Shown here piece by piece: positions 1 through 64,000 of a stretch of 64,000 bases of DNA (positions within the stretch are counted from its first letter, which is position 1; every line of letters begins with the position of its first letter). The notes beneath the pieces are model-generated. The model saw nothing but the letters and a program-made list of their open reading frames with translations, was not told where the DNA came from and did no database searches. Source of the DNA: Candidatus Calidihabitans tengchongensis (GTDB lineage Bacteria > Sysuimicrobiota > Sysuimicrobiia > Sysuimicrobiales > Kaftiobacteriaceae). Made by a program: the position numbers and the translations under genes. Location of the stretch: positions 8,291 through 72,290 of the forward strand of contig JAVKIE010000009.1 of NCBI GenBank assembly GCA_031459615.1, written 5' to 3'.

Positions 1-432
1 AACCCCCACTCAAACCCGACCGAAGACCTCCGCCGGTGGGACATGGCGCTCACCGCCCGCGGGCCTCAGGCGCCCGTCTGGGGGGTGGCGGTAGACGACT
101 GTCACCACGCCGGGCAGTTCGACCGGGGCTGGATCATGGTGAAGGTGCCGGCGGTGACCGCGGAGGCCCTGCGCGCGGCCCTGCTGGGCGGGGCGTTTTA
201 CGCGTCCACAGGGCTGTCGGGGGAAGTGACGGTGTCGGACGGGCGCATCGACGTCCGGGTGGACGAGCCCGCCCGGATCCGGTTTGTCGGCCGGGGAGGC
301 CGGCTCCTGGCGGAGGCGCGGGGAACGGCCGCCGGCTACCGTCCCGACGGGACGGAAGGCTACGTGAGGGTGGAGGCCACCTCCGGCGGACGGGCCCTGT
401 GGTCGCAACCGTTGTGGGTTGCGCCGGAGTGA
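1..432 (+). CDS. 3' end of a hypothetical protein; the gene begins upstream of the window. It may be a PHP/CehA-like metallohydrolase, which is uncertain.
   Basis: Frame 1 is open from base 1 to a TGA at 430-432. There is no recognisable conserved motif apart from His/Asp-rich stretches. Confidence 0.35.
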   Translation, partial: NPHSNPTEDLRRWDMALTARGPQAPVWGVAVDDCHHAGQFDRGWIMVKVPAVTAEALRAALLGGAFYASTGLSGEVTVSDGRIDVRVDEPARIRFVGRGGRLLAEARGTAAGYRPDGTEGYVRVEATSGGRALWSQPLWVAPE

Positions 433-537
433 GGATGTCTATGGCGGCCCGACGACCGGGCACCACCGGGAAGAGGATTTGCTCTCAGTGTGGGGAAACC
501 ACGGGGCAGGAACGGTGTGGGAAGGAGCATCCGCCCG

Positions 538-615
538 ATGATCGGACCTGAGGTGTACATTCTCCTGGGGCTGATCCTGCTGGTCTGGTTCATGCGTCAG
601 GCCGCGGGTGAATAG
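538..615 (+). CDS. Candidate 25-aa single-helix membrane mini-protein, MIGPEVYILLGLILLVWFMRQAAGE.
   Basis: ATG at 538 is preceded by GGAAGGAG with about 9 nt spacing, and a TAG stop lies at 613-615. The core is hydrophobic. The ORF is below the track's length cutoff. Confidence 0.3.
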   Translation: MIGPEVYILLGLILLVWFMRQAAGE

Positions 616-689
616 ACCCGACGGTCGCGCGTCGTCCTCCCACCGGCCCGTGCGCCTCTCGGTGAGGCCGCCTCTCACCGGTCCTCCGG

Positions 690-2258
690 ATGTCTGAAGC
701 CCCGCGCTCGTCCGTCTGGCCCGGGTGGTGGCTTGCGGCAGCCGTGGCTGTCCTGGCGGCGGGCCTGAATCTCCCCCTCACAGACGGCGATACGGCGCTG
801 TACGCCACGGTCGCCCGGGACGCGCTGGCCCGCGGAGAGTGGGTCGCCTACACCTTCCGGGACGGGCGCGTCTTCGACAAGCCGCCGCTGACCCTCTGGC
901 TGCTGCAGGTTTCCATCGCCGCGTTCGGGACGGCGGAGTGGGCGGTGCGGTTGTGGCATCTGGCGCTGGCGCTGGCGACCGCCGGCGCGACCTACCGGCT
1001 GGCGCGCCTGGTCCTTCCGGTGCGGGAGTCGCTGCTGGCCGCGGTGGTCCTGCTGACCTCGGCGCAGTTCTTCTACCAGGCCCTGGTCCCCCAGCAGGAC
1101 GTGCCGCTGACGCTGTTCGTGGCCCTGGCGGTGTACGGCTACCTGCGCTGGGAGGCGGACGGGCGCGTGGTCTGGGCCGTCGTGGCGGGGGTGGCGGCCG
1201 GGCTGGCCGTCCTGTCCAAGGGGCTGGTGGGGGTGGTGCTGCCGGCTCTGGTCGCGGGGACGCGGCTGGTCGTGGACCGTCCGCGGCCTCCCGCCCGGTG
1301 GCCGGTGGCGCTGGCCGTCGCGGCCGCCGCGTGCCTGGCGGTGGCCGCCCCGTGGTTTGTGGCGGCCGGACTGCGCCAGGGCCGGGAGTTTGTGGAGACG
1401 TTCTTCGGGGGCGGGACTCTGGGCGTGGGCCGCTTCTTCCGTCCGGCCCTGTCCGCGCCGGGGTGGGTGCCGGCTGCGGCCGGGCTGTTCGCCTACGCGG
1501 TCTTCCTGCCGCTGGGCCTGCTGCCCTGGACGGGGTGGCTGTGGCCGGCGCTGCGGGAGGGCCTCCGCGCGCGCGATCGCGTGCTGCGGGTGTGCTTTCT
1601 GTGGGTTGTGGCGGTGCTGGTCTTTCTGTCGGTGTCGCCGGGAGACAAGGTCATCCGGTTCCTGCTGCCGGTCTTTCCGCCGGCGTCCGTGCTGCTCGCC
1701 TCCGTCGTGTCCGACCCTCGCAGGATCCGGGGGGCGTCGGCGGTCTCGCTGGCGGCAGGGGGCCTGCTGACGGCGGCCCTGGTGACGCTGGCGGCGGCCC
1801 CGCTGCCGGCCGAAGTGACGCCGTTCCGGCCGGTGGCAGCCGCCCTGCTGCTGCCGCTGGCCGGGGGGCTGGCGGTGTCCTCGCTCCTCCTGCGGACGAG
1901 AGCCGGCCGCTCCGCAGTCCCCGCGCTGGCCGCGGCGGCGCTTGCCGGCTACAGCCTTCTCCTGGTGGCGACGGCCCGCCAGTGGGACCGGATGTCCCCG
2001 TGGAGGCCGGTGGCCAGGATGGTGGAAGTGGCGGCCGCCGAGGACACCCACGTCCTCGTCGAAGGCGAGCCGACACCGTTCGCCTGGTTCTACATCCGGC
2101 GGCCGGTGCGCTTTGTCTCCCGCGACGGGCTGGCGGCCGAGTGGACGAGCGGGCGGGTCGTGGCCGTCATGCCCGTGGACATGGTGGCCGCCCTGCCCGG
2201 TCCTCCGGTGGTGGTGGGCGGCGCCCCGGGCGGGCTGGTGGTGGTCAAGAACTACTAG
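690..2258 (+). CDS. GT39/GT83-type polyprenyl-phosphate-sugar transferase (ArnT/PMT family), a polytopic membrane protein.
   Basis: The 522-aa product has many TM helices. Its N-terminal region has the DxD...KPPL signature (DGDTALY...DKPPLTLW) typical of ArnT/PMT glycosyltransferases. Confidence 0.75.
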   Translation: MSEAPRSSVWPGWWLAAAVAVLAAGLNLPLTDGDTALYATVARDALARGEWVAYTFRDGRVFDKPPLTLWLLQVSIAAFGTAEWAVRLWHLALALATAGATYRLARLVLPVRESLLAAVVLLTSAQFFYQALVPQQDVPLTLFVALAVYGYLRWEADGRVVWAVVAGVAAGLAVLSKGLVGVVLPALVAGTRLVVDRPRPPARWPVALAVAAAACLAVAAPWFVAAGLRQGREFVETFFGGGTLGVGRFFRPALSAPGWVPAAAGLFAYAVFLPLGLLPWTGWLWPALREGLRARDRVLRVCFLWVVAVLVFLSVSPGDKVIRFLLPVFPPASVLLASVVSDPRRIRGASAVSLAAGGLLTAALVTLAAAPLPAEVTPFRPVAAALLLPLAGGLAVSSLLLRTRAGRSAVPALAAAALAGYSLLLVATARQWDRMSPWRPVARMVEVAAAEDTHVLVEGEPTPFAWFYIRRPVRFVSRDGLAAEWTSGRVVAVMPVDMVAALPGPPVVVGGAPGGLVVVKNY

Positions 2259-4578
2259 GGGACGACGCCGCGGGCCGGGGCAGCAGGGCCAGCACCTCCG
2301 CCGCGATCTGACTGACGGCTCCGGGGGGCCCCATCCGCTGCCGTCCTGCCTCGCCTCTGCGGGCCCGCTCGGCGGGATTTCCCAGCAGGCGCAGGACGGC
2401 CTCCGCGGCTTCGTCCCAGGAGCCCACCGCCACCACCGCATCTCCCAGGATGCGCTGCTGCAGCCGCAGGAACGGGCGCGTGAACTGGGGGCCGGGACCC
2501 GGGAACGCCACCACGGGTTTGCCCAGTCCCGCCGCCTGCTCGTTGGCGGTTCCGGCCAGCCCGACCACCACATCAGCGACGCGCACGGCCGCGCCGAAGG
2601 CGCCCGTCAGGCGCACGGCCGCCTCCGAAGAGCGCAGCACGTCTCCGTCCGCCTGCCACCCGGCCCGCACGGCTGTCGCGTGCACGCGGTCCAGGTCCAG
2701 AGACGGCGCCAGCGCGCACACGAGGTTGACCCGCTCCGTCCGGCCCACCCGGCCCGCCAGGGCCAGCAGCAGCTCCAGGTTGCCGTAGGCCTCCTGGCGG
2801 CTTCCCGGCAGCAGGAGTACCGTCGGCAGGCGCGGGTCCAGGCGGGGGTCCGTGCCGTCGGGGCCGATGGTGTCCATCAGGGGGTTGCCCACATGGCGCG
2901 CCGGGACGCCCCGGGCCGCCAGGGCCGAAGCGGTGAGGGCATCCCGGGCGAACACGACCGCGGGCAGCCGGCGCATCAGCCGCAGCTCCAGCCACTGGTG
3001 AGGCTCGCCGTGCTCGGATTTGGCCGTGGCGATGTAGACCACCGGCCGGCCGGCGTGGGCGGCCATCCACAGGCAGTAGAAGTCCCCAATCGCCACCACC
3101 GCGTCGAACCGGCCGCGGCACGCCCGCAGGGTGCGCCGCTGCTGCCACCACAGGCGCAGGACGCCGGCGCGCAGGTCGGCCAGCAGGCCCGGCAGGTGGT
3201 TGCGGAATCCGAACCCCCCCGAGGGCAGCGCGCGCCGGGGGTCCAGGAGCGGGATGTCGCGGTAGGCCGTGCCCAGGCCGACCAGGGGAAAGGCCGCCAC
3301 ATCTGCCGCCGGGCGCAAGGCCTGCGCCAGGACCATCCCCACGGCGTCCTCCCCGTGGCCGTTGCTGACCACCAGGACCGACGGCCGGCCCGCCAGCGGG
3401 GCCGGATCCCCGGAGACCGGGGCAGGCTGGCGATGTTGTGAGAATGCCGCCTGCACGGCGACCAGCATCCAGAACCCTGCCGCCACGTTGACGGTCATGA
3501 TTGTCCCGTCGAACTGCTCCCTCACCAGCAGGCCCACAAACGCCGCCAGCACCGCGGCGGCGAGGATCCGCTCCTCCCGCGTGGCCGCCGCGCGGCGCCA
3601 CCGGTAGCCGGCTGCCAGGGCGCCAGCGATCACGGCGACCAACGCCGCCAGCCCCACCAGTCCCCCTTCGGCCGCCGCGTTGAGGATGATATTGTGGGCG
3701 AACGCGCGGGGTATTGCATCGACCACGACGTAGTCCGGGTGCACCATCCAGAAAGTGTTCATCCCCGTCCCCACCAGCGGGTGGTCACGAAAGATGGCGA
3801 GGGCCGCCCGGGCCAGGGCGAGGCGGTCCTCGTTGGCGGCCGGATTGAAGATGGTGGCTGCCCGCTGCACAATCCCCGGTCCAGCCGAGGGGAACAGCAC
3901 CACCCAGACGGCGGCGGCGGCTGCCAGCGACACCAGTGCCGGTGCCACCCACCGTCCCCGCACCATCACGAGCAGTGCGACCACTCCCGCCGCGGCGCCC
4001 ACCCAGGACCCCCGGGAGTACGTGAGGGCGAGGGCGAGGACAGAGGTCGCTCCGGTCGCGGCGGCCAGCAGGCGGACCGCCCCCGCAGACGTCATCGCCA
4101 GGCCCAGGCTGAGGACGCACGCGATCATCAGCGTCGTCCCCAGCGGGTTTACCGACAGGGCCGGCAGCTCGGCCCGGCCGGTCAGCGGGGTACTGGCAAG
4201 GGTCCACACCGCCGCCCCCAGGCCGCCGGCGACCCACGCCCGGACCAGCGCCACCCCCAGCGAGGGCCTACCGCGCAGGTTCCGGTAGAAGGGGGCAAAT
4301 CCCGCCCACAGCACCAGGGCCGACAGCACGGCGGACCCCGTGGCGGTGCCGCGGTAGGGGGACGCCACCCCCGCCAGCAGAAACGCGGCGACAAATGCCG
4401 CCAGGGGCAGGTCCAGCGGGCTCCGCTCCCAGGGGATCCGCCGCGTCGCCAGGCCTTCTACGATGCCGAACACCAGCAGGAGGAACAGGCCCGCGGCCGC
4501 GTAGCCGGAGCTGAAGACCAGGGCGGTGCCCAGGATCAGCAGGCGTGTGAGGCGCGTCCACCAGGTCTCCTGGTTCAC
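2245..4578 (-). CDS. Fusion protein: an N-terminal O-antigen ligase (Wzy_C/WaaL-like) polytopic domain joined to a C-terminal lipid-A-disaccharide-synthase-related (LpxB-like, TIGR03492-type) glycosyltransferase domain.
   Basis: The 777-aa product starts at a GTG at 4578, overlapping the upstream gene's stop (GTGA). The N-terminal roughly 390 aa are TM-rich with a WaaL-like loop. The C-terminal roughly 380 aa (PSVLVVSNGHGED...) resemble LpxB-related proteins. Confidence 0.7.
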   Translation of the reverse strand: MNQETWWTRLTRLLILGTALVFSSGYAAAGLFLLLVFGIVEGLATRRIPWERSPLDLPLAAFVAAFLLAGVASPYRGTATGSAVLSALVLWAGFAPFYRNLRGRPSLGVALVRAWVAGGLGAAVWTLASTPLTGRAELPALSVNPLGTTLMIACVLSLGLAMTSAGAVRLLAAATGATSVLALALTYSRGSWVGAAAGVVALLVMVRGRWVAPALVSLAAAAAVWVVLFPSAGPGIVQRAATIFNPAANEDRLALARAALAIFRDHPLVGTGMNTFWMVHPDYVVVDAIPRAFAHNIILNAAAEGGLVGLAALVAVIAGALAAGYRWRRAAATREERILAAAVLAAFVGLLVREQFDGTIMTVNVAAGFWMLVAVQAAFSQHRQPAPVSGDPAPLAGRPSVLVVSNGHGEDAVGMVLAQALRPAADVAAFPLVGLGTAYRDIPLLDPRRALPSGGFGFRNHLPGLLADLRAGVLRLWWQQRRTLRACRGRFDAVVAIGDFYCLWMAAHAGRPVVYIATAKSEHGEPHQWLELRLMRRLPAVVFARDALTASALAARGVPARHVGNPLMDTIGPDGTDPRLDPRLPTVLLLPGSRQEAYGNLELLLALAGRVGRTERVNLVCALAPSLDLDRVHATAVRAGWQADGDVLRSSEAAVRLTGAFGAAVRVADVVVGLAGTANEQAAGLGKPVVAFPGPGPQFTRPFLRLQQRILGDAVVAVGSWDEAAEAVLRLLGNPAERARRGEAGRQRMGPPGAVSQIAAEVLALLPRPAASSPSSS

Positions 4579-5471
4579 TCTTTGAGGGCTCCTTCCAGGG
4601 TGTACAGGTAGTGGCGGTTCAGCACGCCGCGCAGCGCCAGGTCCGCCAGACCTCCCAGGCGGTGCCGTCTTAAGGCCGACGTCACGGCCCGGATGTTTTC
4701 GCGGGTCGTCAAGCCTCCTGCGGTCTGGAGCCAGTACAGCAGGCGGTGCAGCCGCGTGGCCTGGATGAGGATGCGGGTCTGAAAGGTGGGGTGCTTGCGG
4801 TAGAAGTGCACCGCGCTGCGGGCTCGGTCCTCTTCCTTCGCCAGGAGGGCATCCACATCGACGGGTCGGGCGGCCGGCGCCAGGTGGAACGCGACGGCCT
4901 GACGGCAGAACACCCGCCGCAGCCCCAGCCGCTGCAGCCGGAGCCCCAGCTCAAAGTCCTCCCACCCGTAGCCGGGGAAGTCCTCGTCAAACAGGCCCGC
5001 CCGCAGCAGAGCCGCTTTCTCCACGGCGGCGTTGGCGGTGGTCAGAAACGCCGGCGAGGGAGGGACCCACCGCAGCCGGGAGCGCCGGGCGGTGGCCGCG
5101 TCGGGCACGTCGACCACCGGCCCGCGGGAGACGACCCCCGGGCCGCGGCGGCGGTGGACGTCCAGGTGACGGTCGAGGAAATCGGGGCGGACCACGATGT
5201 CGCTGTCGATCAGGACCACCAGCGGCGCCGCCGCCTCCCGGATGCCGGCGTTGCGGGCGGCGCTGCGGCCGCGGTTGGACGGCAGCCGCACGGCGCGCAC
5301 CCGGGGGCTGAACTCCCGCAGCACGGCCGCCGTGTGGTCGGTGGACCCGTCGTCCACCACGATGACCTCGTAGCGGTCTGTGGGCAGCGTCTGGTCTACT
5401 AGCGACCGCAGGCACTCCCGCAGCAGCTCGGCCTGGTTGTAGGTGGGGACGACGACGGTCAGGTCAGGCAT
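4575..5471 (-). CDS. Family 2 glycosyltransferase.
   Basis: N-terminal VVVPTYNQAELL...VIVVDDGSTD is the classic GT2 signature. There is an 8-nt overlap with the upstream ABC exporter gene. Confidence 0.8.
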   Translation of the reverse strand: MPDLTVVVPTYNQAELLRECLRSLVDQTLPTDRYEVIVVDDGSTDHTAAVLREFSPRVRAVRLPSNRGRSAARNAGIREAAAPLVVLIDSDIVVRPDFLDRHLDVHRRRGPGVVSRGPVVDVPDAATARRSRLRWVPPSPAFLTTANAAVEKAALLRAGLFDEDFPGYGWEDFELGLRLQRLGLRRVFCRQAVAFHLAPAARPVDVDALLAKEEDRARSAVHFYRKHPTFQTRILIQATRLHRLLYWLQTAGGLTTRENIRAVTSALRRHRLGGLADLALRGVLNRHYLYTLEGALKE

Positions 5472-7203
5472 CGGGGGACGAGCGCGGGGAAACGTCCACC
5501 AGCTGCAGGCCGGCCAGCCGGGCGTAGACTCCGCCCCGGCGCAGCAGGTCTTCGTGGCGGCCTTCCTCCACGATGCGCCCGGCCTCCAGGACGACGATCC
5601 GGTCGGCCTTGCGCACCGTGGACAGCCGGTGGGCGATGATGAACGTGGTGCGGCCCTGCATCAGGCGGTCCAGGGCTTCCTGGATCAGGCGCTCGGACTC
5701 GGCATCCAGGGCCGAGGTGGCCTCGTCCAGGATGATGATGCGCGGGTCGGCCAGCACCGCGCGGGCGATGGCCAGGCGCTGGCGCTGCCCGCCCGAGAGC
5801 TCGACCCCGCCTTCGCCGACCATCGTGTCGTAGCCCCGGGGCAGGGCCAGGATGAAATCGTGGGCGTTGGCCACCTTGGCGGCCGCCACCACCTCCTCCT
5901 CGGACGCGTCGGGGCGGGCATAGGCGATGTTGTCGCGCACGGTGCCGACGAACAGCACCGTCTCCTGGGGGACCAGCCCCACCTGCCGGCGCAGCGACCG
6001 CAAGGTGACCGTCCGCAGGTCCCGACCGTCGATCTCCACCACGCCCCGGGTGGGGTCATAGAAGCGGGGGATCAGGTTGACCAGGGTGGACTTGCCGGCG
6101 CCGCTGGACCCCACGATCGCCACCCGCTCCCCGGCCCGCACGTCCAGCGACACGCCCCGCAGGACCATGTGGGAGCCGTCGTAGCTGAACCACACGTCCT
6201 GCATCCGCACGTCGCCCCGCACCGGCGGCAGGTCCTTGGCCTTTGGCGCGTCGGCCACACCCTCGGGTACCCGCAGCACCTCCATCACCCGGTCCAGCGC
6301 TCCCAGCCCCTGGCGCATCCCGGCGTACAGCCGGGACAGGGCGATGGCCGGCTCCACGGCGATCCCCGCATAGGCCAGGAACGACACCAGCGTCCCCGCC
6401 GTGATGGCGCCGGCGGTCACCATCCGCCCGCCCAGCCACAGGACGCCCACCAGGCCCAGAGCGGTGAAGAAGCTGACCACCGGCACCTGCACGGCCGTCA
6501 ACTGGCTGACCCGCAGGTTCTCGCGGAAGGTGCGCTCGTTCTCCTGGACGAACCGCCCGACCTCCCGCTCCTCCTGGACGAAGGCGCGGATGACCCGCGC
6601 GCCGCCGAACGCCTGGCGCAGCAGCGACGCCAGCCCGGCGACCCGCTCCTGGGCCCGCACCGAGACCCGCTGGATCTCCTGACCGAACGCGCGCGCGCTG
6701 CCCAGCAACAGCGGGACCACCACCAGCGTGTACAGGGCCAGCCGCCACTGAAGGATGAACAGCATCGCCGCAATGCCGACCAGCGTAAGAGCCGTGCCGA
6801 TGAAGTCCAGCAGACCCACCAGCAGGGCATTCTGCACCACCTGAGTGTCCTGCAGGCTGCGGGCAATGAGATCCCCGCTGGTCCATCCCGTGAACCGGTC
6901 CAGGGACCAGCGCTGGACCTTCTGGAAGATCATCCGCCGCAGGTCGGCGATCACCCGGTGGCCCAGGTACAGGCCGAAGTACAGCTGGCCGTACAGGAAC
7001 AGGCTGCGCAGGGCGAACGCCCCCAGCATGACCAGGGCGGCCTCGTCCAGCACCGCCAGGCTGCGCGTCCGGACGATGGCGTCGATGGTCAGCCCCGCAT
7101 AGCGCGGCACGAACAGCTGGGCCGCCGTGAGCAGGACCACGCACAGCACGCCCGCGCCCAGGTGGGGCCAGTAGGGGGCGATAAGGCGCGCCAGGCGTCT
7201 CAT
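5464..7203 (-). CDS. ABC exporter of the MsbA/lipid-flippase type, with a fused transmembrane and ATPase domain.
   Basis: Six-TM N-terminal half. The C-terminal half has Walker [10 protein letters not shown], signature LSGGQRQR and Walker [13 protein letters not shown]. The start codon forms an ATGA overlap with the stop of the lpxB-like gene. Confidence 0.85.
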
Positions 7204-8564
7204 GGCCGCCTCTCCGATCCCGCCGCCAGGGACAGGGCGCAGGCAGCGACCCGGTCGGCCGCCCCGGCCTCCGCCGGGTACAGCCGCCGCAGGTCAGCGG
7301 TGATGGCCGCCCGGCGGTCCCGGTCGGCCAGGAGGTCGGCCACCCGGCGCGCCAGGTCGGCCGGGCTGAACCGGCCGACCCACTCGGGTACGACCGCGCG
7401 GACGGCCCGGATGTTGGGCAGGGCCACCAGCCGCGGCCGGCGGAAATACCACGCCGCCGCGGCTCGCTTGAAGAGCCTGCCGACCCCGGGCAGCCGGCTG
7501 GCCCACTCCAGCAGACCTTCGGCCGGCGCGCGGTCAATGAGGTCGAGCGGAACGATGACGGCAAACGGCACGCCGAGCAGGGCGAGCTCCATGGTGTTGG
7601 TGCCCGGGATGGTCAGGACCAGATCGCTGTGCCTCAGGCTCTGCCAGGGCTCGCCGGCGACCCACCGCACCGGCAGGTGAGGCCAGCCCTCGCGCACCCG
7701 CCGCTGCAGGGATGCGACCAGGGCCGGGGAGAGGAACGGGGAGGCGACCACCTGGAACGTCACCCCGGGGCGCAGGCCGGCCAGAGCATCCGCGGCCCGC
7801 AGGAAGAAGGGGACCAGCTCCCGGGCAAACCGGTCCCGGCTGCCCGGCAGGATGGAAACCACTTCGCTTTCCCGCTCGTGACCGAAATCGCCGGCGCGGC
7901 CCGCTTCCGCGTGCGCCGCATCGGCCATCTGCGTCGTCCACCCGTCTCGGAGAGTATCGTCCCCCCCACCCTTCGCCTTCTGACTCCCCTCTCCCCTCCG
8001 GTCCTGACTCCCCTCTCCCCTCCGGGGAGAGGGCGAGGGTGAGGGGGCATGCAGGACCCCAGTCAGGGCGTCCGCCCGGGGATCCCCCGTCACCACCACC
8101 TTGCCCGCGGGGACCCCCAGGCCCACCAGGCGGCGGGCCAGGTCCTCGGAGGTGGCGCAGATGGTCTCAAACGCCGCATGCCGACGGGCCACCAGCGGCG
8201 TCTCCACCAGCGCGCAGGCGGGAACACGCAGCCGGCGGGCCAGCCGCGCGGAGAACCACAGGTCCCCGCCCAGGTGGACCACGGTGGCCTGCGGCACGAT
8301 GTCCAGCGGCTTCAGCCCCAGGGCCACCCGCACCGCCTCCGCCGGTTCCAGGATCCGGTCAAACAGCCCCCAGCTCCGCGCCACCGCCGGCTCGCGCCCG
8401 CCCGCAAACTGGGTGGGCGACAGGACCAGTGTCACCCGCAGCCCCGGCGGGCCCGCGCGACGGGCGGCGTCCGCCACCGGACGGATCCACCCCGCCAGTT
8501 CGCCGGGGCCGTTGCCGGCGAGGATGAGGTCGACGATGTCGGGCAGCGCCGATCCGTGCGGCAT
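7200..8564 (-). CDS. Lipid-A-disaccharide synthase family (GT19, LpxB-like) glycosyltransferase with a low-complexity insertion.
   Basis: N-terminus IVDLILAGNGPGELAGWIRP and the overall length fit the LpxB family. It is the first gene of a four-gene minus-strand operon. Confidence 0.65.
   Translation of the reverse strand: MPHGSALPDIVDLILAGNGPGELAGWIRPVADAARRAGPPGLRVTLVLSPTQFAGGREPAVARSWGLFDRILEPAEAVRVALGLKPLDIVPQATVVHLGGDLWFSARLARRLRVPACALVETPLVARRHAAFETICATSEDLARRLVGLGVPAGKVVVTGDPRADALTGVLHAPSPSPSPRRGEGSQDRRGEGSQKAKGGGDDTLRDGWTTQMADAAHAEAGRAGDFGHERESEVVSILPGSRDRFARELVPFFLRAADALAGLRPGVTFQVVASPFLSPALVASLQRRVREGWPHLPVRWVAGEPWQSLRHSDLVLTIPGTNTMELALLGVPFAVIVPLDLIDRAPAEGLLEWASRLPGVGRLFKRAAAAWYFRRPRLVALPNIRAVRAVVPEWVGRFSPADLARRVADLLADRDRRAAITADLRRLYPAEAGAADRVAACALSLAAGSERRP
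7981..8028 (-). repeat. Perfect in-frame 2 x 24-bp tandem duplication inside the lpxB-like CDS. It encodes RRGEGSQD/RRGEGSQK and is followed by a complementary GA-rich segment at 8029-8048.
   Basis: tgactcccctctcccctccggtcc followed by tgactcccctctcccctccgggga is seen directly in the sequence. Confidence 0.8.
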
Positions 8565-8568
8565 GCTT

Positions 8569-8574
8569 CACGAT
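8569..8574 (-). promoter_or_regulatory. Perfect TATAAT -10 hexamer on the minus strand, 4 bp upstream of the lpxB-like ATG. This would give a leaderless or near-leaderless transcript.
   Basis: The plus strand reads attata, which reverse-complements to TATAAT. No convincing -35 element was found. Confidence 0.25.
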
Positions 8575-8646
8575 TATAGTGTCCCCCCCGGCACGGCGAA
8601 AGAACCGGAGGAGGGAGGGGAGGAGGGGAACCGAACCTGTCGCGAT

Positions 8647-10218
8647 GTGGGCAGACGAACGCCTTTCGCGGTGTGCGTGGTCCTGACGGGCGCTCTGCTG
8701 ATTTCCCCAGGCACCGTTGCACGGGCCTCCGAAGGAGGACACGGGGCCTGCGGGGGTGCCGCCGCGCGCCTGGAGGGTGGCCGCGTGGCGTCGCCGGCGG
8801 TGTCCCCGGACGAGCTGACCGTCGAGGCGGATCGGATCGTCTACGACGATGCCGCCCGGACGGTGGAGGCCGTGGGACGGGTTACCCTCGCCTACCGCGG
8901 GATTGGTGTGCGGGCCGATGTGGTCCGCGTGGACCTGGACGCCGGACGCGTGGAGGCCCGCGGGCACGTCATCATCCTGGACTCCCAGGGACGGGAGATG
9001 CGGGGAGATGTCCTCGTCTATGACGCCCGGCACGAGGCCGCCGAGCTGGCGCCGGCCGAGACGATCGTCAGCGGCGTGTACGTGCGCGCCGCGCAGGTGC
9101 GGGCCACCCGCGAGCGCATCGAGGCCACCGACGCGACCCTCACCACCTGCCATCCCGCCGCGCCTCCCTACCGCGTCACCGCCCAGCGCCTGGAGGTCAT
9201 TCCCGACGACCGCGTGACGGCGTACGGGGCCACCTTGTGGGCGGGCCGCCACTGGCTCCTCGGCCTGCCGGTGCTGGTGGTGTCCCTGCGCAGCCCCCAG
9301 GAGACCGCGGGGAGCTTTCCGAGCGTCGGATACAACAACGTCGACGGGCTGTGGGCGGCCTACAGGTACGCCTTTCCCACGGGCACGCCGCGCGCTGATG
9401 TGTCCGCCGCCCTGGGGACCCTGGCCCAGCGGGTCGAAGGCGGCCTGAGCCTCTCCCCGCAGCCGCTGGCGGGATCATTCCTGTGGTCGGCCGCCGTCCG
9501 CTACGGGTGGCACCGGGAGCAGGGGACAGGCGTCGAGACGACCAGGTTGCGCTATGAGGCGGGCGTGCACCTTCCCCCTGTGGCGTTGGGCCCGACGACC
9601 GAGGCGAGGGCAGCCTGGACCTGGCGGCAGGCCACCTACGCCACCGGCGACCGCCTGGAGACGGCGGTGGCGGACGTGGCGGTCACCCACCGCCTGGGAC
9701 CGCAGGCGCTGCTGTCTTTGACCCACGCCCAACTGCGCCCGGCGGGAACGACGCCGCTGGCCGTGGATGTCGTCAATCCCGCGGACATCGTCGACCGCGT
9801 GACACTGGCCTATGAGACATCCGGCCTGCGGGACGGCACCGTGGCCACCAGGTTTTCCGCCTCGGCCTCCTATGACTTTCTCACGGAGACCCCGTCGGTC
9901 GGCGTGTCCTACGGTGAGCGGATCCCGGGCGCCTACCACTGGACGGTGGGTCCGGCCTACAATCTCACCACCCGCGCGACCACCCTGCGGGCCGACGTCG
10001 GATGGGCCCTGGGGACCGACGCCTACGTCACCGTTCGGGGGACATACAATACGACCACGGCGCTGTTCGAGGACCTGGATTATATCCTCACGGCGCAGGT
10101 CGAGGGCTGTTTTGAGCTCTCGGTCGAGTACCGCCAGGTCCGCCAGGAGCTGTGGGTCTCCCTGGGCCTGGCGGCGTTTCCCCAGGCTCAGATGCAGTTT
10201 CAGTTCCGGGGTCCCTGA
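8647..10218 (+). CDS. LptD/OstA-like protein with an OstA_N beta-jellyroll and a C-terminal beta-rich domain, carrying a signal peptide.
   Basis: The GTG start gives MGRRTPFAVCVVLTGALLISPGTVARA-SEGG, a signal peptide. The OstA-like segment ADRIVYDD...TLTTCHPAAPPYRVTAQRLEVIPDD matches LptD. The SD is weak, with the GGAGG run about 18 nt upstream. Confidence 0.55.
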   Translation: MGRRTPFAVCVVLTGALLISPGTVARASEGGHGACGGAAARLEGGRVASPAVSPDELTVEADRIVYDDAARTVEAVGRVTLAYRGIGVRADVVRVDLDAGRVEARGHVIILDSQGREMRGDVLVYDARHEAAELAPAETIVSGVYVRAAQVRATRERIEATDATLTTCHPAAPPYRVTAQRLEVIPDDRVTAYGATLWAGRHWLLGLPVLVVSLRSPQETAGSFPSVGYNNVDGLWAAYRYAFPTGTPRADVSAALGTLAQRVEGGLSLSPQPLAGSFLWSAAVRYGWHREQGTGVETTRLRYEAGVHLPPVALGPTTEARAAWTWRQATYATGDRLETAVADVAVTHRLGPQALLSLTHAQLRPAGTTPLAVDVVNPADIVDRVTLAYETSGLRDGTVATRFSASASYDFLTETPSVGVSYGERIPGAYHWTVGPAYNLTTRATTLRADVGWALGTDAYVTVRGTYNTTTALFEDLDYILTAQVEGCFELSVEYRQVRQELWVSLGLAAFPQAQMQFQFRGP

Positions 10219-10238
10219 CGATCTTGAGTCGTGGAGTT

Positions 10239-10283
10239 GATTGAGTAGATTGAGCCGATTGCGCAGATTGCGTAGATTGAATG
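10239..10283 (+). repeat. Five tandem copies of a 9-bp unit, GATTG(A/C)(G/A)(T/C)N, ending at the phosphomannomutase start codon.
   Basis: gattgagta gattgagcc gattgcgca gattgcgta gattgaatg. It is a relatively AT-rich patch in a 70% GC window. Confidence 0.8.
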
Positions 10284-11674
10284 TGGTGACCATCTCCCCG
10301 ACGATCTTCCGCGAATACGACATCCGCGGTGTGGCCGGGCGCGACATCACCCCCGAGGTCGCCGAGGCCATTGCCCGGGCGTATGCGTCCTACCTGCGCA
10401 CAGAGGGGGCACAGGAGCGCGAGACTCCGGTCCTGGTGGGCAGGGACAACCGCGAGAGCTCTCCGTGGATCCGCGACGCCGTGGTGCGCGGCCTGGTGGG
10501 AAGCGGATGCCGCGTGGTGGACATCGGCACGGTGATCACCCCGGTCTTCTACTTCGCCCGGGTGCACTACGGCATCGACGGCGGGGTGATGGTCACCGCC
10601 AGCCACAACCCGCCCGAGTTCAACGGCTTCAAGCTGGCCCACGGATTCGGCACCCTGTACGGCGAGCAGATCCAGCAGATCCGCCGGCTGACGGAGGCGG
10701 GGGAGTTTGTCGGGGGGGTCGGGTCCGTGGAGGCCCGCGACGTGATCCCCGCGTACCGGGCGATGCTCCGGGAAAAGGTCCGCCTGGGTCCGCGGCGGCT
10801 GCGGGTGGTGGTGGACTGCGGTAACGGCACCGCCAGCCTGGTGGCCCCCGACGCTCTGGAGGACCTGGGGGTGGAGGTCGTCCGCCTGTACTGCGAGTCC
10901 GACCCGCGCTTTCCCCACCACCACCCCGACCCGGTGCAGCCGGAGAACCTGCGCGACCTGATCGCCGCCGTGCGCCGCGAGGGCGCCGACGTGGGCTTCG
11001 GCTTTGACGGCGACGGGGACCGGCTGGGGGTGGTGGACGACCGGGGCGAGATCGTCTGGGGCGACATCCTGATGATCCTGTTCTGGCGGGAGATCCTGCC
11101 CCGCCACCCCGGGACGGTGGGGATCGTGGAGGTCAAGTGCTCCCAGGCGCTGTACGACGAGATCCAGCGCCTGGGCGGCCGGCCCATGTTCTACCGCACC
11201 GGCCACTCCCTCATCAAGGCCAAGATGCGCGAGGTGGGCGCCGTCTTCACCGGCGAGATGTCGGGCCACATGTTCTTCGCCGACGAGTACTACGGCTACG
11301 ACGACGCCGTCTACGCGGCGGCCCGGCTGCTGCGGATCCTCTCCCACACCGACCGGCCCCTGTCGGCGCTGCTGGCCGACGTGCCCCGCTACCCGGCCAC
11401 CCCCGAGGTCCGCGTGGACTGCCCCGACGAGGTGAAGTTCGAAGTCGTCCGCTCCCTCACCGAGCAGTTCAAGCGGGAGGGCTACCCGGTGATTGACGTG
11501 GACGGGGCCCGGGTGCTGTGTGCGGACGGGTGGGGCCTGGTGCGGGCCAGCAACACCCAGCCGGTCCTGGTCCTGCGGGCGGAGGCCCGGACGCCGGAGG
11601 GCCTGGAGAGGATCAAGCGCACCCTGGAGCAGGCGCTGTCCCGTTTCGCCGACGTCGGTCCCGTGCGCTGGTGA
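10283..11674 (+). CDS. Phosphomannomutase/phosphoglucomutase (alpha-D-phosphohexomutase family).
   Basis: TIFREYDIRGV, the active-site loop TASHNPPEFNGFK and the metal loop FGFDGDGDRLG are all present. The start could instead be TTG 10241 with a GGAG SD, which would make the repeats coding. Confidence 0.8.
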   Translation: MVTISPTIFREYDIRGVAGRDITPEVAEAIARAYASYLRTEGAQERETPVLVGRDNRESSPWIRDAVVRGLVGSGCRVVDIGTVITPVFYFARVHYGIDGGVMVTASHNPPEFNGFKLAHGFGTLYGEQIQQIRRLTEAGEFVGGVGSVEARDVIPAYRAMLREKVRLGPRRLRVVVDCGNGTASLVAPDALEDLGVEVVRLYCESDPRFPHHHPDPVQPENLRDLIAAVRREGADVGFGFDGDGDRLGVVDDRGEIVWGDILMILFWREILPRHPGTVGIVEVKCSQALYDEIQRLGGRPMFYRTGHSLIKAKMREVGAVFTGEMSGHMFFADEYYGYDDAVYAAARLLRILSHTDRPLSALLADVPRYPATPEVRVDCPDEVKFEVVRSLTEQFKREGYPVIDVDGARVLCADGWGLVRASNTQPVLVLRAEARTPEGLERIKRTLEQALSRFADVGPVRW

Positions 11675-11863
11675 CGGCCGGTCCGTCCGCCGGACGACGC
11701 GTGGGCGCCCCGGGCACTCCCGCGATCCGGTCCCGCCGCCTCACCCGGCACGCTGCTCAGGCGGCGGCCGCGGTGCCGCACCGGGCGGGGACCTGACGAC
11801 GCGGGGATGGACCTGGGTAGGCAGACAGGCCTGGAGGGCGGCCCGGGAGAATTTCTCACACCC

Positions 11864-12889
11864 GTGAAGGCCATCATCCCCGCCGCCGGGATGGGGACGC
11901 GGCTGCGGCCCCACACCTTCACCCAGCCCAAGGCCCTGCTGCCGGTGGCCGGGCGGCCGATCCTGGCCCACATCGTGGACGAGCTGTCCGCCTGCGGCGT
12001 CGACGAGGTCATCCTGGTGCTGGGCTACCTGGGCGAGCGGGTGATCGACTTCGCCCGCAGGCGCTATCCGCACCTGACCGTGCGCGCCGTCTGGCAGGAG
12101 CAGCCCCTGGGCAACGGCCACGCCGTCTACGTGGCCCGGGAGTACCTGGACGGCACGCCGGCGGTCATCATCTTCGGCGACACCATCGTCAAGGGCGACC
12201 TGGCCGCCCTGGTGCGCGGCCCGCACTCCCTGGCCGGGGTGAAGGAGGTGGCCGACCCCCGGCGGCTGGGGGTGGTGGAAGTGGACCGGGAGGGCTTGAT
12301 CCGGCGCATCGTGGAAAAGCCGGAGGTGCCGCCCAGCCGCCTGGCGGTGATCGGCGTCTACTACATCACCGACACCCTGGCCCTGCGCGAGGCGCTGGAG
12401 CGGCTGGTGGCCGAAGACCGCCGCCAGCGGGGGGAGTTCTGGCTGGCCGACGGGCTGCAGCTGATGCTGGACCGGGGGGTGCCGATGCGGCCGTTTGCGG
12501 TCGAGCGTTGGTACGACTGCGGGACCGTGGAGGCGTGGCTGCAGGCCAACCGGGACCTGCTGGCGCTGGACCCCCCGCCGGTCCCGGAGGGGCTGGGCGG
12601 GACGGTGATCCCCCCCTCCTACGTCAGTTCCTCGGCGACCCTCGAGGGGTCGGTGGTGGGCCCCCATGCGTGCGTGGGGGATGAGGTCCGGGTGGTGCAC
12701 TCCACGGTCCGGGACTCGATCCTCCTGCCGCGGGCGGTCGTGGAAGACGCCCACCTGACCGCCTCGGTGGTGGGCGAGGGCGCGGCGGTGCGCGGGGTGC
12801 GGGGACGGGTCAACATCGGCGATGCCTCGCGCGTGGAGGGCGCGTCTGGAGAGGCCGGCGGCGCGGGCAGAGACCCGATGCCGCCATGA
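11864..12889 (+). CDS. Sugar-1-phosphate nucleotidyltransferase with a C-terminal left-handed beta-helix (mannose-1-P guanylyltransferase / RmlA-GlmU-like).
   Basis: The GTG start gives VKAIIPAAGMGTRLRP, the NTP-transferase signature. Confidence 0.75.
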   Translation: MKAIIPAAGMGTRLRPHTFTQPKALLPVAGRPILAHIVDELSACGVDEVILVLGYLGERVIDFARRRYPHLTVRAVWQEQPLGNGHAVYVAREYLDGTPAVIIFGDTIVKGDLAALVRGPHSLAGVKEVADPRRLGVVEVDREGLIRRIVEKPEVPPSRLAVIGVYYITDTLALREALERLVAEDRRQRGEFWLADGLQLMLDRGVPMRPFAVERWYDCGTVEAWLQANRDLLALDPPPVPEGLGGTVIPPSYVSSSATLEGSVVGPHACVGDEVRVVHSTVRDSILLPRAVVEDAHLTASVVGEGAAVRGVRGRVNIGDASRVEGASGEAGGAGRDPMPP

Positions 12890-13821
12890 GGCACCGGCTG
12901 CCTGCTCTACCCGCCGCCCTCGCGATCCTGCTGGGTGGACTGCTCGCCCTCTCCGGGCCTGCCGGCGCCTCCTCCAGGGCACAGACGTACGTAGTTCGCC
13001 CGGGCGACACCCTGTGGGCCATCGGCGCCCGTCTGGGGGTGCCAGCCAACACCCTGGCGCAGGCCAACGGAATCTCGGATCCGGAACGACTGGTCCCCGG
13101 GCAGGTCCTGCGGGTGCCGGCGGGGCCGGCCTCGCGGCGGCCTCCTTCCTCCGGCACCCGGCCGGCCGCTGCATCACGGGGTCCGGCGCTGGTGGTCGCC
13201 GTCCACCGGGTGCGGTGGGGCGACACCCTGCTGGCCATCGCCCGCCGCTACCGCGTCCCCGTCGAGTGGATCGTCCGGGCCAACGGGCTGTGGTCGGACA
13301 GGATCCACCCCGGCCAGCGCCTGGCGATTCCCACCCGGCGGGGAGTGGAGGTGCTGGCGCGCCGCCACGGACCTCCCCCGCGCCCGATCCCGGTGCCCCC
13401 GGCCGCGTTCGCGCGCTCGGCGGCGGCCGGAACGGCGGCGTGGGATCTGGTCCAGCGGGCACGCCGGTACCTGGGCGTCCCCTACCGCTGGGGCGGCGAG
13501 TCGCCTGCGGGGATGGACTGCTCGGGGCTGGTGCACCGGGTCTTCGCCCCGTACCTGTCGGGGGTGGGGCGGCTGACCTCCTACGACTACTTCCGCCTCG
13601 GCCGGCCGGTCCGGCCGGAGGCGATCCTGCCGGGCGACGTGGTGTTTTTCACCACCGACGAGCCGGGGCCGTCCCACGTGGGGATCTTCATCGGCGCCGG
13701 CCTGTTCATCCACGCCTCCTCGGCCGCGGGCGAGGTCACCGTCACCTCCCTGGACGACCCGCTGTACCGGGAGCGCTTCCTCGGGGTGCGGCGCCTGGTC
13801 GACCTGTCGGCGCGCAATTGA
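12886..13821 (+). CDS. Secreted peptidoglycan hydrolase with two LysM domains and an NlpC/P60 domain.
   Basis: Signal peptide. Two copies of [13 protein letters not shown]...NGI; Cys/His catalytic region MDCSGLV ... SHVGIF. Confidence 0.85.
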
Positions 13822-13846
13822 CGGGGCGGGGGGTGGCCGGTACAAT
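13818..13846 (+). promoter_or_regulatory. Sigma-70-like promoter for rplM-rpsI: TTGACG, a 17-nt spacer, then TACAAT.
   Basis: ttgacg gggcggggggtggccgg tacaat, located 32 nt upstream of the rplM GTG. Confidence 0.5.
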
Positions 13847-13877
13847 GGTCCCCGCCGTGTCACGCAGCGCTGCACCT

Positions 13878-14357
13878 GTGAAAACCTTCCAGCCTGCTCC
13901 GGGCTCTGTCGTCCGCCGGTGGCACGTCGTCGACGCCGAGGGGATGGTCCTGGGCCGCCTGGCGAGCCGGGTGGCGACACTCCTGCGGGGCAAGCACAAG
14001 CCCGAGTTCAGCCCGCACATGGACGTGGGCGACGGGGTGATCGTCATCAACGCGGCCAAGGTGCGGCTGACCGGCCGCAAGGCCCAGCAGGAGAAGGTGT
14101 ACTGGCACACCGGCTATCCGGGCGGGCTCAAGCAGGCCACCCTGGGCCAGCTGCTGCGAACCGACCCGGAGCGGGTCATCACCGAGGCGGTCTGGGGGAT
14201 GCTGCCCAAGACCTCCCTGGGGCGCAAGATGCTGCGCCGGTTGAAGGTCTACCGGGGCAGCGAGCACCCTCACCGGGCGCAGAAGCCCGAAATGGCGGAC
14301 CTGCGGGACCGGCGATCAGCGGTCAGAGATCAGGGATCGGACGGGACGGAGACGTGA
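13878..14357 (+). CDS. rplM: 50S ribosomal protein L13.
   Basis: KTFQP...[28 protein letters not shown] is an L13 hallmark. It has a C-terminal extension of about 20 aa. Confidence 0.9.
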
Positions 14358-14362
14358 GCGCG

Positions 14363-14758
14363 ATGGCTGTGGAAGCGGTGGCGACCGCCACGGGGCGGCG
14401 CAAGGAAGCGGTGGCGCGGGTGCGCCTGCTGCCCGGCAGCGGGAAGATCGTGGTCAACGACCAGCCGGCCGAATCCTACTTCCCGCGGCCCACGCTGCAG
14501 AGCCTCGTCCGCCAGCCTCTGCAGCTGGCCAAGGCCGAGGGGCGGTTTGACGTGGTGGCCACGGTCGACGGCGGAGGGATTTCCGGACAGGCCGGGGCGC
14601 TGCGGCACGGCATCGCCCGGGCTCTGGCCAGCCTGGACGCATCCCTGCGCTCGCTGCTGCACAAGGCGGGCCTGCTGACCCGCGATCCCCGGATGAAGGA
14701 GCGCAAGAAGTACGGGCACAAGCGGGCGCGCAAGGCGTTCCAGTACTCCAAGCGCTGA
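14363..14758 (+). CDS. rpsI: 30S ribosomal protein S9.
   Basis: [11 protein letters not shown] ... [17 protein letters not shown] is the S9 C-terminal signature. Confidence 0.9.
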
Positions 14759-14850
14759 CTCTGGGCAGGGTCACGAAGTCCCTCACCCTGGCCCGCTCGC
14801 CAGGGAGAGGGTAGGTGAGCACACAGCGGGTACCAGCGGGAGAGGCGCAG

Positions 14851-14887
14851 GACGGCGGGACCTGTGGGTCCCGCCGTCGCGCTTTTG
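14851..14887 (+). terminator. Rho-independent terminator after rpsI.
   Basis: Perfect 12-bp stem gacggcgggacc/ggtcccgccgtc with a tgtg loop, followed by gcgcTTTTg. Confidence 0.6.
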
Positions 14888-14952
14888 CGGGGGGTCTAGG
14901 CGCGCGGCGGACGCGGGTACACACGTAGTACCGCAACCCCACCGATCCGCCG

Positions 14953-16119
14953 ATGCGCCTGGGCACCGTCTCCGCCGCCGCCGTCCTGGTGCTGGCGCTG
15001 GCGGGCCCGCTGGCCCCGCCGGCCCCGGCGTCGGCGTCGGCTCACGTGGTCCGGCCGGGCGAGACCCTGTACCGGATCGCCCTGCGCTACGGCGTGCCCG
15101 TGGACGCCCTGGCGGCGGCCAACGGGATCGCCGACCCCGCGCGCATCCGCGCCGGCCAGGTCCTGCGCATCCCGGCGGCCGGCGCCCGCCCGGTGCGGCC
15201 GTCTGCGGCCCCGCGCATTGCCCCCCCATCCGTCCAGACCTCTGCCCGCGGGCCGCGCGCCGACCTGGCCTCCGTTCAGGTCCGCCGCATCAGCCTGCGC
15301 TACACCGTCGGCCGCGGGGACACGCTGTACGGCATTGCCCGCCGGTTCGGCGTCACAGTCCACGCCCTGCGTGGCGCCAACGGATTGCGGTCGGACCTGA
15401 TCCACCCCGGCCAGAGGCTGGTGGTCCCCGGCGCCCGCGTCGTCGTGCGCATTCCTCCGCCCGGCCCGACCGTGCGCCTGCGCCTGCCGGTCCCCCAGCC
15501 CGCGCCCGCCCCGCAGATCCCTGACCTGGACACCGGCGATGAGATCAGCGCGCCCCGTCCCGTCCGCGTGCGCCGGGGCCCGGCGTCGTATTTCACCACC
15601 CTGGCCGTCGCCGCGGCTCAGACCCCGCTGCAGGTGGTCGGTCGCCGGGACGAGTGGTACGAGGTGCGCCTGCCCGACGACACCACCGGCTGGATCCGCG
15701 CCGCCGACCTGACCCCGCCGCCACCCATCCCCGCCTCTCCCCAGCCCGCCGCGGCGGTGGTCGTCCGGGAGGCGTTGCAGTACGTGGGCACCCGGTACGT
15801 CTGGGGAGGCGCGTCGGCAGGGGGGCTGGACTGCTCGGGGTTCGTCTACCTGGTCTTCTCGGCGTTCGCGCCCGAGCTGGCCCGCCTGCGCTCCTTTGAC
15901 TACTTCCGCCTGGGCGTCCCGGTGCCCCCGGGCCAGCTGCGGCCGGGCGACCTGGTCTTCTTCACCACCTACGCCCCCGGTGCGTCCCACGTCGGGATCT
16001 ACCTGGGCGACCGCCGCTTCATCCACGCCTCCAGCAGCGCCCGCCAGGTCACCGTCTCGTCCCTGGATGAGCCGTACTACGCCGCCCGCTACGTGGGCGC
16101 CCGGCGGCTGGCTCCCTGA
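14953..16119 (+). CDS. Second secreted peptidoglycan hydrolase, with two LysM domains, an SH3b-like domain and an NlpC/P60 domain.
   Basis: Signal peptide; two LysM repeats; WYEV...GWI SH3-like segment; LDCSGFV...SHVGIY catalytic core. Confidence 0.85.
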   Translation: MRLGTVSAAAVLVLALAGPLAPPAPASASAHVVRPGETLYRIALRYGVPVDALAAANGIADPARIRAGQVLRIPAAGARPVRPSAAPRIAPPSVQTSARGPRADLASVQVRRISLRYTVGRGDTLYGIARRFGVTVHALRGANGLRSDLIHPGQRLVVPGARVVVRIPPPGPTVRLRLPVPQPAPAPQIPDLDTGDEISAPRPVRVRRGPASYFTTLAVAAAQTPLQVVGRRDEWYEVRLPDDTTGWIRAADLTPPPPIPASPQPAAAVVVREALQYVGTRYVWGGASAGGLDCSGFVYLVFSAFAPELARLRSFDYFRLGVPVPPGQLRPGDLVFFTTYAPGASHVGIYLGDRRFIHASSSARQVTVSSLDEPYYAARYVGARRLAP

Positions 16120-16214
16120 CCTGCGCTGGACTGGCCCGCGCGCCGGTGCCAGGGTTTGACAGTCTTTGCACAGAACAAGGTCAGCAGGACAGTCCGACGC
16201 TTCTGGGAGCCCCG

Positions 16215-17621
16215 ATGCCCAGGACCACCGCCCGACGGCGCGCCCGGAGACCCCTGCGCGGCCTCGCGCGCCCGTCCCGCTCTGCACCCCCCACCCGGGT
16301 CATCATCCTGGGGGCGGGGGGACGCGACTTCCACAACTTCAACGTCGTGTACCGGGATCGGCCGGAGTACCGGGTGGTGGCGTTCACGGCCACCCAGATC
16401 CCCGAGATCGAGAACCGCATCTACCCTCCCGACCTGGCCGGGCCCCTGTACCCGGAGGGGATCCCCATCTACCCCGAGGAGGAGCTGGCCGACCTCATCC
16501 GCCGCCTGCGGGCGGACCAGGTGGTGTTTGCCTACAGCGACGTCTCCCACGAGCACGTGATGCACGTCAGCTCCCTGGCGCTGGCCGCCGGCGCCAGCGT
16601 GGTCCTGCTGGGCCCCCGGGCCACCATGCTGACGGCGCGGGTGCCGGTGGTGAGCATCGGCGCCGTGCGCACCGGCGCCGGCAAGAGCCCCGCCACTCGC
16701 CGGGTGGCCCAGATCCTGCGGGGCCTGGGGCTGCGGGTGGCCGTCGTCCGCCACCCGATGGCCTACGGCGACCTGGCCCGCCAGCGGGTGCAGCGGTTCG
16801 CCACCCTGGAGGACCTGGACCGGATCCCCGTGACCCTCGAGGAGCGGGAGGAATACGAGCCGCACCTGGCGGCGGGGACGGTGGTGTACGCCGGCGTGGA
16901 TTACCGGGAGGTCATCCGCCAGGCGCAGCGGGAGGCCCACGTGCTGGTGTGGGACGGCGGCAACAACGACTTCCCTTTCGTGCGCTCGGGCCTGCACATC
17001 GTGCTGGCCGATCCCCACCGGCCCGGCCACGAGCTCACCTACCACCCGGGGGAGACCAACCTGCGGATGGCCCAGGTGGTGGTCATCACCAAGGTGGACA
17101 CCGCCCGCCCCGACGACGTGGCGGCCGTGCGCGCCAACGTCGCGCGGGTGAATCCCCAGGCGGTGGTCATCGAGGCGGCCCTGCCCCTGGAGGTGGACCG
17201 TCCCGACCTGCTGGCGGGGCGGCGGGCGGTGGTGGTGGAGGACGGCCCCACCCTCACCCACGGCGAGATGTCCTACGGCGCGGGCGTGCTGGCCGCCCGG
17301 GCCCACGGCGCCACCTTGGTGGACCCGCGCCCGTATGCCGTGGGCTCCATCCGCGAGGTGTTCGCCCGCTACCCCCACCTGGGCGCGGTCCTGCCGGCCA
17401 TGGGCTACAGCCCGGCCCAGATTCGGGAACTGGAGCAGACCCTCGCCGCCGCCGACTGCGACGTGGTGGTCATCGGCACGCCCGTGGACCTGCGGCGGGT
17501 CATCGCCCTGCGGCATCCGGCGGTGCGGGTGCGCTACGAACTGCGGGAGCGGACCCGGCCCACCCTGGAGGAGATCCTGACCCGGTGGGTGCGGGAGGGC
17601 GCGCGGGCGGGGGGACAGTAG
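16215..17621 (+). CDS. DUF1611-type Rossmann/P-loop-like protein, of the family annotated as CPGS-like or DgcN-like.
   Basis: VIILGAGGRDFHNFN and SIGAVRTGAGKS motifs. The family assignment is from memory of DUF1611 architecture and is the least certain call in this operon. Confidence 0.45.
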   Translation: MPRTTARRRARRPLRGLARPSRSAPPTRVIILGAGGRDFHNFNVVYRDRPEYRVVAFTATQIPEIENRIYPPDLAGPLYPEGIPIYPEEELADLIRRLRADQVVFAYSDVSHEHVMHVSSLALAAGASVVLLGPRATMLTARVPVVSIGAVRTGAGKSPATRRVAQILRGLGLRVAVVRHPMAYGDLARQRVQRFATLEDLDRIPVTLEEREEYEPHLAAGTVVYAGVDYREVIRQAQREAHVLVWDGGNNDFPFVRSGLHIVLADPHRPGHELTYHPGETNLRMAQVVVITKVDTARPDDVAAVRANVARVNPQAVVIEAALPLEVDRPDLLAGRRAVVVEDGPTLTHGEMSYGAGVLAARAHGATLVDPRPYAVGSIREVFARYPHLGAVLPAMGYSPAQIRELEQTLAAADCDVVVIGTPVDLRRVIALRHPAVRVRYELRERTRPTLEEILTRWVREGARAGGQ

Positions 17622-17635
17622 CGGCGGAGGCGACC

Positions 17636-18562
17636 GTGGACCTGCGGGGCCGCGACCTGGTCAGCATGGACGACCTCTCCCCCGAGGAGGTGGCCTGGAT
17701 CCTCGACACCGCGGCCGACCTCAAGCGCCGGCGCGGGTCGCCCGACCACCCGCGGCCTCTGGCGGGCAAGGTGCTGGCCATGATCTTCGAAAAGCCCTCC
17801 CTGCGCACGCGGGTCACGTTCGAGGTGGCCATGCTGGAGCTGGGCGGGCACGCCGTGTACCTGGGCCCCCAGGACATCCAGATGGGGGTCCGGGAGAGCG
17901 TGCCCGACGTGGCCCGCAACCTCAGCCGCTGGGTGCACGGGATCATGGCCCGCACCTTCAGCCACCGCACGGTGGAGGTGCTGGCCGAACACGCCGCGGT
18001 GCCCGTGATCAACGGCCTGTCGGACCGGGAGCACCCCTGCCAGACCCTGGGAGACCTGCTCACCATCCGGGAGCGGTTCGGCCGTCTGGACGGCCTGCGG
18101 GTGGCCTGGGTGGGCGACGGCAACAACGTGTGCCACTCGCTGCTGCTGGGCGCCGCCAAGGTGGGCCTGTCGGTGACGGTGGCCACCCCGCCCGCGTATG
18201 CGCCCGACCCCGCCATCGTCTCCCGGGCCCGGCAGATCGCCACCCGGACGGGAGCGCGCCTGGAGGTGGGCACCGATCCCCAGGCGGCCGTCCGCGGGGC
18301 CGACGTGATCTATACCGACGTCTGGGTGAGCATGGGCCAGGAGGACCAGCGGGCGGGTAAGCTCGCTGCCTTCGCCGGCTACCAGGTGAACGCGGCCCTG
18401 GTGGCGCTGGCGGCTTCTCACGGGGTGGTCATGCACTGCCTGCCGGCCCACCGGGGGGAGGAGATCACCGACGACGTGCTGGACGGCCCCCGCTCGGTGG
18501 TCCTGGACCAGGCCGAAAACCGCCTGCACGCCCAGAAGGCGCTGCTGGCCCTGGTGCTGTGA
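17636..18562 (+). CDS. argF: Ornithine carbamoyltransferase.
   Basis: SLRTR, HPCQ, GDGNNV and HCLP motifs are all present. The GTG start has an upstream GGAGG. Confidence 0.85.
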   Translation: MDLRGRDLVSMDDLSPEEVAWILDTAADLKRRRGSPDHPRPLAGKVLAMIFEKPSLRTRVTFEVAMLELGGHAVYLGPQDIQMGVRESVPDVARNLSRWVHGIMARTFSHRTVEVLAEHAAVPVINGLSDREHPCQTLGDLLTIRERFGRLDGLRVAWVGDGNNVCHSLLLGAAKVGLSVTVATPPAYAPDPAIVSRARQIATRTGARLEVGTDPQAAVRGADVIYTDVWVSMGQEDQRAGKLAAFAGYQVNAALVALAASHGVVMHCLPAHRGEEITDDVLDGPRSVVLDQAENRLHAQKALLALVL

Positions 18563-18572
18563 CGGAGGACCC

Positions 18573-19385
18573 GTGCCGGAGATCCGCCCGCAGGACATCA
18601 TCGACATCCTCATCGTCACCCTGCTGGTCTACCAGCTGCTGCTGCTGATCCGGGGCACCCGGGCGGTGCAGCTGGTCATCGGGCTGGGAATTCTGGTGGC
18701 GGCCTACGCCGTCAGCCGGGCCCTGGGCCTGTACACGCTCCAGTCGGTCCTCCAGTACCTGGGCGTGGTGATCCCCATCGCCCTGCTGGTCATCTTCCAG
18801 CCCGAGCTGCGGCGCATGCTGGAGCAGCTCGGACGCGGCGGCGTGCTCATCAGCGGGCTCACACCCCACGCCCTGGGGCGGGAGGAGCGCATCCGGCTGG
18901 CCAACGACCTGGCCCGGGCCGCGCGCATCCTGGGGCTGCGCAAGATCGGCGCGCTGATCGTCCTGGAGCGGCAGACGGGGCTGGAGGACTTCATCGAGAC
19001 CGGCGTGCGGGTGGATGCGGTGGTCACCGTGCAGCTGCTCATCACCCTGTTCTTCCCCAATTCCCCGCTGCACGACGGGGCGGCCATCATCCGCGGCAAC
19101 CGGGTGGTGGCCGCCGGCTGCCTGCTGCCCCTGTCGGAGAACCCGTCCCTGGCCCGCCTCCTGGGCACGCGCCACCGGGCGGGGGTCGGGATCACCGAGC
19201 AGACCGACGCGGTGAGCCTGATCGTGTCCGAGGAGACCGGGACGATCAGCCTGGCCCGGGAGGGCGAGCTGATCCGGGGACTGTCGGAGGAACAGGTGAA
19301 GGCCGCCCTGCTGGAACTGACGGCGCCCGGCCCGGCGGCCGCCGTGGGCCCGTGGCGGTGGTGGAGGACGATCCGCCGCTCATGA
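18573..19385 (+). CDS. cdaA: Diadenylate cyclase (c-di-AMP synthase) with three N-terminal TM helices and a DAC domain.
   Basis: DAC-domain motifs DGA and RHR (within GTRHRAGVG) are present. The architecture and the downstream cdaR-glmM synteny match cdaA. Confidence 0.9.
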   Translation: MPEIRPQDIIDILIVTLLVYQLLLLIRGTRAVQLVIGLGILVAAYAVSRALGLYTLQSVLQYLGVVIPIALLVIFQPELRRMLEQLGRGGVLISGLTPHALGREERIRLANDLARAARILGLRKIGALIVLERQTGLEDFIETGVRVDAVVTVQLLITLFFPNSPLHDGAAIIRGNRVVAAGCLLPLSENPSLARLLGTRHRAGVGITEQTDAVSLIVSEETGTISLAREGELIRGLSEEQVKAALLELTAPGPAAAVGPWRWWRTIRRS

Positions 19386-20041
19386 AACTGCGCCGCCCTC
19401 TGCTCAGCGAGCAGCAGTTGCTCCTGCTCCTGTCGTTTCTCATCGCGGTGACCTCCTGGTATTATGTGGTGTCCACCCGCCCGCCCCGCGGCCCGCAGGT
19501 CACCTCCAAGGTGGTGGCCGTGATCCCCCGGATCGAGGGCGAGCCGGCCTACGGGTACAGCATGCTGGGCGTCCGGGTCACCCCGCCCACGGTCGTCGTG
19601 ACCGGCGTGGCCGAGCAGCTGGCCGCCCTGGACGCCGTGCGCACCGAGGCCGTGGACGTGACCGGGGCCACCCGGGATGTGGTGCGGGAGGTGGCGGTGG
19701 ACGCGCCGTCGGGAATGGCCCGCCCGGCCCGCGTGCGGGTGGCGGTGCAGGTGGTGCCGGCCATCGCGGCCCGGGTCGTCCCCGGCGTGCGGGTCCGGGT
19801 GCAGAACGTCCCGCCGGGGGTGGTGGCGCGCGTGGAGCCGTCCACCATCGCGGTGCAGGTGCAGGGGCCGGTGGCGGTGGTCAGCCGGCTCCGGCCCGAC
19901 GACCTGGTGGCGGTGGTGGACGGGGCCGACCTGTCCGAGGGGCGCCGGCGGGTGCGGCCCCAGGTGGTGGCGCCCGAGCAGGTGACGGTGGTCGACCTGC
20001 GGCCGGACATGGTGGTGGTGGTCGTCCGCCGGGGAGGATAG
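19382..20041 (+). CDS. cdaR: YbbR-domain regulator of CdaA.
   Basis: ATGA overlap with the cdaA stop. N-terminal TM helix followed by beta-rich YbbR-like repeats. The position between cdaA and glmM is conserved synteny. Confidence 0.7.
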   Translation: MKLRRPLLSEQQLLLLLSFLIAVTSWYYVVSTRPPRGPQVTSKVVAVIPRIEGEPAYGYSMLGVRVTPPTVVVTGVAEQLAALDAVRTEAVDVTGATRDVVREVAVDAPSGMARPARVRVAVQVVPAIAARVVPGVRVRVQNVPPGVVARVEPSTIAVQVQGPVAVVSRLRPDDLVAVVDGADLSEGRRRVRPQVVAPEQVTVVDLRPDMVVVVVRRGG

Positions 20042-20100
20042 CAGGTGCACGGGAGCATGTGCGCGGGCGGGCTGCAGGCGCCCGACCGGTGAGGGGCGCG

Positions 20101-21459
20101 GTGGGCCGTCTGTTCGGAACCGACGGCGTGCGCGGCGTCGCCAACGTGGACCTGACGCCCGAGCTGGCCCTGCGCCTGGGGCGGGCGGCGGCCCACCTGC
20201 TGAGTCCCGCCGGCGGCGGGCAGTTCCTGGTGGGCCGCGACACCCGCCTCAGCGGGCCGATGCTGGAGGCGGCGCTGGTGGCCGCCATCTGCTCGGCCGG
20301 CGGCCAGGCCCTGCGGGGCGGGATCCTGCCCACGCCTGCCGTGGCGTACCTCACCCGGCGGCTGGGGGCGACCGCCGGGGTGGTCATTTCGGCCTCCCAC
20401 AACCCGGTGGAGGACAACGGCATCAAGTTCTTCGGCCGCGACGGCTTCAAGCTGCCCGACGCCGTCGAGGACGCCATCGAGGCCCTGCTGGACTCGCCGG
20501 ACCTGCGGCGGGCCGTGGGCCTGCAGGTCGGGCGCGCCGAGGACATCCCCGAAGCCGCCGACCTCTACGTGGACCACCTGGCGGCCCTGGCCGTCGCCCC
20601 GGCGGCCGGGCTGCGGGTGGTGGTGGACTGCGCTCACGGCGCGGCCTGCCGCACCGTCCCTGCCCTGTGGGAGGCGCTGGGCGCCACGGTGATTCCCATC
20701 AACGACACGCCCGACGGCGCGCGGATCAATGTCCGCTGCGGCTCCACCCACCCCGATGTGGTGGCCCAGGCGGTGCGGGACCGCCGGGCGGACGTGGGAT
20801 TCGCCCACGACGGGGACGCCGACCGGGTCATCGCGGTGGACGAGACCGGCGCCGTGGTGGACGGGGACGGCCTGCTGGCCATTTGCGCCCTCCACCTGCA
20901 CGCCCGGGGACGGCTGCCCGGCGCGCGGGTGGTGGCCACCGTGATGTCCAACCTGGGTCTGGAACGGGCCCTGCGCCGGGCGGGAATCACCCTGGAGCGC
21001 ACCCGGGTCGGTGACCGCTACGTGCTGGAGCGGATGCGCCAGGTCGGGGCGACGGTGGGCGGCGAGCAGAGCGGGCACATCATCTTCCTGGACCACGCCA
21101 CGACCGGCGACGGCGCCCTGACGGCGGTGCAGGTGGTGAACGTGATGCTGCAGACCGGCAAACGTCTGTCGGAACTGGCCGCGGTGGTGGAGCGGCTGCC
21201 CCAGGTCCTGGTCAACGTGGCCGTGGCCGACCGCGCGGCTCTGGACACCCGCCCGGCCATCGCGCGCGCGGTGGCCGATGCGCAGCGGGCGCTGGGCGAG
21301 CGGGGGCGCGTGCTGGTGCGCGCCTCGGGCACCGAGCCCCTGGTGCGGATCATGGTGGAGGCGGAGGACGCCGCCCAGGCCGCGTCCCTGGCCGACCATC
21401 TGGCGGACGTGGTGGCCCGCGAGCTGGGCGGCCGCCGCCTGGAGGCCCCACGGGGTTAG
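20101..21459 (+). CDS. glmM: Phosphoglucosamine mutase.
   Basis: GRLFGTDGVRG and SASHNPVEDNGIKFF are present. Possible alternative start at 20059. Confidence 0.9.
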   Translation: MGRLFGTDGVRGVANVDLTPELALRLGRAAAHLLSPAGGGQFLVGRDTRLSGPMLEAALVAAICSAGGQALRGGILPTPAVAYLTRRLGATAGVVISASHNPVEDNGIKFFGRDGFKLPDAVEDAIEALLDSPDLRRAVGLQVGRAEDIPEAADLYVDHLAALAVAPAAGLRVVVDCAHGAACRTVPALWEALGATVIPINDTPDGARINVRCGSTHPDVVAQAVRDRRADVGFAHDGDADRVIAVDETGAVVDGDGLLAICALHLHARGRLPGARVVATVMSNLGLERALRRAGITLERTRVGDRYVLERMRQVGATVGGEQSGHIIFLDHATTGDGALTAVQVVNVMLQTGKRLSELAAVVERLPQVLVNVAVADRAALDTRPAIARAVADAQRALGERGRVLVRASGTEPLVRIMVEAEDAAQAASLADHLADVVARELGGRRLEAPRG

Positions 21460-21465
21460 CGCCCG

Positions 21466-22272
21466 GTGGCATCGGCCGCGCATCCTCCCGGCCGCGTTCC
21501 CGCCGACCGCGAGCCGCCCGCCTCCGAACTGCTGGGGGTTCGGGTCCACCACGTCACCCTGGACCAGGCGGTGGAGCGGGTGGCCGCCCTGATCGCCTCC
21601 GGCGGCCCGCATCAGGTGGTGACGGTCAACGGGGCGATGCTGGTGGCCGCCGCTCGGGATCCGGCCGTGCGCTCGATCCTGTCGCAGGCGTCGCTGGTGG
21701 TGCCCGACGGGGTCGGCGTGCTGGTGGCGGCGCGGATTCTGGGCCGCCCCCCCTTCGTGCGGGTGCCGGGCGTGGAGCTGGCCGAGCGTCTGTGCGCGGA
21801 GGCGGCCGCCGCCGGCTGGCGCGTGTTCCTGCTGGGGGCGGCGCCGGGGGTCGCCGACGACGCCGCGGAGGCGCTGCGCCGCCGCTATCCGGGCCTGCAG
21901 GTTGCCGGCGTCCACCACGGCTACTTCTCCGACGACGCTCCCGTCCTGGTCCAGATCCGGGCGGCCCGCCCGCACGTGCTGCTGGTCGCCCTGGGGTTTC
22001 CGCGCCAGGAGATGTGGATCGCCCGGCACCGGGCGGCGCTCGGCGTGCCGGTGAGCATGGGCGTGGGGGGGACGCTGGATGTGCTGGCGGGACGCGTGCG
22101 CCGCGCGCCGGCGTGGATGCAGCGGGCCGGGCTGGAGTGGGCGTACCGGATCGCCCGGGAGCCCCGGCGCCGGTGGCGGACGGCGGCGGCGCTCCCGCAC
22201 CTGATGGTGCTGGCGCTGAAGGCGCGGCTGCGCCGGGAGAGGGGAAAAGACCTCAATGGACAGGGATGCTAA
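21466..22272 (+). CDS. WecB/TagA/CpsF-family (GT26) glycosyltransferase, an N-acetylmannosaminyltransferase-like enzyme.
   Basis: LLGVRVHHVTLDQAV ... VVPDGVGVL ... LLGAAPGV ... GFPRQEMWI are family motifs. Confidence 0.8.
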   Translation: MASAAHPPGRVPADREPPASELLGVRVHHVTLDQAVERVAALIASGGPHQVVTVNGAMLVAAARDPAVRSILSQASLVVPDGVGVLVAARILGRPPFVRVPGVELAERLCAEAAAAGWRVFLLGAAPGVADDAAEALRRRYPGLQVAGVHHGYFSDDAPVLVQIRAARPHVLLVALGFPRQEMWIARHRAALGVPVSMGVGGTLDVLAGRVRRAPAWMQRAGLEWAYRIAREPRRRWRTAAALPHLMVLALKARLRRERGKDLNGQGC

Positions 22273-22344
22273 AGTGTGGTCTACTGAGAGGGCCCGCCGG
22301 CACCCGTGCGGGCGGGGGAGGTGAGAGCAAGCCGCAGGTCAGGT

Positions 22345-22610
22345 GCCGCAGCGCCAGGCCCCTGGCGCGGAAGGCGGGTTGTGCGGGGCGGACCGGTGGA
22401 CCAGACGCCCTCGTCCGCAGTCTCACGCCAGGGGTGACGAGGGAGGGGATCTCGGACGGCCCGCCCGGTCATCGGCGTGATGATCCGGGCGGTGACCGCA
22501 TCGGCGGGTGACCCTAGGCCGGTGGTCCCGGCCTGCACCCCTCCGACGCCCGTCGGAGGCAAGGCAGCCGCCAAACCCCGGAGGCAACTCCGGCCCAGAA
22601 GGCTGCCAGG
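22345..22610 (+). ncRNA. Candidate glmS ribozyme (GlcN6P-responsive self-cleaving leader). The boundaries are approximate.
   Basis: It sits in the 456-bp leader of glmS. It has A/GCGCCAG with a local hairpin (ccagg cccc tgg), then GACGAGG and an AUCGGCGGGUGACC segment resembling the conserved core CGGCGGAUGCC. It is longer than the canonical ribozyme, which is a caveat. Confidence 0.5.
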
Positions 22611-22728
22611 ACCAGGTCGCACACACGAATGGATCCCGCGGCGCCGTCGGCGCGCCGCGCGGGTCTTGTGCGGCCGGAGCTGACATCCGGTCTGTCCATT
22701 CGGGGAACAGTGTCCGCAGGAGGGCATC

Positions 22729-24648
22729 ATGTGCGGCATCATGGGATACATCGGCCGGCAGAGCGCGCTGCCGGTCCTGCTGGACGGTTTGAAACGGCTG
22801 GAGTACCGTGGCTACGATTCGGCGGGCGTGGCGGTCCTGGCCGACGGCCGCATCGAGGTGCGCAAGACGGCGGGCAAGCTCAGCCGCCTGGAGGAGATCA
22901 CCCGGCAGCCTCCTCTCCCCGAGGGAACGGTGGGTATCGGCCACACCCGCTGGGCCACCCACGGCCTGCCCACCGACGCCAACGCGCATCCCCACACCGA
23001 CTGTCGCGGGCGGGTGGTGGTGATCCACAACGGGATCATTGAGAACTTCCTCCCCCTCAGGGAGGAGCTGCAGGCGCGGGGCCACACCTTCCGGTCGGAC
23101 ACCGACACCGAGGTGCTGGCCCACCTGATCGAGGAAGAACTGGCGGGGCCGCCCGGGCGGGAGGGCGACGACCCGGCGGGAAGCGGCGCGGCGCCGCCGG
23201 GCACCCGCCAGGCGGTGGTGGACCGCCGCCTCCGCCTTCCCCTGGACGAGGCCGTCCGCCGGGCGGTGGCGCGCACCCGGGGAGCGTACGCCATCGTGGT
23301 GATGAGCGCCGACGCCCCCGACCAGATTGTGGCCGTCCGGCAGATCAGCCCGCTGATCGTGGGGATCGGCCAGGGCGAGACCGTCCTGGCGTCGGACATC
23401 CCGGCGCTGCTGCCCTACACCCGGGACGTGCTGGTGATCGAGGACGGCGAGCTGGCCGTGCTGACGGCGGGCGGCGTGCGCATCCAGCGCCTGGACGGCA
23501 CCCCGGTGCGGCGGCAGCCGGTGCACATCACCTGGGACGCGCAGATGGCCGAGCGGGGAGGCTACCCCCACTTCATGCTCAAGGAGATCTTCGAGCAGCC
23601 GCGGGCCCTGCAGGAGACCATGATGGGCCGGCTGGACGTCCCCGGGGTGGTGGAGCTGGACGGGGTGGGGTACACCGACGCCTTCGTCCGGGACCTGCGC
23701 GCGGTCTGGATCACGGCGTGCGGCACGGCCTACCACGCCGGCCTGGTGGGGCGGTGGCTGATCGAGCACTGGGCGCGGATCCCCGCCGAGCCGGAGCTGG
23801 CCTCCGAACTGCGGTACCGCGATCCGCTCATCGGTCCCCACAGCCTGGCGGTGGCCATCAGCCAGTCGGGAGAGACGGCCGACACCCTGGCGGCGGTGCG
23901 GGAGCTGCGCCGGCGGGGCGCGCGGGTGGTGGCCGTCACCAACGTGGTCGGCAGCACCCTCAGCCGCGAGGCCGACGACGTCCTGTACATCCGGGCCGGC
24001 CCGGAAATCGCCGTGGCCAGCAGCAAGGCATACGTCTCCATGCTGGTGGCTCTGCAGATGCTGGCGCTGGACCTGTCCCTGCGCCGCGGGGTCCTGGCGC
24101 GGGAAGAGGCGCTGGCGCTGGTGGCCGCCATGAAGGCGCTGCCCGCCCAGGCTCAGCAGGTGCTGGACCGGGCGCCGCAGGTGGAGGCGCTGGCCCGCCG
24201 GATCGCGGACCGAGAGCACGTCTTCTTCATCGGGCGGGGCCTGGACTACGCGGTGGCCCTGGAGGGCTCGCTGAAGCTCAAGGAGATCTCCTACGTGCAC
24301 TCCGAGGCTCTGGCCGCCGGCGAGCTCAAGCATGGCACCCTGGCCCTGGTGGCGCCGGGCGTGCCGGTGGTGGCCCTGGCGACCCAGCGGCACGTGTACG
24401 ACAAGACCCTGTCCAACATTGAGGAGGTCAAGGCGCGGGGCGGCGAGGTGATCGCGGTGGCCTACGATGACGACGGCGAGATCGACAAGCACGCCCACAC
24501 CGTGGTGCGGATCCCGCCGACCCGGGACGAGCTGGCGCCGGTGCTGGCCATCATCCCCCTGCAGCTGCTGGCCTACTACGTGGCCCGGGAACGGGGGAAC
24601 GACATCGACCAGCCGCGAAATCTCGCCAAGAGCGTGACCGTGGAGTGA
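22729..24648 (+). CDS. glmS: Glutamine--fructose-6-phosphate aminotransferase.
   Basis: MCGIMGYIG, the N-terminal nucleophile Cys2, followed by SIS domains. Confidence 0.95.
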
Positions 24649-24657
24649 GGAGGGCCC

Positions 24658-24819
24658 ATGATCGACGAGGAGCTGCTGAAGATCCTGGCCTGCCCGCTGG
24701 ACAAGGCGCCGGTGGAGCTGCGCGGGGACCGCATCGTCTGCACCCGTTGCGGGCGGCGGTACCCGATCCGCGACGGCATTCCGGTCATGCTGATTGACGA
24801 GGCGGAACTGCCTGGATGA
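24658..24819 (+). CDS. Trm112/UPF0434-like zinc-ribbon mini-protein.
   Basis: LACPLDKAPV ... CTRCGRRYPIRDGIPVML is the Trm112-like Cys4 ribbon. Confidence 0.6.
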   Translation: MIDEELLKILACPLDKAPVELRGDRIVCTRCGRRYPIRDGIPVMLIDEAELPG

Positions 24820-24875
24820 CCGCGGCGACCGGGGGTCCGGGCGGCGCGGGTCAGGGGAAAGCGGAAGGAGCGCCG

Positions 24876-25277
24876 ATGGTGGTCTGCGGCGTGGGCGTGG
24901 ACTTGGTGGAGGTCAGGCGCGTGGAGCGCGCCCTGGCCCGGTGGGGCGACGCGTTTGCGCGCCGGGTGTTCACCGCCGCCGAACTGGAGCGCGCCCGCGC
25001 GCCCCGCGCCCGCAGCATGCGCCTGGCGGCGCGGTTTGCCGCCAAGGAGGCGGTCATGAAAGCGCTGGGGTTGGGGTGGAGGACGATGGGGTGGCGGGAG
25101 ATTGAGATCCTCCATGATCCCCTGGGCAAGCCGGTGGTGGCCCTCCACGGACACGCCCGCGCCGCCGCCGACCGGCAGGGCGTGGCCCACGTGCTCGTCA
25201 GCCTCGCTCACACCCGCCACCTGGCCCTGGCCAGCGCGGTCGCCCTCGCCCCGCCCACCCCCGCCTCGATGCCGTAG
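24876..25277 (+). CDS. acpS: Holo-[acyl-carrier-protein] synthase.
   Basis: MVVCGVGVDLVEV...FAAKEAVMKALG. The ATG has an upstream GGAAGGAG. The track ORF starts earlier at 24816. Confidence 0.8.
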   Translation: MVVCGVGVDLVEVRRVERALARWGDAFARRVFTAAELERARAPRARSMRLAARFAAKEAVMKALGLGWRTMGWREIEILHDPLGKPVVALHGHARAAADRQGVAHVLVSLAHTRHLALASAVALAPPTPASMP

Positions 25278-25366
25278 GTCACGTCCCCTGTTGGAGTGAT
25301 CGCCCGATCAGGCGACGTGCCCACGACCTCCCTGCGCGCGAGTATATAGCTTATACGCTCCTGGCT

Positions 25367-25381
25367 CGGTGACTGTCACCG
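25367..25381. promoter_or_regulatory. 15-bp palindrome cGGTGACtGTCACCg (operator candidate), immediately downstream of the only TATATA box in the region at 25343-25348.
   Basis: Perfect 6-bp inverted repeat GGTGAC/GTCACC with a 1-nt spacer. Confidence 0.45.
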
Positions 25382-25453
25382 TGTCTTCCCCCGACCGGGG
25401 GACTTGTCGTTGCCCAGGGGGAGGTGGTGTTCTAAATGGTTGCCCCACGCTGA

Positions 25454-25468
25454 GGGTGACTGTCACCG
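25454..25468. promoter_or_regulatory. Second copy of the same 13/15-bp palindrome, gGGTGACtGTCACCg, 87 bp from the first.
   Basis: The core is identical to the site at 25368-25380. Confidence 0.45.
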
Positions 25469-25549
25469 CGGCGGGGCGGCAGGAGATTCCCGCGGGCGCA
25501 CCGAAAAACCTGGTAAACGTTTTCCACCGGCGGCGCGGGAGGGGAGACG

Positions 25550-26590
25550 GTGGCGACGATCCGGGACGTGGCCCGGCGGGCCGGGGTGTCGGTGGCCACC
25601 GTCTCCCGGGTGGTCAACCACAGCGCCCACCGGGTGAGCCCCCAGACCCGCCGGCGGGTCCTGGAGGCCGTCCGGGCCCTGGGCTACCAGGCGAACGTCA
25701 TCGCCCAGAGCCTGAAAAAGCGGGCCTCCCGCACCGTGGCCCTCATCGTCCCCGACATCAGCAACCCCTTTTTCCCGGCCATCGCCCGCGGCATTGAGGA
25801 CGTCGCCAGCCAGCACGGGTATGCGGTCCTTCTGTGCAACACCTACGAGGACCTCGCCCGGGAGCGCGCCTACCTGGACCTGCTGCGCAAGCGGTGGGTG
25901 GACGGGGTGATCTTTGCCACGGCCGGCACCAACACCGCGCACCTGCGGGCGCTGCGCCGCGAGGGCCGGCCGGTGGTCCTGGTGGCCCGCGACGTGGACG
26001 GGGTGCGCATCGACGCGGTCCTGGTGGACAACTACCACGGGGCCTACGAGGCCACCGCGCACCTGCTGCGGCTGGGCCACCGGCGCATCGCCCACATCGC
26101 CGGACCGGCGTCGGTCCGGGTGGCGCAGGAGCGGCGACGCGGCTACGAGCAGGCGCTTGCCGACGCGGGTCTGCCCCGCGATGGCGCCCTGGTCGGCGAG
26201 GGGGACTTCACCGCCGACGGCGGCCGGCGGGCGGTGGAGGCGTGGCTCCGGCGGCGAGCGGACATCACGGCCATCGTGGCCGCCAACGACCTCATGGCCA
26301 TCGGGGCCCTGGAGGTTCTGCGCGCGGCCGGCCGGCGGGTGCCCGAGGATGTGGCGGTGGTGGGATTTGACGACATCACGTTCGCCTCTCTGGTGTCGCC
26401 GGCTCTGACCACCGTGGCGCAGCCGAAGTACCGCATGGGCCAGCTGGCCATGCAGCGCCTGCTGGAGCTGATGGCCGGAGAGTCCCCGGCGGGCCGGCGC
26501 ATCGTCCTGGAGCCACAGCTGATCGTCCGGGATTCCTGCGGGGCTCGCCGGGCGGTGATCATCCCGCCCGGCGGGAGAACGCGGGCGTGA
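25550..26590 (+). CDS. LacI-family transcriptional regulator.
   Basis: N-terminal HTH ATIRDVARRAGVSVATVSRVVN followed by a periplasmic-binding-protein-like sugar-binding domain. Confidence 0.85.
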   Translation: MATIRDVARRAGVSVATVSRVVNHSAHRVSPQTRRRVLEAVRALGYQANVIAQSLKKRASRTVALIVPDISNPFFPAIARGIEDVASQHGYAVLLCNTYEDLARERAYLDLLRKRWVDGVIFATAGTNTAHLRALRREGRPVVLVARDVDGVRIDAVLVDNYHGAYEATAHLLRLGHRRIAHIAGPASVRVAQERRRGYEQALADAGLPRDGALVGEGDFTADGGRRAVEAWLRRRADITAIVAANDLMAIGALEVLRAAGRRVPEDVAVVGFDDITFASLVSPALTTVAQPKYRMGQLAMQRLLELMAGESPAGRRIVLEPQLIVRDSCGARRAVIIPPGGRTRA

Positions 26591-26618
26591 GCGTGGCGCC
26601 CCACACGGAGGAGGGATC

Positions 26619-27788
26619 ATGAAAGCACTGGTGCTGACAGCCGAGTGGGATCCCCGGCCGGGATACCGGCTGACCGAATGGGAGAAGGCCACCCGCACCG
26701 CCATCACCGGCAGCAGCGTCTGGCGGCGGCCGCGGGTGAGCCTGGAGACGCTGCCCGATCCGGTGCCGGGCCCCAAGGACGTGGTCATCCGGCCCCGGGC
26801 CTGCGGGATCTGCGGCTCCGACGTGCACTTCTATGAGACCGACCCCGACGGCTACATGTTGTACCCGGGGCTCACGCGCTTTCCCGTGGTGATCGGGCAC
26901 GAGTTCAGCGGCGAGGTGCTGGAGGTCGGCCGGGAGGTGCGGGACCTGCGGCCCGGGGACATGGTCACCTGCGAGGAGATGATCTGGTGCGGCGAGTGCG
27001 TCCCCTGCCGCAACGGCTATCCCAACCAGTGCCAGCGCCTGGAAGAGATCGGCTTTACCATCAACGGCGCCCAGGCCGAGCGGATCGTCATCGGGGCCAA
27101 GTACTGCTGGAAGATCAACGCCCTGGCCGAGCGGTACGGCAGCGTCGAGCGGGCCTACGAGGCCGGCGCGCTGTGCGAGCCCACCAGCGTCGCCTACAAC
27201 GCCATGTTCACCCGCGCCGAGGGGTTCAAGCCCGGCGGCCACGTGGTGGTCTTCGGCACGGGGCCGATCGGCTTTGCCGCCATCGCCCTGGCCCGGGCCG
27301 CGGGCGCGGCGAAGATCATCGCCTTCGAAGTGAGTCCGGTGCGCCAGGACCTGGCGCGCCAGGTGGGGGCGGACGTCGTGCTGAACCCCGTGGAGCTGGA
27401 GCGCCAGGGGACATCCCCCCGGGAAGCGATCCTGGACCTCACCGAGGGCGAGGGGGCGGCCCTGCACGTGGAGGCCGCCGGGGCGCCGGCCCGGACCATC
27501 CCGGAGATGGAGGCGTCGCTGGCGGTGGGCGGCAAGATCGTCATGATCGGCCGGGCCGCCGAGCGCACCCCCGTGTACCTGGAGCACTTCCAGACCCACG
27601 CGGCCCAGATCTACGGCGCCCAGGGGCACTCGGGCTACGGCAACTTCCCCAACGTGATCAAGCTCATGGCCGCGGGGCGCATTGACCTGACGCCGATCAT
27701 CACCAGCCGGTTCCCCCTGGATCGGGCCGTGGAGGCCCTGCAGAAGGCCACCCGGCGCGAGGACGGCAAGATCATGATCCGGGGGTGA
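26619..27788 (+). CDS. Zinc-dependent polyol dehydrogenase (MDR family, sorbitol-dehydrogenase-like).
   Basis: GICGSDVHFY, GHEFSG and the structural-zinc Cys cluster CGECVPCRNG are present. Confidence 0.85.
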   Translation: MKALVLTAEWDPRPGYRLTEWEKATRTAITGSSVWRRPRVSLETLPDPVPGPKDVVIRPRACGICGSDVHFYETDPDGYMLYPGLTRFPVVIGHEFSGEVLEVGREVRDLRPGDMVTCEEMIWCGECVPCRNGYPNQCQRLEEIGFTINGAQAERIVIGAKYCWKINALAERYGSVERAYEAGALCEPTSVAYNAMFTRAEGFKPGGHVVVFGTGPIGFAAIALARAAGAAKIIAFEVSPVRQDLARQVGADVVLNPVELERQGTSPREAILDLTEGEGAALHVEAAGAPARTIPEMEASLAVGGKIVMIGRAAERTPVYLEHFQTHAAQIYGAQGHSGYGNFPNVIKLMAAGRIDLTPIITSRFPLDRAVEALQKATRREDGKIMIRG

Positions 27789-27862
27789 GGCCGGCGGGCC
27801 GACCGCTGAAGGGGGGTGAGCGCGGAGGGAGTGACGTGAGATCAGTTCGAGGAGGCGAGAGG

Positions 27863-29167
27863 ATGCGTGGGAGAATGGCCAGGATGGTTGTGTTACTTGT
27901 CGGTGCGCTGGCGGTGGCCTCCACCGCTGTCGCCGCACCGGGGCTGCCGCCCAAGCCCGCCAAGCTCACCATGGCCGTGGTGGCCGGGGGTGAGACCAAG
28001 GGGCTGAAGGCAATCCTGCCCATGTGGGAACGGGAGATGGGGGTGAAAGTCGAGCTCGTCGAATTCCCCTACCCGACCCTGTACGAGAAGCTGGTGACGG
28101 CCTTCCAGGCCAACGCGCCCACCTTCGACCTCCTGATCGCTGACGATCCGTGGATGCCGAAGTTCGGGTCCGAGGGCTGGCTGGTGCCCCTGGATCAGAC
28201 CTTCGGGTACCAGCGGGACCCGGACATCTTCCCGGTGGTTTACGACCTGGGGTCCTGGCCGCCGCCTCGGGGTCCGATTCCGCCCGGGGAAGCGGGCAAG
28301 CCGCGCCGGCTGTATGCGATCACGCTGGTGGGCAACGTCGAATTCTTCATGTACCGCAAGGACCTGCTGCCGGCGCCTCAGACCTGGGATGACGTCATTG
28401 CCAATGCCCGCAAGGTCCACGATCCCAGCAAGCCCTTCTACGGGTTCGTGATCCGCGGCGCCAAGGGGAACCCGGTCATCTCCGAGTTCACGCCGGTCCT
28501 GCTGTCGTTCGGGGCGCGGATCTTTGACAACAACTGGCGGGTGGTGCTCAACTCCAAGGAAGCGGTGGATGCGCTGCGGTTCTTCGCCGTGGAACTGAAG
28601 AAGTACGCGCCGCCGGGTGTGGCCAACTATGATGCCGCCGAGCGGGCGCGGGAGGTCGCCACCGGGCGGGCGGCGCAGGGGTTCATCTGGCCGGCAGAGA
28701 TCACCGACATCGTCGAGAACCCGGCCGTGTCCACGGTCATCGGCAAGATGGGTTACACGCTGGCCCCGCGGGGACCGGGAGGCAAGCACGCTCCCCTGAT
28801 GGGGAACTGGCTATTGGCCATTCCCAAAGCGAGCCGCAACCAGCGGTGGGCATACGAGTTCATCCTGTGGGCCACCAGCGCCCGCGTGCAGCGGCCGTAC
28901 GCCCTGGGCGGTGGCATTCCGTTCCGGCGGTCCATTCTGCAGGACGCGGACCTGAACCGCCGCTTCCCGTTCTTCAAGGCCATGGCCGACTCGCTGGCCG
29001 CCCCGGCCGAGTGGAGGCCCCGGACACAGGAGTGGTTTGCGGTGGAAGCCATCCTGGGCACCCACGTGAACGCCGCGCTGGCGGGTATCGAGACACCCGA
29101 GGAAGCCATCACCAAGGCCGCCCGGGAAATCGAGCGTCACATGAAGGAGGCCGGCTACTATCGGTGA
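27863..29167 (+). CDS. CUT1-type ABC sugar substrate-binding protein.
   Basis: Signal peptide MRGRMARMVVLLVGALAVASTAVA with an upstream GAGGAGG. The fold resembles MalE/UgpB. Confidence 0.8.
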   Translation: MRGRMARMVVLLVGALAVASTAVAAPGLPPKPAKLTMAVVAGGETKGLKAILPMWEREMGVKVELVEFPYPTLYEKLVTAFQANAPTFDLLIADDPWMPKFGSEGWLVPLDQTFGYQRDPDIFPVVYDLGSWPPPRGPIPPGEAGKPRRLYAITLVGNVEFFMYRKDLLPAPQTWDDVIANARKVHDPSKPFYGFVIRGAKGNPVISEFTPVLLSFGARIFDNNWRVVLNSKEAVDALRFFAVELKKYAPPGVANYDAAERAREVATGRAAQGFIWPAEITDIVENPAVSTVIGKMGYTLAPRGPGGKHAPLMGNWLLAIPKASRNQRWAYEFILWATSARVQRPYALGGGIPFRRSILQDADLNRRFPFFKAMADSLAAPAEWRPRTQEWFAVEAILGTHVNAALAGIETPEEAITKAAREIERHMKEAGYYR

Positions 29168-29173
29168 GGTCGG

Positions 29174-29200
29174 GGCCCGGGGGCTGATCGCCCCCGGGCC
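29174..29200 (+). promoter_or_regulatory. Intercistronic stem-loop directly after the SBP stop codon.
   Basis: Perfect 11-bp stem ggcccgggggc/gcccccgggcc with a tgatc loop and no U-tract. Confidence 0.5.
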
Positions 29201-29243
29201 TCTGTCCACACGTCTGGGGCGTCGGCTGACCCCCTACCTGCTG

Positions 29244-30080
29244 GTGGCGCCGCCCGTGGCCCTGCTGGCCGCGCTGGTGGTGTACCCGCTTCTGTATAAC
29301 GTCGGCCTCAGCCTGCGCAACTACCGCACGGGAGAGTTCGTCGGCCTGCACAATTTTGCCCGGGCGCTGGAGGACCCGCAGTTCTTTGCATCCCTGCGGG
29401 CGACGGGGGTGTACGTCTCGGCGGCCCTGGCCACCGAGCTCACCCTGGGACTGGCACTGGCGCTGCTGGTCCATCGGACCATCCACAGCGGCTGGGCCCG
29501 GGCGCTGGTCTACGTGCTCTTCCTGATCCCGATGGTCACTCCGCCAGTGGCCGCCGGTGTGATCGCGCGGCTGATCTACACCCCCACCTACGGCATCCTC
29601 AACGTCCTGCTGCTCCGCCTGGGGGCCATTTCGTCAGACGTTCTGTGGCTCTCAGAACCAGCCACGGCCATGTTCGCCGTGCTGAGCGTCGACGTGTGGC
29701 AGTGGATGCCCTTTGTCTTCCTGGTGTGCTTTGCAGGACTGCAGGCGGTTCCGGCCGACACGGTGGAAGCGGCGCGGGTGGACGGAGCCGACGGTTGGCG
29801 GCTGTTCTGGCATATCGAGTTCCCGTACCTGCAGTCGCTGCTGCTGCTGGTCCTGGTGTTTCGGTTCACCGACACCTTTCGCGTCTTCGACCACGTGCAG
29901 GTCCTGACCGCGGGGGGACCGGGGGCCACCACCGAGTTCCTCAGCCTGTACCTGTACCGCGTGGCCTTCAAGTTCTTCAACCTGAGCTACGCGGCCGCCC
30001 TGTCTCTGTTCGTCCTGCTGGTGACCTCGCTGGCCTTTGCGGTTCTGGGACGGTACCTGGTGCGCGAGGTGAGCGCGTGA
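29244..30080 (+). CDS. ABC sugar permease (MalF/UgpA type).
   Basis: The EAA loop is present. The GTG start is the first start codon after the stem-loop, so the conserved N-terminus may begin at a non-canonical codon upstream. Confidence 0.7.
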   Translation: MAPPVALLAALVVYPLLYNVGLSLRNYRTGEFVGLHNFARALEDPQFFASLRATGVYVSAALATELTLGLALALLVHRTIHSGWARALVYVLFLIPMVTPPVAAGVIARLIYTPTYGILNVLLLRLGAISSDVLWLSEPATAMFAVLSVDVWQWMPFVFLVCFAGLQAVPADTVEAARVDGADGWRLFWHIEFPYLQSLLLLVLVFRFTDTFRVFDHVQVLTAGGPGATTEFLSLYLYRVAFKFFNLSYAAALSLFVLLVTSLAFAVLGRYLVREVSA

Positions 30081-30919
30081 GCCGGGTGGGTCTGTGGCGC
30101 ATGGTGACGGGGGCCGTCCTGGCCGTTCTGACGGCCGTGTACCTGTTTCCCTTTTACTGGATGGTGGTGACCGCCCTCAAACCGCTGCCGGAGTTCTACC
30201 GGTTCCCTCCCACGTTGCTGCCCCTTGATGCCACCGTGGCCGCGTTCAGATCGGTCATGCTGCAGCGGGGATTTCTGGTCCTCCTGCGCAACAGTCTGGC
30301 GGCGTGCCTGGCTGCCGTCGGGGCAGCCCTGGTGGTCGCCATGCTCATCGCCTACCCGGTGACGCGGTTGCCGGTGTCGCCCGCGTTCCGCCGCGGGCTC
30401 CTCAACTGGATTTTGAGCCTGCGTTTTCTGCCGCCCATCGTGGTCGTCATCCCGTTCTTCGATATCGTCCGGCGGCTGGGACTGTACGACAGCCTGGGAG
30501 CCCTGGTGCTCCTGTACACCGTGTTCAGCCTGCCCTTTGCCACCTGGATGCTGCGAGGATTCTTGCTGGAAGTGCCCATGGAGATCGAAGAGGCGGCGCT
30601 GGTGGATGGCGCCACCCGCTGGTACGCATTCTTCGTCGTCCTCCTCCCCCAGCTGGCGCCGGCGCTGCTGGCCACGGCCGTCATCACCTTCGCCCTCGCC
30701 TGGAGCGAGTTCATGTTCGCGTTCATCCTGACGGCCACGCCGCGGTCGCAGACCTTCCCCATCGGCGTGGCCAGCCTGGTGACCCAGTTCGAGATCATCT
30801 GGAATGAGATGGCGGCGGTGGGGACCATCGCGGCCGTGGTCCCGATCCTGCTGCTGGTCTTCGCGCGCCGGTACGTGATCGGAGCCCTGACCTTTGGAGC
30901 GGTGCGTGAGAAGGCGTGA
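30077..30919 (+). CDS. ABC sugar permease (MalG/UgpE type).
   Basis: GTGA overlap with the preceding permease; EAALVDGA EAA motif. Confidence 0.8.
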   Translation: MSRVGLWRMVTGAVLAVLTAVYLFPFYWMVVTALKPLPEFYRFPPTLLPLDATVAAFRSVMLQRGFLVLLRNSLAACLAAVGAALVVAMLIAYPVTRLPVSPAFRRGLLNWILSLRFLPPIVVVIPFFDIVRRLGLYDSLGALVLLYTVFSLPFATWMLRGFLLEVPMEIEEAALVDGATRWYAFFVVLLPQLAPALLATAVITFALAWSEFMFAFILTATPRSQTFPIGVASLVTQFEIIWNEMAAVGTIAAVVPILLLVFARRYVIGALTFGAVREKA

Positions 30920-31698
30920 GCGCATCCGGGGGAGGGGAACTGTGTCCCTGCCTGGACGCCCTGTGGGCCGGACGGCCCGCCGAGCCGGCGCTGGGGCTGC
31001 TGGCCGAAGAGGGCTTCCGGCTGGTGGAATTCTGGGACTGGCGGGAGCGGAACATCGACCATCTGGCCGCGCAGCTAGAGAACCTGGGGATGTCGGCGGT
31101 GGCCTTCAGCGGCACGACCTTTGAGGAGCCCCTGCTGGATCCCGCCGGCCACGAGGCGGCCCTGGCGCACCTGCGCACGTCCCTGGAGGTGGCACGGCGC
31201 CTGGGCACGCGGCTGCTGGTGGTGCACGTGGGGTACGCCCGCTCCGACCGCCCCCGGTCTGCACAGTGGGAGGCGGCGGTCGTGGGGCTGCGGCGGGCCG
31301 CCGATCTGGCCCAGGCGGCCGGGGTGAGGCTGCTGGTGGAGCCGTTGAACTCCGTCCTGGACCATCCGGGCTACTTCCTGGACAGCCTGCCCGATGCCCT
31401 GGCGCTACTGGAGGACGTCGGCCATCCGGCGGTGGGATTGCTGCTGGATGTGTACCACATGTGGGTGACGCACGACGACCTGCTGGACCGGCTGGAGGGC
31501 GCCGCGGCTCGGGCGGGGCACGTGCATGTGGCCGACGTGCCCGGCCGCGGCGAGCCCGGCAGCGGGGTGATCCCCTGGCGCGCGGTGCTCGACCGCCTGC
31601 GCGCCGGCGGCTACCGCGGGGCGCTGGGCCTGGAGTGCTGGCCGACCGCCGACGTCCGCGGCGCGCTGCGGCGCTGCCGGGAGGTGCTGGACGCCTGA
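30916..31698 (+). CDS. Sugar-phosphate isomerase/epimerase (xylose-isomerase-like TIM barrel; Hyi/IolI-like).
   Basis: LLVEPLN...GLLLDVYHM...HVHVAD is a TIM-barrel metal-ligand pattern. Confidence 0.75.
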   Translation: MSASGGGELCPCLDALWAGRPAEPALGLLAEEGFRLVEFWDWRERNIDHLAAQLENLGMSAVAFSGTTFEEPLLDPAGHEAALAHLRTSLEVARRLGTRLLVVHVGYARSDRPRSAQWEAAVVGLRRAADLAQAAGVRLLVEPLNSVLDHPGYFLDSLPDALALLEDVGHPAVGLLLDVYHMWVTHDDLLDRLEGAAARAGHVHVADVPGRGEPGSGVIPWRAVLDRLRAGGYRGALGLECWPTADVRGALRRCREVLDA

Positions 31699-32522
31699 TG
31701 CCGAGATTCGGGCTGAACGGAGCCACTACGGGACCGGCCGACCTGCTGACCGACGTGCGGGCGGCCCGGGAGGCCGGCTACCAGGCGCTGGAGATCCGGG
31801 ACACCAAGCTGCAGGCGTACCTGGACGGCGGCGGCACCCTGTACGCCCTGCGCCAGCAGGTCGCCGACGCCGGGCTGGAGGTGGCCAGCCTGAACGCCCT
31901 GGAGAAGTCCACGCTGGCCGCGGGGGCGGCGCGGGAGGCCGTGCTGCGCCGCTGCCGCATCCTGTGCGAGTGGGCGGCGGCGCTGGACTGCCCCTACGTG
32001 GTGGCGGTGCCCAGTCCGCGGGCGGACGCGCCCGACCCGGACCAGATCGAGGCGCTGACGGTGGACGCCCTGCGCGCCCTGGCCGAGGTGGCCGAGCGCT
32101 ACGGGGTGCGGGTGGGGTTCGAGTTTCTGGGGTTTGCCGACTGCTCGGTGAACACCCTGGCGGCCGCCCGGCGCATCGTGGACGCGGTGGCCCACCCCGC
32201 CGTGGGTCTGGTCCTGGACGCCTTCCACTTCTACGTGGGAGGATCGACGTGGGAGATGCTGGAGGGGCTGTCGGCCGACCGCCTGTACGTTGTGCACCTG
32301 GACGACGCCGAACCGGGCCCCCGGCAGGCCCTCACCGACGCCCACCGGCTGCTGCCGGGGGACGGGGTGATCCCCCTGCGGGAGCTGGTCCGGCGGCTGG
32401 AGGCGCTGGGCTACCGCGGCGTGTACTCGGTGGAACTGTTCCGGCCGGAGTACTACCGGTGGGACCCGGTGGAGCTGGCCCGCGCGGCGCGGGCGAAGAT
32501 GGAGGCGCTGTTTGGAGACTGA
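31698..32522 (+). CDS. Sugar-phosphate isomerase/epimerase (xylose-isomerase-like TIM barrel).
   Basis: TGATG overlap with the upstream gene; GFEFLGF ... LVLDAFHF ... VVHLDD. Confidence 0.8.
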   Translation: MPRFGLNGATTGPADLLTDVRAAREAGYQALEIRDTKLQAYLDGGGTLYALRQQVADAGLEVASLNALEKSTLAAGAAREAVLRRCRILCEWAAALDCPYVVAVPSPRADAPDPDQIEALTVDALRALAEVAERYGVRVGFEFLGFADCSVNTLAAARRIVDAVAHPAVGLVLDAFHFYVGGSTWEMLEGLSADRLYVVHLDDAEPGPRQALTDAHRLLPGDGVIPLRELVRRLEALGYRGVYSVELFRPEYYRWDPVELARAARAKMEALFGD

Positions 32523-32549
32523 CCCCTCGGGGGGAGAAGGGAGGACCGT

Positions 32550-33569
32550 ATGCCGGTGCGGGTGGGGATCCTGGGGTGCGGATTCATCGGCCGCCTTCAC
32601 GCCCTCAACCTGAAGGCCGACCCGCGGGCCCAGCTGGTGGCCGTGGCGGACGCGGTCCCTCAGGCCGCCCAGCGGCTGGCCGCCGAGGTCCAGGCCCGCC
32701 CCCTCGGGTCGCTGGACCAGTTGCTGGGGGAGGGGCTTGACGCCCTGTACGTGTGCACGCCCAACACCGCCCACGTGGAGCCGGTCCTGCGCGGCCTGGC
32801 GGAGGGGCTGCACGTCTTCTCGGAGAAGCCCATGGCCACCACGCTGCCGGACGCCTGGCGCATCCGCGAGGCGGCCCGGCGGTCCCGGGGCATCTACCAG
32901 CTGGGCTTCAACCGCCGCTTCGCCAACGTCTACCGCTTTGCCCGCCGCCTGATTGACGAGGGGAAGATCACGCCGTTGCTGGCCCAGATGAAGCACAATC
33001 GCGGGGAGTTGCAGCAGCCCCCCTGGACCTCCGACCCCTCCGTCACTGGCGGCTACCTGTACGAGACCCCGGTCCACCTGTTCGACATGGGCCGGTTCCT
33101 GTTCGGGGAGGTGGAGGAACTGGCGGGGTGGGCCCGCCAGAGCGTCTACCGGGAGCTGGACGGCTTTGTGGTCCTGCTGCGCTACCGCAGCGGGGTCATC
33201 GCGTCGCTGACCAGCGTCGCCCACACCAGCTGGCTGTTCCCCTACGAGCGGGTGGAGATCTACGGGGAGCACAAGACGGTGGTGACCGAGGAACTGGAGC
33301 GGGCGTGGTTTTCGCCGGGAGCGCGGGAGCAGGTGGAGGCGGTGGACTGCTTCCAGATGCCTGTGGAGCGCAAGTGGGGCTACGTGGCCGAGGACCGGCT
33401 GTTCATCGACGCGTGCCTGGGCGAGCGGCCGCCCGCCGTGACCGCCGACGACGGCTACCGGGCCACCGAGCTGGTGGAGGCCACCTACCGGGCGGTGCGC
33501 ACCGGCCAGCCCGTCCGCCTGCCGCTGGAAGAACCGCGGGACTCCGCCCCCGCCCGGGAGGCGCGGTGA
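32550..33569 (+). CDS. Gfo/Idh/MocA-family NAD(P)-dependent oxidoreductase (inositol/sugar dehydrogenase-like).
   Basis: VGILGCGFIGRLHA Rossmann N-terminus and an EKP motif. Confidence 0.85.
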   Translation: MPVRVGILGCGFIGRLHALNLKADPRAQLVAVADAVPQAAQRLAAEVQARPLGSLDQLLGEGLDALYVCTPNTAHVEPVLRGLAEGLHVFSEKPMATTLPDAWRIREAARRSRGIYQLGFNRRFANVYRFARRLIDEGKITPLLAQMKHNRGELQQPPWTSDPSVTGGYLYETPVHLFDMGRFLFGEVEELAGWARQSVYRELDGFVVLLRYRSGVIASLTSVAHTSWLFPYERVEIYGEHKTVVTEELERAWFSPGAREQVEAVDCFQMPVERKWGYVAEDRLFIDACLGERPPAVTADDGYRATELVEATYRAVRTGQPVRLPLEEPRDSAPAREAR

Positions 33570-34501
33570 GCGGGCGCGCACAGCCTCCCCCCAGGGTGGT
33601 CGCCACGGGCGCTGGGCCGGCGGGGACTCCGGAGCCGGGGGAAGGCGGCGCGCCCCGCTACCGCCTGGTGGTGGCCGACATCGACGGCACGCTGGTGACC
33701 AGCACGCGGGAGATCACCCCCCGGGTCCGGGCGGCGGTGCAGGCGGCGCGGCGGCGGGGCGTGCGGGTGTGCCTGGCCACCGGGCGCATGTGGCCGTCGG
33801 CGGAACCCTACGTCCGGCGCCTGGGCGCCGACCCGCCGATCATCCTGTACAACGGCGGCCTGGTCTACGACTTCGCCACCGGCACCGTCCTGCGCCGCGT
33901 CCCGCTGGACGTCGACCACGCCCGGGCGGTGCTGGACGTCCTGCGGGAGCACCCGGAGGTCCAGCCCCACCTGTACGTGAACGACCGGGTGTACACGGCC
34001 CGGCCCAGCGAGATCACCGACCAGTACCGGCGCAAGGACGGCATCCCCGTGGAGGTGGTGGGCGACCTGCGGGCCGTCCTGTCCGCGCCGCCGATGAAGA
34101 TCCTCATCATCGGGGCGCGGCCGGACCTGGAGCGGGTGCGCGCGCGGATCCGCCAGCTGCCCCGGCAGATCCACACGGTGTTCTCCGAGGACACCTACCT
34201 GGAAGTGCTGCCCCAGGGCTCGTCCAAAGGCGCGGCGCTGCAGTGGATGGCCCGCCACCTGGGGATCCCGCTGGAGCAGGTGGTGGCCGTGGGCGACAAC
34301 CTCAACGATCTGGAGATGATCCAGGTGGCGGGGCTGGGCGTGGCCATGGGCAACGCGCCCGCCGATCTGAAGGCCGCGGCGGACGTGGTCACCGCCTCCA
34401 ACGACGAGGAGGGGCTGGCGGAGGTCATCGAGCGGTGTGTGCTGCAGGGCACAGGACAGGACACGGCGCCGCCGCAGCCCGGGGCTGCGGCGGGATCCTG
34501 A
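33566..34501 (+). CDS. Cof-type HAD-IIB phosphatase.
   Basis: VVADIDGTL (motif I), GDNLNDLEM (motif IV). GTGA overlap with the preceding gene. Confidence 0.8.
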   Translation: MSGRAQPPPRVVATGAGPAGTPEPGEGGAPRYRLVVADIDGTLVTSTREITPRVRAAVQAARRRGVRVCLATGRMWPSAEPYVRRLGADPPIILYNGGLVYDFATGTVLRRVPLDVDHARAVLDVLREHPEVQPHLYVNDRVYTARPSEITDQYRRKDGIPVEVVGDLRAVLSAPPMKILIIGARPDLERVRARIRQLPRQIHTVFSEDTYLEVLPQGSSKGAALQWMARHLGIPLEQVVAVGDNLNDLEMIQVAGLGVAMGNAPADLKAAADVVTASNDEEGLAEVIERCVLQGTGQDTAPPQPGAAAGS

Positions 34502-34514
34502 AGGAGGGGGAAAT

Positions 34515-35537
34515 ATGCGCAGAGGGGCAGCACTGCTGGCCGTCATCCTGGGGGTGCTGACGCTGGCGGGCACCGCCGCCACCGCCCCGGCCCCCCGCCT
34601 GGTGGTGTACTCGGCGCTGCCGGACCTGGAGACGTCGCTGATCCACCGGGAGTTCACCCGCCGCACCGGCATCCAGGTGGACGCCCTGGTGGTCCCCGCG
34701 GCGGGCACGCTGCAGGCGCGGATCCGCACCGAGAAGGACCGCCCGCGGGCCGACGTGTTCGTGGGGGGATCCCGGGACTTCCACATCCCGCTGGCCCGGG
34801 AGGGGCTGCTGCTGCCGTACCGGTCGCCGGTGGCGGCCCAGGCCAAGATCAACCCGGCCTACCTGGACCCCGACGGCTACTGGCACGGGTGGTACCTGGG
34901 GGCTCTGGCCATCATCGTCAACACCGAGCGGTTCGAGCGGGAGCTGGCGCCCCGCGGCGTGCGCAAGCCCGCCACGTGGGACGACCTGATCCGGCCCGAG
35001 TTCCGCGGCCACTTTGTGATGCCCAGCCCCGTCACCACCGGGGGAGGGTACATCTTCGTGGCGGCCCAGATCTTCCGGCTGGGCGAGGAGCGCGCGTGGG
35101 CGTACCTGAGGGCCCTCAACGCCAACGCCTCCCAGTACACCCCCACCGCGCCGGGGACCATCACCCTGCTGGAGCGGGGAGAGGCCATCGTGGGGATGAT
35201 GTGGGCCCACGAGGCCATCGGCGCCCGGGTGCTGCGGGCCGCCCCCCTGGAGGTGACGGTGCCGCCGGACACCGGCTATGAGGTGGGCGCGGTGTCCATC
35301 GTCAAGGGCGGCCCCAACCCCGAGGGCGCCAAGGCCTACGTGGACTTCCTGATGACCCGGGTGCCCCAGGACATCAACGCCCGCTACGGATTCCGCTACC
35401 CCGTGCGGGCGGACGTCCCCGTGCCCATGGGGGCCACGCCGTTCGAGCAGCTGAAGTTCGTCGCCTACGACCTGGACTGGGCGATCCAGAACCAGGCGCG
35501 CGTCCGCGAGCGGTGGACGCGGGAGATCGGCCGGTAG
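34515..35537 (+). CDS. FbpA/AfuA/ThiB-family ABC substrate-binding protein. This is the Fe3+-type fold, and the substrate is uncertain.
   Basis: Signal peptide, an upstream AAGGAGG, and VVYSALP...FVGGS...GYWHG are family features. Confidence 0.75.
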   Translation: MRRGAALLAVILGVLTLAGTAATAPAPRLVVYSALPDLETSLIHREFTRRTGIQVDALVVPAAGTLQARIRTEKDRPRADVFVGGSRDFHIPLAREGLLLPYRSPVAAQAKINPAYLDPDGYWHGWYLGALAIIVNTERFERELAPRGVRKPATWDDLIRPEFRGHFVMPSPVTTGGGYIFVAAQIFRLGEERAWAYLRALNANASQYTPTAPGTITLLERGEAIVGMMWAHEAIGARVLRAAPLEVTVPPDTGYEVGAVSIVKGGPNPEGAKAYVDFLMTRVPQDINARYGFRYPVRADVPVPMGATPFEQLKFVAYDLDWAIQNQARVRERWTREIGR

Positions 35538-35543
35538 AGGGCC

Positions 35544-35583
35544 GGGCGGGCCGGCGTCTGCTGTCCGGGACGCCGGCCCGCCC
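35544..35583 (+). promoter_or_regulatory. Strong intercistronic stem-loop between the SBP gene and the permease gene.
   Basis: Perfect 15-16-bp stem gggcgggccggcgtc/gacgccggcccgccc with a 10-nt loop and no U-tract. Confidence 0.55.
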
Positions 35584-35605
35584 GTTGCCCGATGTGTGAG
35601 ACGAG

Positions 35606-37243
35606 GTGGAGTGCGTGGCTGTCCTGCGCTGGCAGGAGGTCCGCCGACAGGCCGCCGACCCGGGGCTGCTGCTGATGCTGCTGGGCACGGCCGTCGCGCT
35701 GGGGGCGTTCGTCCTGTACCCGGCGCTGCGGGTGCTCACCTACCCGACCCTCAGAGACTACCTGGGGATTCCCCACAGCCTGCGCTGGCTGCAGGCGGCG
35801 CGCAACAGCCTGATCATGATGGTCCTGTCCACCGCCACCGCCACGGGGGTGGGCCTGATCTTCGCCTTCGCCGTCACCCGGGAGGATATGCCGGGGCGGC
35901 GGCTGTTCCGGACGCTGGCGCTGCTGCCGCTGTTCGCCCCGCCGTTCATGGTGGCCTTCGCCTACATCCTCCTGTTCGGCCGCCAGGGGCTGATCACCCG
36001 CGGCCTGCTGGGGCTGGACGTGAACATCTTCGGCTGGCCGGGCCTGTGGCTGGTGCAGACGGTGGCGTTCTTCCCCCTGGCCATGCTGATCATCGCCGGC
36101 GTGCTGGAGTCCATCGCCCCCAGCCTGGAGCAGGCGGCCCGCAACCTGGGGGCGGACGAGTGGGCCGCGCTGCGCAGCGTCACCCTGGCCCTGGCGCGGC
36201 CCGGGGTGGCCGGGGCCATGCTGGTGGTTGCCATCTCCGTCCTGGCCGACTTCGGCAACGCCGTCCTCATCGCCGGGGGCTTTCCGCTGCTGGCCACCGA
36301 GGCGTGGTTCCGCATGGAGGGGATGGGCGACCTGACGGGGGCGGCGGTGGTGGTGGCGATGCTGCTGGTGCCGACCACGGCGCTGTTCTTCCTGGAGCGG
36401 TACTGGGTCAGCCGGCGGCTGTACGTGACCGTGACCGGCCGCGGCACGCGGCTGGACCGCCCGCCCCTGCCGGCGCCGCTGCGGGCGGCCCTGGTGGCGG
36501 TGTGCGCCCTGGTCAGCCTGCTGGTGGTCCTGGTGTACCTGGGAGTGGTGGCCGGGGCGTTCACGGCCGTGTGGGGGCGGGACTGGTCGCTGACGTTCGA
36601 CCACTGGCACCTGGCCTGGGAGCGCGCCGGCACGCTGCTGACCAGCCTGAAGATCGGCGCCCTGGCCGGAGCCATCACGGCCGTGGTGGGGGTGGTGGCC
36701 GCCTTCCTCACGTCCCGGGCCGTCCCCCTGCGCCGCGCCCTGGACTTCCTGGCGGTCCTGCCGGGGGCGATGCCCGGCGTCTTCGTGGGCGTGGGGTTCG
36801 TGCTGGCCTTCAACCGCACCCCCCTGGGCGGCACGCCCTGGCTGGTGGCCCTGGCGCTGGCCTTCTGGCACCTGCCCATGGGCTATCAGGCGGCGGCGGC
36901 GCGGCTGCGGCAGATCGAGCGGGCCATCGAGGAGGCCGCCATGAACCTCGGCGCCGGCGGCGTGCGGGTCCTGCTGGACGTGTACGTGCCGCTGCTGCTG
37001 CGCGGGCTGGTGGAGGCGTTCGCCGTCTCGTTCATCCGGGCGGTGACCAACGTCAGCATCGTGGTCTTCCTGGTGGCGCCGGGAACGATGGTGGCCACCT
37101 TCGTCATCCTGGGGCTGATCCAGAGCAACACCTGGGGTGCCGCCGCGGCGCTGACCACCATGCTGCTGGCGGTCACCTTCGCCGCCGTGGGGCTGACCGG
37201 CCTCGCGGTGGGCCGGGCGCTGCGGGGCCAGCCGGTGGGGTGA
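35606..37243 (+). CDS. Fused two-domain ABC permease (FbpB/ThiP type).
   Basis: About 12 TM helices with two EAA loops. Confidence 0.8.
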   Translation: MECVAVLRWQEVRRQAADPGLLLMLLGTAVALGAFVLYPALRVLTYPTLRDYLGIPHSLRWLQAARNSLIMMVLSTATATGVGLIFAFAVTREDMPGRRLFRTLALLPLFAPPFMVAFAYILLFGRQGLITRGLLGLDVNIFGWPGLWLVQTVAFFPLAMLIIAGVLESIAPSLEQAARNLGADEWAALRSVTLALARPGVAGAMLVVAISVLADFGNAVLIAGGFPLLATEAWFRMEGMGDLTGAAVVVAMLLVPTTALFFLERYWVSRRLYVTVTGRGTRLDRPPLPAPLRAALVAVCALVSLLVVLVYLGVVAGAFTAVWGRDWSLTFDHWHLAWERAGTLLTSLKIGALAGAITAVVGVVAAFLTSRAVPLRRALDFLAVLPGAMPGVFVGVGFVLAFNRTPLGGTPWLVALALAFWHLPMGYQAAAARLRQIERAIEEAAMNLGAGGVRVLLDVYVPLLLRGLVEAFAVSFIRAVTNVSIVVFLVAPGTMVATFVILGLIQSNTWGAAAALTTMLLAVTFAAVGLTGLAVGRALRGQPVG

Positions 37244-37247
37244 AGCG

Positions 37248-38303
37248 ATGGCGCGGGTGCGGCTGGAGGGCGTGAGCAAGCGCTTCGGCTCCACGGTGGC
37301 CGTGCGCGACGTGACCCTGGACGTCCCCGAAGGCTGCTTCTTCACCCTGCTGGGGCCCAGCGGGTGCGGCAAGACCACCACCCTGCGCATCGTGGCGGGG
37401 TTCCACCTGCCCGATCAGGGGGAGGTGTACATCGACGAGCAGCGGGTGACCCATCTCCCGCCCCACCGGCGGCGGACCGCCATGGTGTTCCAGGAGTACG
37501 CCCTGTTCCCGCACATGACCGTCTTCGAGAACGTGGCCTACGGCCTGCGGATGCGCCGCGTGCCCGAGGACCAGGTGCGGGCCCGGGTGGCCGCCGCCCT
37601 GGAGCTGGTGGGCCTCCCCGGACTGGGGCGCGCGTTTCCCTCCCAGCTGTCCGGCGGCCAGCAGCAGCGGGTCGCCCTGGCCCGGGCGCTGGTGGTGGAG
37701 CCCGACGTGCTGCTGCTGGACGAACCGCTGAGTAACCTGGACGCCAAGCTGCGGGTGCGGGTCCGGGGGGAGATCCGCCAGCTGCAGCGCCAGCTGGGCA
37801 AGACGGTCCTGTATGTGACCCACGACCAGGAGGAAGCCCTGGCCATCTCGGACCGCATCGCGGTCATGGAGGCGGGGCGCGTCCTGCAGGTGGGCACCCC
37901 GGTGGAGATCTACCACCGGCCCGCCCACCGGTTCGTGGCCGACTTTGTGGGCCTGGCGAACTTCCTCGACGGGGAGGTGATCGGTCCCGACGCCGTCCGC
38001 TGCGCGGGCGTGGTGGTCCGGCTGCGCGGGGACGGACTGTCGCCGGGGCGCGTGACGGTGATGCTGCGGCCCGAGGCCCTGCGCCTGCACCGCCAGCCGC
38101 CGCCGTCGGGAACCGTCCTGCCGGGCCGCATCACCGCCAGTAGCTTCCTGGGCACCCTGGCCCGGTACTGGGTGGCGGCCGGCGGGATCACCTGGATCGT
38201 GGACGTGCCGGCGCCGGGCGAGACGGTCTACGAAGGGGAGGTGTTCCTGGAGATTCCCCCGGAGCGGGTGCACGTGCTCCGGGACGACACCGCCAGCGCC
38301 TAA
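37248..38303 (+). CDS. ABC ATPase (FbpC/PotA type).
   Basis: GPSGCGKTT, LSGGQQQR, LLLDEPLSNLD. Confidence 0.9.
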   Translation: MARVRLEGVSKRFGSTVAVRDVTLDVPEGCFFTLLGPSGCGKTTTLRIVAGFHLPDQGEVYIDEQRVTHLPPHRRRTAMVFQEYALFPHMTVFENVAYGLRMRRVPEDQVRARVAAALELVGLPGLGRAFPSQLSGGQQQRVALARALVVEPDVLLLDEPLSNLDAKLRVRVRGEIRQLQRQLGKTVLYVTHDQEEALAISDRIAVMEAGRVLQVGTPVEIYHRPAHRFVADFVGLANFLDGEVIGPDAVRCAGVVVRLRGDGLSPGRVTVMLRPEALRLHRQPPPSGTVLPGRITASSFLGTLARYWVAAGGITWIVDVPAPGETVYEGEVFLEIPPERVHVLRDDTASA

Positions 38304-38327
38304 TCGCATCAGGGAGGAGGGCGACCG

Positions 38328-39293
38328 ATGGGCAAGTGGCAGCTGCCGCCGCCGGGCGGCCACATGGACAAACGCACCGGCATCTACCTGCAGACCATGA
38401 CCATGCGCGATGTGGAAGAACGCCTGAAGACCAACGACGTGCTGATCGTGCCGCTGGGATCTACCGAAGCCCACGGCCCCAACGCGCCCCTGGGGGAGGA
38501 CATCTTCCTGGTGACGCGCATGGCCGAGCTCGTGGCCGAGCGCACCGGGTGCACCGTCAGCGAGCCGCTGTGGTTCGGCTCGCACCCCTACCACCACATC
38601 GGCATGCCGGGCACCGTGCCGATTCCCGAAGACGTCTTCACCGCCTTCGTGCGGGCCATGATCGCCGGCTTCTGGAACATGGGGTTCCGCAAGCAGATCC
38701 TGCTCAACGGCCACGGCCAGGAGTACGTGATCCCCACCGCCATCCACCAGTTCGCCAAGCGCTACCGGGTGCCGGCGCTGATCGTGAACGTGAACTGGTA
38801 CCACGCCATCCCCGACCACTTCCGGCTGCGGGCGGAGGGCGGACCGTACGAGACCCCGTTCATCCACGCCGACGAGGTGGAGACCAGCTGGTGCCTGGCC
38901 CTGTTTCCGGAACTGATGAAGCAGGAGTGGGCGGTGGACAACACGCCGTTCGGCTTCCTGCCCGAAGGGCACGTGGACAAGGCCGGCAACCTCCTGCGGC
39001 GGCCCATCGCCTGGTACGGCCACGTGGGCGCCGGACCCATCGAAGTGAAGGCCTATCTGGAGGGGGTCGTGGGCCGGCCCACCCTGGCCCGGGCCGAGAA
39101 GGCCCTGCCGGGGGTGGAGGCCCTGCTGGACTACCTGGAGCGGCTGGTCACCGACATCCTGCAGAAGTTCCCGCCCGGCCAGCTGCCTCCCGCGCACCTG
39201 CTGACCGAGCGGGACGAGAGGGAGCTGGAGGAGATCCTCAAGGGGCCCGCCCGCGGGGGGAAGAGCATCTACAGCCTGGGGTGGCCGCCGTAG
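38328..39293 (+). CDS. Creatininase-family amidohydrolase.
   Basis: LIVPLGSTEAHGPNAPLGED is the creatininase-fold metal-binding motif. Confidence 0.8.
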   Translation: MGKWQLPPPGGHMDKRTGIYLQTMTMRDVEERLKTNDVLIVPLGSTEAHGPNAPLGEDIFLVTRMAELVAERTGCTVSEPLWFGSHPYHHIGMPGTVPIPEDVFTAFVRAMIAGFWNMGFRKQILLNGHGQEYVIPTAIHQFAKRYRVPALIVNVNWYHAIPDHFRLRAEGGPYETPFIHADEVETSWCLALFPELMKQEWAVDNTPFGFLPEGHVDKAGNLLRRPIAWYGHVGAGPIEVKAYLEGVVGRPTLARAEKALPGVEALLDYLERLVTDILQKFPPGQLPPAHLLTERDERELEEILKGPARGGKSIYSLGWPP

Positions 39294-39410
39294 GGAGGAG
39301 AGCAACGGGATCGGGGATCCGGAATCTGGGATGAGGGAGTGGGGATCCGGGGACCGGTCCGCCGACAGCCGCTGGTCCCGGGTCCCGGATGACCGACGCC
39401 GGCAGAGGCC

Positions 39411-40226
39411 GTGAAGATCAGCCTGGTGATCTCCGTCGAGGAGACCTCGTTCGCCGCCGTGGCGGCGCAGGCGGACTGGGCCCGGGCCATCGAGCGGGCA
39501 GCCGCGCTGGGCTACGACGGGGTGGAGCTGGCAGTGCGCGACCCCCAGGCGGTGGATGCCGACGCGCTGTGGGAGCGCACGCGCCAGGCCGGCCTCACCG
39601 TCCCCGCCCTGGGCACCGGGCAGGCCTACCTGGCCGACGGGCTGAGCCTCACCGCCCGGGATCCCGGCATCCGCCGGCGGGCCGTGGAGCGCCTGCGGGC
39701 GCACCTTGACCTGGCGGCCCGGTGGGGGGCCCTGGTGATCGTGGGCCTGGTGCGCGGGCGGATCGAGGACGGGCGGGAGAGCGCCGACCGCCGCCTGGAG
39801 GAGGCGCTACAGCGCCTGCTGCCCGACGCCGAGCGGCTGGGGGTGCGACTGGCCATCGAGCCCATCAACCGGTACGAGACCGACTACCTGGCCACGGTGG
39901 GCGAGGTCCTGCAGCTCCTGGACCGGGTCAGGTCGCCCCGGGTGGGGGTGCTGGCCGACACCTTCCACATGAACATCGAGGAGGTCTCCATCGAGGATGC
40001 CCTGCGCCACGGCCGGGACCGGCTGTTCCACGTCCACGTGGCCGACAGCAACCGGCGGGCGCCGGGGTGGGGGCACCTGGACTTCCGGAGGATCCTGGGC
40101 GTGCTGGAGGAGATCGGGTACGGCGGGTTTCTGTCGGCGGAGATCCTGCCCCTGCCCGATCCGGAGCAGGCGGCGGCGCAGGCGGTGCGCTACCTGCGGG
40201 CCCTGCGCGCGACCGCACCATCCTGA
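39411..40226 (+). CDS. Sugar-phosphate isomerase/epimerase (xylose-isomerase-like TIM barrel).
   Basis: LAIEPINRYE ... LADTFHMNIEE ... HVHVADSNR. Confidence 0.8.
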   Translation: MKISLVISVEETSFAAVAAQADWARAIERAAALGYDGVELAVRDPQAVDADALWERTRQAGLTVPALGTGQAYLADGLSLTARDPGIRRRAVERLRAHLDLAARWGALVIVGLVRGRIEDGRESADRRLEEALQRLLPDAERLGVRLAIEPINRYETDYLATVGEVLQLLDRVRSPRVGVLADTFHMNIEEVSIEDALRHGRDRLFHVHVADSNRRAPGWGHLDFRRILGVLEEIGYGGFLSAEILPLPDPEQAAAQAVRYLRALRATAPS

Positions 40227-40239
40227 AGGAGGGGAGACG

Positions 40240-41253
40240 ATGAGACGGATCGTGGTGGCGGTTCTGGCCGTGCTGCTGGCGTCGCTGGCCGGGCACGCGG
40301 CGCCGGCGGGGAAGGTGACGGTGCTGTGCAGTCCCAACGTGGAGTGGTGCGACCTGATCCGGGCCGAATTTCCCAAGGCCACGGGCATCGCGCTGGAGTT
40401 CGTGCGCCTCAGTTCCGGCGAGGCCCTGGCCCGGCTGCGGGCCGAGCGGGCCAACCCGGTGTTCGACGTGTGGTTCGGCGGCACCGGCGACCCGCACATC
40501 GTGGCCAACGAGGAGGGGCTGACCGAATTCTACCGGCCCCGGGCGTGGGCGGACCTGCGGCCCGAGCTGCGGGAGGCGGTGGCCGGCAAGTACATCCCGC
40601 TGTACGCCGGCATTCTGGGATGGGCCATCAATCCCTCGCTGCTGCGGGAGAAGAACATCCCCGAGCCCCGGCGGTGGGAGGACCTGGCCGACCCGCGGCT
40701 GCGGGGGCTGGTGGCGTATCCCAACCCCAACACCTCCGGGACCGGGTACACCATGCTGGCCACGGTGGTCCAGCTGTTCGGGGAGGAGAAGGCCTTTGAT
40801 CTCCTCAAGCGGATCCACCGCAACGTGGCCCAGTACACCCGGGGAGGTGCCGATCCCGGCGTGCTGACCGGGCGCGGGGAGGTGGCGGTGGGCGTCACGT
40901 TCGTCCACGACGCGGTCCTGCAGGTGCTGCGGGGGTTCCCCATCACCTACGGGGCAGCCCGGGACGGCACCGGCTACGAGATCGGAGGGCTGAGCCTGGT
41001 CAAGGGTGCGCCCAACCGCAGTCACGGCATCACCTTCATCGAGTGGGCCCTCACCCCCGCCGCCCAGGCTCTGGCGGCGCAGGCGGGCTCCTACCAGATC
41101 CCGTCCAACTCCAAGACGCCGGTTCCGTCGGTGGCGCCGCGGTTTGAGGCGTTCAACGTGATCAAGTACGACTTCCTGAAGTACGGGAAGGCGTCGGTGC
41201 GGGACGGGCTGGTCAACCGGTGGACGAAGGAGGTCTTCCCCCTGCCCAAGTAG
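40240..41253 (+). CDS. Second FbpA/ThiB-family ABC substrate-binding protein, a paralog of the one at 34515.
   Basis: Signal peptide; the same fold and length as the SBP at 34515-35537. Confidence 0.75.
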   Translation: MRRIVVAVLAVLLASLAGHAAPAGKVTVLCSPNVEWCDLIRAEFPKATGIALEFVRLSSGEALARLRAERANPVFDVWFGGTGDPHIVANEEGLTEFYRPRAWADLRPELREAVAGKYIPLYAGILGWAINPSLLREKNIPEPRRWEDLADPRLRGLVAYPNPNTSGTGYTMLATVVQLFGEEKAFDLLKRIHRNVAQYTRGGADPGVLTGRGEVAVGVTFVHDAVLQVLRGFPITYGAARDGTGYEIGGLSLVKGAPNRSHGITFIEWALTPAAQALAAQAGSYQIPSNSKTPVPSVAPRFEAFNVIKYDFLKYGKASVRDGLVNRWTKEVFPLPK

Positions 41254-41265
41254 GGGGAGCGGTCC

Positions 41266-43494
41266 ATGGCCCAGGTGCTGGTCGCTCCCGCCCGTCCGGC
41301 CGTCCGGGTCGTGCCGTCCCTGACGGCGTGGGGGGCGCTGGCGGCCCTGGCCGCCCTGGCCCTGCCGTGGGCGCGCGTGGGGCGCGACCTGGGGGTTTTC
41401 GTCCCGCAGACTCTCGGCCTGGACCTGGTGGGACGGGACTGGCGGGTGGCCGTGGCGGTGGCAGCCGGGGCGCTGGCCGCAGTCGCCGGCGGCGCCCCGC
41501 TGCCCCTGGCCGCCCGCGGGCGGGCGGCACTCATCCTGGCCGCGGTCGGGCTGGCCGCGACGGCCCTCGCGGTGGGGCAGCGGGGTGCGCCCATGGGGCC
41601 GGCGGCCTGGGCGGCGATCCTGGGCTACCTGGCCCTGGCCGGCGCCGCGCTGTCCGCGGCGGGATACCTCCACGCCGACCCGTTCATCGCCGTCGGGATC
41701 CTCTGGGCGTGGGGGTTCGTGGCGGCGTTCATCGTGTACCCGCTGGTGGCCGTGCTGCAGGCCAGCGTGGTGGTGCGCGGACATCTCACCCTGGAGGTGG
41801 TCCGGGAGACGGTCCGCTCGCCGATCTTCCTGATGGTCAACAACCCCGCCACCCCCGTCCACGAAGGACGCCTGGCGGCCGGGGTGGGCGCGGCGGCCGG
41901 CACCGCGGCCGCCCTGGCCGCCGCAGGGTTGCGCCGCGGCGGCCGGACCGCGCTGGCCTGGGGGCTGCGGGCGGGGGTGGGCGTGGGGGCGCTGGCGGCG
42001 CTGTACCTGGGGTTCGGGGCGGTGCGCAACAGCGTCCTGCTGGCGGTGGTGGTCAGCACCATCTCCACCGGGCTGGGCTTTCTGTTTGCCCTGCTGGCCG
42101 AGCGATCCCGGCTGCCGCTGCGCCGGCTGTTCGGACCTGTGTCCATCCTGCCGATCATCACGCCGCCGTTCGTCCTGGGGCTGGCCATCATCTACCTGTT
42201 CGGGCGGCGGGGGTTCATCACGCACCGGGTGCTGGGGCTGTCCACCGCGGCGTTCTTCGGCCCCCTGGGGGTGGCGCTGGCCCAGATCCTGGCCTACACC
42301 CCCATCGCCTTCCTGGTCCTGCAGGGGGTGGTGCGGGCGCTGGACATCTCGCAGGAGGAGGCCGCCGAGACCCTGGGCGCTCCCCGCTGGCACGTCCTGC
42401 GCACGGTGATCTGGCCGCTGGCGCGCCCGGGGCTGGCCAACGCCTTCCTGCTGGTGGCCATCGAGAGCCTGGCCGACTTCGGCAACCCCATCGTGGTGGG
42501 AGGCGACAAGCCCTACCTGGCCACCGAGGTGTTCTTCTCCCTGGTGGGCCGGTACAACCCCCACGAAGCGGCGGTGTTCGGCGCGACGCTGCTCCTGATG
42601 ACGTTTGCCATCTTCTTCCTCCAGCAGCGGTGGATCGGGCGGGCTGGCTACGTCACCGTGACCGGGCGCCCCACCGCCGGATACCGGCGGCCCCTGCCGG
42701 CGGGTCTGGAGTACGGCGGCAACGCCCTGTTCCTCCTGTGGATCCTGCTGACCGCGGTGCTGTACGGCTCGGTGGCCGTGGGCAGCCTCACCAAGTTGTG
42801 GGGGTTTGACTATACCCTGACGGCCGCCCACTACCGGGGACTGTCGCCCACCGGGTGGGCGGTGTTCCGCACGTCCGCGGTGCTGGCGGCGATCGCCGCC
42901 GTCCCCTCCACGGCGGTCGGGTTCGGGATCGGCTATCTCGTGACCCGCTATGCGTTTGTGGGCCGGCGGGCCCTGGAGGTGGCGTCGATGCTGTCCTTCG
43001 CCACGCCCGGCACCGTGATGGGGATCGGCTACATCCTGGCCTTCAACCAGGGCCCTCTGCTGCTGACCGGCACCGAGCTCATCATTATCCTGGCGTTCGT
43101 ATTCCGCAACATGCCGGTGGCGCTGCGGGCGGGGGTGGCGGCGGTCCTGCAGATCGACCGGTCCCTGGAAGAAGCCTCCACCGTCCTGGCGGCCGGCGCG
43201 GCGACCACCCTCCGACGGGTGGTGGTGCCGCTGGTGTGGCCGGCCCTGCTGGCGGGCGCGGTGTTCAGCTTCGTCCGGGCGATGACCGCCATCAGCCAGG
43301 TCATCTTCCTGATCACGCCGCGCACCAACCTGGCCACCACCCAGATTCTCTCCTACGTGAACTACGGCACCGTGGGCCTGGCCGCCGCCCTGTCGTGGGT
43401 GCTGGTGGTCTTCATGGCGGCCGTCATCGTGGCCCTGTACCTGGCGACCCAGCGGCTGGGCGCGCGCCACGTGGGGGTGGTGCCGACCCTGTGA
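41266..43494 (+). CDS. Fused two-domain ABC permease (FbpB type, 742 aa).
   Basis: Many TM helices and two EAA-like loops. Confidence 0.8.
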   Translation: MAQVLVAPARPAVRVVPSLTAWGALAALAALALPWARVGRDLGVFVPQTLGLDLVGRDWRVAVAVAAGALAAVAGGAPLPLAARGRAALILAAVGLAATALAVGQRGAPMGPAAWAAILGYLALAGAALSAAGYLHADPFIAVGILWAWGFVAAFIVYPLVAVLQASVVVRGHLTLEVVRETVRSPIFLMVNNPATPVHEGRLAAGVGAAAGTAAALAAAGLRRGGRTALAWGLRAGVGVGALAALYLGFGAVRNSVLLAVVVSTISTGLGFLFALLAERSRLPLRRLFGPVSILPIITPPFVLGLAIIYLFGRRGFITHRVLGLSTAAFFGPLGVALAQILAYTPIAFLVLQGVVRALDISQEEAAETLGAPRWHVLRTVIWPLARPGLANAFLLVAIESLADFGNPIVVGGDKPYLATEVFFSLVGRYNPHEAAVFGATLLLMTFAIFFLQQRWIGRAGYVTVTGRPTAGYRRPLPAGLEYGGNALFLLWILLTAVLYGSVAVGSLTKLWGFDYTLTAAHYRGLSPTGWAVFRTSAVLAAIAAVPSTAVGFGIGYLVTRYAFVGRRALEVASMLSFATPGTVMGIGYILAFNQGPLLLTGTELIIILAFVFRNMPVALRAGVAAVLQIDRSLEEASTVLAAGAATTLRRVVVPLVWPALLAGAVFSFVRAMTAISQVIFLITPRTNLATTQILSYVNYGTVGLAAALSWVLVVFMAAVIVALYLATQRLGARHVGVVPTL

Positions 43495-43504
43495 GGGAGA
43501 TGCC

Positions 43505-44566
43505 GTGACAGCCACAGACCAGGCCGTCCGCGTCCGCCTGGACGGGGTGACCAAGACATTCGGCCCGGTGGTGGCGGTGGACCGGGTGACCCTGGACATC
43601 CCGCCGGGGCGTCTGGTCACGCTCCTGGGCCCGTCGGGGTGCGGGAAGACCACCACCCTGCGGATCATCGCGGGGCTGGAGAAGCCCACCGCGGGGCGCG
43701 TGTACATCGGCGAGGAGGACGTCACCCCGCTGCCGGCGGCCAGCCGGGGAGTGACCCTGGTCTTCCAGGCCTACGCCCTGTTCCCGCACCTCACGGTCTT
43801 CGAGAACGTCGCCTACGGCCTGCGGGTACGGCGCCTGCCCGAGTCCGAGATCCGCCGGCGGGTGGCGGAGGCGATGGCCCTGGTGGGACTGCCAGGGCTG
43901 GAAGACCGCTACCCGGCCCAGCTGTCCGGCGGCCAGCAGCAGCGGGTGGCGGTGGCCCGGGCCCTGGTGATGCAGCCCCGCGTGCTGCTGTTCGACGAGC
44001 CGCTGTCTAACCTGGACGCCAAGCTGCGCAAGCGGGTGCGGGCGGAGATCCGCGACCTGCAGCGGCGGCTGGGCATCACCACCATCTATGTCACCCACGA
44101 CCAGGCCGAGGCCCTGGCCCTGTCGGACGTGGTGGTGGTGATGAACCAGGGAAAGGTGGAGCAGGTGGGCACGCCCGAGGAGCTGTACCGGCGGCCGGCC
44201 AGCCGCTTTGTGGCCGACTTCATCGGAGAGGCCAACCTCCTGCCCGGCCACTACCACGACGGCCAGGTGACCCTGGGGCCGTACCGCTTCGCCTTCCGGC
44301 AGGAGGGCGCACCGTCCGGGGCGGTCACAGTGATGGTCCGCCCGGAAGCGGTCGCCATCGCCACCGACGGGGAGGGCCTGCCCGGCCGGGTGCGGGCGGG
44401 GTTCTTCATGGGCATGACGCTGGAGTACCTGGTCGAGACCCTCCTGGGCGAGGTGACGGCGGTCGAGCCGCTGTCCGAGCGGGGCCTGCTGCCGCCGGGG
44501 ACGTCGGTGGTCCTGCGGATGAGGCCGGCGGGTGTGTACCTGCTGCCGGGGGAGGATAGACCGTGA
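43505..44566 (+). CDS. ABC ATPase (FbpC/PotA type).
   Basis: GPSGCGKTT, LSGGQQQR, LLFDEPLSNLD. Confidence 0.9.
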   Translation: MTATDQAVRVRLDGVTKTFGPVVAVDRVTLDIPPGRLVTLLGPSGCGKTTTLRIIAGLEKPTAGRVYIGEEDVTPLPAASRGVTLVFQAYALFPHLTVFENVAYGLRVRRLPESEIRRRVAEAMALVGLPGLEDRYPAQLSGGQQQRVAVARALVMQPRVLLFDEPLSNLDAKLRKRVRAEIRDLQRRLGITTIYVTHDQAEALALSDVVVVMNQGKVEQVGTPEELYRRPASRFVADFIGEANLLPGHYHDGQVTLGPYRFAFRQEGAPSGAVTVMVRPEAVAIATDGEGLPGRVRAGFFMGMTLEYLVETLLGEVTAVEPLSERGLLPPGTSVVLRMRPAGVYLLPGEDRP

Positions 44567-45678
44567 GGCGCGGTGCGCGGGCGCGGACCAGGGGCCCGTC
44601 GGCCGGACAGCAGGGCCCCCTGGGTGCACCAGGGAGGGTGGCCGGCCGCACGGCCGGGGGCGCGGCGTTCTCCCCCGACGCGTTTCTTCCCCCCGCAGCC
44701 GTCGCCCGCATCACCGACGTCCGCATTCAGCGGCCGCAGGTGGTGGAGGAGGAGGCCGCCGCCCGGCGGCGGCGGGAGCAGATCGCGCCCGACGGGCGCC
44801 TGGTCCTGCTGGCCGCCGACCACCCGGCGCGCGGCGTCCTGCGGGCCGGGGCGGACCCGCTGGCCATGGGCAGCCGCCGGGCGCTGCTGGCCCGCATCCT
44901 CCGGGTCCTGATCGGCCGGGCGGACGGCGTGATGGCCACCCCGGACATCCTGGAGGAGCTGATGATCCTCCAGCGGCTCGACAAGGAGCGCGGCGGGCCG
45001 GGCTTTCTGGACCACAAGGTGCTGGTCGGGTGCATGAACCGGGGCGGGCTGCACGGCAGCGCCTTCGAGCTGGACGACCGCATGACGGCCTTCACCCCCG
45101 AGCGCATCGCCTCCCTGGGGCTGGACGGGGCCAAGGTCATGGTGCGGGTGGACCTCTCCGATCCGGCCACCCTGCGGACCCTGGAGGCCTGCGCCCGGGC
45201 GGTGACCGCCTGCCACCAGCGGGGGCTGCCGGTGTTCCTGGAGGTGATGATGGTCGCCCGCGGCCGGGAGGGCTACCGGGTGGTCCGGACGCCGGAAGCG
45301 CTGGTGACGGTGGTGAACATCGCCACCGGTCTGGGGGCCTCCTCTGCGCGGACGTGGCTGAAGGTGCCCTACTGCCCGCAGTTCGAGCGGGTGGCGGAGG
45401 CCACCACGTGCCCCCTGCTGCTGCTGGGCGGCGAGACGCGGGGGGCGCCGGGTCCCCTGCTGGAGGAGGTGGCCGCGGCGATGCGGGCCGGCCCGTCGGT
45501 GCGGGGAGTCCTGGTGGGCCGCAGCCTCACCTACCCCGGTCCCGAAGACCCCTACGCCGCCGCCGAGGCCCTGTGGGCGGTGGTGCACGAGAAGGCCTCG
45601 GTGGACGAGGCCCTGGCGAGGATGGCGGAGGCCCGCGGGCGCCATATGGACCGCTTCGCCCACCTGGCGGCGACCTAG
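44563..45678 (+). CDS. Class-I aldolase superfamily protein (DeoC/FbaB/LacD or DUF2090-like TIM barrel).
   Basis: Weak family-level resemblance only; the long Arg-rich N-terminus is unusual. GTGA overlap with the ATPase gene. Confidence 0.45.
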   Translation: MRRGARARTRGPSAGQQGPLGAPGRVAGRTAGGAAFSPDAFLPPAAVARITDVRIQRPQVVEEEAAARRRREQIAPDGRLVLLAADHPARGVLRAGADPLAMGSRRALLARILRVLIGRADGVMATPDILEELMILQRLDKERGGPGFLDHKVLVGCMNRGGLHGSAFELDDRMTAFTPERIASLGLDGAKVMVRVDLSDPATLRTLEACARAVTACHQRGLPVFLEVMMVARGREGYRVVRTPEALVTVVNIATGLGASSARTWLKVPYCPQFERVAEATTCPLLLLGGETRGAPGPLLEEVAAAMRAGPSVRGVLVGRSLTYPGPEDPYAAAEALWAVVHEKASVDEALARMAEARGRHMDRFAHLAAT

Positions 45679-45716
45679 CCGTGGCCGCCCGACCTCAGAG
45701 GGAAGGAGGGACGACG

Positions 45717-46505
45717 GTGCTGCGGTTTTCCGCGAACCTGACCATGCTGTTCACCGAGCGCCCGTTCCTGGAGCGCTTCGAAGCTGCCGCCCGCGCCGGG
45801 TTCCGGGCGGTGGAGTACATGTTCCCCTACCAGGAGGACACCGACGCCATCGCCCGCGCCCTGCGGGAGCTGCGGCTGGAGCAGGTCCTGTTCAACCTGC
45901 CGGCCGGAGACTGGGCCCGGGGCGACCGGGGGATCGCCACCGACCCCGCCCGGCGCGCCGAGTTCCGGGAGGGGGTGGAGCGGGCGGTGGACCTGGCGCG
46001 CCGGTTCGGCTGCCGGCGCCTGAACTGCCTGGTGGGCCGCCGGCTGGCCGAGGTCCCCGCCGACGAGCAGTGGCGGTGCCTGGTGGACAACCTGCGGCAT
46101 GCGGCCCAGGCGCTGGCGCCCCACGGCATCACGCTGCTGGTGGAGCCCATCAACACCTACGACATCCCCGAGTTCTTCCTGACCACCTCCGCCCAGGCCA
46201 TCCGCCTGCTGGACGAGGTGGGCGCGCCCAACGCGGCGTTGCAGTACGACGTCTACCACATGCAGCGCATGGAGGGGAACCTCGTGCACACCCTGCGCCG
46301 CCTGCACGGGCGCATCGGCCACGTGCAGGTGGCCGACTCCCCGGACCGCCACGAGCCCGGCACCGGCGAGATCCACTACCCGTACGTGCTGCGCCAGCTG
46401 GAGGCGCTGGGCTATGCGGGATTCGTGGGGCTGGAGTACCGGCCCAGCCGGACCACGGAGGAGAGCCTGGGGTGGATCGAAGCGATGGGGTTCAGCCGGG
46501 GCTGA
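45717..46505 (+). CDS. hyi: Hydroxypyruvate isomerase / 2-oxo-tetronate isomerase family.
   Basis: LRFSANLTMLF ... LLVEPIN ... QYDVYHMQ ... HVQVAD. The GTG start has an upstream GGAAGGAGG. Confidence 0.8.
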   Translation: MLRFSANLTMLFTERPFLERFEAAARAGFRAVEYMFPYQEDTDAIARALRELRLEQVLFNLPAGDWARGDRGIATDPARRAEFREGVERAVDLARRFGCRRLNCLVGRRLAEVPADEQWRCLVDNLRHAAQALAPHGITLLVEPINTYDIPEFFLTTSAQAIRLLDEVGAPNAALQYDVYHMQRMEGNLVHTLRRLHGRIGHVQVADSPDRHEPGTGEIHYPYVLRQLEALGYAGFVGLEYRPSRTTEESLGWIEAMGFSRG

Positions 46506-46645
46506 CGCTCCGGCCAGCGGGCCCCCCGCCGCCCGGGCCCCGGCGGCGCCGGGCCGGGGGTGCGCGGGCGGCCGGGACGGCGATGCCAGGACTCCCCACG
46601 GGGGGAGGCAGAACTCCAGCAGAGGAGGTGAGGAGGGTGGCCATC

Positions 46646-47986
46646 ATGCGTGGGATAGCCGCGGCCGGTCTGGTGCTGGCGCTGCTGGTGCTCGCTCCGG
46701 CCTATGCACAGCAGGCGGTGACCCTCACCGCCTGGACCATCGGTCCGGACAACCCGTCGGTGACCCGCTTTTCCAACCTGCAGGCGGCGGCGGAGCGGCT
46801 CAACGCCGACCTGCGGCGGGAGGGCGCGGGGGTCCAGGTCAAGGTGGAGGGGTTCTTCGATACGACCGACTGGGATCCGTTCCTGCGCCGGGTCCTGCTG
46901 GCGTTCCAGGGCGGGAACCCTCCCGACATCATCCAGGCGTCGCACCCGCTGACCACCACCTGGGCGGCGGCCGGGTACATCATCGCCCTGGACGACCAGA
47001 TCCCCCGCTACCGGCAGTTCGCCGACGTGGTGGAGTCCCTGTGGGACGCGGTGCGCTACCGCGGCAAGATCTACGGCATCCCCCAGGACACCGAAGCGCG
47101 CCCCCTGTACTTCAACAAGACGCTGCTCCGGCAGCTGGGGTGGACCGACCAGCAGATCGCCGCCCTGCCCCAGCGCATCGTCCGGGGCGAGTTCACCTGG
47201 GAGGACGTGCTGGCCACCGCCCGGGAGGCCGTGCAGAAGAAGGTCGTGGAATCCGGCAAGGGCTACTACCACCGGCCGCGCCCGGGCCCGGACTTCCTGC
47301 AGTGGTACCGGTCCTTCGGGGGACGCGACTTTGACGCCGCCAGCGGCAAGCTGGTCTTCACCCGGGAGGCAGCCCTGCGCTACTTCCGCTGGCTGCGCGC
47401 GGCCGTGGACGCCGGGGTGCTGGAACGCAACCGGCTGGACGGTGACTGGAACCGCTTCCACCAGACCGTCACCGACGGCAAGGTGCTGTTCTTCTCAGGC
47501 GGGACGTGGAACTGGGCCGAGTGGGAGCAGCAGTGGGTGACCCGCAAGGGCGGACAGGAGTGGCTGTTCGCCAACTTCGGCTTCGCCCCCCACCCCACCT
47601 GGCGGCAGGGCGGGCGGCCCATCACCCTCTCCCAGCCCCAGGCCTACATGGTTTCCTCCGCGTCCAAGAACAAGGCGCTGGCGGTGCGGCTGCTGGCCTA
47701 CACCACGGTACCGGACCTGGACGCCAAGCACGCGGTGGGCAGCGCCCACCTGCCGGTGCTGAAGACCACCGCCCGGCTGATCGGCGACCGCTTCCTGAAG
47801 GAGGTGAGCTACCTGCTCACCTACACCTCTTTCCAGCCGCCCCATCCCGACCTGCCCCGCTGGAATGACGCCCTGTTCCGGGGCGTCTCGGCGGTGGAGT
47901 CCGGGCAGGTGACGCCCGAGCAGGCGGTGGAGGTGGTGGCCACCGAGATGCAGCGGGCCCTGCGGGACCAGATCATCGTCGAGTAA
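46646..47986 (+). CDS. CUT1-type ABC substrate-binding protein, in a glycerophosphodiester/G3P-like context.
   Basis: Signal peptide with an upstream GAGGAGG. Co-operonic with the GDPD genes. Confidence 0.8.
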   Translation: MRGIAAAGLVLALLVLAPAYAQQAVTLTAWTIGPDNPSVTRFSNLQAAAERLNADLRREGAGVQVKVEGFFDTTDWDPFLRRVLLAFQGGNPPDIIQASHPLTTTWAAAGYIIALDDQIPRYRQFADVVESLWDAVRYRGKIYGIPQDTEARPLYFNKTLLRQLGWTDQQIAALPQRIVRGEFTWEDVLATAREAVQKKVVESGKGYYHRPRPGPDFLQWYRSFGGRDFDAASGKLVFTREAALRYFRWLRAAVDAGVLERNRLDGDWNRFHQTVTDGKVLFFSGGTWNWAEWEQQWVTRKGGQEWLFANFGFAPHPTWRQGGRPITLSQPQAYMVSSASKNKALAVRLLAYTTVPDLDAKHAVGSAHLPVLKTTARLIGDRFLKEVSYLLTYTSFQPPHPDLPRWNDALFRGVSAVESGQVTPEQAVEVVATEMQRALRDQIIVE

Positions 47987-47991
47987 CCCGG

Positions 47992-48017
47992 GCGGGTGCG
48001 GGCAATTCCGCACCCGC
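47992..48017 (+). promoter_or_regulatory. Intercistronic stem-loop immediately after the SBP stop codon.
   Basis: 10-12-bp stem gcgggtgcgg/ccgcacccgc with a gcaatt loop. Confidence 0.5.
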
Positions 48018-48028
48018 TCCCTCGCCCC

Positions 48029-48997
48029 ATGGCGGAGTCGGACCGGATCGCAGCCCAGGCGGAGGCCGAGGTCGCACCCGCTCGGGTGGCCGCGGGGGCG
48101 CGGGTGGCGCGCGCGGCCACGCCGGCTCTGTTCCTGCTGCCGGCCGGCGTGCTGATCGCGCTGTTCTTCCTGGTGCCCGTGGCGACCACCCTGTACCTCT
48201 CCCTCACCGACATCTCCACCCTGACCTTCCGCCAGCCCCGGTGGGTGGGGCTGGCCAACTACCGGGACCTGCTCACGGATCCGTTTCTGCCCCGGATCCT
48301 GCTGAATACGGTCCGCTACGTGGTCCTGACGCTGCTGTTCAACGTCGGGATGGGGCTGACGCTGGCCGTGCTGACCACCGCCGTGCGGCCGGGGATCGGC
48401 AACCAGGCGCGGGCCCTGTGGCTGCTGCCCCGCATCCTGCCGCCGGTGGTGTACGTGCTGGTGTGGCAGGGGATCAGCCGGGAGGCACCGTACGGGCTGC
48501 TGGGCATCCTCACCGGCAGCTCCCGGGGGTGGATCACCAGCCATCCGTGGGCCACGGTGGTCCTGGCCAACGGGCTGGTGGGGGCGTCGTTCGGCATGCT
48601 GATCTTCACGTCGGCGATCCGGTCCATCTCCCCCGAGCTGTTCTACGCGGCGGCGGTGGACGGGGCCACCACCTGGCAGACGGTGCGGCGGGTGGTCCTG
48701 CCGCTCCTGCGCTGGCCCATCCTGTTCGTCACCGCCTACCAGACCCTGTCCCTGCTGACGTCCTTTGAGTACATCCTCCTGCTCACCGACGGCGGCCCGG
48801 GTTTTTACACCACCACCGTGTGGTCGCTGCACGCCTACAAGCTGGCCCTGTCCAATTACTACGGCAACGTCCAGTTCGGCCTGGGCGCCGCCATGGCCGC
48901 CGTCCTGGTCGTGGTCGGGGTGGTGGTGTCGGTGGTGTACCTGCGGGTGTTCAACTTCCGTCAGCTGGTGGGCGAGCCCAGGATCGAGGTGTCCTGA
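48029..48997 (+). CDS. ABC permease (UgpA/MalF type).
   Basis: The ATG is the first start after the hairpin. TM helices and an EAA loop are present. Confidence 0.8.
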   Translation: MAESDRIAAQAEAEVAPARVAAGARVARAATPALFLLPAGVLIALFFLVPVATTLYLSLTDISTLTFRQPRWVGLANYRDLLTDPFLPRILLNTVRYVVLTLLFNVGMGLTLAVLTTAVRPGIGNQARALWLLPRILPPVVYVLVWQGISREAPYGLLGILTGSSRGWITSHPWATVVLANGLVGASFGMLIFTSAIRSISPELFYAAAVDGATTWQTVRRVVLPLLRWPILFVTAYQTLSLLTSFEYILLLTDGGPGFYTTTVWSLHAYKLALSNYYGNVQFGLGAAMAAVLVVVGVVVSVVYLRVFNFRQLVGEPRIEVS

Positions 48998-49821
48998 TGC
49001 CCCTGCTGCCTCCCCGGTGGCGCCTGCTGGTGGCCGCTCTGGCCCTCCTGAGCCTGCCCATCGTCGCCGGGGTGCTGTGGCTGTTGCTGACCGGGTGGTT
49101 TGACCGGGTGCACGGCCTGCTGCCCGTGGGCGGGTGGTCGCCGGGAAACTGGCGGTTTCTGTGGCAGCCCGTGGGCGGCCGGCCGCCTCTGCGGGTCCCG
49201 CTGGTGAACTCCCTGGTCTTCGCCGTCGTGGTGGCCGGCCTGGAGGTGGTGGTGGCGTCCCTGGCCGCCTACGCCATCTCCCGGATGTCGTTTCCCGGAC
49301 GGCGGGCGTTTCTGGGACTGGTCCTGGTCCTGCACGCCTTTCCGGCGGTGAGCCTGCTGATCGCCATCTTCTACATCCTGCGGCTGCTGGGACTGTTCGA
49401 TACCCTGGTGGGGGTCATCCTGGTCAAGGTGGCCCTGGAGCTGCCGCTGGGGATCTGGCTGATGAAGGGCTTTTTCGACTACCTGTCCTGGGAGATCGAA
49501 ATGGCCGCCCTGGTGGACGGCATGTCCCGGTGGGGCGTGTTCTGGCGGATCGCCCTGCCCCTGGTGCGGCCGGGACTGCTGGCCCTGGGCACCTTCGCGC
49601 TGCTGTCGGCGTGGGGCGAGTTCATCCTGCCGTTCACCCTGATCGTCAGCAGCCAGCGGTGGACCATGGCCATGTACATGCAGAGCTTCCTCAGCGAGGC
49701 GTTCACCGATTTCGGAATGATGGCCGCCGTGGGGCTGACCTACGCGGCCCCGGTGCTGGTCCTGTTCGTCCTGGGCCAGCGCTACCTGCTGAGCATCTAC
49801 GCAGGGGGCGTCAAAGGGTGA
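48997..49821 (+). CDS. ABC permease (UgpE/MalG type).
   Basis: TGATG overlap with the preceding permease; EMAALVDG EAA loop. Confidence 0.85.
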   Translation: MPLLPPRWRLLVAALALLSLPIVAGVLWLLLTGWFDRVHGLLPVGGWSPGNWRFLWQPVGGRPPLRVPLVNSLVFAVVVAGLEVVVASLAAYAISRMSFPGRRAFLGLVLVLHAFPAVSLLIAIFYILRLLGLFDTLVGVILVKVALELPLGIWLMKGFFDYLSWEIEMAALVDGMSRWGVFWRIALPLVRPGLLALGTFALLSAWGEFILPFTLIVSSQRWTMAMYMQSFLSEAFTDFGMMAAVGLTYAAPVLVLFVLGQRYLLSIYAGGVKG

Positions 49822-50864
49822 AGGGCATCCGACTACGGTTGGAGCGGCTGAGCAAACGCTTTGGCCGGGTGGTGGCGGTGCACGCTCTGGACCTCGAGGT
49901 CGGGGCCGGGGAACTGGTGGCGTTTCTGGGACCCTCCGGATGCGGCAAGACCACCACGCTGTTGATGATCGCCGGCATCTACCAGCCCACCAGCGGAGCC
50001 ATCTATTTTGACGACCGCCGGGTGGACCACCTGCACCCCCGGGACCGGGACGTGGGGATGGTCTTCCAGTCCTACGCCCTGTATCCCCACCTGACCCTGT
50101 TTGAGAACATCGCCTTCCCCTTGCGGCTGAAGCGGCTGCCCGCCGGCGAGGTGGCCGCCCGGGTCCGGCGCACCGCCGAGCTGCTCGGCATCGCACCCCT
50201 GCTGGACCGCTACCCCGCCCAGGTGTCCGGCGGCCAGCAGCAGCGGGCCGCGCTGGCCCGGGCCCTGGTCAAAGAGCCGCAGGTCCTCCTCCTGGACGAG
50301 CCGCTGTCCAACCTGGACGCCCAGATCCGGGTGCAGGCCCGGGGGGAAATCCGCCGGCTGCAGCAGGAGCTGGGGGTGACCACCATCCTGGTGACCCACG
50401 ACCAGGCCGAGGCGCTGGCCATGGCCGATCGGGTGGCGGTGTTTTCCACGGGCCAGCTGCTCCAGGTGGCCTCTCCCGACGAGCTGTACCGCCGGCCCGC
50501 CACCACGTTCGTCGCGCGGTTTGTGGGCCACCCGCCCATGAACCTGCTGGACGGGACGTTCGCCGACGGCCAGTTCATCGCCGGGGGTCGCCGCCTGCCC
50601 CTGCCGGTGCGGATCCCGCCGGGCCCGGGATATCTGGGGGTACGGCCCGAGGACCTGCACCTTCAGGGGGACCTGGCGGGCCGGGTGGTCGTGGTGGAAT
50701 CCCTGGGCCGCCAGGCGCTGGTGACGGTGGACCTGGACGGAGTGGAGCTGAAGGTCCTGGTGGACCAGGCCCGGCGCCCGGCGGTGGGAGCCCGGGTCGG
50801 CGTAGGGGTGGAGGTCGACCGGGTGCACCTCTTCGACGCGTCCGGCGTCCGGATCGGCCCATGA
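49818..50864 (+). CDS. ABC ATPase (UgpC/MalK/MsmX type) with a C-terminal TOBE domain.
   Basis: GPSGCGKTT, VSGGQQQRAALARAL, LLLDEPLSNLD. It is the only CUT1-type ATPase in the window. Confidence 0.9.
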   Translation: MKGIRLRLERLSKRFGRVVAVHALDLEVGAGELVAFLGPSGCGKTTTLLMIAGIYQPTSGAIYFDDRRVDHLHPRDRDVGMVFQSYALYPHLTLFENIAFPLRLKRLPAGEVAARVRRTAELLGIAPLLDRYPAQVSGGQQQRAALARALVKEPQVLLLDEPLSNLDAQIRVQARGEIRRLQQELGVTTILVTHDQAEALAMADRVAVFSTGQLLQVASPDELYRRPATTFVARFVGHPPMNLLDGTFADGQFIAGGRRLPLPVRIPPGPGYLGVRPEDLHLQGDLAGRVVVVESLGRQALVTVDLDGVELKVLVDQARRPAVGARVGVGVEVDRVHLFDASGVRIGP

Positions 50865-51775
50865 CGCTGCCCGGGGGCCTGTTCTGGCGGGGCCGGCGGG
50901 TCCTGCTCAAGTACCACAAGCTGCTGTCGGGCACCGGCCGTCACCCGCCCAACAGCCTGTCCGCCCTGCGGGAAGTCCTGGACGGCGGAGCGGAGGTCAT
51001 CGAGTTCGACATCCAGCCCCTGGCCGACGGGGACTACGCCGTGCTCCACGATGAGCGGCTGGAGTCTGAAACCACCGGATGGGGGCCGGTCCGGGCATGC
51101 GCGCGCGCGGACCTGAAGACGCTGCGCCTGCGCGGCTCCGACGAACCCCCGGCCACGCTGTCAGACGTGGTCGAGGTGCTGGCCGCCGTCCGGCGGCCGG
51201 TGAAGGTCCAGGTGGACTGCAAGGAGTGGCGGCCGTGGTCGGAAGAGCGCGCCCGACACCTCCTGGGGGCGCTGGAGCCCCTGCGGCGCGTCCCCGCCCT
51301 GCGCGTGGTGGTGGGCTGCTTGGGCGACTGGAACCTGCGGTTGCTGCGCCGGCTGGATCCGACGGTGGCGGTGGGACTGGACTGGATGTTCTATCTGGAC
51401 GGCCCTGCGGACGAGCACGCACGGCTGCCCACCCGCGTCAACGCCTACGGCTACCTGGACGATCACCCCCTGGGCTTCCGCCGGATCCTGCCCCCCGCTG
51501 CCTACCTGGCCGACCGGGTGGACAGCCTCTGCCGCCTGGTGGAGGGGGCGCAGGAGGTCTACCTGCGCAAGGAGTTCCTGCTGCAGGCGCTGGCCGACGG
51601 CTTTAACCCGGTCCCGTTCCTGCGGCAGCGCCTGGGCCGGCCCGTGGTGGTGGACGTCTGGACCCTCAACGAGGGGCCCGACAGTCAGAACGACCTGCGG
51701 GCGGTGCTGGAGGCCGGCGTGGACCAGGTCACTACCGACACCGCCGTCCAGCTGGCCGCCCGCGTGCCCCCATGA
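50861..51775 (+). CDS. Glycerophosphodiester phosphodiesterase family protein (divergent).
   Basis: EFDIQ...DGDYAVLHDERL is a GDPD-like HD...E.D pattern. ATGA overlap with the ATPase gene. Confidence 0.7.
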   Translation: MTLPGGLFWRGRRVLLKYHKLLSGTGRHPPNSLSALREVLDGGAEVIEFDIQPLADGDYAVLHDERLESETTGWGPVRACARADLKTLRLRGSDEPPATLSDVVEVLAAVRRPVKVQVDCKEWRPWSEERARHLLGALEPLRRVPALRVVVGCLGDWNLRLLRRLDPTVAVGLDWMFYLDGPADEHARLPTRVNAYGYLDDHPLGFRRILPPAAYLADRVDSLCRLVEGAQEVYLRKEFLLQALADGFNPVPFLRQRLGRPVVVDVWTLNEGPDSQNDLRAVLEAGVDQVTTDTAVQLAARVPP

Positions 51776-52509
51776 GCGCGTGGCTGCGGGCCGGGCGTCT
51801 GCTGGTGATCGCCCACCGGGGGGCGTCGGCCGCAGCGCCGGAGAACACCCTGGCGGCGTTCCGGCGGGCGGCCGACGACGGCGCCGACGGCATCGAGCTG
51901 GACGTGCGCGCCACCTCCGACGGCCATCTGGTCGTCCTCCACGACGCCGACGTCTCCCGGACCACCGACGGCGCCGGTGCGGTGGCCGCGCTGACCCTGG
52001 CCCAGCTGCGGCGGCTCGACGCCGGGTCGTGGTTCGGCCCGGCGTTTGCCGGAGAGCGGGTGCCCCTGCTGGAGGAGGTCCTGGGGTGGGCCCGCGGCCG
52101 CCTGCTGGTGGACGTGGAGGTCAAAGCGGCCGGGCTGGAAGACGCCCTGGTGGAGGTGGTCCGCCGGACCGGGACGGCGGATCAGGTGCTGGTCTCCGCC
52201 TTCGATCCTCAGATTCTGGTGCGCACCCGCGAGCGGGCGCCAGACCTTCCTCTCGGCCTGCTGCAGGTCCTCCCCGATCCCGACGCGGCCGCCGCCCTGG
52301 GGGTGCCCGTGTGGCTGCCCGCGGTGGCCGCGCTCACCGACGGGCTTCTGCGGCGGTCCCGGGAGCGGGGACTGCGGGTCATCCCCTGGACGGCGCACAC
52401 CGAAGCGGATCTGCGCCGCGCCGCCGCCCTCGGAGTGGACGGGATCATCGTGAACGACCCGGCGTGGGCCCGCCGGGTGCTCACTTCTCGGGTTCCACCA
52501 GCCCCTTGA
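51772..52509 (+). CDS. Glycerophosphodiester phosphodiesterase.
   Basis: IAHRGASAAAPENTLAAF...GIELDVRATSDGHLVVLHD is the canonical GDPD active site. Confidence 0.85.
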   Translation: MSAWLRAGRLLVIAHRGASAAAPENTLAAFRRAADDGADGIELDVRATSDGHLVVLHDADVSRTTDGAGAVAALTLAQLRRLDAGSWFGPAFAGERVPLLEEVLGWARGRLLVDVEVKAAGLEDALVEVVRRTGTADQVLVSAFDPQILVRTRERAPDLPLGLLQVLPDPDAAAALGVPVWLPAVAALTDGLLRRSRERGLRVIPWTAHTEADLRRAAALGVDGIIVNDPAWARRVLTSRVPPAP

Positions 52510-53272
52510 CGAACCACCGCTGCATGATCACCACCACCGCCACCGGCGGCAGCATGGCCAGCAGGGCCGTGGCCATGATCAGGGGCCAGTCCACCAGGGC
52601 CTCCCCCGTCCCGATCATGCGGGTGATGCCGATGACCACGGTCTCCATCTGCTGGCCGGTGGTGACCAGCAGGGGCCACAGGTACTGGTTCCACCCGTAG
52701 ATGAACAGGATGACGAACAGGGCGGCCGTGGTGGTCGAGGACAGCGGCAGGGCCACGCTCCAGAAGAACCGCATGGGGGTCGCCCCATCCACCTTGGCGG
52801 CGTCCACCAGCTCGTCGGGGATGGTGAGGAAGAACTGGCGGAAGATCAGGGTGGCGGTGGCAGACGCGATCAGGGGGATGGTCAGGCCGGGAAACGTGTT
52901 GACCAGCCCCAGGTCGGCCACCACCTTGTAGGTGGGGATGATGCGGACCTCCACGGGCAGCATGAGGGTGATGAAGATCATCCAGAACAGGGCCATCCGC
53001 AGGGGGAACTCGAAGAACACCACCGCGAACGCCGACAGCAGGGAGATGGCGATCTTGCCGGTGGCAATGGTCAGGGCCATGATCAAGCTGTTGCGCATCA
53101 TCCGCCGCACCGGGGGAGCCTGGACCCGCTCGCCGGTGCCGGTGCGCCACGCCCGCCCGTAGGTGTCGACCAGGTGGGGGCCCGGCCGCAGGCCCATCTC
53201 GCCCCGGGCCACGGTGCCCAGGTCGTGGGTGGACCCCACAAACGCCACGTAGACCGGGAAGGCGAAGACCAT
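52481..53272 (-). CDS. ugpE: sn-glycerol-3-phosphate ABC permease UgpE. It is an orphan: no ugpA, ugpB or ugpC is adjacent.
   Basis: About 65% identical by eye to enterobacterial UgpE over the whole length. The start may lie about 60 nt further upstream, overlapping the glpP fragment. It converges on the GDPD gene with a 29-nt overlap. Confidence 0.75.
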   Translation of the reverse strand: MVFAFPVYVAFVGSTHDLGTVARGEMGLRPGPHLVDTYGRAWRTGTGERVQAPPVRRMMRNSLIMALTIATGKIAISLLSAFAVVFFEFPLRMALFWMIFITLMLPVEVRIIPTYKVVADLGLVNTFPGLTIPLIASATATLIFRQFFLTIPDELVDAAKVDGATPMRFFWSVALPLSSTTTAALFVILFIYGWNQYLWPLLVTTGQQMETVVIGITRMIGTGEALVDWPLIMATALLAMLPPVAVVVIMQRWFVKGLVEPEK

Positions 53273-53577
53273 CACCCCCACCAGCAGCGTGAGGTGGGGG
53301 TGCTGATGACGCCGGCGATCCCGGGGATGGAGCGGACGAACTGCACCGCCGCGCGGTCCGCCGCCAGGCCTTCGGTCAGGTCCATGTGGATCAGCACCAT
53401 CTTGCCGGCCCCCGACAGGCGGCCCACCAGGGCGGGTAGGGAGAGGACCGATCCGGTCAGCAGGAAGGCCGTGGAGACGGGCGAGGCCGCGGCCACGCCC
53501 GCGGCGGCCTCGCTGCGAACGGCGGCGATGACCGGGCGGGCTCGCAGCGGCGCCCAGGGATCGGCAGGTGAGGCCAT
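53272..53577 (-). pseudogene. Truncated glycerol-3-phosphate-responsive antiterminator (GlpP family). Only the first roughly 100 of about 185 residues remain, ending at the ugpE junction.
   Basis: PVIAAVRSE...LLTG.VL.L..LV...AGK.VLIHMDL.EGL..D.AAVQF...GIAGVISTPTS matches the GlpP N-terminal half. The C-terminal half is absent in all frames. It has its own GAGG SD. Confidence 0.55.
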
Positions 53578-53696
53578 GACGGGGCCTCATTTCGGGGCGG
53601 GCGCACGCCCTTCCTGTGCGGCGCAGGAGATGCGGCGACGGGGGCCGAAACCATCCCGCGCAGGTAGTCGCACGTGGCAGGACGGAGTCGCGGAGA

Positions 53697-53737
53697 CAGT
53701 CCTGCCGGCCGGAGTGCCGGCGGCCGGCAGGACTTTT
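53697..53737 (+). terminator. Orphan intrinsic-terminator-like hairpin in the 320-bp gap between the glpP fragment and the GH31 gene.
   Basis: 13-bp perfect stem agtcctgccggcc/ggccggcaggact with an 11-nt loop, then TTTTg. The nearest plus-strand gene ends about 1.2 kb upstream. Confidence 0.45.
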
Positions 53738-53897
53738 GCATGCCCGTCCGGACCGCCAGGGCGCGCGGCCGGTGTCGCCTGTTCGCCGGGAGCACCGCGG
53801 GCCGCCGGGGTGGGCAACCTGCCCGGTGCTGGCGGCGGAGGCCGGGGTATCCGTTGCGGGAGATGGCGGTCATGCAGGCCTACACCAGGGTCCGGGG

Positions 53898-56279
53898 ATG
53901 AGTGCGCGGCGCCACTCGCTGGATCCGGGCGCGATATTTGACGACCCCCAGCGGACGTTTCTTCCCCTGGGGCGGGTGGTGGCGGTCCGTCCGCGGCGTG
54001 ACGGCGCGGACCTGCGCGTCCAGGTGGGCGGGCAGGAGATCGCCGCCCGCATCGCGTGCGTCAGCGACGAGATCGTCCGCCTCCGCATTCCGGTCGTCGC
54101 ACGGCCGTCGGCCCTGCTGGCGGAGCCTGTGGCGCAGGCCCGGGTGCGGACCCGGGTGGACCGGCGAACGGTCTCGGTCCACACTGCGGCCCTGACGGTG
54201 GAACTGGAACGCGCGCCGTGGCGGCTGCGGGTGCTGGACCGCCGGGGCCGGCCGGTGTTTTCCGAGCTGGCCGACCGGGACTTTGACGGCTACATCACCT
54301 CTCCCACCGGGCTGGCCGTCCACCAGCCCTCCGGCGCCCGGCACGCGTACCTGACGTTCGCCCTGGGCGCCGCCGAGGAGTTCGTCGGTCTGGGCGAGCG
54401 CTACGGCCCCATCGGCCGGCGGGGGCTGCGGACCGTGCTGTGGTGCACCGACACCCACGGGACCAACTCCACGGACCTGGTCTACACGCCCGTGCCGTTC
54501 GTCATGAGCACGGCGGGCTACGGGATGTTCATCCACACCACCGCCCGCACGGTGGTGGACCTGGGCGCCTATTCGGTGGTGTCGGGGTGGGCCTACGTGG
54601 AGGAGCCGTGCCTGGATGTCTTCCTCATCTACGGTCCCACCCTGGCCGAGATCCTCCGCCGCTACCTGGACCTGACGGGACGCCCGGCGCTGCCGCCCCG
54701 CTGGTCGTTCGGGGTGTGGATGTCCCGGTGCATGTACCGGTCCCGGCGCGAGGTGGAGCAGGTGGTCCGCCAGGCCCGCCGGCGGGGATTTCCCCTGGAC
54801 GTGGTGCACCTGGACCCTCTGTGGCTGGCCGGCCGGTCCGCCCGCGACTACGACAGCTGCGACCTGCGCTGGGATGAGCGGGCCTTCCCCCGGCCGGGGG
54901 AGTTCATCCGCTGGCTGCGCCGCCAGGGCGTGCGGCTGTCCCTGTGGGAGAATCCGTACTTTCCCATGGACAGCCCCCGCTACGCCCCGGCGGCCCGGCG
55001 CGGCTACTTCCTGCGCACCACCCGGGGGGAGGTGGCGCGCTTCCGCGGGCGGGAGGCGGCCATCGTGGACTTCACCCACCCGGGGGCCCGGCGGTGGTAC
55101 GCGGGGCTGCACCGGCCGCTGCTGCGGGCGGGCGTGGCCGTCTTCAAGACCGACTACGGGGAGGAGGTGCCCGAGGACGCCATCGCCCACGACGGCACCC
55201 CCGGCGCGCTCCTCCACAACGTCTACCCGCTCCTGTACACCCGCACGGTCTTCGAGGCGACCGCGGAGGTCAGCGCGCAGCCCCTGGTCTGGGCCCGCAG
55301 CGGGTGGGCGGGGTCCCAGCGGTACCCGGTCCACTGGTCGGGGGACGCCCCCTCGCGCTGGGATGTGCTCCCGGCGGTGATGGGCAGCGGGCTGTCGCTG
55401 GCCCTGTCGGGGTTTGCCTTCTGGAGCCACGATATCGGCGGCTTCTACGGCTTGCGCGACCCGGACCTGCTGGTGCGGTGGGCCCAGCTGGGGTTGCTGT
55501 CCAGCCACGCCCGCTTTCACGGCACCGAGCCGCGGGAGCCGTGGCGGTACGGCCCGCGCGCCTTCCGGATCATCCGCCGCTACGCCCGGCTGCGGATGCG
55601 GCTGCTGCCGTACCTGTACACCGAGGCGGCGGCGGCGGTGGCGGCGGGGGCGCCGCTGATGCGCCCGCTCATCCTGGACTTCCAGGACGATCCCACCACC
55701 TGGCGCATCAGCGACCAGTACCTGCTGGGCCGGTCGCTGCTGATCGCTCCGGTCCTCACCCCCGACGGACGGCGGTGGGTCTACCTGCCCTCCGGACAGT
55801 GGTGGGACTTCTGGCGCCACACGCGTCACAGCGGCCCGCGGTGGGTGCACCTGGAGGTCCCGCTGGAGGAGGTTCCCGTCTTTGTCCGGGACGGAACGAT
55901 CGTGCCCCTGGGGCCGGAGGTGGAGCACTCCGGGCAGGCCGACCACCCGCTGACCTTCCAGGTGCGCCTGACGGACGCGGCCTCCGGCGAGGTGCTGACC
56001 ACCCGCGGGCGCGTGGCGGTGGCCGCGCGCGCCGTGGGGGACCGCCTGGAGGCGGCGGTGCGCGGCGGGCGGGGCGACCACGTGCTGGTGTGGGTCGGCG
56101 CGCGGGCCGCCGGGGCGCGGCTGACCGGGCGGGGCCGCCTGGTGGGGGTGCGGCAGCGACCGGAGGGAACCGAGGTGGCCGTCCGCGCCGCGGGCCCGTA
56201 CCGGGTGATCCTCACCGCCCGCCGCGGGATCGAGGCGGCCCCGTCAGGGAGCGGCGGGGCGCGGCGCGAACGCGCCTGA
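53898..56279 (+). CDS. Glycoside hydrolase family 31 (alpha-glucosidase / alpha-xylosidase-like).
   Basis: The catalytic-region motifs GVWMS, VFKTDYGE and WSGD are present, and the length fits GH31. Confidence 0.85.
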   Translation: MSARRHSLDPGAIFDDPQRTFLPLGRVVAVRPRRDGADLRVQVGGQEIAARIACVSDEIVRLRIPVVARPSALLAEPVAQARVRTRVDRRTVSVHTAALTVELERAPWRLRVLDRRGRPVFSELADRDFDGYITSPTGLAVHQPSGARHAYLTFALGAAEEFVGLGERYGPIGRRGLRTVLWCTDTHGTNSTDLVYTPVPFVMSTAGYGMFIHTTARTVVDLGAYSVVSGWAYVEEPCLDVFLIYGPTLAEILRRYLDLTGRPALPPRWSFGVWMSRCMYRSRREVEQVVRQARRRGFPLDVVHLDPLWLAGRSARDYDSCDLRWDERAFPRPGEFIRWLRRQGVRLSLWENPYFPMDSPRYAPAARRGYFLRTTRGEVARFRGREAAIVDFTHPGARRWYAGLHRPLLRAGVAVFKTDYGEEVPEDAIAHDGTPGALLHNVYPLLYTRTVFEATAEVSAQPLVWARSGWAGSQRYPVHWSGDAPSRWDVLPAVMGSGLSLALSGFAFWSHDIGGFYGLRDPDLLVRWAQLGLLSSHARFHGTEPREPWRYGPRAFRIIRRYARLRMRLLPYLYTEAAAAVAAGAPLMRPLILDFQDDPTTWRISDQYLLGRSLLIAPVLTPDGRRWVYLPSGQWWDFWRHTRHSGPRWVHLEVPLEEVPVFVRDGTIVPLGPEVEHSGQADHPLTFQVRLTDAASGEVLTTRGRVAVAARAVGDRLEAAVRGGRGDHVLVWVGARAAGARLTGRGRLVGVRQRPEGTEVAVRAAGPYRVILTARRGIEAAPSGSGGARRERA

Positions 56280-56329
56280 GAGGGCCTCTCGCGCATGCGG
56301 GAGGAGATGACGGTCGAGGAGGGTGGAAC

Positions 56330-57229
56330 GTGAACCGCGAGCGCATCGGATTCATCGGGCTGGGGATCATGGGCAAGCCCATGGCCCGCAACCTGCTGCG
56401 GGCGGGGTTCCCGCTGACCGTGCACAATCGCAGTCGCGCGCCGGTGGAGGAGATGGTGGCGGCCGGCGCCCGGGACGGCGGCTCGCCCCGCGGGGTGGCC
56501 GAGGCCAGCGACATCGTCATCACCATGCTGCCGGATTCCCCGGACGTGCAGCAGGTGGTCCTGGGTCCCGACGGCGTGCTGGAGGGGCTGCGGGCGGACG
56601 GCGTGCTGGTGGACATGAGCACCATCTCGCCCCTGGTGACCCGCGAGATCGCCCAGGCGGTGCGCGCACGCGGCGCCCACATGCTGGACGCGCCGGTCAG
56701 CGGCGGCGAACGCGGCGCGATCGAGGCCACCCTGTCCATCATGGTGGGCGGGCCGGCGGAGGTGGTGGCCCGCGTGCGGCCGGTCTTCGAGGCGTTGGGC
56801 AAGAACATCGTGCACATCGGCGACATCGGGGCCGGGCAGGTGGCCAAGGCGTGCAACCAGATCGTGGTGGCGCTGACCATCCAGGCGGTAAGCGAGGCCC
56901 TCACCCTGGCGGCCAAGGCGGGGGTGGATCCCGCCCGGGTGCGCCAGGCGCTGCTGGGCGGGTTCGCCCAGAGCCGCGTCCTGGAACTGCACGGCCAGCG
57001 GATGCTGGACCGCAACTTCACCCCGGGGTTCCGGGTGCGCCTGCACCAGAAAGACCTGAACATCGCCCTGTCGGCGGGCAAGTCCCTGGGCGTGCCGCTG
57101 CCGGCCACCGCGGTGGTGCAGGAAGCCTTCACGGCGCTGCGGGGGCTGGACCGCAGCGACTGGGACCACTCGGCGCTGGTGACCCTGCTGGAGACCCTGG
57201 CGGGGGTGGAGGTGCGGGCCCCGTCCTGA
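56330..57229 (+). CDS. NAD(P)-dependent beta-hydroxyacid dehydrogenase (2-hydroxy-3-oxopropionate reductase / 3-hydroxyisobutyrate dehydrogenase family).
   Basis: IGFIGLGIMGKPMARNL Rossmann N-terminus and the family-typical C-terminal domain. Confidence 0.8.
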   Translation: MNRERIGFIGLGIMGKPMARNLLRAGFPLTVHNRSRAPVEEMVAAGARDGGSPRGVAEASDIVITMLPDSPDVQQVVLGPDGVLEGLRADGVLVDMSTISPLVTREIAQAVRARGAHMLDAPVSGGERGAIEATLSIMVGGPAEVVARVRPVFEALGKNIVHIGDIGAGQVAKACNQIVVALTIQAVSEALTLAAKAGVDPARVRQALLGGFAQSRVLELHGQRMLDRNFTPGFRVRLHQKDLNIALSAGKSLGVPLPATAVVQEAFTALRGLDRSDWDHSALVTLLETLAGVEVRAPS

Positions 57230-57545
57230 GGCGGGCGAACACGAGAGGCGCGGTCGGCCGCGGCGTTTCACCGTCTTCGGCCGCGCCGCCGGTTCTTACT
57301 GCCTGCAGCTCCTCTCCGGGATTACTCCCGAAGTGAAGTCCTGCGGCTGTCAGAGTCCACGTGCGGCGGCGTTTGAGTCGGCTACTTTGCCGCGCTCTCC
57401 GCGCCTCTCGCCGTCACGCTACCACCGCTGCCGGTGCCGGTCAATCGGGAACGGCTGTTTTGAGCCTGTGGATAGTGTGCGCGGTGTGGACGGCTGGCGA
57501 TCCTGCCAGGAGACGGCCGCGGCCAGCGAGAACAGCCCGGGCGGG

Positions 57546-59114
57546 ATGCACGTCGCCACCGCCGCGGAGATCGCCGAGCTGGACCGCCGGGCCGCCCAGC
57601 AGTTCGGGGTGACGGTGTCCCAGCTGATGGACGCCGCCGGGCGGCGGGTGGCCCAGCTGGTCGCGGAGATGCTCCGCCAGCGCGGAGGCCGGACGGTGGT
57701 CGTCCTGGCCGGGCGGGGGCACAACGGCGGAGACGGCCTGGCCGCGGCCCGCCACCTGCGCGCGGCCGGGGCGGACGTGGCGGTGGTGCTGGCGGCTCCG
57801 GCCCGGGACTTCCAGGGGGAACCGGCCCGCATGCTGGAGGCGGCCGTCGGCGCGGGCGTGGCGGTGCGCGAGGCCACGGATGTGTCCGTGGACGCGGTCC
57901 TCGCCTCCGGCGACCTGGTGGTGGACGCCCTGACCGGCACGGGGTTCCGCGGCCCGGCCCGGGGCGTGGTGGCATCGCTGATCGAGGCTGCCGGGCGCTG
58001 CCGGGCGCCCGTGGTGGCCGTGGACGTGCCCTCGGGCGTGGACGCCGATACCGGACGCTGCGACGGTCCGTGCGTGCGGGCGGCGGCCACCGTCACCATG
58101 GGGTGGCTCAAGCCCGGCCTGCTCCTGTATCCGGGCGCGGAGATGGCCGGGGACGTGTACGTGGCCGACATCGGCTACCCGGAGCCTCTGCGCCGCGATC
58201 CGGGCCTGCGCACTCACCTGGTGGATAGCGCCATGGTCCGCGCCCTGCTGCCGCCGCGCCGGCCCGACTCTCACAAGGGCACCTACGGCCGGGTTCTGGT
58301 GGTGGCCGGATCGGTGGGCTTCACCGGGGCCGCCGTGCTGGCCACCCGGGGAGCCCTGCGCGCGGGGGCGGGGCTGGTGACCGTCGCCGTGCCGCAGTCG
58401 GTCTATCCCATCGTGGCCTCTCAGGTGACCGAGGGGATGCCGACGCCGCTGGCCGACGAGGGCGGCGCCCTGGGTCCGGCCTGTCTGGTCCGCCTGGAGG
58501 AGCTGGCCGACGCCGCGGACGTCGTGGCCGTCGGACCGGGACTGTCGCGGACGGCCGGCGTGGCGGCGGTTGTGGAGTTCCTTCTGGGATGCGGGCGGCC
58601 GCTGGTCGCCGACGCCGACGCGCTCAACGTCCTGGCCGGGAGGGCGGAGGCGCTGGCCCGGGCCCGGGGGCCGCTGGTCATCACCCCGCATCCCGGAGAA
58701 CTGGGACGCCTGGTGGGGCGGTCCGCGGCGGAGATCCAGCGGGATCGCCTGGGATCGGCCCGGTCGGCCTCCGAGAGGTTCCGCTGTGTGGTGGTGCTGA
58801 AGGGCGCCCGCACGGTGGTCGCCGCCCCGGACGGACGCGCGTGGATCGTGCCGACGGGCAACCCCGGGATGGCCACGGGGGGGATGGGCGACGTCCTGAC
58901 CGGCGCGGTGGCGGCGCTGCTGGGCCAGGGGCGCGATCCCGCCGAGGCCGCCTACGGCGCCGCCTACCTGCACGGGCTGGCGGCCGACCTCCTGGCCGCC
59001 GGGCGCGGCCAGGCGGGGATGCTGGCGTCGGAGGTGGCCGACGGGCTGCCCGCCGCCATCGCCGCGGTGCAGGCCGGCCGGGTCGCGGATCCGGTGCGGG
59101 TGCTGGACGACTGA
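57546..59114 (+). CDS. nnr: Bifunctional NAD(P)H-hydrate repair enzyme (YjeF-N epimerase plus YjeF-C dehydratase).
   Basis: LAGRGHNGGDGLAAAR (N domain) and KGTYGRVLVVAGS...GMATGGMGDVLTG (C-terminal carbohydrate-kinase-like domain). Confidence 0.85.
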   Translation: MHVATAAEIAELDRRAAQQFGVTVSQLMDAAGRRVAQLVAEMLRQRGGRTVVVLAGRGHNGGDGLAAARHLRAAGADVAVVLAAPARDFQGEPARMLEAAVGAGVAVREATDVSVDAVLASGDLVVDALTGTGFRGPARGVVASLIEAAGRCRAPVVAVDVPSGVDADTGRCDGPCVRAAATVTMGWLKPGLLLYPGAEMAGDVYVADIGYPEPLRRDPGLRTHLVDSAMVRALLPPRRPDSHKGTYGRVLVVAGSVGFTGAAVLATRGALRAGAGLVTVAVPQSVYPIVASQVTEGMPTPLADEGGALGPACLVRLEELADAADVVAVGPGLSRTAGVAAVVEFLLGCGRPLVADADALNVLAGRAEALARARGPLVITPHPGELGRLVGRSAAEIQRDRLGSARSASERFRCVVVLKGARTVVAAPDGRAWIVPTGNPGMATGGMGDVLTGAVAALLGQGRDPAEAAYGAAYLHGLAADLLAAGRGQAGMLASEVADGLPAAIAAVQAGRVADPVRVLDD

Positions 59115-59190
59115 GGGCGTTTCCCGCCCCAAACCACCTTCGGCCATGGGACTTCACCCGTGGGTACCTTCACCCGTCAACCCTGAGCCT

Positions 59191-60372
<1,182 letters not shown>

Positions 60373-60524
60373 CAGGATGTCCTGTTCGCTCCCGTCCCCG
60401 CCGCTCCCGCCGGAGGAGACGCCCCGCCGGAGAAGAATACTCCCGGTGGATTTCCCGACTGCCACGCGTGACAACGACGCGCCCGCGCGCGGTCGACACA
60501 GACGAGAGGGGGGAGTGTCCGCCT

Positions 60525-61787
60525 ATGGGACGCAGAAGCCTGCTCTCCGGCGTGGTCAGTGTCGTGGTCCTGGCCGTCCTCCTGGGCGGCCTGCCGGTCG
60601 CCCGGGCCGGGCCGGCCGCCAAGCTGGAAATCTTCTCCTGGTGGACCACCGGCGGGGAGGCGGCGGGCCTGCTGAAGCTGTTCGACCTCTACCGCAAGCA
60701 GTACCCCGGCGTGGAGATCATCAACGCCACCGTGGCCGGCGGCGCCGGCTTCGAGGCCAAGCCGGCGCTGAAGGCACGGATGCTGGGCGGTGACCCGCCG
60801 GACTCCTTCCAGGTCCACATGGGGCGGGAACTGATCGACACCTGGGTGGTCACCGGGTACATGGAGCCCCTGGACGACCTGTACCGCTCCGAGGGGTGGG
60901 AGCGGGTGTTCCCCCGGGGCGTGCTGGAGCTGCTGCGCTACCGCGCCAGCTACTGGTCGGTGCCGGTCAACATCCACCGGGCCAACGTCCTGTGGTACAA
61001 CCGGAAGGTCTTCCAGGCCAACGGCTGGCGCCCGCCGACCACCTTCGACGAGTTCTTCGCCCTGGCCGAGCGGATGAAGGCCAAGGGCATCACCCCCCTG
61101 GCCCTGGGCGATGTGGGGATCTGGGCGTCGGTGCACCTGTTTGAGGTGGTCCTGGCGGGGTCCATGAGCCCCCAGGCCTACAAGGGGCTGTGGACCGGCG
61201 CCACCAGCTGGACCGGCCCGGAGGTGCGCCGGGCGCTGCAGACCATGGCCCGCATGCTGCAGTACGTGAATCCCGACCACGCGGCCCTGTCCTGGGACCA
61301 GGCCAACGACCTGGTGATCCAGGGCAAGGCGGGCATGACCATCATGGGGGACTGGGTGGACGCCGACAACCTGGCCAAGGGATTCAAGGACTCCGGATGG
61401 GCGCCTCCGCCCGGCACCCGCGGGGTGTTCGTGGCCCTGTCGGACACCTTCGGGCTGCCCAAGAAGGCCCCCCACCGCGTCCAGGCCGTCAACTGGCTGC
61501 GGCTGGTGGGCAGCAAGGCCGGCCAGGAGGCGTTCAACCCGGTCAAGGGGTCCATCTGCGCCCGCAGCGACTGCAACCCGCAGCTGTTCGGCCCCTACCT
61601 GCGCTCGGCGATGCAGGACTGGGCCAAGGACGCCATCGTGCCCAGCCTGGCCCACGGCGCCGCCGCATCGGAGACGTGGGTGACGATGATCAACGACGTG
61701 ATGACCGCCTTCGTCAACGACCGGGACGTGGCCAAGGCCCAGGCCGGGTTTGCCAAGGCCTGCCGGGACGCCGGCGTGTGCAAGTAG
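60525..61787 (+). CDS. CUT1-type ABC sugar substrate-binding protein.
   Basis: Signal peptide MGRRSLLSGVVSVVVLAVLLGGLPVARA with an upstream purine-rich SD. Confidence 0.8.
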   Translation: MGRRSLLSGVVSVVVLAVLLGGLPVARAGPAAKLEIFSWWTTGGEAAGLLKLFDLYRKQYPGVEIINATVAGGAGFEAKPALKARMLGGDPPDSFQVHMGRELIDTWVVTGYMEPLDDLYRSEGWERVFPRGVLELLRYRASYWSVPVNIHRANVLWYNRKVFQANGWRPPTTFDEFFALAERMKAKGITPLALGDVGIWASVHLFEVVLAGSMSPQAYKGLWTGATSWTGPEVRRALQTMARMLQYVNPDHAALSWDQANDLVIQGKAGMTIMGDWVDADNLAKGFKDSGWAPPPGTRGVFVALSDTFGLPKKAPHRVQAVNWLRLVGSKAGQEAFNPVKGSICARSDCNPQLFGPYLRSAMQDWAKDAIVPSLAHGAAASETWVTMINDVMTAFVNDRDVAKAQAGFAKACRDAGVCK

Positions 61788-61810
61788 GCCCGCCGGCGGA
61801 CCCGGACGCG

Positions 61811-61843
61811 GGAAGGCGGCCCCACAGGGCCGCCTTCCGTTTT
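61811..61843 (+). terminator. Intrinsic terminator or attenuator between the SBP gene and the permease genes.
   Basis: Perfect 12-bp stem ggaaggcggccc/gggccgccttcc with a caca loop, then gTTTTcc. Confidence 0.65.
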
Positions 61844-61860
61844 CCGCGAAGAAGACCACC

Positions 61861-62841
61861 ATGCGTCTGTCGGACCGGGCGGTGGCCTGGGCCCTGATCG
61901 TGCCCTCCCTGGCGGCGGTGGGGGTGTTCGTCTACGGTTTCATCGGCTGGACCGCGTGGGTGTCCCTGACCAACTGGGCCGGGCTGCGCCCCCAGCTGGC
62001 ATGGGTGGGGGTGGCCAACTACCTCAGCCTGTTCCAGACTGCGCGATTTCAGATCGACCTGCGCAACACCGTGGTGTTCACGATCCTGCTGGTAGCGGCC
62101 TGCATGACCCTGGGGCTGGGCCTGGCCATCCTGCTGGACCGGGGCGTGCGGGGAGAGGGCGTCTTCCGGACCCTGTACCTGTTTCCCCTGGCCATCTCGT
62201 TCATCGTGACCGGGGTCGCCTGGCGGTGGCTGCTGGCCCCGGGCGACCCGGCCACCGGACGCCTGACCGGGATCAACGTCCTGCTGGCCCGGGTGGGGCT
62301 CCCGCCCCTGCGGTGGTATACGGACCCCACCATCCTGCACATCCACCCCGACAGCGCCGTGGGCCGGCTGCTGGACCAGATCGGTCTGGGAGGGCTGGCC
62401 AGCCCTCTGTGGGGCATCCCGGTGGCCATGCTCTCGGTGGTCATCGCTGCCACCTGGCAGATGTCCGGCTTCGTGATGGCCCTGTACCTGGCGGCCCTGC
62501 GCAGCGTGCCCGACGAACTGCGGGAGGCGGCCCGCATCGACGGGGCCAGCGAGTGGGCGGTCTACCGGTTCGTGCTGCTGCCGTCCATCCGCCCGGTCAC
62601 CCTCAGCGCCCTGATCGTGCTGGGGCACATCTCCCTGAAGATCTTCGACCTGGTGGCCGCCATGAGCAAGCGGGGGCCGGGGTTCGCCACCGACGTGCCG
62701 GCCTACTTCATGTTCGAGGCCACCTTCCACGGCGACCAGTACGCCCTGGGAGCCTCCATCGCCATCGTCATGCTGGTGGCCGTCAGCCTGCTGACCGTCC
62801 CCTACCTGGTCTCGGGAGCCCGGCGGGAGGTGCAGCCGTGA
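61861..62841 (+). CDS. ABC sugar permease (MalF/UgpA type).
   Basis: TM helices; EAARIDGA EAA loop. Confidence 0.85.
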   Translation: MRLSDRAVAWALIVPSLAAVGVFVYGFIGWTAWVSLTNWAGLRPQLAWVGVANYLSLFQTARFQIDLRNTVVFTILLVAACMTLGLGLAILLDRGVRGEGVFRTLYLFPLAISFIVTGVAWRWLLAPGDPATGRLTGINVLLARVGLPPLRWYTDPTILHIHPDSAVGRLLDQIGLGGLASPLWGIPVAMLSVVIAATWQMSGFVMALYLAALRSVPDELREAARIDGASEWAVYRFVLLPSIRPVTLSALIVLGHISLKIFDLVAAMSKRGPGFATDVPAYFMFEATFHGDQYALGASIAIVMLVAVSLLTVPYLVSGARREVQP

Positions 62842-63776
62842 GGCGGCCGGCCGGCCCGGCGCCGGCGGCGACCCTGTCGCCCGCGGCGGTCATCCCCCGG
62901 ATGGCGGCCGGGGCCCTGGGCCGCGCGCTGGTGTACCTGCCCCTGCTGGCGGCGGCGGCGTTCTACGCCCTGCCGGTCTACCTGCTGCTGATCACGGGCC
63001 TGAAGTCCTACGCCGAGGCGGGGCTGGACCGCATGTGGCACCTGCCGTCCACCGTCAGCCTGGACAGCTTCCGGCAGGCCTACCGGCAGCTCCAGCCCCA
63101 CGTGCTGAACAGCGTGGCGCTGACCGTGCCGGCGTCGGTGATCTCCTCCTTCGTGGGATCCCTCAACGGCTTCGTGCTGGCCAAGGGCCGCCTGCGGGGA
63201 TCGGACCTGATCTTCCCCCTGCTGCTGTTCGGGATGTTCATCCCCTACCAGAGCATCCTCATTCCCCTCGTGCGGACCCTGCAGCGGGTCAACGCGCTGG
63301 CGGAGGCTGTGGGCGTCCCCCCGGGCCTGAGCGGGCTGGTGCCGGGGTATGGGTCTATCGCAGGGCTGGCGTTCGTGCACATCGTCTACGGCATTCCCAT
63401 CACGACCTTGATCTTTCGGAACTACTACGCCACAATTCCCGACGAGCTGGTGGATGCCGCCCGGGTGGACGGCGCCGGCCTGCTGGGCATCTACGGCCGG
63501 GTGCTGCTGCCGCTGTCCCTGCCCGCGTTCGCGGTGGTCCTGATCTGGCAGTTCACCTCCATCTGGAACGAGTTTCTGTTCGCCGTGGTCCTGACCCAGA
63601 AGCCGGCCGTGCGGCCGGTGACGGTGGCCCTGTACAATCTGGCGGGCAGCTACATCGTGGAGTGGAACGTGCAGATGGCGGGAGCGCTGCTGGCCGCGCT
63701 GCCGACGCTGCTGGTCTACATCCTGCTGGGCCGTTACTTCCTCCGCGGGCTGCTGGCGGGAGCCCTGCGGGGATAG
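62838..63776 (+). CDS. ABC sugar permease (MalG type).
   Basis: GTGA overlap with the preceding permease; DAARVDGAG EAA loop. Confidence 0.85.
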   Translation: MRRPAGPAPAATLSPAAVIPRMAAGALGRALVYLPLLAAAAFYALPVYLLLITGLKSYAEAGLDRMWHLPSTVSLDSFRQAYRQLQPHVLNSVALTVPASVISSFVGSLNGFVLAKGRLRGSDLIFPLLLFGMFIPYQSILIPLVRTLQRVNALAEAVGVPPGLSGLVPGYGSIAGLAFVHIVYGIPITTLIFRNYYATIPDELVDAARVDGAGLLGIYGRVLLPLSLPAFAVVLIWQFTSIWNEFLFAVVLTQKPAVRPVTVALYNLAGSYIVEWNVQMAGALLAALPTLLVYILLGRYFLRGLLAGALRG

Positions 63777-63803
63777 CCGGGCCCGGGCACGGAGGCGCCG
63801 ACC

Positions 63804-64000
<197 letters not shown>

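Follow-up and report, generated by a model that had tools for sequence, protein, structure and literature searches.

A pair of invariant 13-bp palindromes between acpS and a LacI-led sugar operon of Armatimonadota shares its core with RAYT-associated repeats and may be a REP-type doublet

Genetic organization of the acpS-LacI spacer

The window analyzed here, that is, the whole 64-kb stretch of DNA (72.5% G+C), contains a LacI-family gene whose product is identical to a protein encoded on contig JAVKJB010000009 of the Armatimonadota MAG GCA_031459165.1. On its 5' side lie cdaA, a YbbR-domain gene, a phosphoglucomutase-family (glmM-like) gene, a WecG-family glycosyltransferase gene, glmS, a Trm112-like ORF and acpS. 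On its 3' side are genes for a Zn-dependent dehydrogenase, a sugar ABC transporter, two AP_endonuc_2 proteins (xylose-isomerase-like TIM barrel) and a GFO/IDH/MocA oxidoreductase. The stop codon of acpS is at 25277, and the acpS-LacI spacer of 272 bp contains both copies of a palindromic 13-mer, together with the following features.

25294..25380, no strand: unit 1 (hairpin A, AT-rich box and 13-mer), delimited by ungapped identity to unit 2
25300..25315, no strand: hairpin A of unit 1, TCGCC-CGATCA-GGCGA, from the unit alignment, with weak pairing evidence
25343..25348, no strand: AT-rich box of unit 1, TATATA, which reads TATTAG in loci L002 and L086
25368..25380, no strand: palindrome 1, GGTGACTGTCACC, putative REP-type hairpin core, 13 of 13 positions kept in L001, L002 and L086
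25381..25467, no strand: unit 2, delimited by ungapped identity to unit 1
25387..25402, no strand: hairpin A of unit 2, TCCCCC-GACC-GGGGGA, the 16-bp palindrome of the earlier note, from the unit alignment
25430..25437, no strand: AT-rich box of unit 2, TTCTAAAT, 87 bp after the first box
25455..25467, no strand: palindrome 2, GGTGACTGTCACC, in the orientation of palindrome 1 (central T)
25479..25505, plus strand: promoter-like bipartite motif GCAGGAG-N16-CGAA of the LacI operon, outside the doublet, from ortholog comparison
25511..25526, plus strand: canonical LacI-family operator TGGTAAACGTTTTCCA, outside the doublet, 24 nt before the GTG start at 25550
25550-26590, plus strand: LacI-family gene, with a GTG start at 25550

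The description of the palindromes in an earlier note on this DNA is accurate. The 13-mer is present in two exact copies with a start-to-start distance of 87 bp, and both copies are extended by a G (25368-25381 and 25455-25468). The TATATA element lies, as described, inside the near-palindrome GTATATAGCTTATAC with 5-bp arms, and a CCCCCG/CGGGGG palindrome, TTCCCCCGACCGGGGGA, is found between the 13-mers at 25386-25402. The proposal that TATATA is a lone AT-rich site holds only in part: it is the single all-A/T hexamer within 25000-26000, but ten such hexamers occur in the whole window, and the second AT-rich box lies exactly 87 bp after the first. Each 13-mer is preceded by an AT-rich box, 19-25 bp on its 5' side and at matching positions. 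The sequence CGAAAAAC is located at 25502-25509.

The recurrence of the 13-mer is far from random. A scan of the window with GGTGACNGTCACC, allowing up to one mismatch, returned eight matches (two exact and six with one mismatch, the latter all with a G/C centre) against 0.39 expected from shuffles. Further exact copies of the 13-mer are absent from the 64-kb window, and none were found in about 100 kb of related Armatimonadota loci. Small ORFs that span the palindromes, such as 25308-25466 on the minus strand, were rejected as coding sequences, given that they have no conserved counterpart in L002.

The LacI operon has its own operator and promoter-like motif

Orthologous loci were retrieved by means of the LacI protein, and L086 was added from a DNA pattern scan. 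The earlier note missed a canonical operator: TGGTAAACGTTTTCCA is unique in the window, where 0.03 occurrences are expected, and is kept in all orthologs with upstream sequence, mostly as TGGTAA[A/T]CGTTTTCCA, the most distant orthologs departing from it at one or two positions. A few bases 5' of this operator, the bipartite motif GCAGGA[A/G]-N15/16-CGAA is found in 15 of the orthologous loci searched, its gap being 15-16 nt everywhere but in L136 (19 nt). The bipartite motif is presumably the promoter of the LacI operon, whose transcription start is predicted immediately 3' of the CGAA at 25502-25505; a scan for sigma-70-like promoters gave no sites in the region. Motif and operator are present in orthologs both with and without the 13-mers. 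The doublet formed by the two 13-mers lies past the glmS-trm112-acpS genes and ahead of the promoter and operator that serve the LacI-led sugar operon.

These findings are at odds with the idea, put forward in the earlier note, that the 13-mers are two phased operators around the LacI transcription start. They do resemble LacI/GalR operators in being palindromic and placed upstream of a LacI-family gene. They differ from them, however, in their odd length, in lacking a central CG and in being missing from most orthologs, whereas the element at 25511-25526 is an even dyad with a central CG that co-occurs with the gene across orthologs. The observation that the palindromes are not LacI-type sites was, in this regard, correct. 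Nor do the 13-mers occupy the fixed position relative to a promoter or transcription start that is expected of a promoter-proximal operator pair: palindrome 2 lies 10, 24 and 45 nt from the GCAGGAG motif in the three lineages that carry the doublet, and this variable distance is incompatible with a fixed operator-promoter geometry. The distance between the two 13-mers is, in the same three lineages, fixed at 87, 86 and 86 bp. With a fixed internal distance and a variable distance to the promoter-like motif, the doublet behaves like an independent insertion on the 5' side of a promoter-operator region that was already in place, and it is autonomous from the LacI promoter.

The 13-mers could still be thought of as atypical auxiliary operators of the adjacent repressor, a notion encouraged by the proximity of the LacI gene and by one Chloroflexota MAG in which two of about a dozen copies of a repeat family precede LacI paralogs by 110-130 bp. 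We find this barely conceivable. The repressor already has a CG-centred canonical operator conserved in all orthologs, about 20 orthologs at 61-79% identity keep that operator without any 13-mer, and the 13-mer itself has the wrong length and centre. Moreover, the three carriers show only 1-2 differences in the first 40 residues of the protein, which belong to its N-terminal DNA-binding region (Pfam residues 3-49). The earlier suggestion of an atypical operator for this LacI member is accordingly abandoned.

Only the 13-mers are constrained among close relatives

The 13-mers are restricted to the closest relatives of the window, namely the near-identical strain L001 and the loci L002 and L086, whose LacI proteins are 91-91.5% identical; they are absent from the approximately 20 LacI orthologs at 61-79% identity. 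L002 comes from Ga0556612_001400 and L086 from contig JBBIUY010000033. Across the three carrier lineages both 13-mers are fully preserved (13/13 each, 26/26 in total), whereas the 74-nt spacer between them is about 53% identical, the 60 nt upstream are 42-52% identical and the third codon positions of the LacI gene are 70-75% identical. By a rough calculation, the probability of 26 unchanged positions at a per-site identity of 53% is about 7e-8 for one comparison. The 13-mers alone are therefore under strong purifying selection, within surrounding DNA that is only 42-53% identical in the three lineages. The neighboring elements are kept less strictly: TATATA is loosely conserved, reading TATTAG in the other two lineages, and the CCCCCG/CGGGGG palindrome is not conserved in sequence, although a weak hairpin is found at the same position.

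An invertible element was considered and rejected, since the window, L001, L002 and L086 are all collinear; no recombinase domain was found among the genes called from glmS to the sugar operon.

The doublet consists of two tandem 87-bp units

When aligned, the extra DNA resolves into two tandem 87-bp units, each with one GGTGACTGTCACC. Ungapped comparison of the 74-nt non-palindromic parts of both units gives 32 identical positions out of 74 in the window and 36 out of 74 in L001, against 20.8 +/- 3.8 over approximately 10,600 other offsets. Each unit also contains a GC-rich hairpin of the general form TCsCC-N4-6-GGsGA (hairpin A). Over seven units, 88.6% of the cells of this hairpin are paired and one pair covaries (G-C / C-G), a pairing score equalled by 19 of 500 shuffles, and hairpin A is accordingly a weakly supported feature. 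In the case of unit 2, the position of hairpin A, but not its sequence, is kept in L002 and L086.

The two units also appear to exchange sequence. Alignment of the window with the near-identical strain L001 over 21,041 bases shows 17 differences, and five of these SNPs fall within 37 bp of the unit-2 spacer. At four of the five (25432, 25437, 25442 and 25452), unit 2 is changed to the base that unit 1 carries at -87, a match whose chance probability we roughly estimate at 0.05. We read this cluster as a sign that patches of one unit were converted to the other, or that templates were switched between them, with the identical 13-mers as anchors. A diversity-generating or hypermutation origin was rejected, and conversion preferred, because four of the five SNPs match the unit-1 homolog.

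The presence of hairpins raises the question of a role at the RNA level. According to this alternative, a host-level, transposase-independent RNA element would lie at the 3' end of the glmS-trm112-acpS message, where the 13-mer and hairpin A may act as a terminator, an attenuator or an exonuclease block. The location, 90 nt beyond the stop codon of acpS and before the next promoter, is suitable; there is a terminator-like call at 25383-25403; hairpin A keeps its position in most units and shows one compensatory change; and REPs are reported to stabilize mRNA and terminate transcription (PMC3733652). A structural role, however, should tolerate compensatory changes, yet the 13-mer is invariant. 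RNA folds of 25350-25549 are not better than shuffles on either strand (z -0.43 on the plus strand), and a scan of 24500-26500 against Rfam 15 produced no match, the best scores being 13-18 bits against gathering scores of 34-59 (E > 1). Terminator-like calls occur only at the non-conserved CCCCCG hairpin, whose sequence is not kept in L002 or L086 and which has no U-tract, and inside the LacI gene. We thus consider an RNA element of this kind very unlikely.

The same palindrome flanks RAYT genes in other phyla

RAYTs are HUH/Y1 'REP element-mobilizing' transposases (Pfam PF01797). In locus L007, arrays of AGGTGACWGTCACCTGGG are found on either side of a 204-aa ORF that scores 27.7 bits with the Y1_Tnp model PF01797, whose cut-off is 23. 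The family of this protein has 2273 matches at E <= 1e-5, several of which are named 'REP element-mobilizing transposase RayT' by JGI, and an exhaustive family search comprised 23,936 clusters at 50% identity. The core GTGACNGTCAC was found at no more than 200 bp from a RAYT gene in all six loci (L007, L087, L123, L209, L210 and L211), whose RAYTs are 29-100% identical to the L007 protein. In Roseiflexus (L087, 61% identity) and in a member of Ignavibacteriota (L123, 29%), the RAYT gene adjoins the same palindrome, which in Roseiflexus forms an array with an 88-bp period. The remaining three loci, L209 (66%), L210 (59%) and L211 (47%), were chosen only for contig extent and divergence. They show the core 5-100 bp from both the start and the stop of the RAYT gene, usually as an inverted doublet such as AAGTGACAGTCACCTTGAAGGTGACTGTCACTT, the core elsewhere being usually A/T-centred (GTGACNGTCAC). 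Where a palindrome of L209 or L210 is not perfectly symmetrical, its partner carries the mirror image of the deviation, a pattern that fits a single-strand hairpin at the level of the doublet and not two independent dimer sites.

As far as sequence can tell, then, the window palindromes are identical to RAYT-associated repeats of other phyla. The earlier conjecture that the sites belong to something other than the adjacent regulator agrees with this identity. On the other hand, tblastn detected no RAYT gene in the 64-kb window, and homology searches for RAYTs of Armatimonadota returned only Chloroflexota-labelled proteins.

Paired and dispersed copies occur in genomes of several phyla

Paired palindromes were sought in 185,579 GTDB genomes, one per species, as two copies 60-90 nt apart. 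At least 120 stretches were recovered, against fewer than one expected by chance (a rough estimate). Among the matches listed, G/C-centred copies from Streptomyces and other Actinomycetota look like coding V-T-V-T repeats and were set aside. The A/T-centred copies among them form multi-copy families of near-identical members inside single MAGs, from Chloroflexota (Dive96_bin3.112 and MAG096), Acidobacteriota (MFD00032 and MFD02979) and Planctomycetota; single or arrayed matches among those listed come from Bacteroidota, Leptospira, Actinomycetota and one member of Armatimonadota (the ortholog L086). The core GTGACWGTCAC is absent from 355 kb of unselected loci that had been retrieved for an unrelated purpose and served as comparison.

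In other phyla, the core is dispersed through extragenic DNA in numerous copies, most of them paired at a distance of 60-115 bp as in REPINs and BIMEs, and many of these copies lie at contig ends, as is typical of repeats. The sequence between paired palindromes differs from family to family. Some families consist of long perfect hairpins, with ssDNA fold z values of -15 in Acidobacteriota and of -4 to -6 in Chloroflexota. The genes beside dispersed pairs are unrelated housekeeping genes (in L044, two pairs bracket a cysteine-synthase-like gene), and no recurrent protein or IS cargo was found beside them. An apparent cluster of LacI genes next to the pairs was dismissed, as it consists mostly of ORFs that read through the repeat, true LacI paralogs being located downstream only in L073 and L098. 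A phage origin was likewise discarded, with one match per pattern in 2.9 million viral contigs.

The window pair as a probable REP-type doublet

Taking the above into account, we regard it as somewhat probable that the window pair is a REP-type, REP/REPIN-like doublet. Most likely, a retained REP doublet was inserted between acpS and the LacI promoter in an ancestor of the three related Armatimonadota lineages. REP/REPIN-RAYT systems are the closest in kind to the doublet, hairpin ends of IS200/IS605 elements and PATEs the closest in mechanism, and matS the closest by sequence alone.

The likeness to the REP/BIME elements of E. coli and the REPINs of P. fluorescens SBW25 (PMC3116915, PMC3337134, PMC5581495, PMC3733652) begins with the short extragenic palindrome: in ssDNA folds the window copies form local hairpins or pair with each other (palindrome 1 with palindrome 2). 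The same sequence brackets RAYT genes in the six loci of other phyla, and a single RAYT gene flanked by its own REPs is the arrangement published for REPs, REPINs and RAYTs (PMC3116915, PMC5581495, PMC3733652). REPIN doublets are 71 or 110 bp long, have spacers less conserved than the REPs and occur in tandem clusters (PMC3116915). Similarly, the core is found in pairs tens of bp apart and in tandem clusters, the window doublet has invariant 13-mers around a poorly conserved spacer of nearly constant length, and it persists at an orthologous site.

Several differences must be set against these likenesses. Described REPs are usually lineage-specific, whereas the window-type core is common to several phyla. 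A REP is an imperfect palindrome of 20-40 bp, while the window core is a perfect palindrome of 13 bp. Unlike an inverted REP pair folding into one long hairpin, both window copies have a central T and hence a direct orientation; the complementarity of the doublet flanks is 81% over 21 nt, and the ssDNA fold z is -1.4 (range -1.4 to -2.8), against -4 to -15 for families elsewhere. REPs carry a conserved GTAG or CGTC tag at one hairpin foot (PMC3733652). In the window copies no such tag is found, the feet reading CTCG/GAGG (CACG/CGCG on the reverse strand); the pan-family consensus, A-G-GTGACAGTCAC-C-T, has no universal tag either, and some Chloroflexota copies read GTAG-GTGAC. It is because no RAYT was found in the window or traced to Armatimonadota, because only two copies occur in 64 kb and none in about 100 kb of related loci, and because of the direct orientation with its weak hairpin and the missing GTAG/CGTC tag that our preference for a REP-type doublet is kept at this modest level.

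By analogy with the studied REP/RAYT systems and with IS200/IS605, each 13-mer, once single-stranded or transcribed, would form a short hairpin, and a RAYT-type HUH/Y1 protein would recognize that hairpin. Such recognition would preserve the 13-mer exactly, leaving the spacer free to drift and to undergo patchwise conversion from unit to unit. We infer by the same analogy that a RAYT or another hairpin-binding protein may act on the window copies in this genome; as a side effect, the doublet might affect the stability of the acpS mRNA 3' end, termination or insulation. IS200/IS605 subterminal hairpins and PATEs are comparable in that ssDNA hairpins for a HUH/Y1 transposase would delimit a short mobile segment, and the L007-type RAYT family matches the same Pfam model. 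They are different in that no transposase gene lies between or beside the window hairpins, the left and right hairpins of the window are identical and not distinct, and no cleavage or target motifs were identified.

The resemblance to matS is one of sequence only. MatP is known from gamma-proteobacteria. Its site in enterobacterial Ter macrodomains is GTGAC[AG]N[TC]GTCAC, and matS sites are single and dispersed, about one per 49 kb in Ter (PMC3603311, citing Mercier 2008). The half-sites GTGAC and GTCAC and the length of 13 bp are the same as in the window 13-mer. An identity with matS was nevertheless rejected, since that site has three spacer bases against one in the window, where the two sites are, in addition, adjacent and not dispersed.

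It is also possible, but in our view unlikely, that the 13-mers are an operator pair for a dimeric transcription factor other than LacI. Such a dimer may bind double-stranded GGTGAC-N-GTCACC at sites about eight helical turns apart and may repress or loop an upstream promoter that uses the AT-rich boxes, or insulate both operons. The perfect dyad symmetry, the exact conservation in three lineages, the fixed 86-87 bp spacing and the matching AT-rich boxes 19-25 bp upstream of each site are all in line with this notion; the low copy number in the window would fit a small regulon, and no RAYT was returned for Armatimonadota. However, the only conserved candidate regulator gene nearby is LacI, for which an operator of its own is present, the spacing between the doublet and the LacI promoter-like motif varies, and a sigma-70-like promoter was not detected. 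Furthermore, at least five other phyla demonstrably have the identical core as a dispersed repeat associated with RAYTs, a match that is unlikely to be coincidental, and full-text literature searches gave no description of such an operator, the 11-mer, the 13-mer or a GTGAC/GTCAC operator appearing there only in primers and in matS. The interpretation in the earlier note is partly supported by our results: the 13-mers are functional non-LacI sites of another system, but they are not phased operators around the LacI transcription start.

Returning to the REP-type doublet, a selfish-repeat model does not by itself account for purifying selection at a single orthologous locus. A bolder proposal is that the doublet is an exapted REPIN and that one RAYT clade and one 11-13-bp core (GTGACWGTCAC) have been coupled across at least five phyla; we consider this combined claim quite unlikely. 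According to it, other copies may be scarce or absent in the Armatimonadota lineage, which perhaps lacks an active RAYT, and host selection may keep the 13-mers as sites for a RAYT-derived or other protein that binds hairpins or dyads. If true, this protein would separate or regulate, as a module, the genes for cell-wall precursors (glmS-acpS) on one side and a sugar-utilization operon on the other.

Implications

The present analysis removes a false lead, since the 13-mers are not repressor operators of the sugar operon, and locates the true operator and a promoter-like motif in their place. It also points toward a REP class that we have not found described by sequence, with one hairpin core common to RAYT loci and dispersed doublets. 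The core is not listed in the supplements to the GTAG/CGTC REP survey, and cross-phylum conservation of REPs to this degree has no description in the literature searched. This sharing of the core extends over Chloroflexota, Ignavibacteriota, Acidobacteriota, Planctomycetota, Bacteroidota and probably Armatimonadota, and a hairpin core that stays constant across phyla within one RAYT clade would be of interest to specialists in these elements.

The window doublet itself offers a natural experiment, as a low-copy, orthologously retained pair in which only the 13-mers are constrained and the units convert each other. It thereby bears on whether REPINs are maintained by the transposase, by the host, or by both.

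LacI operator and promoter-like motif

Two elements lie immediately ahead of the LacI-family gene of the window:

25479-25505, bipartite motif GCAGGA[A/G]-N15/16-CGAA
25511-25526, canonical LacI-family operator TGGTAAACGTTTTCCA, 24 nt before the LacI GTG start

The operator TGGTAAACGTTTTCCA occurs once in the window, and the form TGGTAA[A/T]CGTTTTCCA is kept in all LacI orthologs with upstream sequence. Its uniqueness and conservation ahead of the LacI start imply that the LacI-led sugar operon would be autoregulated through this predicted site. The bipartite motif is likewise conserved, being present at the equivalent position in the orthologous loci L002-L006, L086 and L127-L136, with a gap of 3-10 nt down to the operator. 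It resembles a promoter, differs from the sigma-70 consensus and may represent an ECF-like or lineage-specific promoter type.

In several orthologs (L004, L127, L128, L129, L132 and L134), the LacI ATG overlaps the final bases of the operator (…CGTTTTCCATGGCT…), and no Shine-Dalgarno sequence is present at this start. Such an arrangement suggests that some members of the family start with a short leader or are leaderless. In the window lineage, the LacI leader is 24 nt long and contains GGAGGGGAG.

Sequence divergence between the palindromes

Comparison with the near-identical strain (L001) over 21 kb revealed a local cluster of differences:

25416-25452 (L001 9867-9903), SNP cluster

Five of the 17 differences fall in these 37 bp between the two palindromes. 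Since four of the five correspond to the base at the homologous site of the adjacent 87-bp unit, the pattern indicates conversion between the two units. Jointly, the changes at 25432 and 25437 turn GTTCTAAAT into the palindrome GTTTTAAAC.

Gene neighborhood

An Armatimonadota MAG carries the Firmicutes-style gene order cdaA, YbbR-domain gene, glmM-like gene … glmS; a 53-aa Trm112-like ORF and then acpS follow glmS.

about 15550-25277 (L001 1-9728), cdaA-to-acpS neighborhood

In L003, an ortholog without the two palindromes, a fragment of an IS605 OrfB (TnpB) gene (170-532) precedes the acpS-LacI junction by about 1.5 kb.

Palindrome families in other genomes

Further repeats were located as follows:

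L073 6174-6273 and L098 982-1081, doublets ahead of LacI paralogs, Chloroflexota Dive96_bin3.112
L089 1244-1380, tandem palindrome array, 31-bp period, Leptospira MAG
L110 7062-7195, tandem palindrome array, ~27-bp period, Actinomycetes MAG

The Dive96_bin3.112 doublets are two copies of one family, 110-130 bp upstream of LacI-family paralogs with 33-41% identity to the window LacI, a placement that may be due to chance because genomes of this type hold many LacI-family regulators. The Leptospira array adjoins a small ORF that matches the antitoxin-like Pfam family PF12910 weakly, at a score below the cutoff. Acidobacteriota MAGs (L011, L013, L021, L027, L030, L032, L049, L065, L066 and L119) contain ~100-bp elements (ssDNA z -15) with perfect 34-nt inverted arms (GAATTTCGGTGACAGTCACCATAACTCCCAAATT…), the arms being conserved and the centre entirely different from copy to copy. 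The 48 pattern matches of an Acidimicrobiales MAG (L075 244-2605; period 321-322 bp) look like a long coding tandem repeat with V-T-V-T (GGTGACNGTCACC), unrelated to the REP class.

A shared core across phyla

Among the RAYT loci L007, L087, L123, L209, L210 and L211 and the families in L009-L126, a single RAYT (PF01797) clade is found repeatedly, along with its hairpin core GTGACWGTCAC, in Chloroflexota and Ignavibacteriota. Acidobacteriota, Planctomycetota, Bacteroidota and Leptospira have dispersed doublets of this core, and there are weak RAYT-like matches in Planctomycetota. One short core spanning phyla is unusual among REPs.

Follow-up and report, generated by a model that had tools for sequence, protein, structure and literature searches.

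Positions 34515-46505 of the window (the whole 64-kb stretch of DNA analysed here) form the middle of a ~27-kb single-strand, operon-like array (25517-52509) of an Armatimonadota bacterium, known from a MAG. Third-position GC puts all genes between 25.5 and 52.5 kb on the + strand, to which all coordinates below refer. Independent gene calls gave exactly the limits of the original prediction, the last gene of the region being Hyi (hydroxypyruvate isomerase), which ends at 46505. Domain matches and gene calls agree with its description of two full paralogous sets of a solute-binding protein (SBP), a fused permease and an ATPase, and domains and third-position GC agree with its placing of enzymes between and after these sets on a single strand. 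The overlapping stops and starts that it described within the region were not seen; neighbouring genes are instead separated by short gaps of 4-117 nt. The sole possible overlap there, between the second ATPase (ATPase2) and a Cgl0159-like ORF that opens at 44563, is gone with the NCBI start at 44638, and true overlaps of 1-4 nt are found in flanking genes.

The first gene of the array encodes a LacI-family regulator (25517-26590; Pfam LacI and Peripla_BP_1/3), a homologue of which stands ahead of IolM in related loci (L013, L014 and others). Two exact copies of a 13-bp palindrome, GGTGACTGTCACC (25368-25380 and 25455-25467, with no strand), lie in the intergenic stretch ahead of that gene and could serve as a candidate operator pair. 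No further match to the palindrome was present in the 64-kb window at 0-1 mismatch, and it was not found in the related loci that were fetched.

Inositol-pathway enzymes of the array

Three enzymes scored above the cutoffs of curated models: IolM, a scyllo-inosose 3-dehydrogenase of the Zn-ADH family (26619-27788; NF041097, 575.4 bits vs cutoff 450); IolN, a 3-dehydro-scyllo-inosose hydrolase with a creatininase fold (38328-39293; NF041098, 527.3 vs 245); and IolO, a 5-keto-L-gluconate epimerase with an AP_endonuc_2 TIM barrel (39411-40226; NF041099, 329.4 vs 300). The last of these had been taken for a sugar-phosphate isomerase, and its assignment to the IolO family corrects this; its best solved relative is T. 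maritima TM_0416 (2ZVR) at 254 bits, with the runner-up at 95. A Gfo/Idh/MocA dehydrogenase recognised by Pfam (GFO, 32550-33569) falls below the IolG cutoff (TIGR04380, 162 bits vs 355). Among its solved relatives, the highest-ranking ones that carry a name are inositol dehydrogenases; it is 39-44 % identical to the GFO gene that IolM and IolN flank in loci of Thermotoga and Pseudothermotoga, and we treat it as an IolG-like candidate inositol 2-dehydrogenase. Of two further TIM barrels, TIM2 (31698-32522) is a candidate inosose isomerase whose best solved relative is B. subtilis IolI (1I60, 139 bits), while TIM1 (30916-31698) is xylose-isomerase-like and weakly Hyi-like (AP_endonuc_2; TIGR03234, 143 bits, below cutoff). 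TIM2 and GFO, together with a HAD phosphatase gene discussed below, form a triad that is kept in Armatimonadota loci.

The core steps IolG-IolM-IolN-IolO constitute a route known from Thermotoga maritima, reportedly defined by Rodionova et al. in 2013. The bond on which IolN acts is a C-C bond of a diketo-inositol, with no amide involved. Intermediates for the TM0411-TM0416 operon are given in PMC5931981. By this scheme, the IolG-like dehydrogenase would oxidise inositol to scyllo-inosose, IolM would convert the latter to a 1,3-diketone, IolN would hydrolyse a C-C bond of the diketone to release 5-keto-L-gluconate, and IolO would epimerise this to D-tagaturonate, with the IolI-like TIM2 probably broadening the range of usable inositol isomers. 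We hold the identity of IolM, IolN and IolO and the inositol-type pathway with high confidence. The enzymes do belong to one catabolic route, as had been proposed, and this route can be named, which had been thought impossible.

The substrate class suggested at the time was a C-N compound such as a cyclic amide, lactam or hydantoin, to be opened by a creatininase-type amidohydrolase. A creatininase-fold domain is indeed present in IolN (PF02633, 166 bits), yet the protein reaches only 79.5 bits with the creatininase equivalog (TIGR04448, cutoff 235) and is 69 % identical to a Thermotoga sp. SG1 protein named 3-dehydro-scyllo-inosose hydrolase. Its neighbours are IolM, IolO and IolG-like genes, and no aminotransferase, deaminase, amidase or nitrogen-handling gene was found in the array, leaving a C-N route very improbable.

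AfuABC-type transporters and a Cof-type phosphatase

The first transporter consists of a divergent AfuA/P5PA-family protein with a signal peptide (SBP1, 34515-35537; 144 bits with P5PA, 130 with AfuA and ≤44 with FbpA in the PDB), a fused two-domain permease of 545 aa (35606-37243; two BPD_transp_1 stretches, PhnU2-like over 470 residues) and an ATPase with a TOBE domain (37248-38303; ABC_tran and TOBE_2). The second comprises an AfuA-type protein, likewise with a signal peptide (SBP2, 40240-41253; 226 bits with AfuA 4R72-75/8X1A, 197 with P5PA), a fused two-domain permease of 742 aa (41266-43494; two BPD_transp_1 stretches) with a ~250-aa hydrophobic N-terminal extension that is kept in orthologues, and ATPase2, again with a TOBE domain (43505-44566; ABC_tran and TOBE_2). 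Both SBPs match SBP_bac_6/11/1/8. The two sets share 33 % (SBP), 41 % (permease) and 61 % (ATPase) identity and appear to be true but old paralogues.

AfuA (hexose/heptose-phosphate) and P5PA (pyridoxal phosphate) are thus by a wide margin the closest solved relatives of the two SBPs, as against PhnS-, FbpA/FutA- and PotD-type structures, which give ≤59 bits with SBP1 and ≤47 with SBP2 (47 for PhnS-like, ≤43 for FbpA-type). Characterised members of the AfuABC family carry phosphorylated ring compounds and no iron. It could be argued that both systems take up ferric iron in the manner of FbpABC/HitABC, given the generic family resemblance, the JGI naming of relatives as 'iron(III) transport system substrate-binding protein' and the top NCBIfam match of ATPase2, a ferric ABC ATPase model (394.7 bits, below the cutoff of 496). 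However, FbpA-type structures trail AfuA widely for both SBPs, where FbpA has its iron ligands Tyr195/Tyr196, SBP1 has Met-Met and SBP2 has Val-Thr (the latter read via the SBP1/SBP2 alignment), and AfuABC itself was shown to be no iron transporter (PMC4546632); we give iron uptake practically no credence. The original prediction, which favoured a use other than iron, had named as its refuting test a placement of the SBPs among ferric binders with the tyrosine ligands conserved, and the test was negative as it expected.

Known ligands of AfuA are G6P, F6P and S7P, held by H205/D206/E229 and S37/T150 (PMC4546632; PMC8427247). SBP2, 37 % identical to AfuA, keeps 15 of its 19 pocket residues (including S37, T60, S148, T150, Y103, H205, D206, E229 and Q269) and has a near-canonical pocket, whereas that of SBP1 keeps 6/19 and is unlike AfuA but identical in its orthologue L5_SBP1. 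Since the SBP1 pocket is both different and conserved, the two proteins should differ in ligand. That both transporters are AfuABC-type organophosphate importers is, in our judgement, likely.

Just upstream of SBP1 lies a gene for a Cof-type HAD-IIB phosphatase (maximal ORF 33566-34501; TIGR00099, 203 bits vs cutoff 137; Hydrolase_3), for which 33668 or 33695 is the more probable start, as the family match begins near residue 32. We surveyed the genes within 10 kb of IolN in 82 loci. AfuA-like SBPs occur at this distance in 13 loci of Armatimonadota type and in 5 from Pseudothermotoga; a single Bacillota locus (L032) adds a weak match (28 % identity). Most of the Armatimonadota-type loci and 5/5 of those from Pseudothermotoga also have a Cof-type HAD gene, which in Pseudothermotoga adjoins the AfuABC-like genes. 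From the presence of these genes inside IolGMNO clusters of both groups we infer import of inositol phosphates: the AfuABC-type systems would bring in inositol monophosphates or close analogues, and the phosphatase would strip the phosphate from the imported compound. Inositol phosphate as the specific cargo is plausible, if slightly short of an even call.

The retained sugar motif (H205/D206/E229) and phosphate residues (S37/T60/S148/T150) of SBP2 would also suit ordinary hexose/heptose-phosphate importers (G6P, F6P, S7P) with no functional tie to the inositol genes. Such an explanation has to contend with AfuABC-like genes and a phosphatase lying between or next to IolN and IolO in two distant phyla, with a phosphatase that would waste imported hexose phosphate, and with the 13/19 SBP1 pocket positions that differ from AfuA.

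A proposed aldolase branch

Downstream of ATPase2 are genes for a Cgl0159-family, class-I aldolase-like (beta/alpha)8 protein (44638-45678; Cgl0159/DeoC-like barrel; PF22649, 265.7 bits; 199 bits with 3FOK) and for a Hyi/2-oxo-tetronate-isomerase-like AP_endonuc_2 TIM barrel (45717-46505), which exceeds the cutoffs of both TIGR03234 (367.2 vs 353.45) and NF043033 (339.7 vs 325). K166/E202/K242 of the former are invariant, and its structure model (pLDDT 86) superimposes on 3FOK with a TM of 0.88, the next matches being DHAP-binding class-I aldolases. The GarR-like reductase noted earlier at 56330 is confirmed as a tartronate semialdehyde (2-hydroxy-3-oxopropionate) reductase (56330-57229; TIGR01505, 393.5 bits vs 340.75). 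It lies ~10 kb away from Hyi here and is 67-76 % identical to the genes beside Hyi in L005 and L006; orthologues directly follow Hyi in L005, L006, L009, L015 and L018. An end of the route at glycerate/hydroxypyruvate-level C3 acids, as originally suggested, thus remains plausible, with both enzymes above curated cutoffs and adjacent in related loci.

By our own derivation, a retro-aldol cleavage of 5-keto-hexonate between C3 and C4 gives a dihydroxyacetone unit and tartronate semialdehyde. The latter is the exact substrate of the reductase encoded at 56330. It may be that 5-keto-hexonate is phosphorylated at its hydroxymethyl-ketone end and split by the Cgl0159-type aldolase into DHAP and tartronate semialdehyde, which Hyi and the reductase would carry to glycerate. 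For a related domain, DUF2090, an aldolase reaction on the 2-deoxy analogue, producing DHAP and malonate semialdehyde, has been proposed (PMC9007349). We put forward the DHAP and tartronate semialdehyde products only tentatively. No kinase of any family was found in the cluster or the rest of the window except a galactokinase on the other strand, nor was the PPi-PFK-family gene of related loci found in the 64 kb, so the proposed branch is incomplete here.

In five related loci (L006, L009, L022, L038 and L088; from Armatimonadota, Anaerolineales, Clostridia and an unassigned metagenome contig) a Cgl0159-like and a PPi-PFK-family gene (NF010675, 504-522 bits, next to the aldolase) stand beside IolN/IolO, and at least three lineages with a taxonomic assignment share the order IolN-IolO-Cgl0159-PFK. 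L009 has ATPase2-Cgl0159-PFK-Hyi-GarR on one strand, and Hyi-GarR follows ATPase2 in L005, L015 and L018. Against the inositol reading, L005 contains the block TIM2-GFO-HAD-AfuABC-AfuABC-Hyi-GarR, with no IolM, IolN or IolO within 10 kb of it. Under hexose-phosphate import, Cgl0159 and PPi-PFK of the relatives would be an FBP aldolase/PFK pair for imported F6P, which fits the JGI annotation of aldolase relatives as DhnA-type FBP aldolase, the family name of the kinase (diphosphate-fructose-6-phosphate 1-phosphotransferase) and the FBP-binding enzymes among the structural neighbours of the model. The pair nevertheless stands beside IolN/IolO in loci without AfuABC (L022, L038, L088), and an FBP aldolase leaves the conserved Hyi-GarR pair unexplained; we consider hexose-phosphate import unlikely.

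Somewhat less unlikely, though still a minority view, is that inositol is converted to D-tagaturonate as described and then handled by conventional hexuronate enzymes encoded elsewhere (UxaE/UxuB/UxuA or UxaB/UxaA, KdgK, KdgA), with Cgl0159, Hyi and the reductase serving other substrates, e.g. in glyoxylate/glycerate metabolism or for another sugar acid. The known Thermotoga route goes on via UxaE, which is near IolN in 13/82 loci, and the missing kinase points the same way. In Thermoflexus loci, Hyi or GarR follows IolO while UxaE, an FGGY kinase and 6PGD take the place of Cgl0159/PFK, indicating that Hyi/GarR are not exclusively tied to the aldolase. Homologues of Cgl0159 are likewise present outside inositol loci (L089, L090). 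On the other hand, UxaE was within 10 kb of IolN in 0/13 Armatimonadota-type loci, Cgl0159, Hyi and GarR belong to a same-strand array, and the gene order given above recurs between lineages, all of which speaks against this alternative. UxaE (13 loci) and Cgl0159 (7 loci) seem to exclude each other, but not significantly so, the expected overlap being ~1.

Further uptake genes and the array as a whole

Two CUT1-type ABC systems flank the region. System A lacks an ATPase of its own (SBP 27863-29167; permeases 29244-30080 and 30077-30919; Pfam). Among solved structures its SBP is closest to those for polyols (5IAI and the sorbitol-binding 4RYA), which makes the system a candidate for the import of free cyclitol/polyol. 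System C (SBP 46646-47986; permeases 48029-48997 and 48997-49821; ATPase 49818-50864) has a homologue adjoining IolN in L022 and L036. It is followed by two glycerophosphodiester phosphodiesterase-family (GDPD) genes (50861-51775 and 51772-52509; PF03009, 62.9 and 184 bits), and a GDPD homologue is near IolN in L022, L036 and L056. The CUT1 systems would take up free polyol/cyclitol and, with the GDPDs, probably glycerophospho-inositol-type diesters too.

Of the overall interpretation first offered, the non-iron transport, the single route and the C3-acid end were retained, while the substrate class and the lack of a pathway name were not. Gene identities and synteny are computational, and it is from these that all substrates, the phosphatase role and the aldolase reaction are inferred. 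On this footing we conclude that the array 25517-52509 is predicted to be devoted to uptake and breakdown of inositol compounds by a Thermotoga-type route. We incline, on balance, to the fuller reading, in which it serves the uptake and degradation not only of inositol but, most likely, also of phosphorylated inositol compounds, with AfuABC import and an aldolase branch. Its novelty is one of known parts newly combined, and the chemistry itself is not new.

Gene layout and inositol enzymes of the array

Because the window has a G+C content of ~72 %, genes were called by third-position GC and start-codon context. All genes between 25.5 and 52.5 kb, hereafter the array, lie on the + strand. The coordinates originally predicted for the transporter and enzyme genes at 34515-46505 match our own calls, and the folds of all of these genes are borne out by Pfam. 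The first transporter set consists of a binding protein (SBP1, 34515-35537), a permease of 545 aa (permease 1, 35606-37243) and an ATPase (ATPase 1, 37248-38303), and is followed by a creatininase-fold gene (38328-39293) and a TIM barrel (39411-40226). The second set comprises SBP2 (40240-41253), permease 2 (742 aa, 41266-43494) and ATPase 2 (43505-44566); behind it lie an aldolase-like barrel of the Cgl0159 family, ending at 45678, and a barrel resembling hydroxypyruvate isomerase (Hyi, 45717-46505). The single strand of the original prediction stood, while its overlapping stops and starts gave way to intergenic gaps of 4-117 nt. An ORF of the Cgl0159-like gene opening at 44563 would overlap the ATPase 2 stop; the NCBI start at 44638, with GGGAGG upstream, yields a product of 346 aa and is favoured because homologues are 340-352 aa long.

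The product of the creatininase-fold gene matches the IolN model NF041098 with 527.3 bits (cutoff 245) over model positions 1-307 of 307, and is 69 % identical to a Thermotoga sp. SG1 protein named 3-dehydro-scyllo-inosose hydrolase. Creatininase proper (TIGR04448) was rejected for the same protein at 79.5 bits against a cutoff of 235, and the amidohydrolase route for a C-N compound or lactam, as first proposed, found no support. By these sequence scores, the product is IolN, 3-dehydro-scyllo-inosose hydrolase, with a predicted activity that converts diketo-inositol to 5-keto-L-gluconate. The adjoining TIM barrel passes the model of IolO, 5-keto-L-gluconate epimerase (NF041099, 329.4 vs cutoff 300), and its closest solved structure is T. 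maritima TM_0416 (2ZVR) at 254 bits, the next solved relative reaching 95; C-4 epimerisation has been confirmed for a homologous step (PMC12632266). IolM, scyllo-inosose 3-dehydrogenase, is likewise recognised (NF041097, 575.4 vs cutoff 450). A Gfo/Idh/MocA dehydrogenase (GFO) stays under the cutoff of the inositol 2-dehydrogenase IolG model TIGR04380 (162 vs 355), but its top named solved relatives are inositol dehydrogenases and it shares 39-44 % identity with the GFO gene of Thermotoga iol clusters; it probably works like IolG, but its score does not place it in the Bacillus-type family. Two TIM barrels lie upstream of GFO, the second being most similar to B. subtilis IolI. IolM, IolN, IolO and GFO are all within the window, and from the three model scores, the upstream genes and the IolN identity to Thermotoga we therefore conclude that the array encodes a T. 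maritima-type inositol route, where previously no pathway could be named.

With the Thermotoga maritima cluster TM0411-TM0416 (IolG, IolM, IolN, IolO; Rodionova et al. 2013, summarised in PMC5931981 and PMC3750489) the window shares IolM, IolN and IolO passing equivalog cutoffs, a GFO-type dehydrogenase homologous to that of Thermotoga clusters, and the clustering of these genes with ABC uptake systems and a repressor. The regulator is ROK-type in T. maritima and LacI-type in the window, the transporter InoEFGK is replaced by two AfuABC-type and two CUT1-type systems, and the PfkB kinase TM0415 has no PfkB counterpart in the window, which also has no UxaE nearby. Added to the core are a Cof-type phosphatase, an IolI-like isomerase, two glycerophosphodiester phosphodiesterase-family (GDPD) genes, a Cgl0159-type aldolase, Hyi and a tartronate-semialdehyde reductase. 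InoEFGK of the Thermotoga inositol cluster, which is unrelated to AfuABC, reportedly binds inositol phosphate. TM0415 makes Ins(1)P (PMC5931981), and T. maritima showed no growth on free inositol (PMC3750489). The pathway core, the enzyme families and the transporter family are already known, and IolM, IolN and IolO are already named by NCBI models.

In the upstream part of the array lies a LacI-family regulator gene (from 25517, + strand), and the 239-nt gap upstream of it holds an exact 13-bp palindrome, GGTGACTGTCACC, twice (25368-25380 and 25455-25467, 87 bp apart). No further copy with 0-1 mismatch occurs in the window, and the palindrome was found in none of the loci fetched from other genomes; the two copies may be candidate operators of the cluster. 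Between 25 and 59.5 kb, a promoter consensus scan detected no site and a terminator consensus scan placed its sites almost only within genes, both being uninformative because of the 72 % GC, and Rfam at gathering thresholds returned no match in the window. The unusually long IolN-IolO spacer (39294-39410, 117 nt) contains repeated GGGGATCCGG motifs and could form a ~95-nt hairpin of -64.7 kcal/mol, a stability that does not differ significantly from that of shuffles (z = -1.6).

At the downstream edge, an orphan UgpE-like permease gene on the - strand (52481-53281; NF008210, 377 bits vs cutoff 297), without ugpA, ugpB or ugpC partners, is convergent with the second GDPD gene and overlaps its end by 29 nt. 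The ~330 nt beyond it (53282-53615) carry no clean coding signal, and together the two look like a rearrangement scar where the cluster was interrupted. A GH31 alpha-xylosidase/glucosidase-like gene (53616-56279) follows, between the array and the tartronate-semialdehyde reductase gene at 56330 (GarR), and 59191-63776 hold a further CUT1 system for sugar uptake and, on the - strand, a galactokinase. Since these genes flank the array, the wider region can be regarded as a carbohydrate-utilisation island; housekeeping and cell-envelope genes occupy 1-25 kb.

Proposed phosphorylated ligands of the transporters

The two transporter sets are complete and paralogous, as had been predicted, each permease consisting of two fused BPD_transp_1 halves in Pfam. 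Their divergence is old, with identities of 33 % (SBP), 41 % (permease) and 61 % (ATPase), and SBP1-type and SBP2-type proteins have separate orthologues in related genomes at 77-89 % identity. The same 15 nt, ATCCTGAAGGAGGGG, covering the ribosome-binding region, precede both SBP genes (34500-34514 and 40225-40239), although the proteins are only 33 % identical. Relative to permease 1, permease 2 carries some 250 extra, hydrophobic N-terminal residues (41266-42020), which gave no domain match and are kept in orthologues of 741-743 aa (loci L005 and L006 of other genomes).

Against solved structures, SBP2 scores 226 bits with AfuA, 197 with P5PA, 47 with a PhnS-like protein and at most 43 with FbpA-type proteins; SBP1 scores 144 with P5PA, 130 with AfuA, 59 with FutA1, 44 with FbpA and 36 with PotD. 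Ferric-binding, phosphonate, polyamine, sulfate and molybdate binders as a whole reach at most 59 bits for either protein. Judged by sequence, the closest characterised relatives of both are therefore AfuA (4R72-75, 8X1A; 37 % identity to SBP2, 31 % to SBP1) and P5PA (6WCE), not FbpA, PhnS, ThiB or PotD. For a long time annotations assigned AfuABC to iron transport; its imported substrates are glucose-6-P, fructose-6-P and sedoheptulose-7-P (PMC4546632), and P5PA binds pyridoxal phosphate (PMC8427247). With the AfuABC of Actinobacillus pleuropneumoniae and Citrobacter rodentium, a hexose/heptose-phosphate importer (4R72-4R75), the window sets share the three-gene layout with a fused two-domain permease; they differ from AfuABC and P5PA in that each locus has two or three divergent copies, inside an inositol catabolic operon with a phosphatase.

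FbpABC/HitABC and PhnSTUV/PhnS2 have the same SBP structural class and fused-permease architecture and are the best NCBIfam matches of the window sets, but far under cutoffs. A ferric-binding FbpA/HitA identity was rejected, as the H. influenzae FbpA iron ligands Tyr195/Tyr196 are Met-Met in SBP1 and, via the SBP1/SBP2 alignment, Val-Thr in SBP2; that these transporters do not serve iron had been anticipated. The 2-aminoethylphosphonate binding protein PhnS2 (TIGR03261) was rejected at 161 and 164.7 bits against 392.75.

For a closer view of the pockets, the AfuA sequence was rebuilt from a printed alignment, with a numbering that reproduces 19/19 pocket residues named in PMC4546632 and PMC8427247, and mapped onto SBP1 and SBP2. 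SBP2 keeps 15 of the 19, including the phosphate cradle (S37, G38, T60, S148, G149, T150, G185) as well as Y103, H205, D206, E229 and Q269, which bind the ring. SBP1 keeps 6 of 19, with changes that include S37A, T150G, D206E, Q269R and F203W, and at the AfuA phosphate-binding positions 37, 60, 148, 149, 150 and 185 it has A37, S60, T148, G149, G150 and A185. The sugar-phosphate motif H205/D206/E229 (Sit et al. 2015) reads H-D-E in SBP2 and H-E-E, a conservative change at 206, in SBP1. An SBP1 orthologue in another genome has an identical pocket, which argues for a conserved second specificity, and a third pocket type (T60P, Q269R) is found in L006, L014, L016 and Pseudothermotoga.

A Cof-type HAD phosphatase gene ends 13 nt before SBP1. 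We propose, from sequence and gene context, that the AfuABC-type ligands are inositol phosphates or very similar phosphorylated cyclitols, dephosphorylated after import, mainly because an AfuABC-type importer and a Cof-type phosphatase accompany IolGMNO in two distant phyla. The SBP2 pocket is close to that of AfuA, and hexose-6-phosphate remains a live alternative ligand of this protein.

Two further uptake systems belong to the array, whose breadth of four transporters is new. The upstream CUT1 binding protein, with two permeases alongside, has polyol-binding proteins as its closest structures. The CUT1 system at 46646-50864 and two GDPD genes recur beside IolN in Anaerolineales and Thermoflexus (L022, L036), and GDPD is also found near IolN in Bathyarchaeota (L056); this recurrence suggests glycerophospho-inositol-type diesters as a further input of the array.

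The proposed aldolase, isomerase and reductase branch

The aldolase-like protein scores 265.7 on Pfam Cgl0159 (PF22649; gathering 27), and its closest structure is Cgl0159 of Corynebacterium glutamicum (3FOK, 199 bits). A structure model built from an alignment of 42 sequences (pLDDT 86) superposes on 3FOK with a TM of 0.88 in Foldseek and thereafter matches only class-I Schiff-base enzymes that handle DHAP: ADH synthase with bound FBP/DHAP, LsrF, archaeal FBP aldolase and tagatose-1,6-bisphosphate aldolase. Lys166, Glu202 and Lys242 are invariant in the 42 sequences. We take Cgl0159 to be cg0198, located in the C. glutamicum iol cluster. cg0198 is listed as a conserved hypothetical protein (PMC4609165). 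The K166/E202/K242 spacing resembles that of the LacD catalytic residues cited in PMC9007349, where the related DUF2090 domain was proposed as the aldolase of the canonical inositol pathway.

In relatives, the gene after the Cgl0159-like one encodes a pyrophosphate-dependent type of PFK-family kinase (NF010675, 504-522 bits), and the pair lies directly beside IolN/IolO in L006, L009, L022, L038 and L088. In L009, the closest relative with a long enough contig (IolN 90 % identical), the order is ATPase2-Cgl0159-PFK-Hyi-GarR, with the PPi-PFK gene between Cgl0159 and Hyi (interval 17286-18600). The corresponding 38-nt gap of the window (45679-45716) holds no PFK remnant, tblastn over the window found no PFK-family gene, and among the window genes scanned there is no other sugar-acid kinase (PfkB, FGGY etc.) but the divergently placed galactokinase. 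The kinase for the aldolase branch of this cluster is either encoded elsewhere or not needed. IolB, IolC, IolD, IolE and IolA families had no match among the genes scanned across the window, so that the aldolase lacks the gene context of the canonical 2-deoxy-5-keto-gluconate-6-phosphate aldolase (IolJ/DUF2090 role).

Hyi passes both TIGR03234 (367.2 vs 353.45) and a 2-oxo-tetronate isomerase model (339.7 vs 325). The reductase at 56330 passes the tartronate semialdehyde reductase model TIGR01505 (393.5 vs 340.75) and scores 173 on the L-threonate dehydrogenase model, under the cutoff of 350. As this latter model fails and OtnK and OtnC are absent from the window, Hyi is favoured over the 2-oxo-tetronate isomerase, and an L-threonate/erythronate (LtnD-OtnI) pathway was set aside. 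The Hyi and reductase scores support a route ending at glycerate level, as the original prediction had it. The two genes are adjacent in five related loci and ~10 kb apart in the window, the DNA between them being the block of the 46646-50864 CUT1 system and GDPD genes, the orphan UgpE-like gene and the GH31 gene.

By our own derivation of the chemistry, D-tagaturonate or 5-keto-L-gluconate would present a 2-ketohexose with a C6 carboxylate; PFK-like phosphorylation at C1 and class-I aldol cleavage would then give DHAP and tartronate semialdehyde. This step would mirror glycolysis and the IolC/IolJ step, whose 2-deoxy substrate gives malonate semialdehyde. Fischer bookkeeping would make the semialdehyde L (S), so that Hyi may route it via achiral hydroxypyruvate before reduction to D-glycerate. 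The logic is that of canonical IolC with IolJ (or IolC-DUF2090), in which a 5-keto-hexonate is phosphorylated at the hydroxymethyl-ketone end and cleaved to DHAP and a C3 acid semialdehyde; here, however, the substrate would keep its 2-hydroxyl and yield tartronate rather than malonate semialdehyde, and the partner kinase in the window's relatives is of the PFK family (PPi type) rather than PfkB. As in the E. coli Gcl-Hyi-GlxR and GarL-GarR pathways, Hyi and tartronate-semialdehyde reductase pass curated cutoffs and form an adjacent pair in relatives, but glyoxylate carboligase, GarL/GarD and glycerate kinase are missing from the window, and its tartronate semialdehyde would come from a hexuronate-level aldolase.

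Several observations weaken this aldolase branch. The window lacks a kinase for it, Cgl0159 relatives also occur in unrelated contexts, and in Thermoflexus loci Hyi or GarR follows IolO together with UxaE, a 2-hydroxyacid dehydrogenase, an FGGY kinase and 6-phosphogluconate dehydrogenase, not with Cgl0159/PFK. Mutual exclusion of UxaE (13 loci) and Cgl0159 (7 loci) near IolN was rejected as evidence, with 0 shared loci against ~1 expected.

A phosphate-retaining inositol-phosphate pathway ending in "uronate-level glycolysis" would explain both the two organophosphate importers and an aldolase without a kinase in the cluster, but we consider it improbable. In this reading myo-inositol 1- or 3-phosphate would enter through the AfuABC-type systems, and IolG, IolM, IolN and IolO would act on the phosphorylated ring. 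In the hydrolysis of the beta-diketone (1,3-diketone), the carbon flanked by both carbonyls becomes the C6 hydroxymethyl (terminal CH2OH), so that ring opening would lead directly to 6-phospho-5-keto-L-gluconate; from this the Cgl0159-type aldolase would release DHAP and tartronate semialdehyde with no kinase. For free inositol, the PPi-PFK-like kinase of relatives would supply the same phosphate. That the phosphatase is conserved speaks against phosphate retention as the only route.

Spread of IolN loci and significance

An IolN alignment was scanned against species-representative genomes, and 80 fetched loci were compared with the window proteins. At least 552 species-level genomes, Asgard and Bathyarchaeia MAGs among them, encode an IolN relative; IolM lies nearby in 51 of the 80 loci and IolO in 50. 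Armatimonadota-type loci (L008-L019, with L005 and L006) are syntenic with the window in the order LacI-IolM-(CUT1)-TIM-GFO-HAD-SBP1-permease-ATPase-IolN-IolO-SBP2-permease-ATPase-(Cgl0159-PFK)-Hyi-GarR, where HAD is the Cof-type phosphatase. A point against our reading is that L005 has the transporter/phosphatase/Hyi/GarR block without IolM/N/O within 10 kb. Five Pseudothermotoga loci (L044 from an isolate genome) show IolM, GFO, IolN, a CUT2 system, a PfkB kinase, an AfuA-like SBP (40-42 % identity with AfuA), a fused permease, an ATPase, a Cof-type HAD and IolO.

Archaeal IolN relatives of 63-66 % identity come from MAGs of Asgard (Promethearchaeota, Hodarchaeota), Bathyarchaeia and Thermoproteota, where IolM and an IolO-like gene often accompany them (L053, L055, L056, L058, L060-L062, L064, L065, L068, L070, L071, L078-L082). 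In many Chloroflexota, Bacillota and other non-Armatimonadota loci (L021, L023, L024, L032-L036, L057, L059, L084 and others), IolM is adjoined by another Zn-dependent alcohol dehydrogenase (~30 % identity to IolM) where Armatimonadota and Thermotogota have the GFO-type IolG; the first dehydrogenase may thus have been replaced by a non-homologous one. Between IolN and IolO of Thermoflexus L035 (5644-13215) lie UxaE, a D-2-hydroxyacid dehydrogenase, an FGGY kinase, 6-phosphogluconate dehydrogenase and an SDR, which suggests a third lower branch from hexuronate via 6-phosphogluconate to the pentose-phosphate pathway.

What is new are the AfuABC-type importers, in two or three divergent copies and with a phosphatase, inside inositol catabolic clusters, and the recurrent lower module of PFK-family kinase, Cgl0159-type aldolase, Hyi and tartronate-semialdehyde reductase; the literature searched held no description of these, of the four-transporter breadth or of AfuA-type inositol-phosphate transport.

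Organic phosphorus and carbon are abundantly available as inositol phosphates, phosphatidylinositol head groups and di-myo-inositol phosphate, and to our knowledge the import of these compounds by bacteria is poorly understood. If our reading is true, some of the AfuABC transporters that are widely mis-annotated as "iron(III)" systems form a subgroup that imports inositol phosphates, and many annotations would be corrected, the close relatives of SBP2 alone numbering in the thousands. The Thermotoga-type pathway, characterised in one organism only, is far more widespread, as the count of genomes with an IolN relative indicates, and its lower part seems to exist in at least two alternative forms. 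The kinase, aldolase, Hyi and reductase would, if true, constitute a lower branch new to inositol and hexuronate catabolism, and this branch would assign a function to the structurally solved, uncharacterised Cgl0159 family.

Follow-up and report, generated by a model that had tools for sequence, protein, structure and literature searches.

The adjoining fragments of glpP and ugpE on the minus strand of the window (i.e., the whole 64-kb stretch of DNA analysed here) are, with a probability that we put at about 0.9, the join left by a single recent deletion, 4,845 bp long, in a glp/ugp gene cluster. The deletion is an ordinary, very recent and segregating loss of function. The intact allele was recovered in contigs L014 (GCA_031459585.1) and L015 (GCA_031459435.1), which belong to sister metagenome-assembled genomes (MAGs), and the ancestral allele still persists in the same hot-spring population as the deletion allele. 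The host, an uncultivated thermophile, is represented by MAGs from Tengchong hot springs and belongs to the phylum CSP1-3 (“Sysuimicrobiota”, for which NCBI uses the label Armatimonadota).

The deletion junction and the intact allele

Contigs L014 and L015 are 100% identical across 5,266 nt and encode GlpP (200 aa), orf71, GlpK (508 aa), UgpB (444 aa), UgpA (293 aa) and the N-terminus of UgpE, the gene order in L014 being glpP> orf71> <glpK ugpB> ugpA> ugpE>. When aligned to L014, window positions 53718–53298 match positions 1–421 and window positions 53297–52922 match positions 5267–5642, both at 100% identity. One contiguous segment (L014 422–5266) is missing from the window and separates the intact allele from the scar. 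With these 4,845 bp were lost the C-terminal 107 residues of GlpP (94–200), orf71, glpK, ugpB, ugpA and codons 1–12 of UgpE; in tblastn searches of all frames, the window contains no UgpB, GlpK, GlpD or C-terminal half of GlpP (residues 94–200). The coordinates of the remnants and of the neighbouring operon are given in Table 1.

Table 1. Features of the glpP–ugpE junction and of the adjacent plus-strand operon (window coordinates).
Feature	Position	Strand	Details
glpP upstream region with GAGG Shine-Dalgarno	53578–53718	−	identical to L014 1–141
glpP' native part	53299–53577	−	codons 1–93 of the 200-codon glycerol-3-phosphate-responsive antiterminator gene; 100% identical to L014 GlpP 1–93
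Deletion junction	53298	−	single C common to L014 421 and L014 5266
Out-of-frame GlpP' tail (PTSRCWWG + TGA)	53272–53297	−	ugpE codons 12–21 in the wrong frame (translation comparison)
'ugpE remnant	52481–53297	−	third base of codon 12 to stop of the 283-codon ugpE
CUT1 substrate-binding protein (SBP), InoE-like by annotation, not UgpB	46646–47986	+	Pfam SBP_bac_1
Two CUT1 permeases, MalF/MalG type	48029–48997, 48997–49821	+	Pfam BPD_transp_1
MalK/UgpC-like ABC ATPase with TOBE	49818–50864	+	Pfam ABC_tran + TOBE_2
GDPD1, divergent GDPD-family, 304 aa	50861–51775	+	Pfam GDPD, E 6e-17
GDPD2, canonical, UgpQ-like, 245 aa	51772–52509	+	Pfam GDPD, E 7e-54

Mechanistically, illegitimate recombination at the level of microhomology would have joined the first base of glpP codon 94 to the third base of ugpE codon 12. 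At the ugpE breakpoint is an octamer, CCACCTCA, with a second copy 4 nt inside the glpP breakpoint; by a hand estimate, such a repeat would be met within 10 nt by chance with a probability of about 3e-4, but its role in the deletion is suggestive only, as its glpP-side copy is displaced by 4 nt from the join. Excision of a mobile element was rejected, since the deleted segment bears no recombinase gene and its ends share only 1 nt, i.e., it has no terminal repeats. An inversion or a tandem duplication relative to the related contig L007, also considered as the origin of the window arrangement, became needless once L014 had provided an intact allele from the same species. Before the deletion, the order on the minus strand of the window would have been <GH31, glpP> orf71> <glpK ugpB> ugpA> ugpE>, <GDPD2.

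The earlier note had interpreted this locus as the old and decayed scar of an ancestral ugpBAEC/glpP unit. A deletion scar it is, and its remnants do not look like a working pair, but no ugpC went missing and glpK was lost too, while the supposed age is contradicted by the remnants themselves: across 421 + 377 nt, neither of them differs from the intact allele at a single position, which means that no decay has built up and that the deletion cannot be older than the population's own diversity (0.03–0.08%). The two observations that the note had named as fatal to its reading, a full-length glpP hidden by a frameshift and ugpA or ugpB nearby, were both sought and neither is present.

Remnants of glpP and ugpE

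The glpP' ORF (53272–53577) has 101 codons, of which 93 specify native residues and 8 are out of frame. The join is out of frame, and the GlpP frame ends 8 codons on, at a TGA overlapping the internal Met21 of ugpE, hence the TGATG at 53274–53270; this motif arises automatically when GTG ATG of ugpE is read out of frame. The glpP gene of about 100 codons and the TGATG of the note are thus confirmed, but glpP is not cut off exactly at the ugpE start, as the junction base (53298) sits 25 nt upstream of TGATG. The fragment has retained its own Shine-Dalgarno, as the note had stated (GAGG, 7 nt ahead of the ATG). The encoded protein matches Pfam G3P_antiterm (PF04309) over positions 1–80 out of 173 (E 5e-17), which leaves the domain incomplete, and the conserved C-terminal half is gone. 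Most of the stretch over which GlpP aligns with the solved homologues 3kts and 1vkf (residues 35–190; 38–188 for 3kts alone) was deleted. With under half of one domain, GlpP' is predicted to be non-functional. No sigma-70 consensus promoter was found in the glpP upstream region, sigma-70 and terminator scans of the junction region and of L014 did not exceed shuffled expectation, including for terminators in the L014 leaders, and an Rfam scan of the whole window returned no matches. A 369-aa ORF (52481–53590) that runs in the ugpE frame through glpP' was treated as a high-GC artefact, no Shine-Dalgarno being seen before its ATG.

On the other side of the junction, the 263-aa 'ugpE ORF (52481–53272) begins at the internal Met21 of a protein that counts 283 aa here and in close homologues. 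Its product, UgpE', scores 365.2 bits (E 2.7e-109) against the NCBIfam UgpE equivalog NF008210 (cut-off 297), yet over positions 22–281 out of 281 only, short of a full-length UgpE (~281–283 aa with TM1). It is 92% identical to residues 13–283 of the full-length UgpE of L007 and 63–66% identical to UgpE of Enterobacteriaceae and Pantoea. The latter values agree with the ~65% given for a lone convergent ugpE in the note; the gene is not intact, its codons 1–12 being deleted. The absence of a ugpA or ugpB partner, also noted there, was borne out, with no UgpB match in the window and permeases that are just paralogues (28–34% identity). The hydropathy peak of TM1 drops from 2.45 in full-length UgpE to no more than 1.19 in UgpE'. 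The TGATG overlap may permit re-initiation, in which case truncated UgpE would be made; without TM1 and without UgpA or UgpB, it is nevertheless probably non-functional. In carriers of the deletion, Ugp-mediated uptake of glycerol-3-phosphate and glycerophosphodiesters, glycerol phosphorylation at this locus and control by GlpP would all be gone.

The cluster in related species

In all related species examined, no ATPase gene stands beside ugpBAE, which implies that no ugpC was lost in the deletion; an intact Ugp system would then have to use an ATPase encoded elsewhere. In L007, at first the closest full-length relative recovered (92% for UgpE), the layout is <glpK ugpBAE> <GH31 <glpD glpP> GDPD>. 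In another relative (L012, 93% identical), ugpA-ugpE converge with a short ORF whose sequence can be aligned to the 3' end of the window's GDPD2.

Distribution of the two alleles

The data come from 39 metagenomes, each with its own metaSPAdes assembly at k up to 127 (PMC11604079). The exact 40-nt junction occurs in contigs of nine independently assembled MAGs and in two Logan assemblies of raw runs, while the intact allele is assembled in two MAGs. Moreover, contigs from three MAGs and two further Logan assemblies end exactly at 53298: five contigs on the glpP side stop at L014 421 and two on the ugpE side at L014 5266, both of which map to window position 53298. Such ends are expected where one sample holds both alleles. 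Contig L004 crosses the junction and ends 126 nt beyond it, which fits k=127 (an overlap of k-1 at a true branch). Up to the breakpoint, unique flanking sequence extends for 37 kb and >11 kb in the contigs that end there, so the two forms are allelic rather than paralogous; contigs with the whole CUT1 operon also reach this point, at which the assembly splits into the two alleles. Within-sample allele frequencies are read from contig ends only. In one intact-allele contig, the last 67 nt are an inverted copy of the contig's own sequence, an assembler artefact.

The deletion-carrying MAGs, which are incomplete genomes, yielded no full-length GlpP, and a second glpK, glpP or ugp locus may lie elsewhere in them. 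The closest paralogues (P0127, GlpP 77%; P0012, UgpE 84%) occur only in other MAG accessions and probably belong to other species. Among GTDB species representatives scanned with UgpE', none is of this species, the best match being 81% identical; in JGI metagenome contigs, neither the exact junction nor the intact 5' end of ugpE had a match.

The plus-strand operon

The earlier note had listed an SBP, two permeases, a UgpC-like ATPase and two GDPDs on the plus strand, a list upheld by Pfam and gene calls, and had called the whole a glycerophosphodiester uptake operon. This name holds for the two co-encoded GDPD hydrolase genes, but not for the transporter, as the SBP and the permeases are not of the Ugp family. 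The SBP has no hit to the UgpB equivalog and no tblastn match to UgpB, the permeases reach 55 and 50 bits vs. NCBIfam UgpA/UgpE cut-offs of 335 and 297, and the ATPase, at 364.6 bits, remains below the NCBIfam UgpC subfamily cut-off (432). Homologues of the SBP are called [quoted passage not shown] in IMG, and the nearest solved SBPs bind sugars. Judging from these source annotations, the operon would be a separate, InoEFGK-like CUT1 system and not Ugp.

The operon adjoins Cgl0159-like and AP_endonuc_2 genes. A distant relative (L115), whose SBP is 53% identical, shares the Cgl0159/AP_endonuc_2-SBP-permease-permease-ATPase-GDPD module, accompanied there by LacI and GFO_IDH_MocA and, within the 17-kb locus read, by no ugp locus. 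Its 301-aa GDPD occupies the same position after the ATPase, and GDPD1 is a conserved member of the Ino-like module. In translation, GDPD1 shows HKL and PNS in place of the HRG and ENT of GDPD2. The latter is 44% identical to the GDPD after glpP in L007 and overlaps the 'ugpE 3' end with its final 29 nt.

Alternative explanations

At face value, the glpP–ugpE join might be a chimeric contig born of assembly or binning, the real genome having only the intact form: the data consist entirely of short-read MAGs, several contigs stop right at the join and the 67-nt inverted end shows that the assembler did err in one intact-allele contig. This is highly improbable, since the two sides share 1 nt, on which a de Bruijn assembler (k=21–127) cannot falsely join them, since the identical 40-nt junction came out of nine per-sample metaSPAdes assemblies and two Logan assemblies, and since L004 stops beyond the junction where a true branch predicts. 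The displacement proposed in the note, according to which an old ugpBAEC/glpP unit decayed after the neighbouring CUT1 system had taken over its function, is very unlikely as well. Some functional overlap is conceivable, with two GDPD genes and a UgpC-like ATPase next door, and the deletion allele is the commoner one among assemblies (nine MAGs vs. two). However, the CUT1 operon adjoins the intact ugp allele too, and as the two coexist, nothing was displaced. The perfect identity of the remnants leaves no room for an event older than the diversity of the population, and the convergence of ugpE on an ORF resembling the 3' end of GDPD2 in L012, the non-Ugp SBP and permeases with their inositol-phosphate annotation, the module of L115 without an adjacent ugp locus and the lack of any ugpC to lose in related clusters all speak against displacement.

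A function for the remnants, whether GlpP' as a small regulator or, as the note had suggested, a dominant-negative fragment, or a re-initiated UgpE' paired with another CUT1 permease, is the least probable reading of all. The glpP upstream region and its Shine-Dalgarno are intact, TGATG could couple translation and the deletion allele is common; yet the TGATG is an automatic product of the ugpE sequence, GlpP' amounts to less than half of a single domain without its conserved C-terminal half, UgpE' lacks TM1, and the deletion is too young for selection to have left a trace. In the deletion-carrying MAGs, moreover, there is no full-length GlpP found with which a fragment could interfere. Finally, the deletion itself could be non-neutral and reflect ecotype differentiation, with a lineage that sheds glpK/ugpBAE/glpP, keeps an inositol-phosphate-type importer and sweeps in most samples. 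We consider this unlikely, and its variant in which the retained glpP'-'ugpE unit, taken as transcribed, gained a regulatory role less likely still. If the ecotype reading were true, one hot-spring lineage of Sysuimicrobiota would have dropped the uptake and catabolism of glycerol and glycerol-3-phosphate.

Significance and relation to known systems

Under the preferred reading, that of a recent segregating deletion, the locus is a clean, base-resolved case of loss of function in an uncultivated thermophile; it raises no new mechanistic question but could act as a strain marker in Tengchong time series. The NCBI pipeline names the fragments “glycerol-3-phosphate responsive antiterminator” (101 aa) and “UgpE” (263 aa), and metabolic reconstructions of these MAGs would wrongly give deletion carriers Ugp transport and GlpP control. 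With its single join, 1 nt shared, a nearby 8-nt direct repeat, both flanking genes truncated and intact and deleted alleles in the same samples, the locus resembles other microhomology-mediated segregating deletions, from which no notable feature sets it apart; neither a mobile element nor a recombinase nor a long repeat is involved.

As in UgpBAE(C) of E. coli and others, UgpB and UgpA of the intact allele (523 bits vs. an NCBIfam equivalog cut-off of 411 and 351 vs. 335, respectively, in L014) and the 'ugpE remnant pass equivalog cut-offs, and the order ugpB-ugpA-ugpE is kept in the intact allele; in contrast, neither this species nor its relatives have a ugpC after ugpE, and the window retains only a 5'-truncated ugpE. 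The 200-aa GlpP of the intact allele aligns with 3kts, like GlpP of the B. subtilis type (PF04309; 3kts, 1vkf), and stands within a glp/ugp cluster, as in Firmicutes and in the Glp regulon of Thermotoga (PMC3750489), whereas the window copy is limited to residues 1–93 and the host phylum is far from the characterised examples. As for the plus-strand operon, its likeness to Thermotoga maritima InoEFGK, the transporter of the Ino regulon (PMC3750489), is one of annotation and gene neighbourhood (IMG name of the SBP homologues, neighbouring genes of inositol clusters). Unlike InoEFGK, the window module also has a divergent GDPD, and its ligand may accordingly be glycerophosphoinositol or a related diester.

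Remnant genes and intact allele

The glpP–ugp locus of the window carries the scar of a recent 4.8-kb deletion, resolved here to the base. The deletion still segregates, is predicted to be a loss-of-function event and is of an ordinary kind. Two minus-strand ORFs, encoding the remnant products GlpP' and UgpE', converge on a plus-strand block of six genes (Table). The earlier note gave a largely accurate account of these genes, with which Pfam, NCBIfam and gene calls agree, and its estimate of about 65% identity between UgpE' and enterobacterial UgpE holds (63–66% for Enterobacteriaceae and Pantoea). Identity reaches 70–72% with UgpE of Azospirillum, Trueperaceae and Deinococcota, an unusually high conservation across phyla, judging from these protein comparisons.

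The scar recognized in the earlier note was correctly spotted, as the intact allele exists. Complete UgpE proteins of close relatives have 283 aa, and the 90% cluster of the window protein includes a partial UgpE (P0125, 137 aa) with an intact N-terminus (MRRALAREPWLT), the remainder being identical to UgpE'. It is encoded on L014, a contig of a sister MAG (JAVKIF010000051.1, 5,642 nt), where the order is glpP, orf71, glpK, ugpB, ugpA and the start of ugpE. L015, from another MAG, is 100% identical to L014 across 5,266 nt; its end (5252–5318) is a 67-nt inverted self copy matching L014 4951–4884, which looks like an assembler hairpin artefact.

Table. Features of the window and of the intact allele on L014.
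Feature	Location	Strand	Evidence or size
CUT1 binding protein (SBP)	46646–47986	+	Pfam, public gene calls
Permease 1	48029–48997	+	Pfam, public gene calls
Permease 2	48997–49821	+	Pfam, public gene calls
MalK/UgpC-like ATPase with TOBE domain	49818–50864	+	Pfam, public gene calls
GDPD1 (GDPD family)	50861–51775	+	Pfam, public gene calls
GDPD2 (GDPD family)	51772–52509	+	Pfam, public gene calls
ugpE-like ORF (UgpE')	52481–53272	-	NCBIfam UgpE equivalog, 365 bits (cut-off 297)
glpP' ORF	53272–53577	-	101 codons; Pfam G3P_antiterm (GlpP), model positions 1–80 of 173 only
glpP	L014		200 aa
orf71	L014 872–1087		71 codons, between glpP and glpK
glpK	L014	opposite	508 aa
ugpB	L014		444 aa; NCBIfam equivalog, 523 bits (cut-off 411)
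ugpA	L014		293 aa; NCBIfam equivalog, 351 bits (cut-off 335)
ugpE, 5' part	L014, last in order		

Lost with the deleted segment are glycerol kinase, the binding protein and one permease of Ugp, part of its second permease, and over half of GlpP; the solved homologues of GlpP (3kts, 1vkf) align with its residues 35–190. Neither glpK, glpD, ugpB nor the C-terminal half of GlpP was found in any frame of the 64-kb window. The closest paralogues of GlpP (77% identical) and of UgpE (84%) were encountered only in other MAG accessions, probably of other species, and a second copy of the lost genes may lie elsewhere in the incomplete genomes carrying the deletion.

In the intact allele, the C-terminal ~45 residues of orf71 look like the end of a CUT1 permease, from its final transmembrane helix to the C-terminus (NCBIfam UgpE profile positions 235–276, E 9e-6; 27% identical to UgpE), and an earlier rearrangement at this locus may have left orf71 as a scar.

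Breakpoints and truncated products

L014 1–421 and 5267–5642 align without mismatch to window 53718–53298 and 53297–52922, respectively; the two segments are thus directly joined in the window, from which the intervening 4,845 bp (L014 422–5266) are absent. The two breakpoint sides share a single C. Moreover, the octamer CCACCTCA opens the retained ugpE side and recurs 4 nt into the deleted glpP side (chance ~3e-4, a hand estimate from base composition), which hints at microhomology-assisted illegitimate recombination.

The left breakpoint lies in glpP codon 94 (first base) and the right one in ugpE codon 12 (third base), so the two reading frames do not match across the join. GlpP' consists of 93 native residues followed by PTSRCWWG, and its stop is the TGA within ugpE's own '...GTG ATG...', hence its overlap with an ATG (TGATG, 53274–53270). 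Since this ATG encodes Met21, an internal residue of UgpE, glpP is not, as had been proposed, cut exactly at the ugpE start: ugpE is itself truncated. Over 19-residue windows, hydropathy peaks at 2.45 in the full N-terminus but at no more than 1.19 after truncation, and the first hydrophobic helix is predicted to be lost as a membrane-spanning segment. Both glpP' and 'ugpE are best regarded as putative pseudogenes, even if they may still be transcribed, given that the region upstream of glpP is unchanged (GAGG lies 7 nt 5' of its ATG). Both fragments (101 and 263 aa) nevertheless stand in NCBI records under the names of ordinary GlpP and UgpE proteins (e.g., MDR7402308.1, MDR7402309.1). In practical terms, the deletion warns against taking such annotations at face value and can serve to mark strains.

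A 369-codon ORF in the ugpE frame (52481–53590, minus strand) begins 13 nt before the ATG of glpP and is open across all of glpP'; it is probably a high-GC accident (G+C ~72% in the region), whose translation would place an Arg/Gly/Pro-rich leader in front of UgpE residues 13–283.

Two alleles in the hot-spring population

The MAGs with the locus (JAVK... accessions) are labelled 'Armatimonadota bacterium' at NCBI, and the raw runs (SRR27730012-50) are part of PRJNA973840. This project comprises the Tengchong hot-spring metagenomes on which the description of phylum CSP1-3 ('Sysuimicrobiota') is based; assembly with metaSPAdes (k from 21 to 127) and binning were run sample by sample for the 39 metagenomes (PMC11604079).

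The exact 40-nt junction is found in contigs from nine different MAGs and two Logan assemblies (SRR27730017, SRR27730039), while two MAGs (L014, L015) have the intact allele assembled across both breakpoints. In three MAGs and two further Logan assemblies (SRR27730040, SRR27730041), contigs stop exactly at window 53298, i.e., at L014 421 (glpP-side contigs) or 5266 (ugpE-side contigs). A false assembly join is very unlikely, as an overlap of 1 nt cannot produce a spurious de Bruijn join. One contig, L004, passes the junction and halts 126 nt beyond, as a true branch at k = 127 would predict (overlap of k-1). In the contigs that end at the breakpoint, unique flanking sequence continues right up to it, ~37 kb towards GH31/glpP and >11 kb towards GDPD2/ugpE; as the deletion and intact forms share both flanks, they are alleles and not paralogues. 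We conclude from these assemblies that both alleles appear to coexist in several samples, the deletion allele being the form most often assembled. With MAG-to-MAG divergence of 0.03–0.08% and no difference in 798 nt between remnants and intact allele, the deletion is no older than current population diversity; the dN/dS of glpP' and ugpE, proposed earlier as a check, has zero substitutions to be computed from.

The neighbouring operon

To the earlier note, the locus looked like the scar of a ugpBAEC/glpP unit displaced by the CUT1 operon. This operon also adjoins the intact ugp allele, so nothing was displaced, and in L012, a relative's contig (93% identical), ugpE converges with a short ORF aligning to the 3' end of GDPD2. 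Nor was an ancestral ugpC lost, as ugpC is absent beside ugpBAE in every related cluster examined. Ugp is presumably powered by an ATPase encoded elsewhere, possibly that of the adjacent operon, which scores 364.6 bits, below the UgpC cut-off of 432. The window has two MalK/UgpC-like ATPase genes (43521–44201 and 49822–50502), which show 70% DNA identity over 694 nt. These paralogues each serve one of two adjacent CUT1 systems, and either could be the missing Ugp ATPase.

NCBIfam gives Ugp equivalog status neither to the operon SBP nor to its permeases. The nearest solved binding proteins have sugars as ligands. IMG names SBP homologues 'inositol-phosphate transport system substrate-binding protein'; in Thermotoga, the Ino regulon transporter is InoEFGK (PMC3750489). 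A relative's contig, L115, has a module (5883–13032) with a fused AP_endonuc_2/Cgl0159 gene, an SBP 53% identical to the operon's, two permeases, an ATPase and a 301-aa GDPD, adjoined by LacI, AP_endonuc_2 and GFO_IDH_MocA genes. It matches window 44563–51775 (Cgl0159-like aldolase/AP_endonuc_2, SBP, permeases, ATPase, roughly 300-aa GDPD). Judged by annotation names and neighbouring genes, this core module is probably an importer of inositol phosphate or a glycerophosphoinositol-like substrate, and may thus not take up generic glycerophosphodiesters. GDPD2 is canonical by sequence (44% identical to the GDPD after glpP in L007, another relative's contig). GDPD1 is divergent (Pfam E 6e-17; NCBIfam 40 bits, cut-off 264), its translation showing HKL and PNS in place of GDPD2's usual HRG and ENT motifs, and the enzyme may not behave as a standard glycerophosphodiesterase.

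The ugp genes (ugpB 0.684, ugpA 0.679, 'ugpE 0.672; L014 2953–5232 and window 52481–53297) are lower in G+C than glpP and glpK (about 0.725) and the whole window (0.725), which, with the cross-phylum conservation of UgpE, may reflect a horizontal spread of ugp. Finally, the 3' end of ugpE is overlapped by a convergent gene, GDPD2 in the window (52481–52509) and a GH31 gene in L007 (10824–10852); these genes are unrelated, yet the overlap is exactly 29 nt in each, the opposite-strand stop codon evidently sitting in conserved ugpE 3' coding sequence.
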